64,000 bases of DNA from Amphiscolops sp. MND2022 (lineage: Eukaryota): positions 69,628,001 through 69,692,000 of the forward strand of contig OZ076409.1 of the NCBI GenBank assembly GCA_964187785.1, written 5' to 3'. The notes below the pieces were generated by a model that did no database searches, was not told where the DNA came from, and saw only the letters and a list, made by a program, of their open reading frames with translations. Shown piece after piece: positions 1 to 64,000 of the stretch; within the stretch, counting starts at the first letter, position 1, and every line of letters begins with the position of its first letter. Both the position numbers and the translations under genes were made by a program.

Positions 1-307
1 TCAGTTCGTTTTTGTATCTGTTCTTTGATTGGTGGGTTTTTGTTAACGTTTTTGTGTTCGATCGGTTGCGGGTCTTTCTTTTGTGATTTGTCGATGCTGC
101 CAGAGTTGTTGCGGAACTCTAATAATGGTATTATGCAATTAAACACGTAATCGTCGTCGTAGTTAGTTTTCGATCAGTTCTGGGTTTCATACTGAATTTT
201 TGCTTAGATAATCTGATAATCCCTGGCATTTGCCTGTGATGAATTTCATTTTGATGTCGAAATGTGCTAGTTTTTACAATCTTCTTGTTATTTTCCGCCC
301 ACGTAAA

Positions 308-510
308 TGGGGGAGGAAATTCATGATCTGTGTTGCGTTTTTTTCCAAATTCTGCCAAATCTCCTCCCAGTTTCACCTCACTTAGAGTTACGTGACTATT
401 CTAGTTATTAGTAAAATCTAGTGACCATGGCGCAGTTGGTAGTGCGTCTGCCTGTCTGCTGTGTTACTTTTTCAGTGGAAAATATTCCGGTGCTTAGCGG
501 GCGTCTTGTT
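308..510 (+). repeat. Second copy of the tRNA-like repeat (B box missing)
   Basis: Shares GGGGAGGAAA..TTCTGCCAAATCTCC, GCGCAGTTGGTAGTGCGTC and TTAGCGGGCGTCTTGTT with 26195-26472. Confidence 0.7.
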
Positions 511-1202
511 AGCCTTGCACTGTTTGTTCTGTTTGATCAATTCTTCTTTATAAGTGGCTCAAATGCTTAATGGTTTGTTAGTAGTTCAGTGGGTCGTCCG
601 TAGATATAAATTCATAAAATGCTCTAGTCACTATACTACTGCGAGCAGTTTCAGTTCGTTCATTGCGTTTTTCTGTTCTACATCCGATAAACACTTACTT
701 GCGTACCCGACCGACTTTAAACTTTCATCTTTTTGTCTCTGCCATAACGTTGCCCCAAGGCCCTTCGTGCTCGCATCTGTTGTTATATTCTCGTAATTTG
801 AAAATTTGTAATGCTTTTTTTAGTTTGTTGAGTGTTTGGGCGTGTTTTTTTTTGTTTCCCATATTGCTCTCTGTGCTATGTTTTATGGGAGTGAAACAAT
901 AATAATACCGAAATAATTGCTTGATAATATTCTCTTCTACATCGTATGAATGTAAAACGTACAATGAACAGAAAAGCCTTGTATTAAACTAAAAGGTTGT
1001 GACAGGTATTCAACTGCCATGTTAGTCACCTGAAGGGCCGAACTTATTTAATGACATCCATCACAATATTGTTCGGTAATTCGATAAGGATGACACTTTC
1101 TAGATTTCTGGCACTGTCTGTGTTTTGCATTCCATCATATAGCTGCCTCGCTGTGGTACAGGTTTTTCGAACAGAGTCGATGAAGAGTGAAGCAATGTAG
1201 TT

Positions 1203-1650
1203 TTAGTCGCGTTTTCGAAGAAGCGGCTAGTTTTTTTTCGTTAGTTCAACTCGATCGGTCCACTTTTTTTATTCATTTGTTCAACGTCATCAGCTTGAAC
1301 TACGGACGTCCAAAACATACTCGAAACGCCAGAAGCTCGTCCGAAACAAAAACATCGACGTCCAGAACCTCGAAAACATAGGATCCCCTTTGGTGTCTTT
1401 CAACCGGATTTTTTTCGGCACTATGCGGTTTTTTTTTGAAGTTTGTTAGACTCCACCAAAGGGTTCCCCCTTTGTTTGTATCGATATTTTGCAACACAAT
1501 GGATGTCAAAATATCCCCCTTTTTACATTTTTCGGCACTGTGACACTGTTCAAAAACGTCATTTTTATTTTTCACAAAGCCCAAAGGGTCCCCCCTTTTA
1601 CAATTTTGAGCCTTAGATATAGTGCCGACTTTGGACGGTCCCGGCTTGTT
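1203..1650 (+). mobile_element. Helentron/DINE-1-like non-autonomous element, family A
   Basis: 5' TTAGTCG(G)CG and 3' GCCGACT subterminal inverted repeat, short hairpin GGACGGTCC, CTTGTT end. Confidence 0.7.
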
Positions 1651-2879
1651 AGAATTGTAACGCTGGCTTGTAGCATCCAATAAGTCAGTAGTATCTTGGC
1701 CTTATATTCTGGGAGTCTCCTGGGCTCAGGTAAATACATCTTGATCTTGGTATGACCACAGGACGTTTGAGTACTGAAAATTTTTCCTCAAAAATAGTTC
1801 TTTTGGGCTTCACCAAATTTGGAATCCAAGTAGTTCAGCAGTAGATCATAGATAATTCTGTTCTACATTCTGACACTCAACAGAATCTGGCACTTGAAAT
1901 TTCTCTGAGTCTGTTTTCAAAGTTTTCAAACCTTCAGACTGCAATCATAAAGGAATCTACTTGAAAGTTTTTCAGTGATACGCCAAATGGAATCAAGGTT
2001 CAGCTTAAAAACTTTTTGAGTGGCAGACTTTTCCAAGACCTCCCTTACAATTTAACAGATATTGCATTTGATACTATTGGAGTTTGGAAGTTTTATCAAA
2101 TCACTTCCTCTCAAAAGCCTTTTTCCATATAATTTAGAAATCAAAAATTTCGTCCATTCGTTCCACCTTTTAAACTTTTCCTAGTTGGATTTACTTCGTA
2201 ATCGAATTGCGTGTTTTATGACCTCAATTTCGCAATGTGTAAAACACGATAAAACATGAAACTGCGTATTGAACATGTATTCTCGTATACGACAAAGCAT
2301 TCTTGCAGTTTGGTGCAGAGTTGAACAAACTAGCAGGTTCGTTAGGAAGTTGTTTTGACAGCCCAGAGAAAACAGACTGGGTTTTCAGTTCTCAGTAAAT
2401 ATTGTTGATTGAATATTGAATTTGTTCACTTTTCCTATCCGTGTATTCCCTTATAAACTGATTACCTGACTGGCTCAGGAGAATTCTTTTCCAATCTATT
2501 CCAGTATTGGCCGCCCTCAATTCCTGGGTCTTGAAATACTTCGTATACGTCATACCCTGGAGTGGTTAGGTTTATCTACTTTAGAGTAATTGCCCTTTAA
2601 AGATTTCGAAAAACGCCGCTGATATCAAGACATATTTTATAGGACTTGAAAACCTTAAGGCGGAAATATTTTGATCAGGAAACTTACTAATGATCGTTCA
2701 CTAATGATAGAACTGATACGCTTTTCATGAGAGAGTTCTTCAATTTGAGACAATGTTTTCAGTAGAAAAAAGCGCCGTCGGTGCAACACTGTTGCTGATG
2801 AAAGTTTAACTACATTGTAACTAGAGCTAATAATTGTTAATACGCTTTTAACCCTCAATTTTTTAAAGATTCAAGTCAA

Positions 2880-4331
2880 CCCGGGTTGACCCTCTGACTA
2901 GCATCTTGGCTGTCTTGGCAAGATCTTGCCAAATTCTTACTGCATCTTGGCAACCATGGATCCCATGGCAAGATTCTTACTAGGACCTTACCAAGATGTA
3001 TCATTATTCCAAGATCGTATCTTGTCACGATGGACAAAGTTCTAAAATTGTAAAAAACACTATACCTTCGGTACAAGCAGCTCAATCTAAAGGCTCATTT
3101 CACCCAACAACGACTATTTCTACTCGTTTTCATAATCAAAATGCCTCAACCCGCTCAAATACATTTGCATGCAAAAATGTGCGAAAAATTACGATAACGT
3201 ATTCTGGCTTCCGAAATTCTGATAAGAATCCTAATAACTCGGTTGGGCGACAGTTCGTCTCAAGCGACAATTCATCCCAAGCAACAATTCGTCCCAAGCG
3301 ACAATTCGTCCCAAGCGACAATTCGTCCCAAATTCCAAAAAGCGACAATTCTTCCCAAGGGTCAATTCGTCCCATTTTGAAAAAAAGGCGACAATTCGTT
3401 CCATTTGTAAAAAGCGACAATTCGTCCCAAATTGTTGAATTGATCAGCTAATTACCAACCTTTTGAAGGTTGAAACGTAAGAAATAATCAAACCAACTAC
3501 AAATGAATTCATTCAACCACGTGACAATAATTAGAAAATGTTGGATTTTAACGCACTAGTCGTCGAATGTTAAAATTAATTGTTGGCACCTGCCTCTAAT
3601 TGTAATCTTTCCGGATTTATTATTACAAAGGTCTTTATTGGCAATTAAATTGGGGACAAGTTGCAGCTTTTAATAATTGGGACGAATTGTCGCTTTTTCA
3701 AAATGGGACGAAAGGTCGCTTGGGACTAATTGTCGCTTTTTGGAGTTTGGGACGAATTGTCGCTTGGGACGAATCGTCGCTTGGGACAAATCGTCGCTTT
3801 ACATAATAACTCCTTACTTGTTTAAGACTGAAAAATGCCGAATGTACCAAATGAAATTTTTTGTTAATTCATATCTCCGTCTATCTTTGAGCCTGTTTCA
3901 GCAGCCTTATTGCTGCTGGAAATGGTGTTCATTGTCCCGGTTTGGGCAATGATTCAGCAAGAGGCTTTTTTGACGTCGTTGTTTGCGATATTTTTTGCAA
4001 GTTAAAGGACAATTGAATCAGAGCATCCCTAAATTAACAGCACAAGGACTCTTCAATCAATTATTATACCTTGTTACCAGAAAATTGTCATGTACAGCAA
4101 TATAAATCTGCAAAAAAGTTGATATTTGTTGACTTCCTTTCAGATTTTTTCTGGCCAAATAAGATTTTGCAAGGAAATTTTTCTTGGGAACATGGCTCTC
4201 TTGATAAGATCTTACCATGATATCTTGCAATTCTTGGCAATATCTTGCAAGATCTTAGCAAAGATTTTCCCAAGATCTTGGCAAGATTTTGCCAAGATCT
4301 TACTAAGATATCCATGGCGGGTCGACCCGGG
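2880..4331. mobile_element. Non-autonomous TIR element with CAAGATCTTG subterminal repeats (hosts the 3241-3803 MITE)
   Basis: CCCGGGTTGACCC ... GGGTCGACCCGGG terminal inverted repeats (1 mismatch); could instead be two half-elements. Confidence 0.55.
3241..3803. mobile_element. Mutator/Foldback-type MITE
   Basis: Left arm of tandem GCGACAATTCGTCCCAA units, right arm of the inverted units TTGGGACGAATTGTCGC, and a perfect 9-bp TSD TAATAACTC (3232-3240, 3804-3812). Confidence 0.88.
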
Positions 4332-5896
4332 AAATTTTAAAAAAATCATGGTAAAAGTGATTGACAACCTACAGAGACTTATAAAAATTTTATACAATGT
4401 CATCTAGGGTAACTGTTTCTACCTTATGTTAACCCTGGAATTCCGTTTTCTTGATGGAGGCCATTCGTTTTATAATTCAGAAGACGAATCCGCCAAAATA
4501 TCAAACATCAATAATCCCACTAACGACCTTGACCAATAAATTTCCAGTCTAGTTTCTTTATCCACTAAAATCTGCTTTGCATTTAAATCCCATTAAAACC
4601 TTCCCTATCAAAATTCAGCCTCATTTCCGCCCCTATTTGCTCAAATTCAGACCTGGCTGAATCTAGTCGTGTTGGCATTGTACGCCATTAAGGAGTCCTG
4701 TTTCCAATTTAATCATTGGGTAACTGGGAGACAGAATTAGTTATTATAATGAGCCTGAGAAAAGCTTAGTGGCTTTGTGTCCATCATCTACGTTTAATTA
4801 AGTTTGATACTTTAAATTCATCAACAGCTACTCCACGGAAATTGACATTTTCAACATTTGCACACAAACGTTCTCCAGAACTATCCATGTGTTACTTAGG
4901 AACTCAGTGACTATAACAAGACTAAGGATAATGAATAATGGATAATACTTACATTACATACATGTACATACACAACTGTGCATCTAAAAGCGCAAACAGT
5001 CAAAGCAACATGGCTGAGCATGCATGTATTTTATATTACCAACTATGGAATAATAGTGTAAAAAATGAGGATAAAAGACTTTGTCGCAGCTTGAAACAAT
5101 AACCAAAATTACTTCTATCGGCTTTGACAATAATTTTATCACAATACATGCTGCTTTGCAACCATCAAAAGTAAAAAAAAAAGTAAGTTAGAATTCATAT
5201 ATAAATTGATGCGTTAGTGGGGGGTGTCGTTGTTGGTTAGGGCATCTACAGGTTGTATGTTAAGTGTATAAACCATGGGCTAGTGATTTTCCCGCCAACC
5301 CAATAGTGGCAGCAGGCAATTTATTTACCGCCTTTTTTGCTCCTAGACTACTCAGGGGATGCCTTCCATCAACGTGACTTATCCCTATTTACCTGTCTGC
5401 TAAATCCCACATCACCCTTTGGAGGAAAACCTGGACTCAAAAGTCTGCGTGGAACGAGAAGGAGGGGGAAGATTTAATCGCAAATACTCCATGTAACCAC
5501 AACTGGACACCTATTCCTATCCCCAAAGCAATTTTCTCCCACCGCTAAATTTTTTACAAACGCTGGGTCCATTTTTTTGATTTGGTCAGATATTGAACTG
5601 CCATAGAAAAACTTAATGAATATGCAAGTATCTTCAATTATTATAGTAGTACCTCTGTTGAAAAAATCCCTGTCAATGAAAACTAGCTCAAGCTTGCAAA
5701 TCTATCTAAAAATCGAGTCAATCACCACAGTTTAAACATAGTTCCTCGATTTTTGTAAATGACCCATGATTAAATTGAGATCATACCGACGTCATGCAGA
5801 AAAGGCGAACAATTTTTATCCAATTTTTCCGAGGGGATAAGAATAAGCGGACAAAGGATGGAAGAATGCAGAAAACGGAAAACGAACTGCTATGAC

Positions 5897-6070
5897 ATGT
5901 TTATTACCTGTCGAACTTTTTCCAATTATTTTTATTTGCTGCTATTCATCATTAGCTTATCTGTTGAGCCAAGAAAGGGGGAAAAGTTGCCTTTCTTTAA
6001 CGTGCCCCTAACTGGCATCATCGATGAAGGATATTCGGTTTCTATTGATATCGGGTCACCAGCACAAAGG
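5897..6070 (+). CDS. BACE: BACE-like exon 1
   Basis: MFITC...LLLFIISLSV...GYSVSIDIGSPAQR followed by a gttagt donor. Confidence 0.8.
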
Positions 6071-9000
6071 GTTAGTTACAACTTTGATTTTTTTTAGTAC
6101 AGAAAAAGTGCATTATTTTTTTATGAAATTAAAAAGTTTGTGAAAAAGCGAGAACTAAAGTGAAAATTGAAGTAGGGTTTCAAGGTGTTAGACAGAAATA
6201 AGGAAAAAATTGTTGAAAAATCAGATGATGTTGATTTGAAAATTTCTTTAGCAACTTTCATGTGTACAAATTGTTTTTAGGTAACCTTCAACTCAAATAT
6301 CAATTGCGATTAATGCGGACGAAGTCTTTCAAAATTTATGAAAATCTGAACTACTTTTTTTTCTACAAACTTCAAATTTTCACTGGAAAGCTTCAAATAA
6401 GTCCTGAAAGAGCAAAAATAGGTCTCAAATTGCTTGAGACGAGGAAATATTGACTTATTTTCTCTACTCCAAGTTTATCTCGAAACAGGTAATGTAGCTC
6501 AATTATATGTATAAGATGGTTGTAATTTTTTTCATTAAAAGATATTAGCCGTATAAAGTTGGGAAAAGGGACGAATCTACCATTTTTGTTGTCATGAAAA
6601 ACGCTTTGAACTTGAAGAAATTCAAAAATATAGCAGTTTTTGTCTTATACACTACGGTCGAACCAAAAGTTGAACCATTTCCAACGTAGCAATACTCAGT
6701 TCCGAGATGAAGGCTTTAATCGTTTTCAAGAAATTAAAATCACTCAACTCACGGTACAAAATACAAACAACGTTGAAGCTTTTCAAGACTTGAAGCACTA
6801 ATTCCTTTGTTTCTTGAAACGCTGGAAAAGTTTTTTTTTCATTTGAAAATGTTTCGTTGGAAATGAACAACAACGTTCTAAAAGTAATTCAAAGCTACGA
6901 CAAAAAGAAAGTTTTTTGTGAAGATGGAAAACTGCGTAGAAATTCTAACTCTTAAATTCGCTTGTGTTGATGTCCTCATCGAATGAAAAATCATTGAAAG
7001 CTCCTATCGCAATTATTGCCCAAAAGACGTTACTCCGATGGAAAAAAGCTATTTTCAGATTAGAAGCTATGAACGCTCTGAACAGCCGAAAAGAACCGGC
7101 CGAGTAATAAGACTGCCGCTACGCACTGGCAGAATTTCCGAACTGAATTGTCTTGGCAACCTCAGATTTCTGAGCCCGTATCGTACCCCAATAAAGTTAT
7201 GCCAAACAAAATTTCGGAATCTGCTTTGTTTCGCTTTCGGAATTTCGCTTTGTTTGGGTCATAATCGGCACTATTATCAAACATTAGGCTAAGTGGTTGA
7301 GCTTTGTGCATATACAATTTAACGAAAACGTGCAAATCCTGCAAGAAATTGAACTCAAAATACCAATGATACCATTTTGGCCTTTTTCATATTCAGATTT
7401 TTTGAAGAAGTTCAGATATCTTCACAAATACGTAGGCTACTAACCTATTTATTGTCGTTTAATTCTGTGAAAAAAATTCAGCGAATGTTTTGAGTTTAGT
7501 TTTGAGGAGCACATTGGCATGAAGGTTTAATTGGAATTACTCGAGAAACTTACGCGTGAAAACAAAGTGATCGCGGCCGTGAAAAATTGGAAATGTTTTC
7601 AGTTTTGATTGAAATTGTGGAAGCTGAATTGTAATAAACCAATATAATTGTAGTATCATGTTACAGGTTTAAGAAAATTGAGAAAAAACAGTGGTAGATA
7701 AACAGAACTTGGCAAATGCGCGTTATCTCTAGTTCTTTTGCGACCCGAATTCCCCATAAAACTTAACATTTGAAATTGAACGCGTTTGAAACTATTTTTT
7801 TCTGGATTTTTTATATCAATATAAATTGGTTCGTGTTTAGTTTAACATTCTGGTCGACACTGGAAGCAGTAATCTGGCAGTTGCTGGCAAACCCTATTAC
7901 GTCACAAAGTACTTTAAACCTAAGAAGTTAGTGTAACAATTCATTTCCGTGTTGATAAGCATTCAAAAACTAGTGGTCAAATTTTGAGCAACTCAATGAT
8001 GCAAAAAAAACTGAAACGTCTATAACTCCTATTGATTGGCTATCAAGTTCAATTATTACGTATGAGCACCTGAATTTCAATGATGACATTTGATATTACA
8101 TTTTTAAAGAGAAGTTCTTTCAAAGGGTCGATGGAGGTCTGTGAATTTAATAGTTTTCATCGATAGTTCTTCGAGGTCAAACCACATACTTGAAAGAACT
8201 CTGAAGGAAGAACTTTTCCTGTGCATGAACTTCGAAGAAAAATGCTTCGATGGCAAAACGAGAGTGTAGAGTTCTCGGAAATGAAAAAACTTGTAGGCGC
8301 AAAGGTGCTTAGCGCAAGGCTTGCGAAGACTACAGGTTTGACACCAATCAAATTCAGGATGTAGATCATCTGCATCAGAAACCTTTCAGAATGTAAATCA
8401 TCTGCATTGCAAAGATATTGGCCATAGGAAACCAAGGAATACAAAGAGGCTAAAAGTCGCATTAGATCAATGAACATTTTTTGTTTTAAAAAATACTACC
8501 TTAGCGAGATGGAAAAAGTTCCACAAGAAAGCCCCAGGAGTGCACCATGAATAAGTATCTACCCATCATGTCAGTAGCTCGAATGGTTCCTCTGACAATA
8601 GTAGCAAAGTGAATAGAAACTGGTGTCCAGATTCGATCTACTCTCTTCTAACGCGAAAAGTCTATGTTGGAACATCTGTCGACAAATTTTTTTTTCCGGA
8701 TGGTAGTGCAGAGTCGCGCCAATTTTTTGAGTCCAGAGTCGTGAAAAAAAGCGAACAGTGCACCCACCATAGAAGACGGGAAATAAGGGCTCAAAGTTGA
8801 AAAATTGGTCAATGTCACACTTTTTGACAGAAAAAAACTTTCGTGGTCCCCTGAAGGATTTTGATAATCAATGGAAAGATCCTTTGAAGGGCAATGAAAT
8901 CTTTAAAAAGAGGTTTCACGGAATTCATTCTTGAATGACTAGGGGAGCCAATTTTGGTTATCATGAGACGGTGAGGTTTTTTTCATTACACTGACAAAGT

Positions 9001-12000
9001 TGATTAATTTTTTCTTGTGTCCGTCAACTTATGGGCATATTAAGTAGGGAACTCATGAAGCCAAATATTTGAAAAATTGCAGCAATTTTGTTTCAAGATT
9101 CAGTCGCTAGTTTTCTTTACAAATGCATCAAAAAGAAAGATGTCGTAAAACTGGAAGAATTTATACAAGTTCATTTGAAAAGATTCCGTAATTTTATACA
9201 AAACAGTTTGCTTCCTTAATTGAATGAGTCATACTGATCTGATTTGAGGTCGAAATCGTTCAAGTGGTTGGACGACAAGATCAGTGTGAAATACAGCCAA
9301 GGGTTCTGGAAAGGAGAGCTGGCCAAAGATGACATGAAGTTCTCTGTGCTGCCGACCAAACCCATCAATGCCAAGTTTGTCGTCATTGACTACAGCCGAA
9401 ACTTCTTCGTCAACGGTACCGAGTGGCAGGGCATACTCGGATTGGGCTACCGATCTATCGCCGAAGAGGTTAATCAACATTCTGAACATTTCGGCGACCA
9501 TGCAACTGGCTGACCGTTCGGCTGGCCGACTGTGCAATAATCCGCAACCAATCGAAAGTCTGATGCGTATTAAAAAGTTGTTTGTGAACACTACTCAACG
9601 TGTTTACTATTTGTGTTTACTGCCTCTTTTTTTAAAAGCATACAAGAAGTGCTATGGTTTCGAATCAAGATCAGCTTCTATGAAAACCTTTTCCTTTTTT
9701 AGTTTATTCTTTTCAAACTATAAACTTCGTTTTAGGGCTAATTCTGCTGATCTGAACTTACTTTGTCGGCAAATTGCACAGTCGGTCAATAGCACTGTCG
9801 ACCAAATGACCTAGCACCAAATGCTTGTAGATTATATAATTTGCTTATTTTTCACAAATCTTGAAAGAAGTTTCATGCTTTCGAAACCTGGTTCATTAAT
9901 ACCCGATGTTTCGGAAAAATTATAATGAAAAATTTTTTCAGGATGTGAAGCCGTTCTGGGAGAGATACATAGAGGTGCACAATTTTGAGGATATCTTTTC
10001 GATCAGTTTATGTGGTCTCCAGAGCAAAGCAAAGGTCGACTTAACTGGAAAAGATGCCGCCCAAGGAATACTAGTGAGTTAAGAAAGTTAAGATGAATTC
10101 ATTGGTTAGCGACTTCACGAGGAAAATTACTGAGTGCAATATGCAATATTACGTAATCACGATCGTTCAAAATCACGATCGCTCGAGCGATTTGGTTCAA
10201 AAACTAGTTTAAGCCAGTTTCTGGTTTTAATCTCAAGATAACACTCATTTCCACAAGTGCAACTGTATTAAAGGACAAAGATGTTTTATTTGAAAAAGTC
10301 GCTATAGGCGCGATCCATTTCATCATTTATGGAATTAATTTCGAAAAATGTTTTTTTTTATAAATTACTTCAGATTCAACAATGTATTAAATACATAAAT
10401 GCATTAAACAAGCCGTTTGAACACTTAGTTCGAAGCGTATGTGTATAATGTCCAAATATTTTATAGATCACCACTATAGCAATTCAACGGTATATCAAAA
10501 CGATTACTTTGGAAAATTTTTGAGAAATTGATTCGCTTCATTGTAAATTCACACTCAATTTCTTACTTCTCTCAATTTTTGTCATTAAGTTCTTAGATGT
10601 TGATAAAACAAACAGTTTTTGGATCAACTAAATTGGAAAGATTTGATCAATTGAAAGATTTCATCTGCAGTCAGCATTCCATTAATTAGCCTGAAAATCC
10701 TCTCAAAGCCTACTGACTTTCCACCAACGTTTCGTCAAAAATTATTTCTCCTCTTTTCATATCAGCTTTTGTTTCAAGAACTCATTTGTGACGTAATTGT
10801 GGTCTTATTTAGACGCTAGGTGGCATGGACCCTCAGCACTACGTGGGGGCTATGCAGTACACACCCATCGTTAGGACCACATACTTTGAGGTCGTCATCA
10901 CTGACATCATGGTGGATGGGAAGAGCCTCGCCATGGACTGCAAAGAGGTTAATGCCACTCCTGCATCTATTCATGTTTTTACATGTTCTTTTATGCTTGC
11001 ATGAGTCCATGTTTTGAGATAGAGCAGTTCTTTGCAATTTGTTGTCTAACTAATTATATTAATCACTTGAAAACTGAAGATCACATTCGAAGCTATGAAA
11101 ATGTTTAATAAAAAATTTTCTAGGTTTTTCACATGGCATGCAAAATTTGCCGCAATGATAGTTAGGAGACTTTTCATCTATCAACAAGTAATACCAAGGA
11201 TAACTAGCACATAAAATCAATGTCAAGAATAGGGTAAATTTCCATTTTCAGTGTGACATGGGAATAACGTCTAAAATCGCCAAAGTAAATTTCGTACTGG
11301 AAAATACGGCTACAAACAGTGAAAAAAACATACAATCACACATTGAAAAGGCAGACCACACAGCTGCAAGGAAAAAGGCTAATTTGGCTGTTTTCGCTGC
11401 TTAGGCAGCATAATGCTGAAATCAATGAAAACAGGGTGTTAGCACCTCAAAAAGTGTCTTTTTAGACCGGATTTTCACAATCACTACGCGCTCTCAAGCT
11501 ACTTCGTTCTCGGGGTTCTCGCTCTGTCTGCTCTCGTCCTCGTTGCATTCAATATGGCGAAAACAGTGAATTTGTGTATCATGGGGTGCACAAAAAAATA
11601 CAACTCTTGCAAGAATCGTGCAAGTTTCTTGCAAAGAATAGATCTCTTGCAAGTTTCTTGCATGTCAATAGAAACCTTGCAAGATTCTTGCAAGTTGATG
11701 TACAACTTGCAAGATATTGAAACACAATCTTGCAAGACATCTATTTTTCTTGCAAGTAACTTGCAAGCTTAATATTTTCCCTTTCAGATGAATTGGTTCC
11801 GTAAGGAGCTGGTTTGGATTCCAGGAACGTGCCATGGCGTTACATTAAGGAAGCACTTTAAGAACTCCTAAAGTTTATGAGCCATTTTTGTTAGAATTTG
11901 CCTTCATTTTTAGTTAATTCTCTTCCAGACTTCAATCAAAGTGACTACAATTAAATATTCATTAGTCTAATCCAAAAACCTAGTCCGAGCCTTTTCCACT

Positions 12001-15000
12001 CCAAGAAAAACTTTTTTAAAATTGAACGATACCAAAATTGGTTTCGAAACATTGAAATGAAAAAGCTATGTGAAATCTCCTTAAAACTAATTAGGTTTTG
12101 TAATTTTGAAAAAAGATTCGTACCTTGTTTTGCTTTAAACTGTTTTTTTTCACGCTTAATAACTTTTGGCTCATTTCAGTACAACTTCCCCAGAACGATA
12201 GTGGACAGTGGCACCACCCATCTGCGCCTGCCTAACCGGGTGTTCAACAAAATAGTCTCCTACCTCAGAAGTTACGTGCAAGGCTCTATCGTTAGTAATA
12301 TTAATTACGTAACAGTCTGACTTAATAGCTATAAATACTTTTCAGAAATGAAGTTTTCATGAAAAAGCTGTCAATAGACTCTACGATAATTCCAACCCTG
12401 GCCATTTTTTCCAATTGAAAGTCAGGCAAAAACCACTTGTAAGCATCGATGGACTACCAGTCTCCTTCTGAGCGGTAAAAAATTATTCAGAACCGCAATA
12501 TAAAGACTTGTTTTTGAAAAAAAAACATGCCAATCTATTACAAGGTGAAATTAAGGGTCAATTAATTAACGTATTATCGAGTTCAAAAATGTTGCAGCGG
12601 AGACATAGTACAGTGATAAAGTAACCTCCCTTTTCAGGAGCTGTATTACGCTGAATTGGATGATATGGAAGTAATTCAACATTGAGATTAAAATATTTTG
12701 ACCTGTTTACTTTAATCTCAAACATTTCTTTTTTTTTCTCTGTCTCGATTGTTTTATAGTTGTCGGATCTGCATTTTCTGCAACATGAAAGGTTTCAAAG
12801 TTCCCAAGAATTTCTATGATTTTTCGAGTTTTTGTTCCAAAGCTGCTAGTTTCAGCCTATTTTTCGCAAAGAAGAAGATTTCTTCTCTTCTCGAAAATAT
12901 GTATTGGCTGTTCATTCGAAAATTTGTTTCAAGTAGCTTCCATTTTGATTTAGCATATTTTCAAAAATTGCATAATTTGGAATATTCTGCGGGCCTCCTT
13001 GGAGCAGGCGCTGGGGCTCCAAGCACCAAACAAGGATAATTAAGCCAAAAGATTCATTTCATCGGTTTCCGCTACTTAGGGGAACAATATGCTGAAATCG
13101 ATAAAACCGGGGTTAGCACCTCAAAAAGAGACTTTTTTAGAGTCCTCTAAGCTCTCAGGCTGTTTCGTTCTCCGTGTTCCTGCTCGGTCTGCTCTCGTCC
13201 TTTCATTGAAAATGGCGAAAACAGCGAAAAAAACAAACACATGCTCAGTGCCAAGTCACACATCGAATTAGAAATTTTGACAAATTTCTGAACATGTCAA
13301 AGTTGCAAAATCTTCTGATCTTGCTGTACCAGAGGGTTCCGTTACAAAGTAGTTTCGAGTGTTTAGCCAGAAACCCTGCCAACTAGCGTTTTAGTGAAGC
13401 TGATTTTAAAGGGAAGCGTTTCAATTGGTAAAATGTTTGGTTTGAAAGATTTGCATCAAAAACATTCATATTTCAATGCTCCCGCTGGTTGACAAAAATG
13501 CATTCCTCGAAAGGATATTACAAGATCCTCACAAAGCAGCAAAATTTGCAAACTTGCAAAGTTCTTAAAAGCAAATGTTTTCCTCGCAAGATCTTGTACA
13601 GAAATGTTTTTCTACGAGATTTTGCATTGAAAAACCTTAGCTGGGACTCCTTAACCTTGGGAGAACTTTCAAGGACTGTAATGCTCTGAGAAAGTTTTTC
13701 AAAGATCAATAAATTATTTCTTCTCATATACCGCATCGGCCGATGCCTTGTTACCAACCTAGATTCATTTCGATGATCACTTGCCATGTTTTTCATAAGA
13801 TAAGAGCCAACATGACTAAACAGATGACCAAACCAAAAGTGAAGTTGTGGACCCTGTGAGGGAGTGGAATTCTTCTCGAAAAACGCGCAAAGACTCTGAC
13901 GCACAATCAGAATTTTCCAGAAAAAGAATTTCCCAGTGCACAAAAGGTCCCAAACGAAAGGACCATTTTTTCTACTTTCTGTTTCAAAACCAAAGCTGGG
14001 ATCGGAGAGTTCTTAATTTACTAATAATTGCTGCACACGGACTTACAAACTACACCACCATATAGTTAGTTACCTAGTACTAGATGTACCAGCTATGCAG
14101 ATAAAACCACAGAACAGAACTTTGTTGGTACTTCATTAGTCACGGAACTCAAAATGAAGTCAAGCACTCAAAAGTTACCTTAAGGAAATGCTTATTGAAA
14201 TGTGTCAATTTTATGGCCTTAAAAACTAGCATTAGGACATAGCGCATTTTTTTGAACCTCCGCCATCTCCTCACTAAAAAGCAATTTTCTACTACATTGG
14301 TAGACTACTAAAAAAACAAGGCAGCCGTTTATTCAAACATGATTGTGTTCAAAAAGTAGACAGATTTGGGGTGATGTTGAAGAAAAAAGAAGAAAAATAA
14401 CAACTAGTCATTTTAAAAGTTGCGTCTTTTCGCTAAAGCAAGAAGCGCCGTCTAACTATATATCGAAGAAGTTCTGTCCTTTGATCTATAAAATTTCGCA
14501 TACTGTTTTTGAGTGATATTCGTCCAATTTACTTTTTTCAAAGCAAAGAGATAATCTGAAATGACGTTTTTTCGTGATTCTGTCTTTTGCTCTCGAACTG
14601 GATATAAAAACAGTCACTATACAAGACGCCCGCTGAGCAGCGGGATATTTTCCGCCCCAAACTGTTCTACAACTACATTTGAGGCTCAAGTATAGCCACT
14701 GTACTATAAAACCGCAAAGAAGTTCCAAGAAAAGAAAGCTTTGATTCATCCTAGCCCGAATTAAAGGAAACCCCTAATTCATTTTTTCTGCGATAGCTGG
14801 CCATCTTTCGTTTTTTTCGGCACTATGCGACTTACCGAGAAAAGAAAAAAAATCATTTTCCGCAATTCTTAGTTTTCGATGTTTTTTGTTAAGGAGAAGA
14901 AGTTTCCCGATGCTTGTGGGTGGCTTCTTTGTCACTTTTGATAATATGGAACTGACGCGGTTTCTTATGACTGTAAAAATTACCTTTCAGTTTTTCGACT

Positions 15001-18000
15001 CTGTGCGTGTTCCCGAAACTTTCATTTGGTCAAAGAGTACCCTTGCTTTCATAGCTAATTTCGGCTTGAGAAAGTAGTTTTGCGAGCTGAGATTCGTTTC
15101 GTCATCATAGAACGTTACCGGAAACAATTGGAGTTTTTGTGATTCCTGTAGGGCAAAAAGTGGTTTTGTAGTCTCAAGAGTATGTCTTGAGGTAATTTTT
15201 AGCACTGAGAACATGGTAAAAACTTGAATCTAGGTCCTTTGCAAATTTAGGAAATTCGAGCGAGCCCTGTTTGTTATATTATTGAACAAAGTTTCACAAG
15301 AAGTGTCAAAAATTTGAAATAAAATTGACAAATTGGGGTCAATTCGAAGAATTTTTCCAATAAGACTCTACAGATGGTTTCTCAAAAATAGGCCTATCGG
15401 ACACCGAGTTTAGCTGTTGTTGGTGTACTCCATATCTAGTGATATTGCTTGGATGTTTTTGTGAGGCGGAAATTCACGTTTTCAAGTAAAGATTTTGACA
15501 GTTGTGCAAACAAACTTGGCTGATATCTTTTTGACACACTACCGCCGGTAGCTACACGTTTCAATTCTGAGCCTATGGTATTTCTGATTGAAGTAAAGTT
15601 TCGGAAAGGGTCCAAAAATGTAACTATGTTGTCGAAAAAAAGTTCGGTAACTTTGACAGCTTTCTTGTAAACTCGATGAACTTCATCTGACTTTTTGCCC
15701 AATTGCGTTTGAATACCATATTGTTTAAACGCCGAGGTCGTTGGGATTTTCTGTTCTTCAAAAGTTTTCGTGGTTTGAACAAGAATTGGGATCAGTTTGT
15801 CAAACAAATTGCTTTTTTGTTGTTTCATCAATTTTTGGGTGTTTTTGAGTCCAATTCCAACAAAAAAATGCCAATATCTGTTCAAAATTGCCTGCTAAAC
15901 ATACCCAAATTAGTCGTTTCTGAGTATTTAAACCCTTTTTTTCACGGAAGTAGCTCAACAATTTAACAAAAATCTGCCTAAAAACGTGAAAATACTTGAA
16001 AATTCTCAGTTTTTCCAATACTTTGGTCATTCTGAGGAAACTTTCAACCATAAAGTCTGCAAATATTCAAAAAAAGCCTAAGGGACTTTGAGTTCAATCT
16101 TTGTCGAAAGTTTGCTAAAATTCTGATTCTAAACCTATTCAAAAAGAACACAAGTTGCACATAAACGAAGATGTTGAAATTTGTCGACTCCTTTGGAAAC
16201 ATTCTGAAGTGTTGTTGAAGCAAAACACTGCAATTTTTTTCAATAATGTATTGTATAGCTCGTTCTTTCGTTGTTGAGTTGATTGTGTCGGAACTTAGAA
16301 AAAAATCTCTCGGAAAATGTACAGAAATTGCATCAAAAACGACAAAAACCTAAAACTTTCCCACAATTCAGAGTCATTTTGAGGCCTTTTTCTTTTAAAA
16401 ATTGAACTAGTCTCGTGACGAAGGCCCATTGAAAAAAAATTTGCCCATACCTTAGGCGTTTTACCATTCTAGTCTACGAAGTTTATCGTTATTTCAACAG
16501 AAATTGAACATAAATAGTGAAAATCGGCAAATTTTCAAAATTTTGTCTTTTTCGATGTCGATTCCGGACTGTTGTTGTTTAAAAAACTGCATTTATCTCT
16601 TTTCCAAGCATACTGGACAACACATTTTTTCTTTTTGACCCTTTTCAACGTTCAAGTCAACAAAAACCGTCAAAAATTCGGGAAAAATGCAAAAAACCTT
16701 TGAAAATTGGAAAATTTCGAGATTTTTGTCATTTTCGGTGTCAATTTGAGACCTTTTCATTCAGAACAATGCAATTATCTATTCAAAAAAAGGCTACTGG
16801 ACAACCAGCCGTTTTCTTTTTGACCCTTTAAAACATTCCAATCCACGAAGTTTGTCGAAACTTTGACAGCAAATGCATAAAAACTTTGAAAAAAGGACTA
16901 CTTTTGACTTCTTGTCATTTTCAGTGTCAATTTGAGACCTTTTCACTTCGAAAACTGAAATAAGCTCCTCGGAAAAGCCTACTGGACAACAAAGGTTTTC
17001 CTTGTTGACCTTTTTTCCATTTTTAACGTTCCAGTCCACAATGTCCGACGAAAATGCATAAAATCTTTCAAAAATTGGAAAAATTTGGGATTTTGTCATT
17101 TTTGTTTTTGGTGTCAATTTGAGATTTTTTCATTTGAAAAACAGAAATTATCTCTTCGGAAAAGTCTAGTGGACCACGAGTTAGTGCCATGTTGAGCGTG
17201 TTTAACATTCTAATCCTCGACATCTACCAAAATTTGACAAAACTGCATAAAAAGGTTAAAAATCGGGAAATTTTTGGATTTTTGTCATTTTTGCGTCTTT
17301 TTGTTTTCTAGAAAACGCATTTATCTCTTCATAAACGACTACTGGACAACGATTTCTTGTCTTGTTGAACTTTTTCAACATTCTAATCCAAGACATCTAT
17401 CGGAAAATTGACAAAAATTGCAATAAAACGTTAAAAAATTTGAAAATTTTTGCAAATTGTCTTTTTTGGGGTCATTTTTGCGTCATTTTTGGGTCATTCT
17501 GGGGTCCTTGGGGTCAACTAAAAAAGTCCAAAAATCTCCACGAATACAAACCGCAGGAATCTAACTTTATGTGAGTTGAATTTGATGGGTAACACCCTTA
17601 AAGTTAAATTTAAATTTGGTGCTTGGCAAATTTTGTAAAAAAAACCGTTTGATTTAATTATTTTCCTTTCCCTTATGAAATATGGGCGGAAATAATAAAA
17701 TTTCATTTGAATTGACGTCTTTGTTTTTTTCTTTGTTCCAATTGAATCATTCTGCTATCCCGATGTTCCGTTTGAACTTTTTCACAGAATCGACAGAATC
17801 TTCAATCAATAAATCTGTTGAATGAACCTTTCCATATTTTCATAAGTTTCGCATTTCAAGAAGAGTACAAATGTATCAGTTTTTCTACATGAAACTTGCA
17901 AACGAATGTTTTCCTTGAAATCCCTTTGCATGGGTAGGCTGTTCTTCAAAAGAATCTGGCAAGGGAAAACTTTTCCTGTCAAAAATCTGGTAATCCTTGA

Positions 18001-21000
18001 AAGAAACTTGCAATATGACCTGCAGAAAAATGCATTACCTTGAAAGATCTTGCAAGATGTTTGCAACTAATATTTTTTTCAGCCAAGGCTGTCATATCAA
18101 GGCATACAGCAGTAATACAACTTAATTCTGAAGAACTGTTTTCGATGGTTTTTGGGTACCTAGAGTGTGTGTCGTAATTACTGTTACCATTCAAGGAGTT
18201 TCCACTTTTTTTTTCATTTTGGACGAGTTGTTTTCGACATTTTGTTTTTGAAGAATTTATTCGATGAGTTATCCTTGAAGTTTTTCAGAATACTCAGTAG
18301 ATTGAAATTTTGTTTGAATGGATTTTGAAATTTGTTCCACTTTTCTCGACTCAAATGGGACACCTCTAAAACTTTGATTGATAGGTAGGGGTACACGAAG
18401 CGTTCTGGACCGGGGAGGAAGTTATATGCTGGGAGCCCCCAGACCAGAAGTTCTACCTCTTCCCAAAAATATCCATCTCACTGTTAGATAAAGACTCCAC
18501 AGATGAGACCCCCAAGTATTTCACCATTACCATGATTCCAGAAGTAAGTAAATGCTTCACCCATTTTCTCTCAAAACTTCCTCTAGTCGAACGCTGCAAG
18601 TTTTGTAGGTTTTGTAAAATTTTATGTATTTTTTATATCGCCTTCAGGTGGAATTTGCCAATTTTACAAGAATCTTGTTAGCGATAGCACACACTTTCAT
18701 TTTGACTGACCCAACTTTTTGACCTAACAATACGTACGAAATTGAAACTTCTTTCTAAATAAAATGTTTCGACTAATCACATTTGAGATATCAATCTTAT
18801 GCTGTTAAAATTACTAGTCAACTTTAATCCCCTTCGGCTATAATTCTTATCAACGTCTCTAACCCGCGGTAAAACACCCATGATTTTTCAAATGAGCTCA
18901 AAACGATCAATAACTTTATGCACTGAGGAGCTAAACATGTGATCAACAGTCGGTTTTTTAGCAATACCTGGGGCCGGTAATTTTCACAGACGACACTTTG
19001 GCTTCTGACTCAAAGTGCTACAGATTCTCTATCAGTCCCTCCGATGACGGTAAGTTCAGACTAATGACGTCACATTAATTACGTAACACTGTGAGATCAT
19101 TTGAATTCACGAGTTTGTCACATCAACTGGTTTTTAGATTTTGAAATAAAAACTGGTTAGATTTCTTACGATTGTTGGTGATTCTTGCTTTCCAAGTGGT
19201 TTTAAGATGTGATTGGATAACGAGTAGAAATATTCTTCGCTCAAATGGAAGTTCTTTCAACTGTTCGTCCGTGTGTATTCTATGCTTCGACATAGGTTAT
19301 GACGTATTTGGGCTCAACTGCACTTTTGTTTCACTTTTCGTTTCTAACTGCACTTTACTGAACAACGCAGTAGGTTCATTTCCAATCCCAATTTTGGACG
19401 GAGTCGGAAAAACAGCAAGTCTTCAATATGAATTATGAAAAATTATAGTCCGAAAGTTACTAATATTGAAGTTATTCTCAAAGAATTTTCGGTGAATAGC
19501 AAAAAATAGTTGCTGCCTATAAGGATATGAATCTGAGTTTTCTCGACTTCTCTATAATTCATTATTTTTTCTACTTTGAAGAATACAAGGTCCATGTAAA
19601 AAAATCGATGCTTTTTCCTCGAATGGAAATCGAATGGAAATCAAAGAATCCGAGAAGACTTGTTCATCCTCTGAAACACTTATGTAACTAACAGAATAAG
19701 TCATTTTCAGGCACGATCTTAGGCTCTTCCTTCATGGAGGGGTTCTACGTGAAGTTTGACAGAAGCAACTCCCAGATAGGGTTCGCCCTCTCGAAGTGCA
19801 CACGTTTCGCGGAAGTTGATTCCCCTCCAGGGGTGTCTGGAGTTTTCGAACTCAAAGAAGAGGATGTCGGCACCAACTATAACCCCCCTTTCTTGCTGAA
19901 GGCAGGCAGACTTCTAGAAACTGGAAGCTCAAAAAGGTTCTGCAAAACCATGAGTTATCCGTACTGACAACCCAGGGCAACCCGCCGGTGGCCACCGCAC
20001 TTCCCATTGCAGTCCCACTGGTGACCACCGCGGTGGCCATGACACATTTTCTTATCTCACAGGTGGTTCACCGGTGGCCTGCACAAAATGTGTCATTACT
20101 GGAAAAACCACTGGAATAAGATCTAAAATTACCGAAAAACCACTGGAATAAGATCTAAAATCACTGAAAAACCACTGGTATAAAATCTGAAGTTTCCGAA
20201 AAAGCCACTGGTATGTCTAAAACAACCGAAAAAACCCACTGGAATAAGATCTAAAATCACCAAAAAAAAACTGGAATAGGATCTGAACTCCCTAGATAGC
20301 CAGTGGAAAATGTTCTTTCGGACAAAATCTGAAACTGCAAACAGAGTTTACAGATACTTCAGAACCGGTTCTGATAATTTTCCCATCTTTGCTTGGCTCA
20401 CTGGTGGCCATCGGTTGTCCATCGAATGCCACTGGTATGTTAACATGGGTTGTCAGTACGGGATGCTTCTTCCGTTTAAGGCCTTGAAACAGAACAGCTC
20501 AACGTTGAATGTCAAAAGTTTCGATAATGATGCCCCAAGTTAAAAAATTTCCGCCCGCATTGCAACAAAGAAGAAGACAAAAATGAAATCAAGAAGAAAC
20601 AAAATGTTCAAAAAACAGTAAAGACGAATCATGGTCGGTTGTACATGTTTAAAGTACCATTACCCTTCAATAAATTTTGACCACCAGTTAGTGATAAAAC
20701 AAATTACTTGGTTGTCAACAAAATACTGAGGCCATTGTTAGTCAGTGTTATTTAACGAAGTAGTTTTTGTATTTGCATCGGTTTTGTAAGAGGGCGAATA
20801 ACTAAAAATGTTTTGAGAATAACGCCTAAAGTCTAAAGGCGTCTAAAGGTTTTGAGAGTAACATCTAAATTTCAATGCATTAAGATTGGAAATGAACATG
20901 ACTGAGCATAGCATGACTTGGCTTTAGACGTTATTCCTCAGAATAACCTAGTTTTGTCACTAACAGAGGAGCCAAATTTCACTGAAAGCTAAATGAAAAA

Positions 21001-21359
21001 AGTAAAATCTTCAATTTCAGAACAAATCTATATAGACCAACATCATGATTGCGTGCACTTTCTGCTGTTCACTGTTCAATTACAATGTTTTTACAATAGC
21101 AATAAGCATATAACTAGTTATAATTTATAACTGAACCCGTTGCGATGTCTGCCTGACGTGCCGACTGCAGGACTGTCAGTTCTACCTGTACGAGCCCAAC
21201 GAGCAGCCCATTCTGATTGCGGCCTACGTGCTCATCTGCATCGCCTGTCTCTGTCTGCTGCCCCTCCTGGTCGCATTTGTCCACGGCCAGTACCTGGATT
21301 GCGACCACAGTTCCAGAAAGTCTGGACACGACGACCAGGATCAGCTTGTCGAGGATTAG
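5897..21359 (+). CDS. BACE: Beta-secretase (BACE/memapsin-like) type I membrane aspartic protease, 10 coding exons, about 482 aa
   Basis: Exons 5897-6070, 7841-7926, 9249-9468, 9942-10073, 10813-10947, 12180-12290, 18385-18543, 18962-19049, 19711-19865 and 21171-21359 join in frame across GT-AG introns. The protein has a signal-peptide-like N-terminus, catalytic motifs ILVDTGSSNLAV and TIVDSGTT, BACE-typical NFFVNGTEWQGILGLGY, MDCKEYN and MEGFYVKFDR..IGFA, a C-terminal TM helix (IAAYVLICIACLCLLPLLVAFV) and a short acidic tail. An alternative in-frame ATG lies at 5858. Confidence 0.93.
7841..7926 (+). CDS. BACE: BACE-like exon 2 (first catalytic DTG)
   Basis: tttag acceptor; FNILVDTGSSNLAVAGKPYYVTKYFKPK; gttagt donor, phase 2. 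Confidence 0.92.
9249..9468 (+). CDS. BACE: BACE-like exon 3
   Basis: SKSFKW...VKYSQGFWKGEL...NFFVNGTEWQGILGLGYRSIAEE; gttaat donor; the acceptor is an uncommon GAG. Confidence 0.88.
9942..10073 (+). CDS. BACE: BACE-like exon 4
   Basis: ttttcag acceptor; DVKPFWERY...IFSISLCG...QGIL; gtgagt donor. Confidence 0.88.
10813..10947 (+). CDS. BACE: BACE-like exon 5
   Basis: TLGGMDPQHYVGAMQYTPIVRTTYFEVVITDIMVDGKSLAMDCKE; gttaat donor. Confidence 0.92.
11390..11570 (+). repeat. Dispersed repeat family (other copies 13065-13265 +, 25080-25290 -)
   Basis: Shared ATGCTGAAATC...GTTAGCACCTCAAAAAG...TCTGCTCTCGTCC...ATGGCGAAAACAG. Confidence 0.65.
11580..11770. repeat. CTTGCAAG palindromic-motif repeat (related patches at 13480-13625 and 17880-18090)
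   Basis: Dense recurrence of (T)CTTGCAAG(A); probably MITE-derived. Confidence 0.55.
12180..12290 (+). CDS. BACE: BACE-like exon 6 (second catalytic DSG)
   Basis: YNFPRTIVDSGTTHLRLPNRVFNKIVSYLRSYVQGSI; gttagt donor. Confidence 0.92.
16370..17480. repeat. Degenerate tandem array (period about 185 bp) in BACE intron 6
   Basis: TACTGGACAAC recurs at 16611, 16795, 16980 and 17340 (variant near 17167); TTTTGTCATTTT..GTGTCAATTTGAGA recurs with the same spacing. Confidence 0.75.
18385..18543 (+). CDS. BACE: BACE-like exon 7
   Basis: VGVHEAFWTGEEVICW...FPKISISL...FTITMIPE; gtaagt donor. Confidence 0.88.
18962..19049 (+). CDS. BACE: BACE-like exon 8
   Basis: QYLGPV...SKCYRFSISPSDD; gtaagt donor, phase 1. 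Confidence 0.88.
19711..19865 (+). CDS. BACE: BACE-like exon 9
   Basis: GTILGSSFMEGFYVKFDRSNSQIGFALSKC...VSGVFELKEED; the donor gtcggc is weak, so the 3' boundary is tentative. Confidence 0.8.
19958..20462. mobile_element. MITE in BACE intron 9 with an internal 31-bp tandem repeat
   Basis: 16-bp TIR CCGTACTGACAACCCA / TGGGTTGTCAGTACGG; internal units AAAAACCACTGGAATAAGATCTAAAAT, about 6 copies. Confidence 0.8.
21171..21359 (+). CDS. BACE: BACE-like exon 10 (TM helix and cytoplasmic tail)
   Basis: ctgcag acceptor; DCQFYLYEPNEQPILIAAYVLICIACLCLLPLLVAFV...DDQDQLVED, TAG stop. Confidence 0.88.
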   Translation, partial: DCQFYLYEPNEQPILIAAYVLICIACLCLLPLLVAFVHGQYLDCDHSSRKSGHDDQDQLVED

Positions 21360-22044
21360 AACTGCTCACCCATATTAGAGTCCTCGGGAGATTTCCCTGA
21401 AAAAAGTTCCAAAACAGTTACGACGTATTAGAAAGAGAGAGTGATGTAAGGAAAGTCAAATTAGTTGACATACTTTTTCGTAAATTAAGGGGATTTTTTG
21501 GGAGATGGATTAATACTCGGAATTTTTTGGCGCGATTGTTAATTATCAGTACAGGGTTGCAGTGATTATCAAAAAATTATGAATGCAGCTTGGAAAACTT
21601 CACGGCAGCTTCTACTAGGGAGAACTCCCATAGGATTTTTTTTTGTAATCTACAAAAGAGTTTGTCGACTAATTTAAATTCAACTTCTTTCAAGTTTTGA
21701 CCAGGGTGCTTTCTAAAATTTATCTAGTTTATCCAAGTATGTCTACTTATTGTACTGTGATTGGTTGAGATTTTGAGAATTAGTTTATTTTTGTAGCAAC
21801 CTCTTTTCAAATGATATACATGTATTCGAAGTCAATGTCGTTTGAAATAATATGGAAAACTCGTCTGACAAAAATTGAACCCAAAGATGTCTTACCTTGT
21901 ATTTATACATTAAGCATGAGACTGTTTAATTTTTCCGAAAATGAAATACTTTTTTGCATCGATTTTTGTCAACTATCACACTAGACTGCAATTTTGTTTA
22001 AAATGGTAACACGAGTTAATGTCAACTTGGTGTGTTTAGCGAAA

Positions 22045-22100
22045 AACAAGACGGGATCGTCCAAAGTCGGCGCTATACCTAAGGCTCAAAAAGTGCAAAG
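22045..22100 (-). repeat. Family A 3' end fragment
   Basis: AACAAGACGGGATCGTCCAAAGTCGGCGCTATACCTAAGGCTCAAAA is the reverse complement of the family A terminus. Confidence 0.7.
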
Positions 22101-23591
22101 TTTTAAAAATATTCCCATTCTTATGAAAAACTTTCTTATGAAAAACTCAAAAAATTTTGAAAATCCCCAAAGGATGCCCATAAGGGGCGTCAATGTTCTT
22201 TCTGAAGACATGAAAAAACCAAATTGAAGTGATAAAAACTTGAAAAATATCACACATTGTCAAAACTGCACAAACGGAAGAAACTCTTCGGTTTCATTCA
22301 AGCGTTCACAATTAGTTCGCCAAAGTGTAAAAGAATCAGAGGAAGACACCTTCTAAAAATGATTTTTTCGTTTCAAAACTTTCCAACATGCAAACTGAAA
22401 GCCAACCAGGGACTTCCCAACTCGGCACCCCGCTTCTGACTCGAAGATTTTTGAATTTCCCCATGAACAATTCACATCTTTGAATAAAAAGAGAAAAACT
22501 CACACTTGCGAATGGTAAGAAAGTTATTGAATTAACTGGAAGTATCAAAAATCTCCAATGGATGACTCTTTCATCTTCGCTCTACATCTACAAGTAGAAA
22601 AAGGTCCAGCTCAATGTTCAAACCCAAGTACATCTGATTCCCAGGGCAACTCAACACGCATAGAGACCCGCGTTAACCATTAGACCGGGTGGAGAATGCT
22701 TCTCAGTTTTCCGCAAGCATCGAGTAGTTCCCGAGCTACCACAAGTTTTCGTAGCTTGGAAAATTAGAAAAATTCTAACTTTTTTAGACTGGACAATTTT
22801 AGAGACAATTTCGAACAAAACTCATCAATTCGCTTCTGGCGCATGGTTCAGCAGAAAAAGGCGTTATACCAAGAAGCGGTGCAATTATAACTGAAATAAA
22901 AAAAATACATAGGCTTTGAAAATAGGAGATAAAACGATCACAAAAGAAGCCTTCAAACCTTTGGTTTCTTTGAAAAAAAGTAACCGGGTCACTTCCGAAA
23001 TGTTCGGAGAAAATAAGTCAGCAAAAAACTACGGAGAAAAAGCAGCTTTTTCTCAGTTTCCTCTAGGAACTAACAACGTGGCAATCTTACCTTAGTTGAA
23101 ACTGCAGGAACTTTTTACATGCTCCAGGCCTGCATGCAGGATGATTCTTTATGAAATCTAGAAAATTCAGTGAACTTGGGATGGTAAATCATGTACAATT
23201 ACGCTGCACTTTCCACAACGGCAATTAAATTTGAAATTAAATTCCACTACATTACCGAAACGATCACTTTGTATTCACACTTTGTTTTCTCAACTACTCA
23301 TCTGATGTGATCACCGCTTCTCAAATAGCGCGCTAAACATGGTGCTAATTTGCAGTTTATTATGTGTCTGAAGGTATTTTGCATTAAATTAGAGGTAAAA
23401 TTGATAGCAACTTAAATGATTTTAATCTTATAAGTGCTGCTTAATAAAACCTGCAAAACTTCAAGGCTTAAAATTGCCACAAAAATTGTGATGAATCTTT
23501 CAAGCAGCAGAGTTTTAGAAAATCATAATAACAACTGCTGGCAACATTAAAGTACATGCTAAAAATTCAAGCAGTTTCAACAAAGATATAT

Positions 23592-24108
23592 TTAGTCGGC
23601 GTCTCCGAAGAAAAACCTGACTCTTACAGTGTCTAGTTTTTTTTCGTCAGTTCAACGCGTTCGGTCCACTTTTTGTGCATTATGCACTTTTGCCATATGC
23701 ACTTAGACTTCATTTTCAACGCATCCAAAGCCTATAGCATGAGATAAAAAGACATTTCTTAACAGAAGGGTCCCCTTTCCACTTTTTTCGGCACTGTGAG
23801 ACTGTTCAAAATTCTCATTTTCTCCGAAATTTTTTAAAATTGCTTCAAAGGGTCCCCCGTCAATTTTTTAAATAATTTGCCACAGAATGGATGTTCAAAA
23901 AATCCCAAAGGGTCCCCCCTTTTACATTTTTTGGCACTATGCGACTTATCGGAGACTTCAAGAAAAAATTCGAAAAAAAATCGGAAAATTTTTCTCCTCA
24001 ATTTTTAGTTTTTTGAGAGCTTTTGTTTTCTCCAGTTGTAGAAAAAGTGGTTTTCGACACTTATTGAGCCTAAGATATGGCGCCGACTTGGGCCGTTCCC
24101 GGCTTGTT
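23592..24108 (+). mobile_element. Helentron/DINE-1-like non-autonomous element, family A
   Basis: TTAGTCGGCG ... CGCCGACTT GGGCCGTTCCC GGCTTGTT. Confidence 0.75.
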
Positions 24109-26194
24109 TAAACTAGATAAACCATCAGTTTTTAGAGAGTTTCAAGAATCTTTTGCTTCAATTTGGTAGGCATCATTGGAAGCTTCTGGTATGAACTCTC
24201 TCACTTTTTTGGAATCACTGGTTCTCTTTTGCTTTAGACGATTTTGTTTTCATCCAAAAGTTAATTTATTGCTATCGGGTTCAAACTTTTTGCTTTTTGA
24301 ATCGGTTCTCATAGTAAACCTTGAGAAACGAAGTTCTCGTAAAAATTGATCAGTCGCAAATGTGCCTTCCGTGGTTTTTTCTTGATTCTTTGTATAAATA
24401 ACTTGAGCGATGTTCCGTCTCTGAAACCTTCTGTTTATATCTTTTCTACAGCTACTGGCTCTCCCTGCTGATTGGAAACATGGTCTATTTCTGGTTTTCT
24501 ACTCTTTGAAGTGACAAAAAATCATAGTTTTTTTTACAATTTCCACGACATTCTTCCCTTCTACCACATTTTGCCAATAGCTACCAGAAGCGCTGATGGA
24601 AAGTACTCTCCATTTGACCTAGCGGTTTCCTCGGATTTCTAAGACTCGTGACGGAGCGCGTTAATCAAGGAGTTGTCGGTCTCAAACCCGCGCACTGGAC
24701 ATTGAACTGAATATTTGTGCTTCCTAACACAGAGGGGAGACCAAAGGAACCCTCTTCGAAGTTTTTTCGGCATCGCGTGCCCCTTAGGTCGGAACAATTT
24801 ATTCACAAACTTTGGTTTATTGGGGATTTTCTGTTGACAAAACTTCTTCGCTTCTTGAAATGACCTCTTAGGCTGTTTTTGGTACTCTGGGACTGATGAG
24901 AGCTTAATCAAATGTTTTATCTGAGCACAAAAATGACGTAGAGATTTTGTGGATATGTCCAACTTTTTACAACTTCTTTCTTCGTCACTATGTAATGGCC
25001 TCTGGTACAGCAGATTCAGTCGATATTGGAATTTAGACTTTGGACGTGTCCAGAAACTTTTTGAAAAATTCTAATTCGATCTTTGACGTGGCACTGAGCA
25101 TGTGATTGCTCTTTTCGCTGTTTCTACGAAATTGGCAGGTACTTCGACAACAAAGAGCAAGAACGAGCAAAACCATAAGATCAGCCGCCCGAACAGACGT
25201 CAGAGACTGCAAAATCTCTGAAATAAGACTCTTTTGAAGGTGCTAACCTTGATTTCAGCAGTATGCTACCTTAAAAAGCGAAAACCGTAAAGATGAGTCT
25301 TTCCGTCAAATTCGCGAATCTGTGCCCGTGGTGCCCCAGCTTGCGAACTGAATGTGGACATTGCTGAATAATTGTTATCGACGAGATTGTTGCATTTTGT
25401 TGTGATTTTATGGCTACTTTGCAATTTTAGATATTCTTCCCCAAGTCACCCTGAATGGCGAATTTTACATTTATACTTCCTTTCGGAATGTTTTTAAAGG
25501 CTAACTAAGCGGTGGTTCCAAAGACAAAGCGAAATAACCGTTATTGTTGGCAATAAAAGACTTGACAAAGCGGCGAGGGCTCCTTAAGAGACGACTACCC
25601 CCTCCTGACGGGACAACTTTTACCCAGGAGGCAAAATGGGCCTATAGCTATGGGCGCCTGTCCCGGGCAAATACCCATGTTATAGGTTCCTTCTGCTCTT
25701 TGACGAGATGACGACAATAGTGCGAGCTTGTCGTTACACTAGCAATTCGTAGCTTCTTAAGAATAGAAAAAGTCATCTTTGCAATGAAAGATCTACCCTT
25801 GAAATTTTTTCGTCCCATACGGATTTTCAAAACTTCTCGAATTGAACAGTAATGAAACTTCGAATATATTTTCGAAGAAGAACGGACTTTTCGTAGTGTT
25901 GACGGCAATCCCAATTAGTTTTGTCCTGGCCGGAGTAACTTATGGGACCAATGTAATTGTTTTCAATTTTTTGTTCGCTTGAAAATTTAACAATTGAAAA
26001 TTGTGTTGTGACAGAACCTATTTCACGAAAAAATGCAATTAATTAGAATTGAAATTTTCCCTAATTAGGTCATGTATAGAACAACAGGATAGGAGGAAGA
26101 ATGCTTGTTTTCCAAATTTACCTTGACCTTAGATACAAATGTGCCTGAGCTGGTGTTCAGATCAATGAAGGTATTCTTGGGGGAGGAATATAAT

Positions 26195-26472
26195 GGGGGA
26201 GGAAAATCATAATCTGTGTTGCATTTTTTCCAAATTCTGCCAAATCTCCATTCACTTCACCTGACTATTTGTTACTTGACTATTTTAGTTACTTGGTAGC
26301 GCAGTTGGTAGTGCGTCCGCCTGGCAGACACGATGCATTGGGTTCGAATCCGGCTGAAGCGGTACATTTTAGCAAAATATCCCGGTGTTTAGCGGGCGTC
26401 TTGTTGAGCGGGCGTCTTGTTGAGCGGGCGTCTTGTTGAATGGGCGTCTTGTTGAGCGGGCGTCTTGTTGAG
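26195..26472 (+). repeat. Dispersed repeat with a tRNA-like (Pol III A/B box) core and a 5 x 16-bp tail; SINE-like
   Basis: A box TAGCGCAGTTGG (26297-26308), B box GGTTCGAATCC (26341-26351), tail (AGCGGGCGTCTTGTTG) x5; related copies at 308-510 (+) and 14621-14655 (-). Confidence 0.75.
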
Positions 26473-26857
26473 AGTATTTCGTCGCTTTCTTGTCTTCAAG
26501 CAATTAAGTTTGGTAAGTATTGCATTTTTCAAAGTTCTTTTAATACAATGTACGAAAAAAGCAGTTCTACAGCTCCTCTTGTTTAATATCGGGCTTCCCT
26601 ATCAATTTGTAATGAACATTAGGTTGGCTTTTTACTTTTAACTTCTTACTTTTCTTCCTGACTGCGTTTGATAATTCAGTTTCCTTTCTGCGAAATGAAA
26701 AGTATTCGTCTTATAAAATTTGTTGAAGTTATTTGCACATAATTTTGCTAATTTCTGCCCACTATGGAATTCAGAATTTTTCCAGTTCATCTTGAAGTTG
26801 TTGTCCACATCATGCCACTATACCAAAAGGCCAGAGAGTCTGTTGAAAATTGTTTTT

Positions 26858-27495
26858 TAAAGCGACGAGCGAAGCGAGGTGCCTTATTGTTTGCGTTTGG
26901 TTTTTTTTCGCCAAAACGTGACATCCCTCAGCATTAGTAAAAGTCTCGGCTATTTTTCTCCAAGCCTATTTCTCCGAGACAATCCAAAATTTTAAAAACA
27001 GTACCGCAACTGAATGTCCCTTTCTGGCCATGTAAAAAGTTCCGGAAATTTTCCGCCTGGGCGATTTCATTAGCTTCGAAAACACGATTTTTGCGAAAAT
27101 TTTTAGGGTTTTTTTCGATTTTGCGTAATTTTACCACTTGAACCATATCGAACCGTCTTAAAATAGGTACCAACTGACGCGGTACCAACGTGAAATTTCT
27201 GATAGATTTAAAAGTTTTTGCCGATTTTGCCTATTTTCGGTTGATAAACCACATCAAACCGGCCAAACATAGGCGTCAGCTGACGTATCAGGACCCTTCA
27301 TTTTAGTGACTGAAGGTTTTATTACTGGGCGTTGAAAAATGGCGATTAAAACTGGAATTTTTTGGGCGTTTTTGACAAACATCATGGGGCATAATACAAT
27401 GAAAGATCATATGATCCCTGGACACGAGCTGGAATCTAATTTTCCTTGCTGAATAATTTGAAGCCTCGAAGAGATCGTCTGCTCGGTATGTTTGT
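26858..27495 (+). mobile_element. Probable second Helentron-like non-autonomous element (family B)
   Basis: Starts after a T-run with GCGACGAGCGAAGCGAG and ends GCTCGGTATGTTTGTT at a T-run shared with a family A copy; only one copy in the window. Confidence 0.4.
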
Positions 27496-27497
27496 TT

Positions 27498-28009
27498 TTA
27501 GTCGGCGTTTTCGAAGAAAATCCCGACTCTTACAGTGGCTAGTTTTTTTGTGGCTAGTTCACAGTGGCTAGTTCAACGCGTAACGTCCACTTTTTTGTTC
27601 ATTTGTTCAACATCTTACTTAGCCGAGGTAAACCCGGATATTACTTCGAATATATTGTTTCAAAGTTCCCATGGTTCAAAGTTTGGATATAACGTTTTCA
27701 AAGTTCGGATGTTCGGATATAACGTTTTCAAAGTTCCGACATAACCTTTTTTTCGGCATTGAGACTCAGTTTTTTAAGCATTGAGACTTTTTCTCAATTT
27801 TTTTTCACCAAAAGTGCCCCTCCAATTTTTTTGACGATTTTCGACAGAATGGATGAAAAATCTAAAAGTGTCCCCTCTGGTGCGCCAATTCGGTTCAACT
27901 TTTGGGTTTTTTTTGGCTGCCGTAGAAGAGAATACTTTGACACTTTCAAGTCCTTTTGCTGTTTTTGAGCCTTAGATATGGCTCCGACTTGAGCTGTTCC
28001 CGGCTTGTT
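27498..28009 (+). mobile_element. Helentron/DINE-1-like non-autonomous element, family A
   Basis: Same termini as the other copies; internal tandem of about 30 bp (GGATATAACGTTTTCAAAGTT). Confidence 0.75.
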
Positions 28010-28232
28010 CCATCTTGGTATCCTCTGGTTTGTATGATTGCAGCGCCAAATTTCAGCTGAAACAATGATGCGAGAATTTGGCATTCAAGTCGACTATTAT
28101 GGATTAGGCAATTTCCTGCAGATGGTTGATTCGACCTGCCGGTGGAAGAAACGCAGGGACACGTATGCTTACCACTGATTATCTAGCACCGCTTTTTGTG
28201 AAGCTCAGTTGGACTACTGATGACTCGGTGAC

Positions 28233-29164
28233 TGTGAGAACGAGTCACGTTCGTGTTAATAACGGTGTTGAGACCGCTACATTCGGTCGTCGGTGTTGAT
28301 ATTTTCTCGGTAAGGGCTAACACAATGTTTGTTAATTCGCTGATTTGTTTATTCATCTCCATAAAACGTTGATCAACGGAAGTTGAGCTAGAATTTTGTC
28401 TAACATTGATTAAATCTCCATTCTCGAATTCATTCATCTGGTTTCTAGATAAAGTGTTAGGAAAACTATATTCACTTTCGTTGTCACTATTCTGTTCCAT
28501 TCCGCTGGAACATGCAGCATAACTATCTACGTTTTGAGATCTGGTATTGACCATCTTTGAATCTTCGAAAGGAATTGTTGTTTTTGAAGGTTTATTGATT
28601 TTAATAGGAAATATGAATAATCAAGTTTCGACTAAGTCAATGAGGTAAGCAACGCTACGTTAGGCTGTGTAAAACTTCGTACTGCTGATACTTCAACTCT
28701 TGTCGCAAATTTCACTGCAGTTGGTCACGTGACCGCATTGGCCAATAGTATTGCGCTATTGATTAGGTGTTAATTGGTGCGTCCTGCTGGTAGCAACGTA
28801 AATGGTGTTTTGTACAAAAGGTAGCACCAATATGTTACCATGGTTACATGAATCATCTATCATTTGCGTTGGTTGATACAAATTGCGTCTATGATGGTGC
28901 ACTACCAACGTTATATATGATACTACATTTTACTGATGAAATTAAATATGGTGAAAGCACTTGTACGAAGCGTGTAATGAGTAAATGATGTCAACGTTTA
29001 CAATTCGTTTTTTATTTTAGGAAGTAATAATAATGATGGGATAGGCCTGTCATTGTTCAATGGTAATTTATGGTTATTGAAATATCAAGAGTATTATATT
29101 TAACTGAATTTTTTAAATGTTTAGATTGTTTTTTATCAGTTTCATTCATGCTTCCGGCATGACA
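28233..29164 (-). repeat. 3' LTR (932 bp)
   Basis: Near-identical copy of 42741-43671, preceded by the PPT on the - strand. Confidence 0.96.
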
Positions 29165-29177
29165 CTCCCCCTCTTTT
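29165..29177 (-). other. Polypurine tract
   Basis: AAAAGAGGGGGAG abuts the TGT start of the 3' LTR. Confidence 0.9.
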
Positions 29178-30198
29178 AAAGAAAAGGCGAAGTGTAGGGG
29201 TCTTCGGAAATCTGGTAGCGGGAAGGTGAGGTAAATGTGGTAGCTTCACTTATGCAGTAAGTATTGGCTGTTAAATCTTCCTACGAGGGTGATTTGGCTG
29301 GTGTAGTGACCTCAACTACTTTTGGACTGTCCGTTACGGATGATGTCATAGCAACCACGTCGGTATTGATGAGTTGCATTGATGGCTTTGAGTACTCGGC
29401 TTGTTTGGGACCAATTGTTACTTCGATTCGGTACAGCAATTGAGAGGAAAAGAATGAGTTTAGCGTAACGAGTGAACCACTTCGGTAAATAGTAATTGTA
29501 GAGTCGGTGTGGCGAGAGTAGCCACGTCATCCAATTGTGCGCTTCGTTTGTAGTGAGAGTTTAAGAAAGAATGAATTTGCCGGAAATTAGTTGAACGTGG
29601 CAGCGTGATATAATTACTCGGCTCATTCTGTAACTGTTCGGAAGTAAATGTAGTGGAACATCGTACGCTTTGTCAACAAATCTTCGTCGGTGCTAAATAC
29701 GAGAGTAGAAGTAAGCTTGGTTACGGTTGATTCAGTTACTGATTGAAGTTGTTATTATCCAGTTAGCGATATACCAGGTGGATGTGATTTGACTAGCGGT
29801 AAATCGGTTCAGTGAATGCTGTCTGCATCTAGGTTACTCTGCGTGGAAAACCTCAATTGCAGCGTAGTAAGACTTCCGAATTTGGCATTTTGTTTTCTTG
29901 TTTTTCTCTTTTTCCCCTTCTTTTCTTTAGTTTTGAGTAGGATCCAGCGATCTTTAGTTTTTCGAACGCAACCGTTCTTTGAGTTCGAATTTTTTCCTAA
30001 TGAATTAATTTCGAGTAAATTCGGTTGAAATTTCTCTTTGTGATATTCCGGTGTCTTGTGAACACGGAGGGTGTGGGTGATCAGACCACATCTCGTATTG
30101 TCAAAGACGCTGAAGCCTGGTAGATCGCGAATTCTACAGTTATAGATCCTTGTTGTCTCGTTTGCCATTTGTTGTTCGTGATTAATTCCATTACTTGG

Positions 30199-33100
30199 AT
30201 GTTATCCCCTGAGTTGTCTGAAGAAGAAGTTGCATCGATTGTGATAGCCGCGGAAGGCGCGCTAGCTGAGATGTCAAATTTGGAGCAATTATCAGATGAA
30301 GAAGGTTTCCAAGCCTCAGTTGATACGTTGTTGGAAGGAGAGACACCATCTGTGTGCTGCCAGTTTGCTCAGCGTGTGACTTCGTCTAATGTAGAGGCTG
30401 CTACTACTTTGTTGGAGATAGCTCTCTCCAGTGAATTCCGTAAGTAAATCCGTAGTTATCGTTTTTCCTTCTTTTGGCTACTGAGACGGTCTTTCAACGT
30501 GTTTGTTGTTGTGTGCTTTGTAGTTAGGGCTAAACTAGTCAAGGTAATTGAAATGTTTGTTGCATTGGTATTTGTGTACTGTAGTTACCAACGTCTTGAC
30601 TAAAAGGACTTCCCTGGAACTATTACCTTGGGTAGACTTCTGGGCATTGCTCATGGTACTCATAGGTTAGATTGTACCATGTATGTTGCAGAATCTTTGA
30701 GTCTGACCGATATCGTCGCCGCTCTACGACGAATGCTTCAACAGAATGAGCCTCCAGTAGTTGCATCTCCCGCGAGTGCCGTCGAGACTGGGCTCCGGAA
30801 TTATGTATACAGCCAAACTGGTAAGTCTGTTCGCTAACTGGTTCGTTATTGTAACGATGGTGTTATATGATCGTTACTGCTCCGTACGGCGTGTCGGTTG
30901 TTTATGGTTGGCTTCGAGATGCACTCTCGTTTACACGATGTGTAGTACTCTGCGTTGTTATCTTTTGGTTGGGATGTTTCCAGGTACAGCGTTGGGTGAC
31001 TTGTTAACTCTAGACGACGTCGTTGCTGCTATCGCTCGACTGCAAAAGGAGTTGTCCGGCGTGGTTAAGGCCACCATCGAATCCACTCTTGGTCAGCTCG
31101 GGACAGTTGGGGCAATGGCTGTGGATGAGTTTGTTGGTCAACTGACTGCAGCAGTTTCCCGTTTAGTCCCTGCTAGTGGCTTGAAAGCAACCGTGCCTGG
31201 GGAGGATGCCCCCCTCATCTCGTCATCATCATCTGTGGGTGTTGCGCCAGTTTAAGGTGATGCTCAAAAAGACTTGTCAGTCGTAAGCCGGACGGCATCG
31301 ATGGTTCCTTCCATTTTTGGAGAGGGAACCGTAGCAGGATCCTCCAGTGCAGGGAAAGTGGCTGCTGCTAAACCTGGTAAGAATCTCAAAAAGATCATGG
31401 GCGGGGTTTTAGTGAACAATAATGTTAAGATTATCAAGAGACAAGACTAGATATATATGTTTTTTTTTGTTTTTGTTTTTTTTGTTTTTTGTGTATATGT
31501 ATATGGGACTATTTAACGCGTTGTGTGTTTGCGTTCTAGCTCGTGCTCGGAAGATCAAGACGCTCAAGCCGTCTTACTTTGTTTCTGGCGTCGTGGGGAC
31601 CTTCGTTGGGTTCCCCCGGAACAAGCGTGTGATTGACGGTTACGCTCGCTGTTTACTTTGTCGTGCGGATTTGAGCATTGCAGGACGTGGTCTGTCGTCG
31701 TTATGGGATCACTGGAAAGGAGTTGAACACACCCGATTGGAGCAAAAGTACAGGATTATGACACACAGGCCATTGCTGGACAAGTCTTGCAGACTAGTAT
31801 CTGCAGACGAAGATAGACGGATCAGACGTGCTCGTCTGACCGAACCGCCGGTCTTTCTAGAGTCTGTGCTGAAGTTAACTGTGGAGGAGCGAATAGCTAT
31901 TGAGGAGGCAGAGGCTGAAGAAGGCGCGCGTCCCCAATTGCAGGACGAAAGTGTGAATTACTTGTGGCTGAGTAATTTCGTCTCAAGTTTTCTGACTGTG
32001 ACGTCCTTTGATGGGGTGCTCCGGTCACTGGACTCATGGAGGGACTGTATGGCCAACGAACTTCGTTTTGAGTGCCGTACTCTGACCTACTCTCGTTGTC
32101 AGGTAAAAATTGGATTTTGCAGTCATTATTAAGTTGTACTGGCTACTTAGGTAACTTGCTAGTCACGTGGTTGTTATCGGTGCATTGTAACGCTTTTCGG
32201 GTACGGGTGTTGTGCCACGTCATCCCAGTTCTTGCGTGTCTCAAAGACAGAACTCAATTGAAGACGATTGCGGTGGAAGGTGACGTACATGTTGGGCGGG
32301 CGTTGGCTGCAGTGGTTTCGCCTAAGACTCCTCTCGTGGTGGGGTTGATTACGCAGCGGTCAGTGTTCAACGAGGTACAAAAACAGTTTCTCGCAGAGTT
32401 CGCGGGTCTAGATCCTCTCAGTGTCCTGGAATACTTTCGTGTGAGGCTGATGTCCGTTGCTCAAGAGGGTTTCTTAGACCGTTTGCCGTTATTGCAGCGG
32501 GTTAGTAAAAAAACCCCCTTTTTTTGTTTTTTCTTTTTTTTGTATTTGGGTCATGGCATTTGCGTAGGTTTTCGATTGTTTGGCTCTGGTAAAAAGGTAG
32601 ATCGTGTTCTTGTTTTGTAGTATATTCGACTTGGTGGAGATGACGTGTCCCAACTTGCACTGGTTTGCGCAGAAGTGGTGGACTATTGGAATGATTTGGC
32701 GCTGTACTTTGGTACTCATAGACCGGGAGTGACGTCGGAACTGCGTCCGATTACTCCACTAGAAAGTCAGGTGTTCGAGGATGCACTGATTCGGCCTCGT
32801 TTTGCTGTGCTGCGCTTAGTGCTAGATTTGAGTGAGTATGGGTTTATATGCTGTTGATCGGATACTCATTTGAGTACATGTGTAGCTGTAATTTTGTATG
32901 TTGAATATGGTCCAAAATTAGGTTAAGTGGGGACGTATGGAGCTAAAATTTCGCGTGTACAGTTTGGTGTGTAACCCATTGGTGTTGTGTTTTAGTGGTT
33001 AAGCACTGCCCTAGTTTGTGTAGACGTGGACGCGATTATGGAATTGTCTCGGAACGGGAACTGGCTCACCTTTTGCGTGGACTAATGAAGTTTATCTATC

Positions 33101-34359
33101 CGGCTCACAGTATTCCAGCGGAGTACGATATCGCTGCCTTGTTGAAAAATGTGGACCGGGAGTATGCCGACGTAGACTCTAACATGTACAGATTACATTT
33201 CGGGCAGTACTTCCGTTTTGACATCAGCACTCAACTGCCTTTCATTTACAAATCTGTCCAGAAAATGTTAGTCGGTATATGTCGTGGATTGAGCGGATTG
33301 TGGCAGCGTACGTGGCCCCAGCATTTGAGCTTGACTCCATTTGATCCGGTTCTCATTCATAGTGGGTCGGATGACCGCTGTGTCGACTCCTTAGTAGCAA
33401 CTTGTGCTGTGTTGACTGCTCATGGGCTTGTGGGACTAGATGATGGCGAAGTAGTTCAACAACAATATCGCGAAGTCACCCAATTTTTCAAGAGACGCTG
33501 GGCCTCTACTGCGGAAGAACTACCAGTAGTGGAGGACATTTTCGCGTTGTGGATGTCGTATCCTCACTGGGAGCGATGCGAACAATTGCGGCGGCAGGTC
33601 ATCGATCTGGCTTTCAGTGCAGTGGCCACTAGTTCGTACCTGGCGGATTTTGTGGATGACGTCGGCGGAGCTTTGGATCCTGATGAACTGGCTTCAAGTG
33701 TGCATTTCGTCCGGAGTTGGTTCAGTCAGTCTTTTGTGGGGAAATCGCGTCGTCAACTACGTGGTTTGTTGCGTGTCATTGAGACAACTGACATGCAAGT
33801 GTCTCGCTTAAACGATAGCGTTCGCGCTAAACCGTGGGATCAACTCCTCAAAGTTGGACTGGATCAAACGTTGTCCTTGTGTGTATCCGTGTTGGACAAT
33901 GGTCCTGATACTGCAGTCGTTCCGGTGGTGGATGAGTATCGTTCGACAGTACTTGCGCAGTTGAACGTTATGGCGGTAATGGCAACGAGCCCTACCCGTG
34001 TAGCGACGGGTTCTAAAGCGATGCCATCCAGTACAGACGCGAAATCCAAACGGCCCCGCAGTCAGTCTGATGTAAAGTTGAAGACTCCCAAGAAGACGCC
34101 TAACGTGGCTACGGTTGGAACCTCTAAATCTACTGGGCGAACGAGAGGCGTTGTGGTCAGTCGACGAGGTCATAGTGCAGCGGTGAAGTCTGGAAAAGGA
34201 CAGCGAACTGGCGCGAAACCGCATGCATCTAAGAGACTTGTATTATCTACGGCGGCATGTGAGGCTTCAGATCATGGTAGTCAATCGTCCAGTGACGATG
34301 TGCCACTGTCTACTACTAAGCGGACGAAGCAGGTCATCCGTGATTCACCGGATGAATAG
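30199..34359 (+). CDS. Spliced antisense accessory gene inside the retrotransposon; about 1066-aa protein with a BED-like zinc finger (this copy has one nonsense codon)
   Basis: Model: 30199-30439, 30692-30820, 30984-31376, 31540-32102, about 32201-32500, 32621-32831, 32996-34359 (3201 nt, phases compatible). Donors are gtaagt, gtaagt, gtaaga, gtaaaa, gttagt and gtgagt; acceptors are T-rich. There is an in-frame TAA at 31253-31255, and the acceptor at 32200 reads ttttcgg (presumed AG>GG change). The 5' end is tentative. Confidence 0.72.
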
Positions 34360-36508
34360 TTGTCAACTAGACATGCTGTTGAGCGTGTATTTGTCAGTTT
34401 GTTGTTTGCTAAAATGATTTGTACCATCCTGAATGTTTTGCTTCTGAACGTGTAGTTTGTATATTTTTTTGTTGATTTATCGCAGGAGCGTTTTTATGTG
34501 TATCGGGAGTCACAAGGTGCTAGTTGCGTTATCCGGTAACCTCCTTCCCTACTTGTTGAACTTGTGGTTATTTTACATGTTTTAGAACGTTGAGCTTATT
34601 TTTCAGTTTTCATTTCGATGATATTTGTTTCATTCTGCATACTTGTTGTGTTGTTCTTTTTTCATGATTTGTAGTATTCAGTTGTTGTTGGTCCATGACC
34701 TTTGACTAAGTTTTGTTTTACTTCCAATGACCTTAGTACAGTTGAATTTACATGTTGCCTACGTTATACAAATTTTTTACCCTAATTTGCATGTAAACTT
34801 AGGTAGCTGGTTTCAAAATGTTAGAGCGATAGACTCAGCTTCGCAAGTCATTCAAGTTCTAGTAGAGTAGTCGCCGAGGTAACTACCATTGAAAAGCTCT
34901 CACTCACCAAGTGCCATCCTCGTGTCAGCGTTATTCATGATAATGGCCTACATATGACAGAGGTGGAAGCTTGGTGGGTGGGTGGAGTCGCTCAACTCCT
35001 ACAGATGATTTGAACTTTTGAGTAGCTGCTTTTATAGTGCTTTAGTTGGTTGTTTGACAGGTGTTTACCAACTTAGGTGTCATTCCAATCTGTCAGTTCA
35101 TGTCGAGTTTTACATATATTTATTTCTCATGTAGCGTTATTCTTGACGTCGTCATCGTTGATGTGTGTCATGCGACGTCATCACTCGTGTCGTGTGTCAA
35201 GTGTTAACGTCAATCTTAATGGTAGATGGGTTTCCCCATAGCCATTAAACTTTTTGACAAGGGATGGTGAGTTCCATCCCTTGTTACGATTTTTCGGTGA
35301 TGTAGTGATTAAGCCTGCATGTTTTTTGTTGTTCTGTCCTTCCCGCCGCGAGGCGAAGCCTACGCATCAACAGTAGGAACGAAAGTGTCATGGCCTGAAT
35401 TCGATGCAAAGATGACGACTGCGTTTTACTGTCCTAGGAAAAGTTTTATATGTTGTTCATTGGATTGGGAAGGTTATTTGCCGTCGCAAAAACCCACACA
35501 AAACTAACACCGAATCCACTTGCTAAAGAGCAAGCTTCATCTGAATGTTTGTACAACCACACAGACGCGCATTTGACGACGCACCCACACAGCCGAACCA
35601 CATCATGATTTCCTGAGCGGAAGTGCGGGACTAGATTTTGGCGGCGTAACTTAACTAAGGCAGCTATCTCTTTTGCATGTTCGGTTGTGTGCTGTTACTT
35701 TTGCTAATTTTGGTTTATTACTGTCGTCATAAGGTTGGTAAGTACAGAATTGTAAAGCAATTCCTTTGAAAGTGTGTGGTTGGGATTTTCTGTGAATTGC
35801 ATAAATTAGCAACTCATTTGCATGCGTTTTACATGTACTTAATATTTTCCGGTTAACGTGATGTGGTGTGTATGACTGAATTGCATGTATTTACTTTTGC
35901 GCTCAGATGTCTCGGTAGAGAGTAACAATATACTCTGCCGGTAAACTCAAGTATGTTGGACAGTGAGTATCAGTCGTCACTGAATGGCGTAAAGTAATCC
36001 ATACAATTTAAAGGTATGACTGATGCATGTGGTGATGTCAACTACCTTCAATTAATTGCATGTACATTTTTTCTTTATTTACGGTGAAAATGACGTGGTA
36101 TGTGTGGCAGCGTTAGGTGTTTCTTTTCGTTCATACTGCTGGTGGAATAGGGTGAGACGTTGAATAACACGTAGCGACGCAGTGTGCGGAACTGCGTAAC
36201 GGCTTTCTCGCCTGTTGTTCGTTAGCCGGTTAAGGGCGGAAATATGCTCTGGCCGGTAATTTTGAAAACTGATGAGTTTGAGTGTTAGGCGTTCATTATG
36301 GTATCATTCAGTATTGTTTTTTCTTTGTGTCTACTTGATTTAATTTACATGTATGTGTTACGAGATTCTCTCTTTTTTGTTTTTTTTGTAGAGAGTGTAG
36401 GACATTCCCATTTAATTTTTGCATGTGATATCACTTCTCGTGCCGATACGAGGCGAAGCCTACGAGTTGTCAGCAGGAGAGAACACAGATTTTATGTTTG
36501 CATGCATT

Positions 36509-39500
36509 TTAGTCGGTGGATTTGTCTTGCATGAATTTTAGCAGAGCCGGTTTGACTCGGAGTTCGTGAACTAAGAAGTTTCGGTAGGTTTTCGGTTGCG
36601 GTTCGGTTCGGAGGTTGTACCGTGTTGCGTTGTTAGGCGACGTTGTGTGGTCATGCTCATTATGAACTGTCGTTGTATGTTCAGTCACAGGTTCGTTTGT
36701 TTCAGTATCAGGTTCGTTGTTGGTGTCGTAATGAACAACTGAATTGTCAGGCGGTTGTTCGCAGGTTTCAGGTGAGCTCTCAGGAATTGGTTGCGTCAGC
36801 GTATGATCGTTCAATTTCCGTACATGCTCATAATAGATAATGCCGTGTTCATTATTGATTTCTTCTTGATCGGTTGTTTCCGGTGCCGGTTCCGCATACA
36901 AATGCTGAGGCATGTGGTCATTGAAGAGCGCTTGATCATCGGCCGCATCTGGGTCAGCGAACAAGCGATTTGAGTCTTCTTCAATGTCCGGTATTGGTGC
37001 GTTCGGTGTGAAAGGACGTAGTCGCATCCTATGCACGCACTGTGTTCGGAAGTTCCGACCTTCCTGATTATGTAGTTAAAGTTTGTCAGTACTTTAATTA
37101 CTTTGAAGGGACCTTCCCATTTGAAATCATGGAAGTTAATCTTGTCGGACTGCGTTGTGAGTTTAGGATTAAGCAGAAATGTGTAGTCGTTGACCTTCAA
37201 TGGTAACGCTTGGGCTTTACGGTCGTAGTACTTTTTGTACTTGTGGTATGCTTGCAGTATGTTATCATTGACTTGTTGGTATTTGCCGTTCACCTGGTCA
37301 ACTAATCTTGTTATATCAGTTTCCGTGGTTTCATATTTCAGAGGGTTACCGAATTTGAGGTCTAACGCGTTAAACGGAACTCTGCCGTGGAAGACTTCGC
37401 TCGGAGTGCACTTGAGTGATTGATGGTAGGTTGTGTTATGAGCCATTACTGCAAGATTAACGTACCTGTCCCATTGGGGGGAGTCGACAGAAATGTTAAT
37501 CTTCAGAATTTGTTTCAGTCTTTGGTGGGAACGCTCCACCATCCCTATGGTTTGGGCATGCTTTACAGTAGCGTGATCAATTTTGATTCCGGCAGTTTTC
37601 ATGATTTCGGTCATGATGTTGGATGTGAAAGCCGTGCCTTTGTCGGTGATAATTGTCTTCGGGACGTAGGCGTGTTGGGTGAATATTTGCATGAGCGCTT
37701 TTACAACCGAGTTAGTGTCTGGTTTCCGTATAGGTACAGCGAACAAATACCGTGAGAAGTAGTCGCACGCCGTCAGGATGTGCGTATATCCGTTTGAGTT
37801 AGGTAGTTCACCTACTAAATCGATTTCCAGTACGTCTTCCGGGCCGTTACAGGGGTCGTAGATTTTTTCCAGAGGAGGCATTAGTCGTCTTGGGTTAACA
37901 GGTTTTGCTTTGATGCACTCAATACAATTACTTACGTACTTTGACACGTGTTCACTCAGGCTTGGTATGTAGTAACGCTTACGGAGTTCTACCAACATTT
38001 TTGATGCCCCAGGGTGTCCCTGCATGGGGTCGCCATGCATTGTCCTGATTATGGGCATGGTAGTTTCTGGAGGTACTACGATTTGTTTAAGTAGAATTCC
38101 GCCAGTGTTATCAAAAAAGTTCCTGTACAGTACCTTGTTGACTACTTCAAGTCTTTTTTTGTTTTTTACCAGTTTTTGAAAAAAGGAGCTAGTAAAGTTA
38201 ACGTGGTTTGGTAGTGGTTCGTTGTCCATTAAAACGCGGACCATTTTTTGGACGTCTTGGTTACCTAACTGATCTTGGACGATTTGTGAATCCCCTTGCG
38301 GGCATACCTGATTTACCGGGTTAAGGTGGTGACGTCTGGTAAACCTCGTCAGTATGATGGAAGGGGTGTCTCCTGCCAGAACAGGTTCGAGGTGTCGGCT
38401 GATGATCTGAATCATCTTGAGACGTTCGTCGTCATGTGTTTGAAGGTTGTTCGCCATTGAGTTTAGTAGAGTCCGCATCTTGGTGAAGTCGTCTGCTGGA
38501 CCGGTGGTTTCAGACTGGTGTGTAGTGGGTATCGCTGCATCGGGTTGTTGTTGGTCTGGGTCGTAGTCTTCTTCGTCCTCGTCCTGTTTTGGGGTTTTGG
38601 CCGCAAGATCTATTTCGATGTGGTGGACTGGAATCTGGTCATTCAATTTCAAGTGAATTCTGTCTTCAGGGTTAATGTCTAATCGAGACAGGTAATCCGC
38701 CGCTGGGTTCTCGACTCCAGGGACGTGGGCGAGAACAAAGTCAAATTGAAGTGCTTGGTCACAATGGTTCCATAGTTTGGGTGGTATTCGTTTTGACTGG
38801 AAGAAGCGGGTCAGAGCCTTGTTATCTGTCATCACAATTGTGGGTTTTTTGACACCCCACAGTATGTGAGCAAATTCGTCGAAGGCGAAGTGCATTGCGA
38901 AGAATACTTTAGCATACATGGTCAATGACATTTGACCTTCCGTGAATCGTTGTGAGCCGAATGCTACAGGGGCGTACGTCTTCTTCTGTCCATCATTGGC
39001 TTCGGTGTAGTCCTCAATGAGGAGCACGTACCCTGCTGCGTGTTCACTCGCATCGCACATGATGACCAGTTGTTTGTCTGGTAGTGGTAGTCGCAGAGAT
39101 AGTTTTGCAGCTCGTGCCAGGTTCTGATTAATATCAAAAATTGCGTCCTTGTGAACCTGCGTCAGGGTGAACTTGATGTCTTTCTGTAGTAGTTTGTACA
39201 GAGGAACAAGTTTTTCTGCCAACATCGGTATTTACTGTCTGTAGAATTGTACGAATCCGATGTAGCGTTGTAGTGATTTGACTGACGTTGTTGTTTTCAA
39301 GTTGTTGGGGAATTTGTCGATCTTGTCCTCGAGTGGCGCAATCCCTTTGGTAGTGATGATTCTACCTAAGAACTCGATCTTCGGGTGACCAAAGGCGCAT
39401 TTTGACATCGACAGCTTTAGACCTGCCTTCTGAATCTGCTGGAAAACTGCTTCGATGTTAATTATCAGTTCGTCCACATTGTTGGCAGCAATCCCAATGT

Positions 39501-41473
39501 CGTCGACGTATTGGGCACATTTGTCTGCTTCTACCAGTGCATCTAAGTACTCTCGAATTGTACTGTTGAATGCAGACAAAGACCTATTCAACCCTTGCGC
39601 GAGTCGGAGGTAAGCAAAGGTTCTGCTGCCAAAATTGAATGCCAGAAGTTGTATTGATTGTTCGTCGGCCATTTGGAGGCAGTGGTAAGCTTGCGAACAG
39701 TCAAGCTTGCAAAAGTACCTTTTGCCAGCCATATGCATCGGCAATGGCTGCATCGGCAATGGTCGTTACTGGGTGGTTGTGGTTCTTGTAGTCATTTTTG
39801 AGGAGGTGGTTGATCCGCCTCAAATCGACTAGTATCCGAAGTTTCCCGTTAGGATTTCGTTGTGCGAAAATTGGGGAGGAATATTTACTGTATGGTAACG
39901 TCGTGATAATCCCGTACTCCTGCATCAGTGCGAGTTCGTCCAGCAGATCATCTTTCAGATTGGTTGGAGTAGGTAGACTCTGGGCGTACACGGGATCATC
40001 GTGTTTTGGGGTCAGCTTGATCTTGAAATCGGTGTTGATGCCGATATCAAGACGATGTCTAGCTAATATCGTGTGATATTTGACGAGCAGTTCTTCGATC
40101 CTCTGTTGCTCATGCTCAGTGAGGATCGAGTCGTCCCAGCTGAAATTTTTGAGGAATGTTTGGCGTTGTTCGTCATCGCATGTCGGGTTGAGTTTTTCAG
40201 CTTCTCGGAGTTTGATGAGTTCGTCGTAGATACGTCTTTCTATTTTATTCAGCTTGTCAGGATCGTCACATGTTTCGGGCGTCGGGTACCATCTTTTATC
40301 ATTTGTGGCGCTTAGATCCTGGAATAATTGGTTGATCACATTAGCCGCTTCATCAGGGAATTTAGTGATCAACGCCAGCTGCTCGTTGGTCATTGGCTGG
40401 ATGTTTCTGGCTTGGTTTGGCGTAAGTATTCGGAAGACTGCGATTGTACTGCTCTGAGGTATTGTAACTGCGTGGTCCATGTGGTTGGTAATTTGGACGT
40501 GTGTCTGTTGGTCCTTGATTTCAGACATTGATGGTGACACTAGCAATTCAGTTTTTCGTTCAAAGGCTGGGAACGCCTCTATTGTGCCTGTCACTATTCC
40601 GATGTCCTTGTCCGTTGTAACAGTCACAAATATTTGTTGTCCGGGCGAGATGGTTGTTTTTTGGGTTGTTCTGAGTTCCAACATCTGCAGTTTGAATTTC
40701 CCGTTTGGCGGTTTTAGTTGGAGGGTTATTTCTGGGAATCGTACAATGTTATTTGCAAGGTCTAGCGTGACAGAGTATTTTTTAAAGAAGGAAATTCCGA
40801 TGAGGATGTTTCCCATTGTTGGTAGGATCATGAATGTCTCTTCGAATATTTTTCCCCCAATGAAAAATCGAAGAAGCACTTGTTTTCTCACCGGAACGAT
40901 ATTTCCGTTGGCTATTTGGACTTTGAAGTCCGGTGCTGGATATTCTTCCAACTGGGCTGCTGGGTGGGCTTGTAGGATTCGACGTAGCTCGTTTTCAGAC
41001 ATCGCGCTCTGGATTGCTCCAGTGTCCAGTAGCTCTTGATTTTCATACTCACGGAATTGAAGAGGGACGTAGAGCATCTTGTTTCTTCTGTCTAACTGGA
41101 GTGTAGCGCTTAATGGTCTGATGTTTGATGGCTTCGGTTGGTGCCCCTGTTTGGTATTGTCATCCAGTTCATTCGGTTTTTGTTGTGGGTTTCTAGTTCT
41201 GGTCGGGTTGACCCTCTCGCGTTGGTGTGGCCTGGCTGCAGTCTCTTTCGGAATGCAGCCCTTCGTTGTACAATTGGGGTTGTCGTCTATGAGAGGGAGT
41301 ATGTGGTAGTTATTTGTCGAGACTTTGCGTACATAGTATTTTGTTGATAGTTTAGTCTGTTTATCAGGACGCTGCCAACATCCTGTCGTTGTAGTTTTCG
41401 AGTAGTAGTGAGTTGGAGTTGGTTTTTTGGTGCGCGCACTTTCTGTTTGGTTGGACTGAGGATGACATGGCAT
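36509..41473 (-). pseudogene. pol: Pol (protease, RT, RNase H, integrase) with three lesions
   Basis: Protease LLDTGA; RT ILVDLRRIN, KLDCSQAYH and YVDD; RNase H CDASEHAAG and TDNKAL; integrase HHCC plus IDLVG/TDKGT/VERSH. Lesions: a frameshift near 39740 (14-bp duplication CCATTGCCGATGCA), an in-frame TAA at 39232-39234 and a frameshift near 37050. Confidence 0.93.
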
Positions 41474-43062
41474 TACAAGTTTTTTGAATTCGTATCGTAT
41501 TCATCGTTGTAGTCCATGTCGTAGCAGTCGTTGGTTTCTTCTGGTTGGGTGGTCTGGCTTGTCGGTTGCGTGACTTGGTAGGTTGGTTGGTAGTTGTTTT
41601 GTGACTGTTTGAATTCACGGCGGAACTCTCGGTTTTCATTGGTGGATTGTTTGGCATATGGTACGTTTCGGTAAGCCGATGCTCCTGATACCCTGTCTCT
41701 GCAATCCCGTGCTGAATGTCCGATCCTGCCACAAATTTGGCATACTAATTTGGAGTTGTATCGTGGTTTTTCGGTTTCTTGTTGTTGGGCATTGTTGTTT
41801 CCATGTTGGGGACGTTGTTGTGATTTCTTCGTTATTCCGTTGGCTTCGTCCCTGAGGCGTTTACGGCATTCAATCCACTTGTGGCCTAGTATGTTGCAGT
41901 ATCTGCAATTTCCTTCGAATCTTCGTTTGACTTCTCTTGTTGGGTTCTTCTCGGTGTTTTTTGGGTTGTGGGCTGGCTGAGCGTTGTTTTGCTTTATTTG
42001 GTAGTTGTAGACCTGGTTAAGTGGCTGCATATCCGAGGTGCCGGGGAGCAGTTGTGCATATTGGCAACGGCGTTGTACAAACGTCTTGATTTCTTCAACC
42101 TTGGCATCGTGTTTGCCTGCCATGGCAAGTTCATTCTGAATCTGGATTGGTAGTTTGGCAAACAAGAATGTTTCGGCTATGTCATTGGCTTTATCTCCGT
42201 ATGCTTGTTTGGCAAGTTTCTTGTATCTAGTTAGGAAATCAGCAAATGATTCCTTTGTGGGGTCATACCTCATCTGATCGAATTTGTACTTCGATACTTC
42301 TTTGAGGTCTTCTTTCGCATACTCCTTGGTGAAAGCTTGCAGGACGTCTTGGAGTGTCGTTTCTGTCGTGATTTTTAGTGTTTGCCAGAATTCTATGGCT
42401 TCGTCTCTAAGCAAGCTTTGAAAATAGTTTAGCTTCTGCTCTTCTGTTAATTTGTTCATGTGTGGGCGGAGGTGGTTCTTCAGTAGGTGTTCGAATTCGT
42501 TGTACTTCTCTCGGTTTCCGCGGAAGAGAGGTACTTGAGTTTGGAGGATTTTGGGCTGTATTACTCCGTCGGTCATTGTTGTTCGTAGGTTGTGTATTTC
42601 GGTCAATACATCATCCATCTGAGGGTCATTGGTGGGTGGTGCACGATCTCTGTTTTGGTGAGTTGCAGGGTTTGGGAGGGTCCTGCGTGGTTGTTGGATA
42701 TTTGGAGTCGGATTTGGGTTCGTGGAGACTCCTGTCACCATGTCAGAACGAGTCACGTTCGTGTTAATAACGGCGTTGAGACCGCTACATTCGGTCGTCG
42801 GTGTTGATATTTTCTCGGTAAGGGCTAACACAATGTTTGTTAATTCGCTGATTTGTTTATTCATCTCCATAAAACGTTGATCAACGGAAGTTGAGCTAGA
42901 ATTTTGTCTAACATTGATTAAATCTCCATTCTCGAATTCATTCATCTGGTTTCTAGATAAAGTGTTAGGAAAACTATATTCGCTTTCGTTGTCACTATTC
43001 TGTTCCATTCCGCTGGAACATGCAGCATAACTATCTACGTTTTGAGATCTGGTATTGACCAT
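41473..43062 (-). CDS. gag: Gag polyprotein, 529 aa
   Basis: Uninterrupted ORF; capsid-like region (VPLFRGNREKYNEFE...LRDEAIEFW) and two CCHC knuckles (CRYCNILGHKWIEC, CQICGRIGHSARDC). Confidence 0.93.
   Translation of the reverse strand: MVNTRSQNVDSYAACSSGMEQNSDNESEYSFPNTLSRNQMNEFENGDLINVRQNSSSTSVDQRFMEMNKQISELTNIVLALTEKISTPTTECSGLNAVINTNVTRSDMVTGVSTNPNPTPNIQQPRRTLPNPATHQNRDRAPPTNDPQMDDVLTEIHNLRTTMTDGVIQPKILQTQVPLFRGNREKYNEFEHLLKNHLRPHMNKLTEEQKLNYFQSLLRDEAIEFWQTLKITTETTLQDVLQAFTKEYAKEDLKEVSKYKFDQMRYDPTKESFADFLTRYKKLAKQAYGDKANDIAETFLFAKLPIQIQNELAMAGKHDAKVEEIKTFVQRRCQYAQLLPGTSDMQPLNQVYNYQIKQNNAQPAHNPKNTEKNPTREVKRRFEGNCRYCNILGHKWIECRKRLRDEANGITKKSQQRPQHGNNNAQQQETEKPRYNSKLVCQICGRIGHSARDCRDRVSGASAYRNVPYAKQSTNENREFRREFKQSQNNYQPTYQVTQPTSQTTQPEETNDCYDMDYNDEYDTNSKNL
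42728..42740 (-). other. Primer binding site (tRNA-Leu-like, tentative)
   Basis: TGGTGACAGGAGT immediately after the 5' LTR; one mismatch from the TGGTGTCAGGAGT expected for a typical animal tRNA-Leu(CAG) 3' end. Confidence 0.7.
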
Positions 43063-43671
43063 CTTTGAATCTTCGAAAGGAATTGTTGTTTTGAAGGTTT
43101 ATTGATTTTAATAGGAAATATGAATAATCAAGTTTCGACTAAGTCAATGAGGTAAGCAACGCTACGTTAGGCTGTGTAAAACTTCGTACTGCTGATACTT
43201 CAACTCTTGTCTCAAATTTCACTGCAGTTGGTCACGTGACCGCATTGGCCAATAGTATTGCGCTATTGATTAGGTGTTAATTGGTGCGTCCTGCTGGTAG
43301 CAACGTAAATGGTGTTTTGTACAAAAGGTAGCACCAATATGTTACCATGGTTACATGAATCATCTATCATTTGCGTTGGTTGATACAAATTGCGTCTATG
43401 ATGGTGCACTACCAACGTTATATATGATACTACATTTTACTGATGAAATTAAATATGGTGAAAGCACTTGTACGAAGCGTGTAATGAGTAAATGATGTCA
43501 ACGTTTACAATTCGTTTTTTATTTTAGGAAGTAATAATAATGATGGGATAGGCCCGTCATTGTTCAATGGTAATTTATGGTTATTGAAATATCAAGAGTA
43601 TTATATTTAACTGAGTTTTTTAAATGTTTAGATTGTTTTTTATCAGTTTCATTCATGCTTCCGGCATGACA
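42741..43671 (-). repeat. 5' LTR (931 bp)
   Basis: Reads TGTCA...TGACA on the - strand and is followed directly by the PBS. It differs from the 3' LTR by about 6 substitutions and one 1-bp indel (counted by eye). Confidence 0.96.
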
Positions 43672-46600
43672 GTGACACAAAGTTCAAAAACATCCCCATC
43701 AGAGTAAAACTCGAACCCTCTGTGTAGCAGTTGTTAGACGTACATATCAGACACCAGCGTGGAAATCGAGTGGGTTTGGAACTGATAATACCACCATGAA
43801 AAAAATGCAATCCACTATCCGGTATATGGAAAACTGCTGGAATTATTTTGGAAGGCCCAAGTCGGCGCACCGCTCCCGACTCAAAAAGGGCAAAGAAACA
43901 TTTCCAAAAACCCGTTCGTGTAACTAGAGGTTTCTCTCTATTTGAAAACGTTTGGTGAAATAGTACCAAACAACTTCTAACGGTGATACTTTGCTACTGT
44001 CTAGCCTTGTAATTTGGTCCTAGAAGTTTTAGGCTTTCTGCACGACAATATGAAACTGCCTATGAAGTTGAACAAATTGAACAAAAAAGAGGACACTACG
44101 ATTTGAAGCTGGAGAAAAAACTGATCAATGTATAACAGTCTTGCATTTTTTCCATAAAACGACTACCAATAACTCCAGTGTATAACAAAGGACCTCATTT
44201 TGTCTAGGTAAAATGAATTCTAGGTTTTCTCTATCAATGATATGTTTCTATTTTTGATGTTTTCCCAACCAAAAACTTCGATTTTGAGAAAACTCGACTG
44301 AAAACTGACTAGCTTCAGATCTATCTGACAACTGAATTGTTTCGAAAAATATAACTGTAGTAAAATTGTAGTGAAAAATGTTTTGCAAAAATTCCAACAA
44401 CTTCATATCAGAATACAAACAAGAGACAAAGCTTACCACTGTAATTAGTCAACCACAGCAACCGTTTTCAAATAGGAATGGAATTTTTTAAAGATCAAAA
44501 ATGTCTTATATTTTACTTTTATTATATAACTTCTTTTATACGTCAACAAAACGTCACTAAACGGTATTCACAATTTTATCACTGATCAACAATTCACAGC
44601 AATTCAGAACTATTTTTCAAAGACTATTCTTAGACTTGCTGCCGAAAAGTGAATATTGAAAGATACATAACTTCTGTTGATGGTGTTTCATCCTGCAACA
44701 TCGTAATATCGCTTTCTAGAAAAGTGCGCTCAGTCCTAGAATCCAAAATGTAGCAGAACAAACGTGGTTACCATATGTTGGGGATGACTTAAGAAAACAC
44801 TTCTTGCTCACAGGAACAGATTCGAAGACACAGTTCGGATGATTCACAAAACATGACCAGCGACTTGGCAAACAATTGAACCACAGTTTCCATTTTATTG
44901 ATCTAATTTGTTCTCTTCACTCAAGTGCAAACTGCCCCATTTCTAAGCTAGAACACTCACACTATATTTGAATCGAGTGCTATTTCTGTCGAAAGTCTCC
45001 ACTTACCACATGACGTTAGTATAACACGATGGTCGATGGTATCGGGGGACCATTTCAACTTAACAGCGGTCCCCGATTCAATTAAATTTCTTGCTCAAAA
45101 GCTGTCTTTTATCTAATTACAGCTAATTTCATTACATGTTCACTGTTTTAATGTCTAGGTGTCAAACAATGGAGTTCTGTCTTTAATGTAGACGTTTTAG
45201 TACCTAACAAGATTGGAATAAAAGACCGATGCCACATTCTGACTTCGGGTGAGTTCATTTTGAACGTTTTTCGACCTTTTGACATTTTCGAGATGTGATT
45301 TAAATGAAAACACCTTTTTTGCAGAAATTACAAGAAAAATGACTGTTTTAGAAATTTTAAAGTTGAATCATTAGACAAAACTGAATTTATCCTTTTATCC
45401 ACGCAAAGATATCATAAATGTTTTCAGAGAAAAGTTTTTCTCATTAGTTGGGCCACCTAGAGAAGCTCATTTGAGAATATAATCTCGAGTAATTGGGAGA
45501 ATTACATTTCCATCTCGAGTTGACGTTTATAGACTTGAAAGCAAATCACAAAACTGGAATGGAACATCAAAACAAAATCATTTGTCATCAAGTTAATATA
45601 AGTAAGAAAGTTAACAATTTTTTTTTCGAACCGAAGAAATTTACATTCAATTACTTACTTATTTTATTGAATGTCATTTTCTTCGGTTCGAAAAAAAAGT
45701 GTTAACTTCGTTTAAACATGAAAAAACACAAAAAAACTTCAAGTCAAGGAATCCGCTCCTGACAGTTAACTGGCCAACTAAACTGATCCAGCGGAACACT
45801 AAAAAAATGCTCTTAATCGTGATGTTCCATATTGAGATACCGCTCGATTAAATCGCTCTATAAACTTTTTTTTATCGTCGTTGTTATTCTACTGTAACGG
45901 AAAGCATCCAGCGCTCAAAAAAGCGAGCAGTGAGAAAACGTATCGGCAAAAAATCCCGCGGAATATTCCGTTTTCGGGCTTTTTTTATGAATGATGTGAA
46001 AACACGTCGAAAAACAATCCAAAACGCTTAAACGTGCTTCCAAAAACCGCACATTTAAGAAGAGGATCACTACCAACACATTCGTTACTCAGAAGGATTT
46101 AACAAACATCAAAGCTAATACTTACTCTGCTCAAAATGTTTATGCATTTAAAAAAAGAGTAGGAAATTTGCTAATAATAATTTACATGCTGCTCAAAGAA
46201 ACTGAAATAAATTTTAAAAAAACTTCTAACAAGACTCCGGCTGAGCAGTGGGATGTTTCTTTTCGATCTGTTTTTCGCTACGACATATTCTCGAGTCTCG
46301 AGCGTAGCTGACGAACTTCGATTTTGAGGACAAGATTGGAACAATTGAAAACATTGAGATCATTTTTGATTCTATTCATTCGCATTCCTCAAAACATTGA
46401 TCAAAATTTTTAATGAACAAAATTAAATAATCTAAGGTTTCTGATTCCTTTCAAACATTCTGTTCTGATACATGTATATTATAGTGGAACCCTGTTGATT
46501 TTCACAATCACGAATGCTTTTGAAACGTGTATTAAATTTGCATTGAATGGGCAAAAACGAAACGTATTTAACCCTTTGTTACTTTCTGGGAATGTTAGGC

Positions 46601-46849
46601 ACCTGTTTCCAGATTTTGTCGAACCGAAATGTAAACTCTTAGAATGAGAACCCAATAATATTCAATCATTGAACCCTTACAGTAATGACTTCTGAGTTAC
46701 AAAAATTTGATGGAAATCACATTAGGGAACATAACTAGTGTATTTGTGTAATAGATAAAATTTTAATAGTAACTAAAGGACCCAAGGAAGAACACTTGAG
46801 CAAAATGACGCAAGTATTAAAAGTTTTTGATGAGCCAAAATTACAGCTA

Positions 46850-48800
46850 AGGGAAGAGAAATGCCTACCTGCACGAGAAAGCAAAAATGGCTGGGATATA
46901 AGTTGACAACAATTGGCACATTTCCGATTGAAGCGAAAGCCTTAGGAATAAACGATAATTGCGACACCAACCAATTTGAAACAATTACGTTCGCTCGTAG
47001 GAGCAGGTATTCGCTACTACAAGTTTATAACAAGCGTGGCGGCCATAAGCTAGCCTTTCAGAACAATTTTGTAATAAGATGCTGAATGGATGTGTGACCA
47101 GGAATATTGACAAGCATTCACTAGAATGTTTGAAGAACATTAAAAACTTGAACATTGTAATGCGTTTCCGGTCGATAAGACCAACCGCAGTTGTTTTTAC
47201 AACCACGCCAATCTAATAGTGACTGCCACAATGGAGATAGAACTTTTGGTCGTTGTATTGTTCAACATTTTCAAAAGTATGTAAATGGTATACTGTTCGA
47301 AGTAATTTCAGATCACAAAGCACTAATTTCAGTACTGAAGCCATTGACTGGAAAGAAAACATTCTCTGGTAGATTGACACGATGGGTAGATAGAAGAATA
47401 GATTGCTATTCGAAGTAGTGCATGTAGCGGGAAGACTTCTTGGTATAGCAGACTACCTTTACAGAATTCGTACAGATCTACAGGGGGCACCAGTGAAAGC
47501 CAAAACACCGTGGAGTGAATGCTTTCATGTAATTAGTGTAACTAGCTTGAATCGTGTGTTAGGAAACAAGGAAGCGACAAGTGATTGAAGATAGCCAGCG
47601 AAACGTGTGCACGAAAATTATAAAGTCAACCTCGTGAATGAAGCAAAAGAAAGCATTAAACCAGATGGCAGGAAAAGCGTAATTCGCGGTAAACAAAAAA
47701 ACCATTGTACCAGAACCGTGCTTGATCACAAAATGAGTCAAAGGCCACGAATCAAACCTTTGAACGAAAAGTTTTGGCCGACCAATTATGTTGCCGATAA
47801 AACAATTCAGCGTATCGTAGCCTCAGTAAAAAACTATAAAACTGCCGTCAGTAGATTTCCTCTCCCAGGAGGGAAAAGTTCCTGTCGTTTTCACGAGAAG
47901 GTAAAGAGGTCCTTCACATGGACAACGGACTTGTAATTCCGCAATCTATGACACCAATGATTATGTGTTTCCTTCGTTATTGGCTTTCTGCCGGAAGTGC
48001 CATTTTCTAGACGTTGTGAACAGTGTCTTCAGTCATGTAATAGTCTAGAATGTACTCTGAACCAAAAACAACGAAAAAGCCCAATTCCGGATGCAAATGA
48101 ACAAAATGAAGAAATAGTACCAATGAGTTGTGCCTGCAAGTTCGAAAATTCGAAAGAAAGGAAAAAGTTCCGGTTAATGTCAATCGATCAACTTTCAAAG
48201 TGACCGACGAAAACTTTTTAAATCGCCAATCTACCACGAAGGTCGTAGAAAGTTTAGAAAAAATTTTGCGCCATACGGCGTTCGAAAGAAAATGACAGCG
48301 GATCCAAGCACGATTTCTGTGAGCCAAGTGTTTGCTCAGTTCTGTGACCACTTTGTTAGAGAATATATAAAATGCCCATTGCGCGATCACAGGGGAAATT
48401 GCAAAATCGAACGACTAATGAGAAAGATCCGTTCGAACGAACAAGTACTATTATTCAAATACATGTCGGGAGTGTCAGCGATTTTTATGTATTAGTGGGA
48501 AGGAAGATGGTAGATCACAATCGAGTAGCATTTGGGAAACAAACCTAAGACAGTGAAATCCAATGTAGTGAAAGAGTAATTGGATACTTCAGAGCAAGGT
48601 CCGAACTTGAAATCCAAACCCTCAGATTTCGACCACAAGCTAAATTCAACTGTCCTTGTAAGAGAAAGATCCAGGGCCTCGAAGTTGGAGACAGCAGTCG
48701 ACGAGAAGTCTGGAACAGTTTTCATTGAAAGTGCCCACACAACTAAACCACTGCCGGCGTCAGCAAAAAGACAAAAGCCTTTTCTTGAAAAATGAAAAGG
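46850..48800 (+). mobile_element. Highly decayed Gypsy pol fragment (RNase H and integrase)
   Basis: VISDHKALISVLKP..KTFSGRLTRWVDR, VHVAGRLLGIADYL and DHRGNCKIERLMR in broken frames; related to the 50-56 kb element. Confidence 0.8.
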
Positions 48801-50059
48801 GCTATCGCGATAGCATCAAAGGAAAAGAAGGCGATACTCAAGAAGACACAAGAACAAAATCTGTCGAAGAAAATACAATTTTGTGTAGGCTACAGTCTAA
48901 TCTGTCCCAAAAAGACCCACAAAAAAACCAAAAACACTGAAATTATCCAACTTTTGACCATTGAAGTACATTTTTGCTGAGTTTTTGGACGTTTTCGTCA
49001 GTTAGAATTACCAAAGAGTCAATGGACTACAACAAATCAGTTGAAGAGCACGTCTATCGAAAAAATTGTAGACTTTTGGTATAAGTGCATCAAAGTGAAC
49101 CAAAATCACCTGAACATTCGGTAAGTATTGACCATATTGAAATCTCACATTTTGTACAATTTGCTCATTTCGAGACGCAAATTTTACGAAATGCTCAAAG
49201 ACGAAACACCAAGTGCAATTTTCGTAGGGAAAATCTGATGAATTGTGATCAAATTATCAATCGGAATCACCACAAAAAATTTTAAAATTCCAAAAGTATC
49301 CCTGATTGTTCGCACGTATCCTAGCCTCTGAGACATTTTGGGAATTTCGAAAGCCAACAAGATCAAGGAATAAAAAAACTTTTTGTTCCGCTTATCAGAA
49401 GAGTCAGAAGAGAGATCTGAAGTTCCTGGTTCAACAAAATCGAAAATGCCATCAAAAACGATTTTTTTTCAATTGTAAACGAAATCAGTATTTTCTGCAT
49501 GTTTATGTTTTATAGAAGCTTCCTGTTTTCTGGTACAAAACTTTTCTTCATTTACCATTCTTTCAAGTGAAACATCTCACGTTTTTGTTTTCGAATGTCA
49601 AAATGCCCAGAAAGAAGCAAAAATGCCAAAAATTTACAACTGTAGTGTTCGACTGTTTCGTGCATTATGATTTCTTTTTGTTTTTCCCATGGGTAAAAAT
49701 ATCAAAAGGGCTGAAAATGAAATTTTTAGCTAAATAGTCTAGCCTACTCTTTCGAGAATCTTTTTCATGGGGAAAATGGAAATCTGAACAAAACATTCAA
49801 AGCTTGACAATTTCATGCATGTTCTTCAAAAACTTTTTGGGCGCGAAAAGGTTCAAGATTCCAGTGACTTCTGTTGTTATTTCATTTCAAAATTAGGACT
49901 GTGTTAGTGAGGTTCAACAATCTCTAAAGTCAATGATTTATGACAAATGATTCAATTCAAACTTTCCTTAGGTGTACGTGTAAATGTTAACGTTATCCTC
50001 AGACTTCGCAAAACAATCAGAATTGTCAAATGTTTGTGAATGGACTAACTGTATCGTAT

Positions 50060-53000
50060 GACGTGAATCGCTGAAGTATCTTTTCCTGACGCTCCTGCGC
50101 TGGCAGGTACTTCTGTGAAATGCATAAGATGTTTACTAAGATTTACATCATGTCAATTTACAACTCTTCCTTATCCCCCATTTTTTGATACAAATGGATA
50201 GGGATTACAATCTGTGGATTTATTCAATTGTCAAAGGTCACTCACTTTTGCATTAACAATTTACTTAAACAATAATACAAACTTTAGAACTCCAAGTAGC
50301 TACAACAGTAAATGAAACAGTGTAAATGGGTCTCAGGTTACAAGCAATGTTTGTTTTCCACTTTTTAGGTTCTTCTTTCGACTTTCCTTCTTCCCTTCCA
50401 ATGCACGTATCATTACATTTTGTCCCAGCTATTCTGGTCTCTTCACCAGTCGCCATGACTTCTTTTTTTGATAGTTCCCAGGTTGCTTCTCATTGGATTA
50501 GTACTTTTTCTAGAATTACCTCCCCTTCTTCTTCTTCTGACTGTCCATACCCGATAGTTTTTGACTCGGATTTTGCCGCCTCAGTGACGTCTCCTTCTTC
50601 CACTTCTGTTGTTTACCAGATTCTGCTATTGAGTATACGCCCGCTTCTGATTATGGATTTTTAAATTGCTTTCTGTCAGTATTTCCTCTTGCTCTATTTG
50701 GGTGCTGGTTTCTCCCCTGATCTCGTCGACTTCTTCCTCATTTGACGAGGACGACAGCCTCTGTCCGCTTCTTTTCTCTCATAAGCTTTCCATTTGTCAT
50801 TTTGTTGCAGTGTGGCAAATCTTCTGTTCTTGCCAATTTCTCCACATTCATTCTTTTCGTGGGTTTGACCCGTTTGACTGCCACGTCTCTTTTCTACAAA
50901 AAGACAGGCTTTTTTATCTGGCAAAATCGTAGTAATGTTTTTGAACTCCGACACTCTTTTGGCTTTTCTCTTTCAGAAGTTTCCTTCTAATTTGGATTCT
51001 CTGGTCCTCTCTCGGAATAGGACAGTCGAGTCCGCATCTGGGCTGAAGTTGTCTTCTTTAATTTTGAGATTAGGGTCTCTGTCTGAAAATAAATCAATCA
51101 CTATGGCAGTTTTTGGAGTATTGGGTGCTTGTTTCTTATGCCGCTCAAAAGCTGATTTCCCATCCTTACAAATCTCCGTTCTCAACGCGAATAGGATCCT
51201 CGATAAATTTTTCCTGTTTCTCCCAAAAACCACCCTTCACTGTTTCGAAGTCTCTCATTGTTTGTCCTGATCATTCTCTCGACCTTCCCGTTTCTTCTGT
51301 GATCCTTTATCGGGCTAACTATATGTTTTTGGTAATTAGCTTTACAAACTTGTCGAAATTTTTCTTTGTTAAACGCTGTTCCCAGGTTGTCCTTATTCGC
51401 TGAGGAATTCAGTGTTTTGCTATATCTTCTTCCAAAAATTTCAAACCCCTTTCGGTAGTCAGAATAGTTAAAATAGCGCCCCTGGCCATCCCGAATTTTT
51501 ACAACAGAAACCAACCTGTACTTTTTTCCTTGCGGTGCGCTTCTTTCCGATTTCCTTTTGAAATTTAGGACTCTGTAAATTATTACCTATTTTGATAAAT
51601 TCTGGGCAATTGTTTGCCTTCTCAACAGTATCCTGGTGGCTTCTGAGCCACCAAACGTTTGCGGCCTTTCTCAACATGACTTCTCTGCCCGCATGGTCGA
51701 AGTGAATTGCCGTTAGCGTATTTTCCCACGTCTTCCGGGATAACTAGCCGTTCGTCGGGATATAATACGTTGGTTGATTGTAGAATAAATGATTTAAACT
51801 TTTCCCTCCAAGAACGGGGAAAGCTTGCAATTCAGGCGGAATCGCAATTTTGAATAAATATAGTCATCTGCAAATTTTTGTCTTTTTGATAATTAGCTTG
51901 TACGTACACTCGGCTAACTATCAAATTTGCAGCCATTATCTTATTGCTCGCGTTTTGAATATTTTGTCACTCTTATCTGTGTTGTTGTTTAGACGCACAC
52001 TGCCGTTTTCCGCAGATACTGTAAACACGTGCGTTCTGTCTGCTGATTGGCTATTGGCTCCCATTATCAGGTTCAAGATTACAGCTTCTTCCACTTCTGT
52101 TGTTGACCAGATTATGCTATTGAGTATACGCCCGCTTCTGATTATGGGTTTTTTATAAGGCTTTCTGTCAGTATTATCTTTTGCTCTATTTGGGTGCTGA
52201 TTTCTCCCCTGATCTCGGCGACTTTTTCCTTACTTGACGATGACGATAGCCTTAGTGTCCGCTTCTTTTCTGTCATATTCTTTCCATTTGTCATTTTGCT
52301 GCAGTGTGGCAAATCTTCTGATCTTGCCAATTTCTCCACATTCATTCTTTTCGTGGGTTTGACCCGTTTGACTGCCACGTCTCTTTTCTACAAAAAGACA
52401 GGCTTTTTTATCTGGCAAAATCGTAATAATGTTTTTGAACTCCGACACTCTCTTGGTTTTTTCTCTTTCAGAAGATTCCTTCTAATTCGGATTCTCTGGT
52501 CCTCTCTCGGAATAGGACAGTCGAGTCCGCATCTGGGCTGAAGTTGTCTTCTTTAATTTGGAGATTAGGGTCTCTGTCTGAAATTAAATCATTCACCATT
52601 GCAATTTTTGGAGTATTGGGTGCTTGTTTCTTATGCCGCTCAAAAGTCGATTTCCCATCCTTACAAATCTCCGTTCTCAACGCGAATAAGATCTCTGATA
52701 ATTTTTTCTTATTTCTCTCTTAAGCCACTTTTTCATTGCTTTGAAGTCTCTCATTGTTTGTCCTAATCATTCTCTCGACCTTCCCGTTTCTTCTGTGATC
52801 CTTTTTTGGGCAAACTATATGTTTTTGGTAATTAGCTTTACAAAGCTGTCGAAATTTTTCTTTGTTAAACGCTGTTCCCAGGTTGTCCTTATTCGCTGAG
52901 GAATTCCGTGTTTTGCTATATTATCATCCAAAATTTTCAAACCTTTTTACCCTTTTCGGTAGTCAGTATTGTTAAAAGTAGCGCCCCTGGCCTTCCCGAT

Positions 53001-56000
53001 TTAATACCACAGAATTCAACCTGTACTGTTTTCCTTGCGGTGCGTTTCATTCCAATTTCCTTTGGACTTTTATGACTCTTTTAATTATTACATGCTTTGA
53101 TAAATTCTGGGCAATTGTTTGCCTTTTCAACAGTATCCTGGTGGATTCTGAGCCACCAAACGTCTGCGGCCTTTCTCAACATGACTTTTCTGCCGGCATG
53201 GTCGAACTGAATTGCCGTTAGCGTATTTTCCCACATGTCTTCCGGGATAACTAGCCGTTCGTCGGGATATAATACGTTGGTTGATTGTAGAATAAATGAT
53301 TTAAACTTTTCCCTCCAAGAACGGCGAAAGCTTGCAATTTAGGCGGAATCGCAATTTTGAATAAATATAGTCATCTGCAAATTTTTGTCTTTTTGATAAT
53401 TAGCTTGTACGTACACTCGGCTAACTATCAAGCTTGCAGCCATTATCTTATCGCTCGCGTTTTGAATAATTTTGTCACTCTTATTTGTGTTGTTGTTTAG
53501 AAGCACACAGCCGTTTTCCTCAGATACTGTAAATACGTGGGTTCTGTCTTCTGATTGGCTATTTGCTCCCATTATCACTTTTTTTGGTTGTTTCTTTTCG
53601 CCGTAATCACTTCATATGAATCTTTTGGAAATTTGTTTACGACGTTGATTGTAAACCAATCGTCGACCTTTTGTTCATGTTTGATTACTGCGCCATTAAA
53701 AGGGCATGGATGAGGTGATAAGTAATCCGCAATTCCTAGCGTTCTTCTAGGAGTATGTACACTGGTGATTTCGAATGGAAGTAGTCTGTCCACCCATCTT
53801 TTCAAACGGCTAGAAAAGGTTTCATTTGCGTTGTTTTCTTTAATTACGCTTTTTAACGCCTTGTGGTTGGATACAAAATCAAATTCGATTCCGTATACAT
53901 AATTTGGAAAATGCTCAACCGACCGTAGTACAGCTAATAACTTCAAGTAATTGATTATGTTATTCGCTTCAACATCCGTTGGAACTCTAGATGCATACGC
54001 AATTGGTTTCCAACTATTCTCTTCTCTTTGTTGTAATACTGCCCCTAGTCCTTGTTTCCTTGAATAGCAAATAATCCGTAGCGGGCAATTTCTTTTAACT
54101 ACTTTTTTCACATGAATAAGAATCCATTCAAACGCCTCTCCGTGTTCGTGCGACTTCCATTCCGCGTCTTCGTTTAGAAATTTTCTGAGAGGATAACAGT
54201 CCGCTGCCAAATCGGGCATAAATATATTCAACCGATTAACATCTCCTAGGTACGAGCTAATTTTTTCAAAATCGCTCGTCGTAGTCTTTGATGCCTTGCA
54301 ATTTGTTATTAACTAGCGATACACATGTCTTAGTCAATCTAAACCCAGGCCACTCCATTTGGCTTCGTGCAATTTTACCTTTTTCCGCCTTTATTTTAAA
54401 ATTTGCCAAATCTAATACCTTGAGTATATCCCGCACTTTAGCCATATATTGTGTCTTTGTTCCTTTCGTTACAATTAAAATATCATCTCAAAAATTTATT
54501 TCTAAACCTAGCTGAAAGAATATCCATAACTTTTTGAAATTCTGTTAACATAACTGTCAGACCATAAAAACGCGTTACAAAACGGTGCGTTCCCGTTGAT
54601 TCTCCGCCGATACTTTGGAACATACAATGTTTCAGCGTTAAAGCGTGTAGAGAAACCTGGTCATATGCGAACGTTAATTATAGTGACGAATAGCCAACTT
54701 CTTCATCTGCAAATTTATCTATACGATTGCCTCATTCAGTGCTCTTTCATCCAATTTTGTTTTTACCAAACGATCTTTAGTTTCAGTTTTTACCGTCGGC
54801 TGATGAAAAACATCCTCCTTGATTTCGTCTAGATTTTTGATATGGCCTTCCATCGAAAAACATTGTATTGCCAACTTTACTGCTATTCGCGTTTGGAAGG
54901 GTATTGTTTTTCCTTTTGCTGAGAAATTGTTGTGTCCTCTTCCGTTTTTATTTTGATTTTATGGTCTTTTGTTTTTCCTTTTCTGGAAAAACTTTTTGGA
55001 AAATTGTTTACAAACTTTTTGGTTTCCGCACTTAATTGTTCTACTTCTTTCTCGATTACATTAATTTTTGACTCAAACATTGGGTTTGGAATCATTTTGA
55101 ACTTTAGCGTTGACAACCACTCTCTCCTCACTATGGACTTCATTCCCTCTTTGGCGACTAGAATTCTTGCCTTCTTTGTAAATTTCTCACCCAGTTGCAA
55201 CTGACAGATCACGTAATTCAAGAGGTGTAGGGGGTTTACCTTTGAAATCTGCATTTTTCTCTCCTTCAACCATTCGTCTGATTTGGGGGTCCTTTCTGCC
55301 CATGATATTCTCTATTTCATCTACAGCAAAGATAGTAACAGGTGAGCTGGTGTCTATCATGGTTTTCAATTGAACACTTTTTATCCAACGTTCCAGGTAG
55401 TAAGTCGCGGTTTTCTGTTTTGCTTCACTTTCAACGTTAAGCACCATTTCGTTGCTATCTGAAACGTGATCTTCTGGCTATCCGAAAAATGACCTCTCCT
55501 TCTTCCACTCAGGTCGCTTGACCAGATTCTGCTATTTGGTTTACGCCCGCTTCTGGTTGTGGATCTTTTATATTGCCTTCTGTCAGTATTTTCTCTCGCT
55601 CTATCTGGGTGTTGATTTTTCCCCCGATCTCGTCGGCTTCTTCCTCACTTGACGATGACGATTGTCTTAGTGTCCGCTTCTTTTCTGTCATTTTCGTTCC
55701 AATTGTCGTTTTGCTGCAGTGTGGCAAATCTTCTGTTCTTGCCATTTTCTCTACTTTTTTCCTTCCGTGGTTTTGTCCCGTTTGATTGCCACGTCTTTTT
55801 TTGAAAGACAGGCTTTCCTCTATCTGGCAAAATGGTGATAGTGTTTTTGGACTCCGACACTTTCTTGGCTTTTCTCTTTGAGAAGGTTCTTTCTAATTTG
55901 GATCCTCTGGTCCTTTCTCGGATTGGGACAGTCGATGGGCTGAAGTCGTCTTCTTCACTTTGGAGATTAGGGTCTCTCTCTGAAATTACCTCATTCACCA

Positions 56001-56200
56001 TTGCAGTGTTTGGAGTATTGGGGTTTTGTTTCTATGCCGCTCAAAAGCCGATTTCCCATCCTTACCAATCTCTGTTCTCAACGCGAAAAAGATCCTTGAA
56101 TCGCAGAAGTATCTTTCTCTCACGCTTCTGCGCTGGCATGTACTTCCGTTAATTGCATCATATGTTCACTAATATTTATGTCATGTCAATTTAGAACTCT
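50060..56200 (-). mobile_element. Decayed, rearranged Gypsy element with duplicated integrase segments
   Basis: Protease MIDTSSPVTIF (55187-55447); RNase H GLGAVLQQ..WKPIAYASR..RLKRWVDRLLPF..GIADYLS (53575-54231); integrase DHRRNGKVERMIRT; direct repeats of about 90 bp at 50078-50168 and 56110-56200 as probable LTR remnants. Confidence 0.85.
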
Positions 56201-59200
56201 ATCACAGTATGAGAAAAAAACGCTTTTGGTGTGGAAAATCGAAGGGGAATGTTTTGTTCTTTTCGAGTGTTTACACAAATAGTTGAAACTTTATGATGTT
56301 TTTGAGGGTATGAGTCTCCACAGTTTTCAGCAGAAAAACACATTCATCTTTAGCCAACTCCTATATCGACACTCTGTAACGTGTTATCTCCATCGAAAGA
56401 ATAAATTGAAACAAAAATTGTCAAACGTTTTATTCAATATTACGTTTTGGTAAGCTACACTCGAGCCTTGAGAATAATTCGCAGCCAAATTATTTTGCGG
56501 CGGGAGATCTTCCGCTGCACAGCGGGCGAGTTGTTGAAGAATTTGCTGAGCAAATTGGTAGTACAGCACCAGAAAATACACTTCGAAAGTACGCGAAATA
56601 ATGTATGCGAAAAACTTGCCGGATTCAAAGAGTGGAAAAACCGCCGCCAATTGTGTCGTCGAAACTCAAATCATGTTACTAATTGAAGATCCACAATTGA
56701 GCGCAAGTAACCCATCAAAAGCGCCATGGTATACAAAACATTGTGGTACTAATGCATCATTTTTTAAAACCTGATGCATAAAATTCCGATTTTTCTGTAT
56801 AATCTTAATAATTTTGGCGGTCTTAATCATATGTATCGGACCCTTTCAACTCAAAATTTTTGTCCAGTTGCAGGGTGAGCTTCAAAAAAATATATTCGAG
56901 CATCTTAAAACTTAAAATCCGCAATTGCTTTTCGTTGTCCTTGGTTTCCAATGTCTTGGAAAAGGCTTTCACATTCTTGTTAGATCATCATGCTGGTTCA
57001 TTTTTCCCAAGAAATTGATAGGGTTTTGATGTCTTCCTTTAAAAAGTTGTCAGAAAATTTGATTGAAATGTTTTCACAAAGATTGGTTGAAATATTTTCT
57101 CGTCTACTGGTAGCATCCAAGGGAATCTAACCACATGTCCAATCTATGAAAACAAATGACCACATGATGAAACCTTTGATGTTGACAAAATTAGATGTCT
57201 GTTGCTAGCGGCCAGTCAAAGATTAAAGCCGAATTCGTTGAGGCAGGCAGTCTTTTATCGTCTGTGGTCTGAAAGAGAAGAAAGACCAATTTAGTTTCTT
57301 ACCAACCAGTTCATTCTGACATTGACATAATACCAGTAATTTGACATTGCGGTAAGTACATAGCGCAGAAAACGAAAAGTATGGATTAATTCTGCTGCTT
57401 CTTGCAAAAAACATACATACATATATGTATATACATTTGCATCAAAGGGCATCATAGATGGGAATGCGTTGTAACGAACACTGGTGATTTTGAACGTCTT
57501 ACGGCGTACCATAACTGCATATATGAAGCACTGCTTGATGCTTCGAGGAATTATTACGATTCCTGATTACGCCAACGGTGGTTGCGCTTAATAATGACCC
57601 CCTTTGAATCTAAGTCATGTTCCGCTGATTTTACAGAGTGCCTTTTCCAATTCTTTCTTGTGCAAATCGCTTCTCTAATTGGAGTACACCATTACCATAC
57701 TCCGTAGAAAATTACATTGAGATGGTTTACACAGCTAATCAAAGAGATATGCCGTGTACAATTTTTCTAGGCTGACTGTTATTAAAATTTTGTCAAAAAA
57801 GCTGGATGTCAATTTAATGTTATAGTCAATTTCAACTTTAACAATGTTGATAGCTAGTTTTGGTTAGTTACAATACATATTTTTTATCCCTTTTCTTAAC
57901 TTTATAAGTAGTAATCTTGCATCTTTGCACTTTCCAGCTAAATACATTGACCTAGATTTGAAGAAATAGCATTGCATCAGGGAAATATTTAGCATGAATG
58001 ATTCACCAAGAAACTTCCAAAATCATACTATAAGTGCTTGGCAACCTTAATGAACATGTAAAACTTTCGAGCAGATTCAACTAGGGCTATGACCAAAAAT
58101 GGTTTACCCTAAAACAGCTTTGCGGTTACTAAACACGTTAAAACACAAAACAAAACAGATCACAAATTGGTGTAGTTTTACAAAAAAAAATAATGAAACT
58201 GATGAAATTTGCTTCTTCAATTACGTGTGTAACTTTTTGAACAATTGGTTGGTTTTCAGGTTGGCTGTCGGTGCATTTTGTTCGCATCATTTTTTATCCT
58301 AAATGTTTCTCAATTGGCTTTATGATGCAGACATACAAACTATAATGCATTTTGTGAAAAATTTAGACCAGTGAATTATTTATTCAAGGGATTGATCTGC
58401 AGATTCTAAATATTTAGGATTCAATAATTCAATTTTCATATAATAAGTAAGATGGAAAAATGAAAAATCTCACACCAACCTATAAAGCGAAGCACATGTC
58501 AATTTACTGGGAGCACAAAGAGCCTCCGGAATGCAGATTGCCGAGTTATACAACCAAATGAACTTTGTAATAATATTACCAAACAAAAATTATCATTTTC
58601 GGTCATGAATATTTCGATTCTAAATTATTTGGTTGCCAACTGTTATTTTAAACACTTCGATTTTAGAAGAATAACTCCTATTCTTGTCTAATATCATTAA
58701 GAGGGCATTGTATCATCGAATGCTCATTTCACTATTAAAAGTTCCTGGAGAACAGTTTATCCAATTTAGACAAGATTCGAAAAAATAATTTGAAATATTT
58801 AAAAATAATTTTCCGATGTTTTGAAACCTCATCAGCAATAGCTATCACACACTTTTGTTGAAGAAATCATCCCCAAATATGAAGACCTGAAACACAAGTA
58901 CTTTTGCAAGATTTGTATATCGTTCTCGTTGTCTAGCTTCGAAATCACTGTTTTTACGAAAACAGAATAAACAGATTATTGATAACTAATACAAAATAAA
59001 ATTTTTTGAAAAAATTTTCACTGTTTGAGCCCAAAACCCGTGTAAAGGTACCGAGCATCATGTTATTTGGTGCCATCGTTTATCACTAAGAATAGTGGAG
59101 TACTTAATTTCTCCATTACCGCGGTGTGGACGCCGAATAAGCAGTACTGTTTTTCTAAATCAGCGCCTTTCGGATATTTTCTCCCCATAGCAAGCTAATG

Positions 59201-59404
59201 GTACCATATTTGCAGAAAAATTGTCAAATAATGGTGGAAATGGAGTTGTGGTTTCAAAGTGACTTGCTCAAGGTCACGAAGGTCTGACTGATAACCGTTG
59301 CTCTTTTTATTTTGCTTTTCTCCACCAAATGCGTTATTTTTTGTCGAGGTCCATACCACCAAACTAGTGATAAAAGACTTGCTTAAGGACCAACATTGGT
59401 GAGT

Positions 59405-59468
59405 TGAGAGAGATTCGAACTTGCTACCGACCAGTACAGACTAAATGCTCTAACCACTACGCCATTGC
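59405..59468 (-). repeat. tRNA-derived SINE head or tRNA pseudogene
   Basis: Minus strand reads TGGCGTAGTGGTTAGAGCA...AGTTCGAATCTC (A- and B-box-like); no convincing cloverleaf. Confidence 0.5.
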
Positions 59469-60763
59469 TCCTCTAAAGCCTAAATAGTCGTCGTTTTTCA
59501 AGTTGATTTTCTTCCAATTTTGTAACAGCAAGGTGCCCGCCTGGCTTGACTGTCACAAGAGGGGGGGGGGAACATGAGGGGATGGGGATTTTTGCTCGTG
59601 GCGGGCTCCCATTTGCCAACAGGCCCACTTTGTCTCCAGAGGATGGAATACATCCCGTGTTGGAGGGGGTACCGCTTCGACTGAATACTCGGCAACCTCT
59701 CTCAGTCTGTTAGGGCAACGAATAGCAGGCACCTCTTTTTACGCCAAAGCTCAACGCTCACATAGTTTTTAAAAACGGAAATGGGTGGAGGTAAATGAGG
59801 TAAATTTCCTCTTTAGAGCGCAAGTAACCAAAATAAGTTGCTTTCGAGCTATACCAACAAACAATACAAAAACCAAAAACGGCGTACTACATGGAAATAG
59901 CAACCTATAGAAACAACTGTTTGCAAGAATCAAGCAAACGCACTTTACATTTATTAGGGAGCAACAAGGTAAGTTGACTTTTACAAAGTCAGTAGTGTGT
60001 TAAGGCTTAAGTAGCACCTGTCAATTGAGTCCTCAGCCATATGCCTTGGGATTCTTTATCTTTTAATGCACAGTTCTTTGTAATCAGCACACTGTTTTGT
60101 CATCGGTCTTTGCGGTCAAGCATGCCTCGTGCTGACGTCATTTTGGTTCTTTCAATATTTCAGCTGTTGACATTTTAGTTTGGTATATGCAGGAATGAGA
60201 CATTACATTTGGTGCTTTAGAGGACAAAAAGTCAACATTATCATTTTTGAAGCCCAGACTTCCTAAATGTGACCTACTGACGAACAAGTCCATCAAAGAC
60301 TTTTAACTTTCGAGTTCGACTCTGTTGGGGCTGTTTTTGCACATAGTTGTTTTGAAGGATCTAGAAATTACTAATTCTGACAGAAACTAGCAACTACGCC
60401 AAAACAAACAAGTTCACTTCAAAACTTTTTCAAAGGTCAAGAGTTAAAACGTGGTTAGTCTTTTAATTGTACTCAGAGTGGCTTCCAAAGACGTTCTGGA
60501 CAACCACAGTGAAAAACATCAGAAAGGGACCCTTTGACCTCGAAAACGGGTTTCCAAATTCGAAATGTTCAAAAACACCAAAGAGTAGAAAAAAATTCGG
60601 CAAAATTGCCCAGCGCCGAAAAACCTAAAGCGACAAATCTTGATATCAGCGGTCTCCTGTTTCGCTGCAACGTACGCTAAGCCAAATTGAGCGCCAATCA
60701 TGTGGCTTTGACAAGGCTATTCGAGGAGTAGATAATCCATATAAAATATGTGGTCTTACGAAG

Positions 60764-61230
60764 AACAAGACGGGAACCTCTAAAGTCGGCGCTATTTCTA
60801 AAGGCTCAAAAAGCGCAAAAATTTTAAGATATGCTCAGGACATTTTTGTATTGAGGGTGCCTTTCCTGCTTGGAAAATGCTTGATAAGTTCGGATAAAGC
60901 GTGCTGGAACAAATGCGAGCGCTTTTTTCCGATCCTACGCTTCTTCTTAGTAAAACGCAAATTACTTCGGATATAACGCAAATAGTTGTAGGTATATATA
61001 GATATTGAGGTAAAACCTAATTTCAGACTAAAAAAGCGAATTTTGAAACAGGCTCATAGTCCCGAAGAATGTAAAATGAGAGACCTTTGGGCTTTTTGAA
61101 ACTCCACGTTGTTTTAAGTTTATAGAAAACTTGAAGGGGGAACCTTCGGAGACAACAAATTCGAAAACAAAGTCTCATAGTGCCGAAAAAAATCAAAGGG
61201 GGACCCTTTAGTCTCTTCCGGTTTTGTATG
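60764..61230 (-). repeat. Family A copy (partial)
   Basis: AACAAGACGGGAACCTCTAAAGTCGGCGC terminus plus the internal GTGCCGAAAAAA...GGGACCCTTT motif. Confidence 0.65.
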
Positions 61231-61567
61231 TTACGCTTAGAAAGTAAAAAAGGAAAGAGGGGACTTTTTGCTATAACTTAGATTTGTTTCCGAGGTATTC
61301 GTTTAGTTGAACAAACTGAACAAAAATTTCGTCTTTAAGGAAAAAAACGAGCTCTTATTCTAAAAGTGCCGATTAAATCTCGTCAACTTAATTGGCAAAG
61401 TGAAGCTAGCTATCCTTATTATTCATTGGCCGCCTGCAGAATAAAACTTACCACATCAAAAAACTTTCTGTAAACACGTCAATTTTTCAAACATTTTACA
61501 TATAGTTTCAAGTACCTTGTTAAGAAAAAAAAGTTGGTATTATCAAACCTAAAGGTTTGTTATTACC

Positions 61568-61745
61568 GGTTACATGTCATTTCGTCCTATGCAATTTCGT
61601 CCTATGCAATTTCAACCTATGCAATTTCAACCGCTGTCATTTGAACCTATTACACTTTCAACTGCTTGCCATTTCAACCGCATGCAATTACAACCGCTTG
61701 CAATTTCAACCGCTTGCAATTTCAACCGCTTGCCATTTCAACCTA
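61568..61745. repeat. Terminal tandem array of the MULE element (15-bp GCAATTTCAACCGCT-like units)
   Basis: About 11 degenerate units 650 bp downstream of the transposase stop; the other element end is outside the window. Confidence 0.75.
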
Positions 61746-62393
61746 TTTTAATTGGTTCAAGGTTGTTGCGTTCTTTGCGAACGTCCTAAAACTAATTGAA
61801 CATAATCGAAGCGCGGCAAAATAAAAGCAAACAAACTGTCAAGACGCATAATATTGAACGCATTGAAAACTTTCGTTACACTAAAATTTGCAATGTACGA
61901 AAAGGAGAGAATGATGTAATCGTATGACACAATTTGAAAAAGCATTCAACAACATGCTACTTGCGATCAAAAACTTATCACCGATGACGTCTGTTTGAAA
62001 GTGTGAAAATGAAGTGACTGAACAATTGTGATAAGAAAGTTTTTGGTTAAACGCTACTAAAATTCCTCATTTTTAAAAAACATTCAGTTACAATTAACAA
62101 CTTATACAAGTGCTACTCTTTTAAAAGGTTGGTCTGATTCCTCTGTCACGCTCTTGTGATTTCACGGGCATGGTTCTAATGTGGCTACATCAAAGAGCAG
62201 TTATAGGGAGTAGTGCGCCAAACTTGGGTACCCGTGGGAGGACGCAAGCGGGTGCCAGTTAATTGTAACTGATTAAAAATTATTCCCATTGATAGAATTG
62301 AATTGAGCAAAACGCGAATTTCAAATACACACTCACAAAAAAGTATTATATCAAAAAAGTAACAAATCAATGCAGCAAAAAAGTTCATTGTTT

Positions 62394-63776
62394 TCATCTA
62401 AAGTTGGCGACTGCTCGCAAATGAGGCAAGACGTTCTCGAAAGTGTACCCAGTTTGTATGACTTGCATCTGTTTTTTGATTTTTTCATAACGGGGGCGCT
62501 TGGAACAAACAATTCCAGTCGTCTCTTGAAGGTATTCAAATTTCTGCGTTTTCGAATCTTTCTCTAAATTCCGTAGGAGCAACCATTCGTTTGGTTGGGA
62601 GCCAGTGAAATAAGCTTGGAGTCCATAATGCCATCCTTCTACGCTGTTAGTTGTCTTTGCCACTACTTCGCCAGCGGCCTCGAACTGGTTCCATAATTCT
62701 ATTGGAAAAGGTGCCTTTTTCGTGACTATGGGGCCCTCTATATAGGTATTTTTAAAATAGAGTGCAAGTTCGTCCACTTTTTCGCTGATGGTGTCATCGA
62801 ACGTCTCCTTATCGATGACTTCAGCAATTTCTTCTACTACCAATTCAAAAGATGCTTTTACATGACAGGGCGGGACATGGGCAAGCGCGGGAAGCATTCT
62901 AAATGCCAAGTTGAAGTCCGGGCAATTTTCGTTAAAAACTTTTAGACCAATTTCGTTTATTTTACGGTTAAACGATTGTGTCAAGTGAAAGTAGCAGCAT
63001 GAAATGATCGCATCGGGAAATTTTTTGCTGAATGCGCTCAATGCTGCTTTTTTAAAATCTGCAAGGATGCGATCAGGTTTGGCGTTTGTTTCTTCGCAGA
63101 GCAATTCAAGCATTCGAGAATAGGTTTTTTTCTGTTTTGTTGGGTAGAAGTAAATAAACACAAGGGGGTGCAAAACCTTTTCACTCAAGGTGGATTGTGT
63201 ATATTTGGTGAAAATTGTCCGGTGATAATTTGAAAGTTCCATTAATCAGCCATGTTTTTGAAAAATTAAGCAAATTTTTCATTGTTGTGTCGCCAAACAT
63301 CAAAATTCGTTCGCTGTCATCTTTTCCGCTGTCTTTCAGAAGAAAGGTTTTGAACTCTTCGGGAATGTCAAAATGGCGATCAATCGGGGTTGGGGCGTCA
63401 GTTCTATTCTCTCTTTGTCGCTTGCGAAAAAATTTTCTTTTTTCGGCAATGAAAGCTGGATTGCATAATCGTTGGAGATTACCGAAATTTCACTTGCTAT
63501 GGCCACCGTTGGTGTCAAGGACTCTGACTTCTGTTTAATTTGGATAACAACTTCTTTCGCTTTACACTCGGAAGGGTCGCTTTCATGAGTGTGACTGTCT
63601 TTCAATTTAATGACCACGTTCTGGTTTGTCTTCAAAACGGCAGGGCATTTAATTGAATAGTATTTTGTGCATCTCCAAAGAATGCAACTTGAAGTGACTT
63701 GTTTTTGATTGTAACAGTAACCGTTGTGTACTGCAATATTGCCCCCTCTATTTGATTTCATGATTTGAATTAACAT
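62394..63776 (-). pseudogene. Mutator/MULE transposase with N-terminal FLYWCH domain, frameshifted
   Basis: SNRGG..HNGYCY...LWRC...KCPAVLKT...HTH (FLYWCH); ILADFKKAALSAF...FPDA.ISCCYFHLTQS (D and CxxH) and TTNSVEGWH (E); split over frames around 63240-63430. Confidence 0.9.
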
Positions 63777-64000
63777 TTTGAGCTTTGAGATTCAAAATTA
63801 TTGGACTTGTTGTGTGGACTAGTTACAATTCAGTTGACTTCGCTATTTAAACTATTAAAACGTTGCAAGTAATTATCACATTTCATAGTGTGAAAGATTA
63901 TTGTTAGTTGCTGGACCCTTTTTATAGCTTTACTAATTACCATAAAGGCTTTCATAATTAGCACGGTTGAGAGCAATTAGGTGAAAGTGTGAGAGATTGA

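Follow-up and report, generated by a model that had tools for sequence, protein, structure and literature searches.

A young Ty3/gypsy retrotransposon of Amphiscolops sp. MND2022 carries, antisense to its own coding regions, a multi-exon gene whose product very probably derives from a hAT transposase. The DNA analysed here, called the window, is a stretch of 64,000 nucleotides of contig OZ076409.1 (positions 69,628,001 to 69,692,000), and all coordinates below are counted within it. An initial annotation had tentatively described the product of this gene, the cargo, as a repurposed hAT scaffold captured and retained by an RNA transposon. Its observation is confirmed and its interpretation largely supported: the finger, exon 7 and exon 8 are placed in hAT order by profile-profile comparison, and the cargo is co-located and co-divergent with the gag of a retrotransposon family. 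The best overall explanation, which we moderately favor, is that the hAT-derived cargo would act as a regulator serving its own retrotransposon.

The retrotransposon and its antisense gene

The element occupies positions 28233-43671, with pol, gag and both LTRs on the minus strand, and is flanked by the same 5-mer, GTGAC, at 28228..28232 and 43672..43676. The 3' LTR (28233..29164, 932 bp, TG...CA) and the 5' LTR (42741..43671, 931 bp) differ by six mismatches and one gap (99.2% identity). A polypurine tract, read from the sequence, adjoins the 3' LTR (29165..29177, minus strand), and a primer-binding site beginning with TGG follows right after the 5' LTR (42729..42740, minus strand). The gag gene (41473..43062) encodes 529 aa with zinc knuckles from an ATG within the 5' LTR, while pol (36509..41473) matches the Pfam families RVT_1, RT_RNaseH, rve and Integrase_H2C2 in the Ty3/gypsy order of protease, reverse transcriptase, RNase H and integrase. 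The TG..CA LTRs, short target duplication, primer-binding site, polypurine tract, gag and pol together identify a Ty3/gypsy element. Compared by tblastn with the 1,545-aa relative P0437, the pol of this copy is disrupted by one stop and two frame changes. No arrays of repeated short motifs stood out in the LTR, and no hAT remnants were found among the 138 other ORFs of the window.

The cargo gene lies on the plus strand between pol and the 3' LTR (30199-34359), with eight predicted exons and about 1,100 codons. The initial annotation had given its extent as 31540..33720, a segment that falls in exons 5-8; the peptides quoted there are all present on the plus strand (the zinc finger at 31650-31730, WMSYPHW at 33550-33570, KSKRPR at 34042-34059, KRTK at 34318-34329), although the gene itself is larger. 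Its seven predicted introns measure 63-164 nt, have consistent phases and, in six of seven cases, GT-AG ends, and cargo homology stops at the same splice sites in the relatives inspected. Splicing is thus predicted from boundaries, phases and relatives. Exon 1 (30199..30439), with an ATG and a donor GTAAGT in consistent phase, encodes an acidic 80-aa segment (16 D/E, one R, no K) showing no hAT derivation as far as tested and no Pfam family match. Exon 2 (30524..30543, 20 nt) is predicted from AG/GT boundaries and phase only and is the least certain exon of the model; exon 3 (30607..30820) is predicted from the same kind of evidence, and a Pfam search with it returned no family. Exon 4 (30984..31376) would be a low-complexity linker, and in this copy it contains an in-frame stop codon at 31253-31255. 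Exon 5 (31540..32102), with 130 relatives, encodes a BED-type finger, a charged linker and two helices, and in the relatives inspected its donor comes after the same ..CQ codons.

Intron 5 survives as a remnant (32103..32215). An internal deletion ending near 32215/32216 took its acceptor along with ~68 codons from the beginning of exon 6: a tblastn search with the relative P0485 matches the window at 31527-32111 and 32216-32512 only, and the close relatives P0468 and P0474 part from the window sequence directly after 32215. A start of exon 6 at 32201 with a non-canonical acceptor was rejected, as relatives show intron sequence beside the deletion. The remaining part of exon 6 (32216..32500) is 54-59% identical to its relatives and encodes a strand, on which the second acidic site lies (32273-32284), and the beginning of an insertion-domain-like region. 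With a stop codon and an internal deletion, the window copy of the cargo is broken.

Exon 7 (32621..32831) is followed by the long exon 8, whose residues 1-270 (32996..33810) are all-helical and include the W..YP..R..L segment and the place of the hAT motif ERxF, which here reads YLADF (33637-33651). The rest of exon 8 (33811..34359, stop at 34357-34359) is a family-specific helical extension and basic tail. The tail is composed of 17% S, 12% T, 11% K and 9% R, with a net charge of +16 over 127 aa, and holds the conserved islands SPxR, QxxV and G-R-R-T-G-G-K-P, the last of which reads QRTGAKP (34201-34221) in the window copy. Among the basic motifs proposed earlier, K351 and R354 of KSKRPR reach 70% conservation, whereas KRTK does not.

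Relationship of the cargo to hAT transposases

The CxxC-x16-H-x5-H zinc finger belongs to a class that hAT transposases carry at their N-terminus, and the six frames of the window contain the pattern a single time. Shuffling 29165-36500 200 times gave, on average, 0.0 strict and 0.07 loose matches. The four ligands of the finger are kept in 105/108, 106/111, 104/111 and 103/112 aligned relatives, and the full pattern in 88/108, so that the Cys/His ligands, whose conservation the initial annotation had made a test of its reading, are indeed conserved among homologs. Pfam zf-BED matches the relatives weakly (E<=0.5 in 17/72, best E 0.006). When the finger was compared with 69 distinct hAT fingers at 28 columns unused for selection, the two matched, and none of 100,000 permutations was as good. 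ESM Atlas neighbors of the finger are BED-type with a top score of 0.88, which serves as a lead only. The cargo thus has an N-terminal BED-type CCHH/CCHC finger as hAT transposases do, while its putative DNA-reading positions differ (G-R-G..S/N in the cargo versus H-G-G..D in hAT fingers). This BED-type finger was probably kept from a hAT transposase and would bind DNA.

For the region beyond the finger, we compared profiles of exons 5-8 with a profile of reference loci confirmed as hATs by Dimer_Tnp_hAT in 5/7 ORFs and by Hermes at E 7e-13. The exon 8 profile falls on hAT positions 369-615, with 0/300 column shuffles and 1/300 block shuffles scoring as high, and decoy profiles of pol and gag score below 0. 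Placed separately, 20 near rows (7/300 shuffles) and 17 far rows (13/300) start at the same hAT position. A 270-column exon 8 profile reaches the hAT C-terminus, aligning to 369-639 (score 27.9, Z 4.2, 0/1,000 block shuffles, reversed 10.4); this range and the joint positional criteria were picked after the alignments had been viewed. Exon 7 aligns to 302-368, the helix after RW, and thus ends where exon 8 begins at 369 (chance 0.0065), though alone it is not significant (32/300 block shuffles score as high). The placement of exon 6 is weak, its first 100 columns being no better than shuffles (238/300); exons 6 and 7 nevertheless fall in hAT order upstream of exon 8. The two exon 5 helices sit where hAT transposases have an N-terminal dimerization domain, but the profile does not place them (86/300 shuffles, wrong position).

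Structure models, made for single exons, give pLDDT 80-90 for the exon 5 helices (135-152 and 156-171; mean for the exon 57) and mostly 77-91 across residues 21-200 of exon 8. A fold search with exon 5 ranked Hermes 8edg at the top without significance (E 0.86), and Foldseek with VIA-align listed no hAT for exon 8 (best Z 5.6), a region whose matching stretch in the reference hATs aligns poorly to Hermes itself. Pfam hAT families matched none of the window exons or relatives (0/38 and 0/30), HMM-to-sequence searches in both directions were not significant (best E 0.054 and 0.08), exons and profiles searched against PDB sequences yielded chance matches only, and ESM Atlas returned no usable match for exon 8. 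As weak evidence, no longer full-length relatives of exon 8 appeared among 3,326 candidates.

One might therefore argue that only the finger is hAT-related and that the helical rest resembles hAT transposases through its amphipathic helices. The absence of Pfam, HMM or fold matches for exon 8 fits this reading, as does hhalign, which gave the C-terminal part its highest score outside the finger but in the twilight zone (probability 4.5%, E 0.009). Run without context pseudocounts, hhalign placed the finger and no other part. Yet exon 8 outscores block shuffles, reversal and decoys, abuts exon 7, ends at the hAT C-terminus and starts at one hAT position in near and far subfamilies, and the finger-to-end spacing fits a hAT transposase. 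We regard a hAT origin of the finger alone as quite unlikely. A hAT origin of the whole scaffold is strongly favored by these alignments, short of proof because the Pfam, HMM and fold searches were empty.

The initial annotation had found neither an intact DDE triad nor CxxH, and both statements hold. Catalytic sites were assigned by profile alignment, in which the register of sites 1 and 2 is weak. Site 1 is H in relatives (R in P0216) and deleted in the window copy, where the region of the first catalytic aspartate is not visible because ~68 codons of exon 6 are missing; site 2 carries D or E, and site 3 varies (R in 15, V in 15 and E in 13 of 65 rows). The DDE triad of an RNase H-like core is therefore not intact, with sites 1 and 3 lost. 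CxxH after the second aspartate is a hAT motif, found also in the reference ORFs here, and is absent from the window exons and from the nine exon-6 rows covering the site. RW, a motif of the hAT insertion domain seen in the references and in Hermes, is absent at the aligned place in exon 7 from the window copy and P0140, the few rows available. ERxF is likewise absent from the window exon translations, and PF05699, the hAT C-terminal region, matches 0/38 and 0/30 cargo proteins, although a profile-level match to that region exists. As far as these alignments reach, the family has lost two of its three catalytic sites as well as CxxH and RW, in all subfamilies examined. The W...YP...L.L...SS resemblance to the hAT dimerization domain noted earlier stands in part: W185, Y188, P189, W191 and R193 are kept at 60-63/65, but the 'SS' of ATSS varies (of 65 rows, column 212 has G in 25 and S in 24, and column 213 has S in 23 and T in 14), and the 'L...SS' match is spurious.

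The cargo thus shares with hAT transposases (loci L018, L035, L047, L061 and L066, with Hermes as the solved relative) the class and register of the finger, the order of regions, the helical C-terminal half and the overall span. Unlike them, it lacks catalytic residues 1 and 3 as well as CxxH and RW, has N-terminal and C-terminal additions of ~290 and ~180 aa, and lies inside an LTR retrotransposon. No terminal inverted repeats with an 8-bp target duplication surround the gene, inverted pairs being at chance level.

Linkage to the gypsy family

A close cargo copy is present on 9/11 other contigs with a member of the gag cluster, and the gag cluster on 9/44 contigs with near cargo copies versus 0/99 with far ones (Fisher p 1.3e-5); linkage is judged here by pairing contigs through their length rather than from the DNA of other copies, and covers the close cargo copies. 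Identities of gag and exon 8 co-vary (Mantel rho 0.55, 162/5,040 permutations), while the same test for exon 5 is not significant (560/5,040). Long open frames persist in subfamilies with identities down to 37% and about 20%. These data support a cargo that travels with the gypsy family and has diversified to about 20% identity. They also bear on a passive hitchhiker, namely a decayed hAT nested in the retrotransposon and amplified without function. The window copy is broken and many relatives are fragments, as a hitchhiker would predict; however, pol of the same copy is also broken, every subfamily examined has lost the catalytic motifs yet preserved the zinc ligands and specific motifs, frames of at least 420 aa occur in 12/15, 9/15 and 8/15 of the members listed in three exon-8 clusters, and no terminal inverted repeats surround the gene. 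Such a hitchhiker is extremely unlikely. Outside the genome, 0/179 JGI metagenome stretches held a cargo relative, and viral contigs contained neither relatives of the reverse transcriptase nor the finger motif; a single viral-contig match (L001) was discarded as a phage stretch with a stop inside the match.

Proposed function and known systems

Beyond the anatomy, conservation, element linkage and catalytic motif loss established above, we propose that an ancestor of the Ty3/gypsy family acquired a hAT transposase gene, antisense, between pol and the 3' LTR, either from a DNA transposon directly or from a host copy already domesticated. Because the gene is antisense, its introns would stay unspliced in the genomic RNA of the element and survive reverse transcription. 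The protein would have lost its cutting activity together with catalytic sites 1 and 3, CxxH and RW, retained the finger and the whole helical scaffold, and acquired an acidic N-terminal segment and a basic tail bearing short conserved motifs. It would be translated from its own spliced antisense mRNA, for which the 3' LTR is a possible promoter source, enter the nucleus and bind a short DNA motif through its finger, probably as an oligomer. There it may recruit or divert chromatin factors on copies of the element that encodes it, raising expression or blocking silencing; intact relatives would provide the protein in trans for the broken window copy. Domesticated transposases usually retain DNA binding and lose catalysis, according to the relevant part of PMC10368747. 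Most probably, the cargo would serve the element as a DNA-binding regulator in the nucleus, and we put the chance that it regulates its own element at about even. In a more specific and tentative version, a Class I element domesticated a Class II transposase as a factor that acts sequence-specifically, either against silencing or as an activator: its BED finger would find the copies, the dead hAT scaffold would oligomerize there, and the tail motif R-R-T-G-G-K-P..K.L would mimic histone H3 (T11-K14 region), engaging or decoying chromatin enzymes, a domestication of one transposon by another that would have diversified along with a large radiation of retrotransposons.

A dead transposase that keeps finger and scaffold also has the anatomy expected of a dominant-negative. 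The cargo might thus be a repressor, limiting the copy number of its own element or poisoning active hATs to the benefit of the host, and antisense RNA may repress by itself, as discussed in part of PMC7264820. Yet the putative DNA-reading positions are unlike those of hAT fingers and the scaffold has diverged beyond the reach of HMMs, two points against its mixing with active hATs, and the gypsy family is abundant and young; we consider repression improbable. Alternatively, the protein could act at integration, tethering the pre-integration complex to DNA or chromatin sites or importing it to the nucleus. The finger and the basic tail with its conserved motifs would suit such a role, and plant antisense ORFs have been proposed in nuclear entry of the complex (PMC7264820, in part). 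The protein lies outside the Gag-Pol polyprotein, however, and would have to reach the particle in trans, and the evidence on insertion sites comes from a single one; this role is unlikely.

The regulator reading finds its closest parallel in antisense ORFs of plant Ty3/gypsy elements (Grande gene23, RIRE2, Retand TRP28/PF04195). As described in parts of PMC7264820 and PMC11963269, these are likewise antisense between pol and the 3' LTR, kept in most copies (for the cargo, the 9/11 contigs above) and predicted to encode nuclear DNA-binding regulators. They have no traced origin and are said to lack similarity to other TEs (PMC7264820), and TRP28 is reported from flowering plants only; the cargo, in contrast, has an origin probably traceable to a Class II transposase and seven predicted introns. 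Host-domesticated hATs (the ZBED family, DAYSLEEPER) keep the BED finger, usually lose catalysis and take regulatory roles (PMC10368747, PMC3499209, both in part), whereas here the domesticator is another transposon and the gene is multi-copy and mobile. VANC of VANDAL/MuDR, an element-encoded accessory factor of captured origin that acts on chromatin, goes back to MAIN-like proteins of the host and belongs to DNA transposons of plants (excerpts of PMC13547354); it is a model for the proposed function, with no homology claimed. Captured accessory genes of animal LTR elements (bdelloid ORF3 GDSL/DEDDy, planarian Burro) lie downstream of pol or are fused to the polyprotein (PMC5408684, PMC6431247, both in part) and encode enzymes, env-like proteins or apoptosis domains; 'transposase' occurs 0 times in the available portion of PMC5408684.

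Our literature search found no LTR element carrying a dead hAT transposase, although both components, an antisense accessory gene and an inactive hAT transposase, are already known separately. For decades LTR retrotransposons have been seen to carry antisense accessory genes, whose source and role PMC7264820 gives as unknown. Tracing the cargo, with moderate confidence, to a DNA transposase suggests that retrotransposons, like hosts, can domesticate transposases. Should it prove to be a targeting or anti-silencing factor, the cargo would be a counterpart of VANC beyond plant DNA transposons and may help explain the abundance of the family. The finger provides a handle, since its motif can be determined and sought on the element, so that the function of such genes becomes testable.

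The cargo gene and the element that carries it

The Ty3/gypsy element enclosing the cargo gene is 15.4 kb long and lies on the (-) strand. Its LTRs (28233-29164 and 42741-43671, (-) strand) have TG..CA ends and differ from each other by six mismatches and one gap. A GTGAC target duplication flanks the element on both sides, and the PBS and PPT are both in place. The gag has zinc knuckles and pol follows the order PR-RT-RH-IN; relative to a 1,545-aa relative, pol of the window copy is broken by one stop and two frame changes. The gag start lies about 320 bases within the 5' LTR (window 42729-43062 and 28186-28620); as a result the primer-binding site falls inside the reading frame of gag, and a gag start is present in each LTR. 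Both LTR regions also gave a weak DUF7243 match. An identical 16-mer occurs at 35349-35364 and again 1,100 bases further on at 36449-36464, within the non-coding stretch between cargo and pol, and is a candidate cis element or binding site; no motif array stood out when the LTR was scanned for one.

The cargo gene (30199-34359, (+) strand) has eight predicted exons and ~1,100 codons between the 3' LTR and the end of pol. The initial annotation had noted only 31540..33720, an interval that does belong to this gene but spans just exons 5-8. Exon phases are consistent, the predicted introns measure 63-164 nt, and homology to the relatives inspected ends at the same splice sites, which is indirect support for the predicted splicing. 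The window copy is broken: it has a stop codon at 31253-31255, and it has lost the intron-5 acceptor and ~68 codons of exon 6 to a deletion whose end lies near 32215. The missing part is visible in relatives that read through intron 5 (proteins P0479, P0482, P0485 and P0486), and tblastn of P0485 matches the window at 31527-32111 and 32216-32512 only. The 5' end of intron 4 (31377-31415) is conserved among copies just 72-78% identical in exon 5, with read-through into the intron start in three relatives (P0170, P0237, P0474); this stretch is a possible cis signal, perhaps one that acts on the genomic (minus) strand. By eye, exons 3 and 4 (30607-30820 and 30984-31100) share a similar helix, L-x-L-x-D-[IV]-V-A-A-[IL]-x-R, a sign that the N-terminal, non-hAT part may have undergone internal duplication.

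Searches found 66 relatives of exon 8 among 4,480 candidates (37-100% identity) and 130 of exon 5 among 353 (120 of them listed), all ENA proteins without names, most of them encoded on long contigs. When 1.84 billion representatives were searched with a profile, 187 matched; among the 150 listed, 22 that were read and 30 that were scanned are cargo family, down to ~20% identity. The very distant (~20%) exon-8 clusters P0322 and P0395 have long intact frames on short contigs of 0.8-4.7 kb, and may come from other elements, from another species or from host genes.

That an RNA transposon captured and retained the cargo, as first proposed, is supported by linkage, counted over up to 15 listed members per cluster with contigs matched by their length. 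Among members listed, a close cargo copy lies on the same contig for 9 of 11 other gag-cluster members, and gag of this family is on 9/44 close-cargo contigs vs 0/99 distant-cargo contigs (p 1.3e-5). Close cargo is on 4 of the 16 listed pol contigs. Gag identity co-varies with exon-8 identity (rho 0.55, 162/5,040 permutations); its co-variation with exon-5 identity was not significant (560/5,040). Judged from these related sequences, the cargo gene travels with this gypsy family.

Zinc finger and hAT-like scaffold

The proposed BED-like CxxC-x16-H-x5-H finger, a pattern found only once in the window, holds up among homologues: the four ligands are present in 105/108, 106/111, 104/111 and 103/112 rows, and the full pattern in 88/108. 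Pfam zf-BED matched 17 of 72 family members weakly and did not match the window's own finger; Atlas neighbours of the finger are BED-type, a lead only. For reference, metagenome contigs were scanned with a degenerate finger motif, giving at least 119 loci. The long ORFs at these loci encode hAT transposases that carry CxxH, RW and ERxF and match Hermes at E 7e-13, and PF05699 was found in five of seven ORFs tested, the other two ending before that region. Compared with 69 distinct hAT fingers over the 28 columns left free by the search motif, last histidine included, the cargo finger gave a match that 0/100,000 permutations equalled. Where reference hATs have H-G-G..D the cargo has G-R-G..S/N, so its DNA target motif may differ from theirs.

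For the remaining scaffold, PF05699, which the initial annotation had suggested looking for, was absent from the cargo family proteins searched; HMM-to-sequence searches between cargo and hAT gave best E values of 0.054 and 0.08, and fold searches with single-exon models gave no significant match. Profile-profile comparison used a hAT profile of 128 rows and 643 columns. Exon 8 (1-250) aligned to profile positions 369-615 with a score of 23.8, reached by 0/300 column shuffles and 1/300 block shuffles (3/300 shuffles in a repeat run); the reversed profile scored 10.2, and pol and gag decoys below 0. Four other parameter sets gave 0-7/150, and the near and far subfamilies taken separately gave 7/300 and 13/300, each starting at 369. 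With 270 columns, a range picked after the alignment had been seen, exon 8 extends to 639 of 643 (0/1,000 shuffles). With hhalign, E was 0.007-0.02 and the probability <=4.5%. Exon 7, not significant on its own (32/300), is placed at 302-368, adjoining the exon 8 start (chance 0.0065). Over its first 100 columns exon 6 falls at 127-231, across both aspartates, scoring no better than shuffles (238/300), and the exon-5 helices are misplaced. The joint order of placements arose in 46/200,000 draws under criteria fixed afterwards. This picture is weak but ordered, and it favours the hAT-scaffold interpretation in corrected form; the whole scaffold is very probably of hAT origin.

Loss of catalytic motifs and possible role

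As the initial reading had it, there is no intact DDE triad or CxxH in the aligned cargo. Catalytic site 1 carries H or R and site 2 carries D or E; neither CxxH nor RW is present, and Y-x-x-D-F, variable at the glutamate position, stands in the place of ERxF. In the proposed W...YP...SS segment, W..YP is conserved and 'SS' is not. The loss is common to all subfamilies examined, the most distant included, and so predates their radiation. No terminal inverted repeats bracketing the gene were found, which together with the lost motifs places the cargo, on sequence grounds, outside the active hAT transposases as a derivative.

The cargo retains its zinc ligands, its helical scaffold and the motifs in its tail and has lost catalysis, the same pattern as in domesticated transposases described as DNA-binding regulators that kept binding and lost catalysis (PMC10368747). 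Plant gypsy lineages commonly have antisense ORFs lying between pol and the 3' LTR, and the origin and function of these ORFs are described as unknown (PMC7264820, PMC11963269). Animal LTR elements are described as carrying enzymes and env-like genes (PMC5408684, PMC6431247, PMC6338049), and VANC as a captured accessory anti-silencing factor (PMC13547354). Full-text literature searches found no LTR element with a hAT-derived gene; an annotation may exist in Repbase, subscription journals or supplements.

The antisense orientation would let the cargo introns survive the RNA intermediate. Since the cargo moves with the element, the element is the simplest beneficiary, and given hAT origin there is roughly an even chance that the protein is a nuclear, sequence-specific factor promoting or protecting the element's copies. 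It might instead act in integration targeting, or as a repressor.

Tail islands and other features of the window

An island, G-R-R-T-G-G-K-P..K.L.L (window 34201-34221; relatives P0003-P0066), is conserved in the otherwise variable basic C-terminal tail and absent from the most distant subfamilies. RTGGxP occurs in 27 and TGGKP in 20 of 46 tails, against 0/9,200 shuffles, the rows being related and the counts not independent. A second island, QxxV at 34063-34074 (Q in 98% and V in 93% of 54 rows), has PIP-box-like spacing but lacks the aromatic residues. The first island is similar to TGGK in the tail of histone H3, compared by means of a published peptide (PMC7192584), and a PDB search with this motif gave no match; together with the acidic exon 1 it would fit a chromatin role, as leads only.

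Elsewhere in the window, FLYWCH and MULE transposase fragments (62394-63791, (-) strand) mark a Mutator-like DNA transposon remnant, which along with the short introns suggests that the host is probably an invertebrate animal. Further decayed gypsy RT/RNase H pieces lie with a 1.5-kb tandem duplication at 47179-47415 and 50585-56200. A pepsin-like aspartic protease host gene has exons at 9238-9510 and 19692-19964 ((+) strand), spread over ~10 kb. Inverted arrays of a ~16-bp unit at 3247-3799 form a foldback or MITE-like element.
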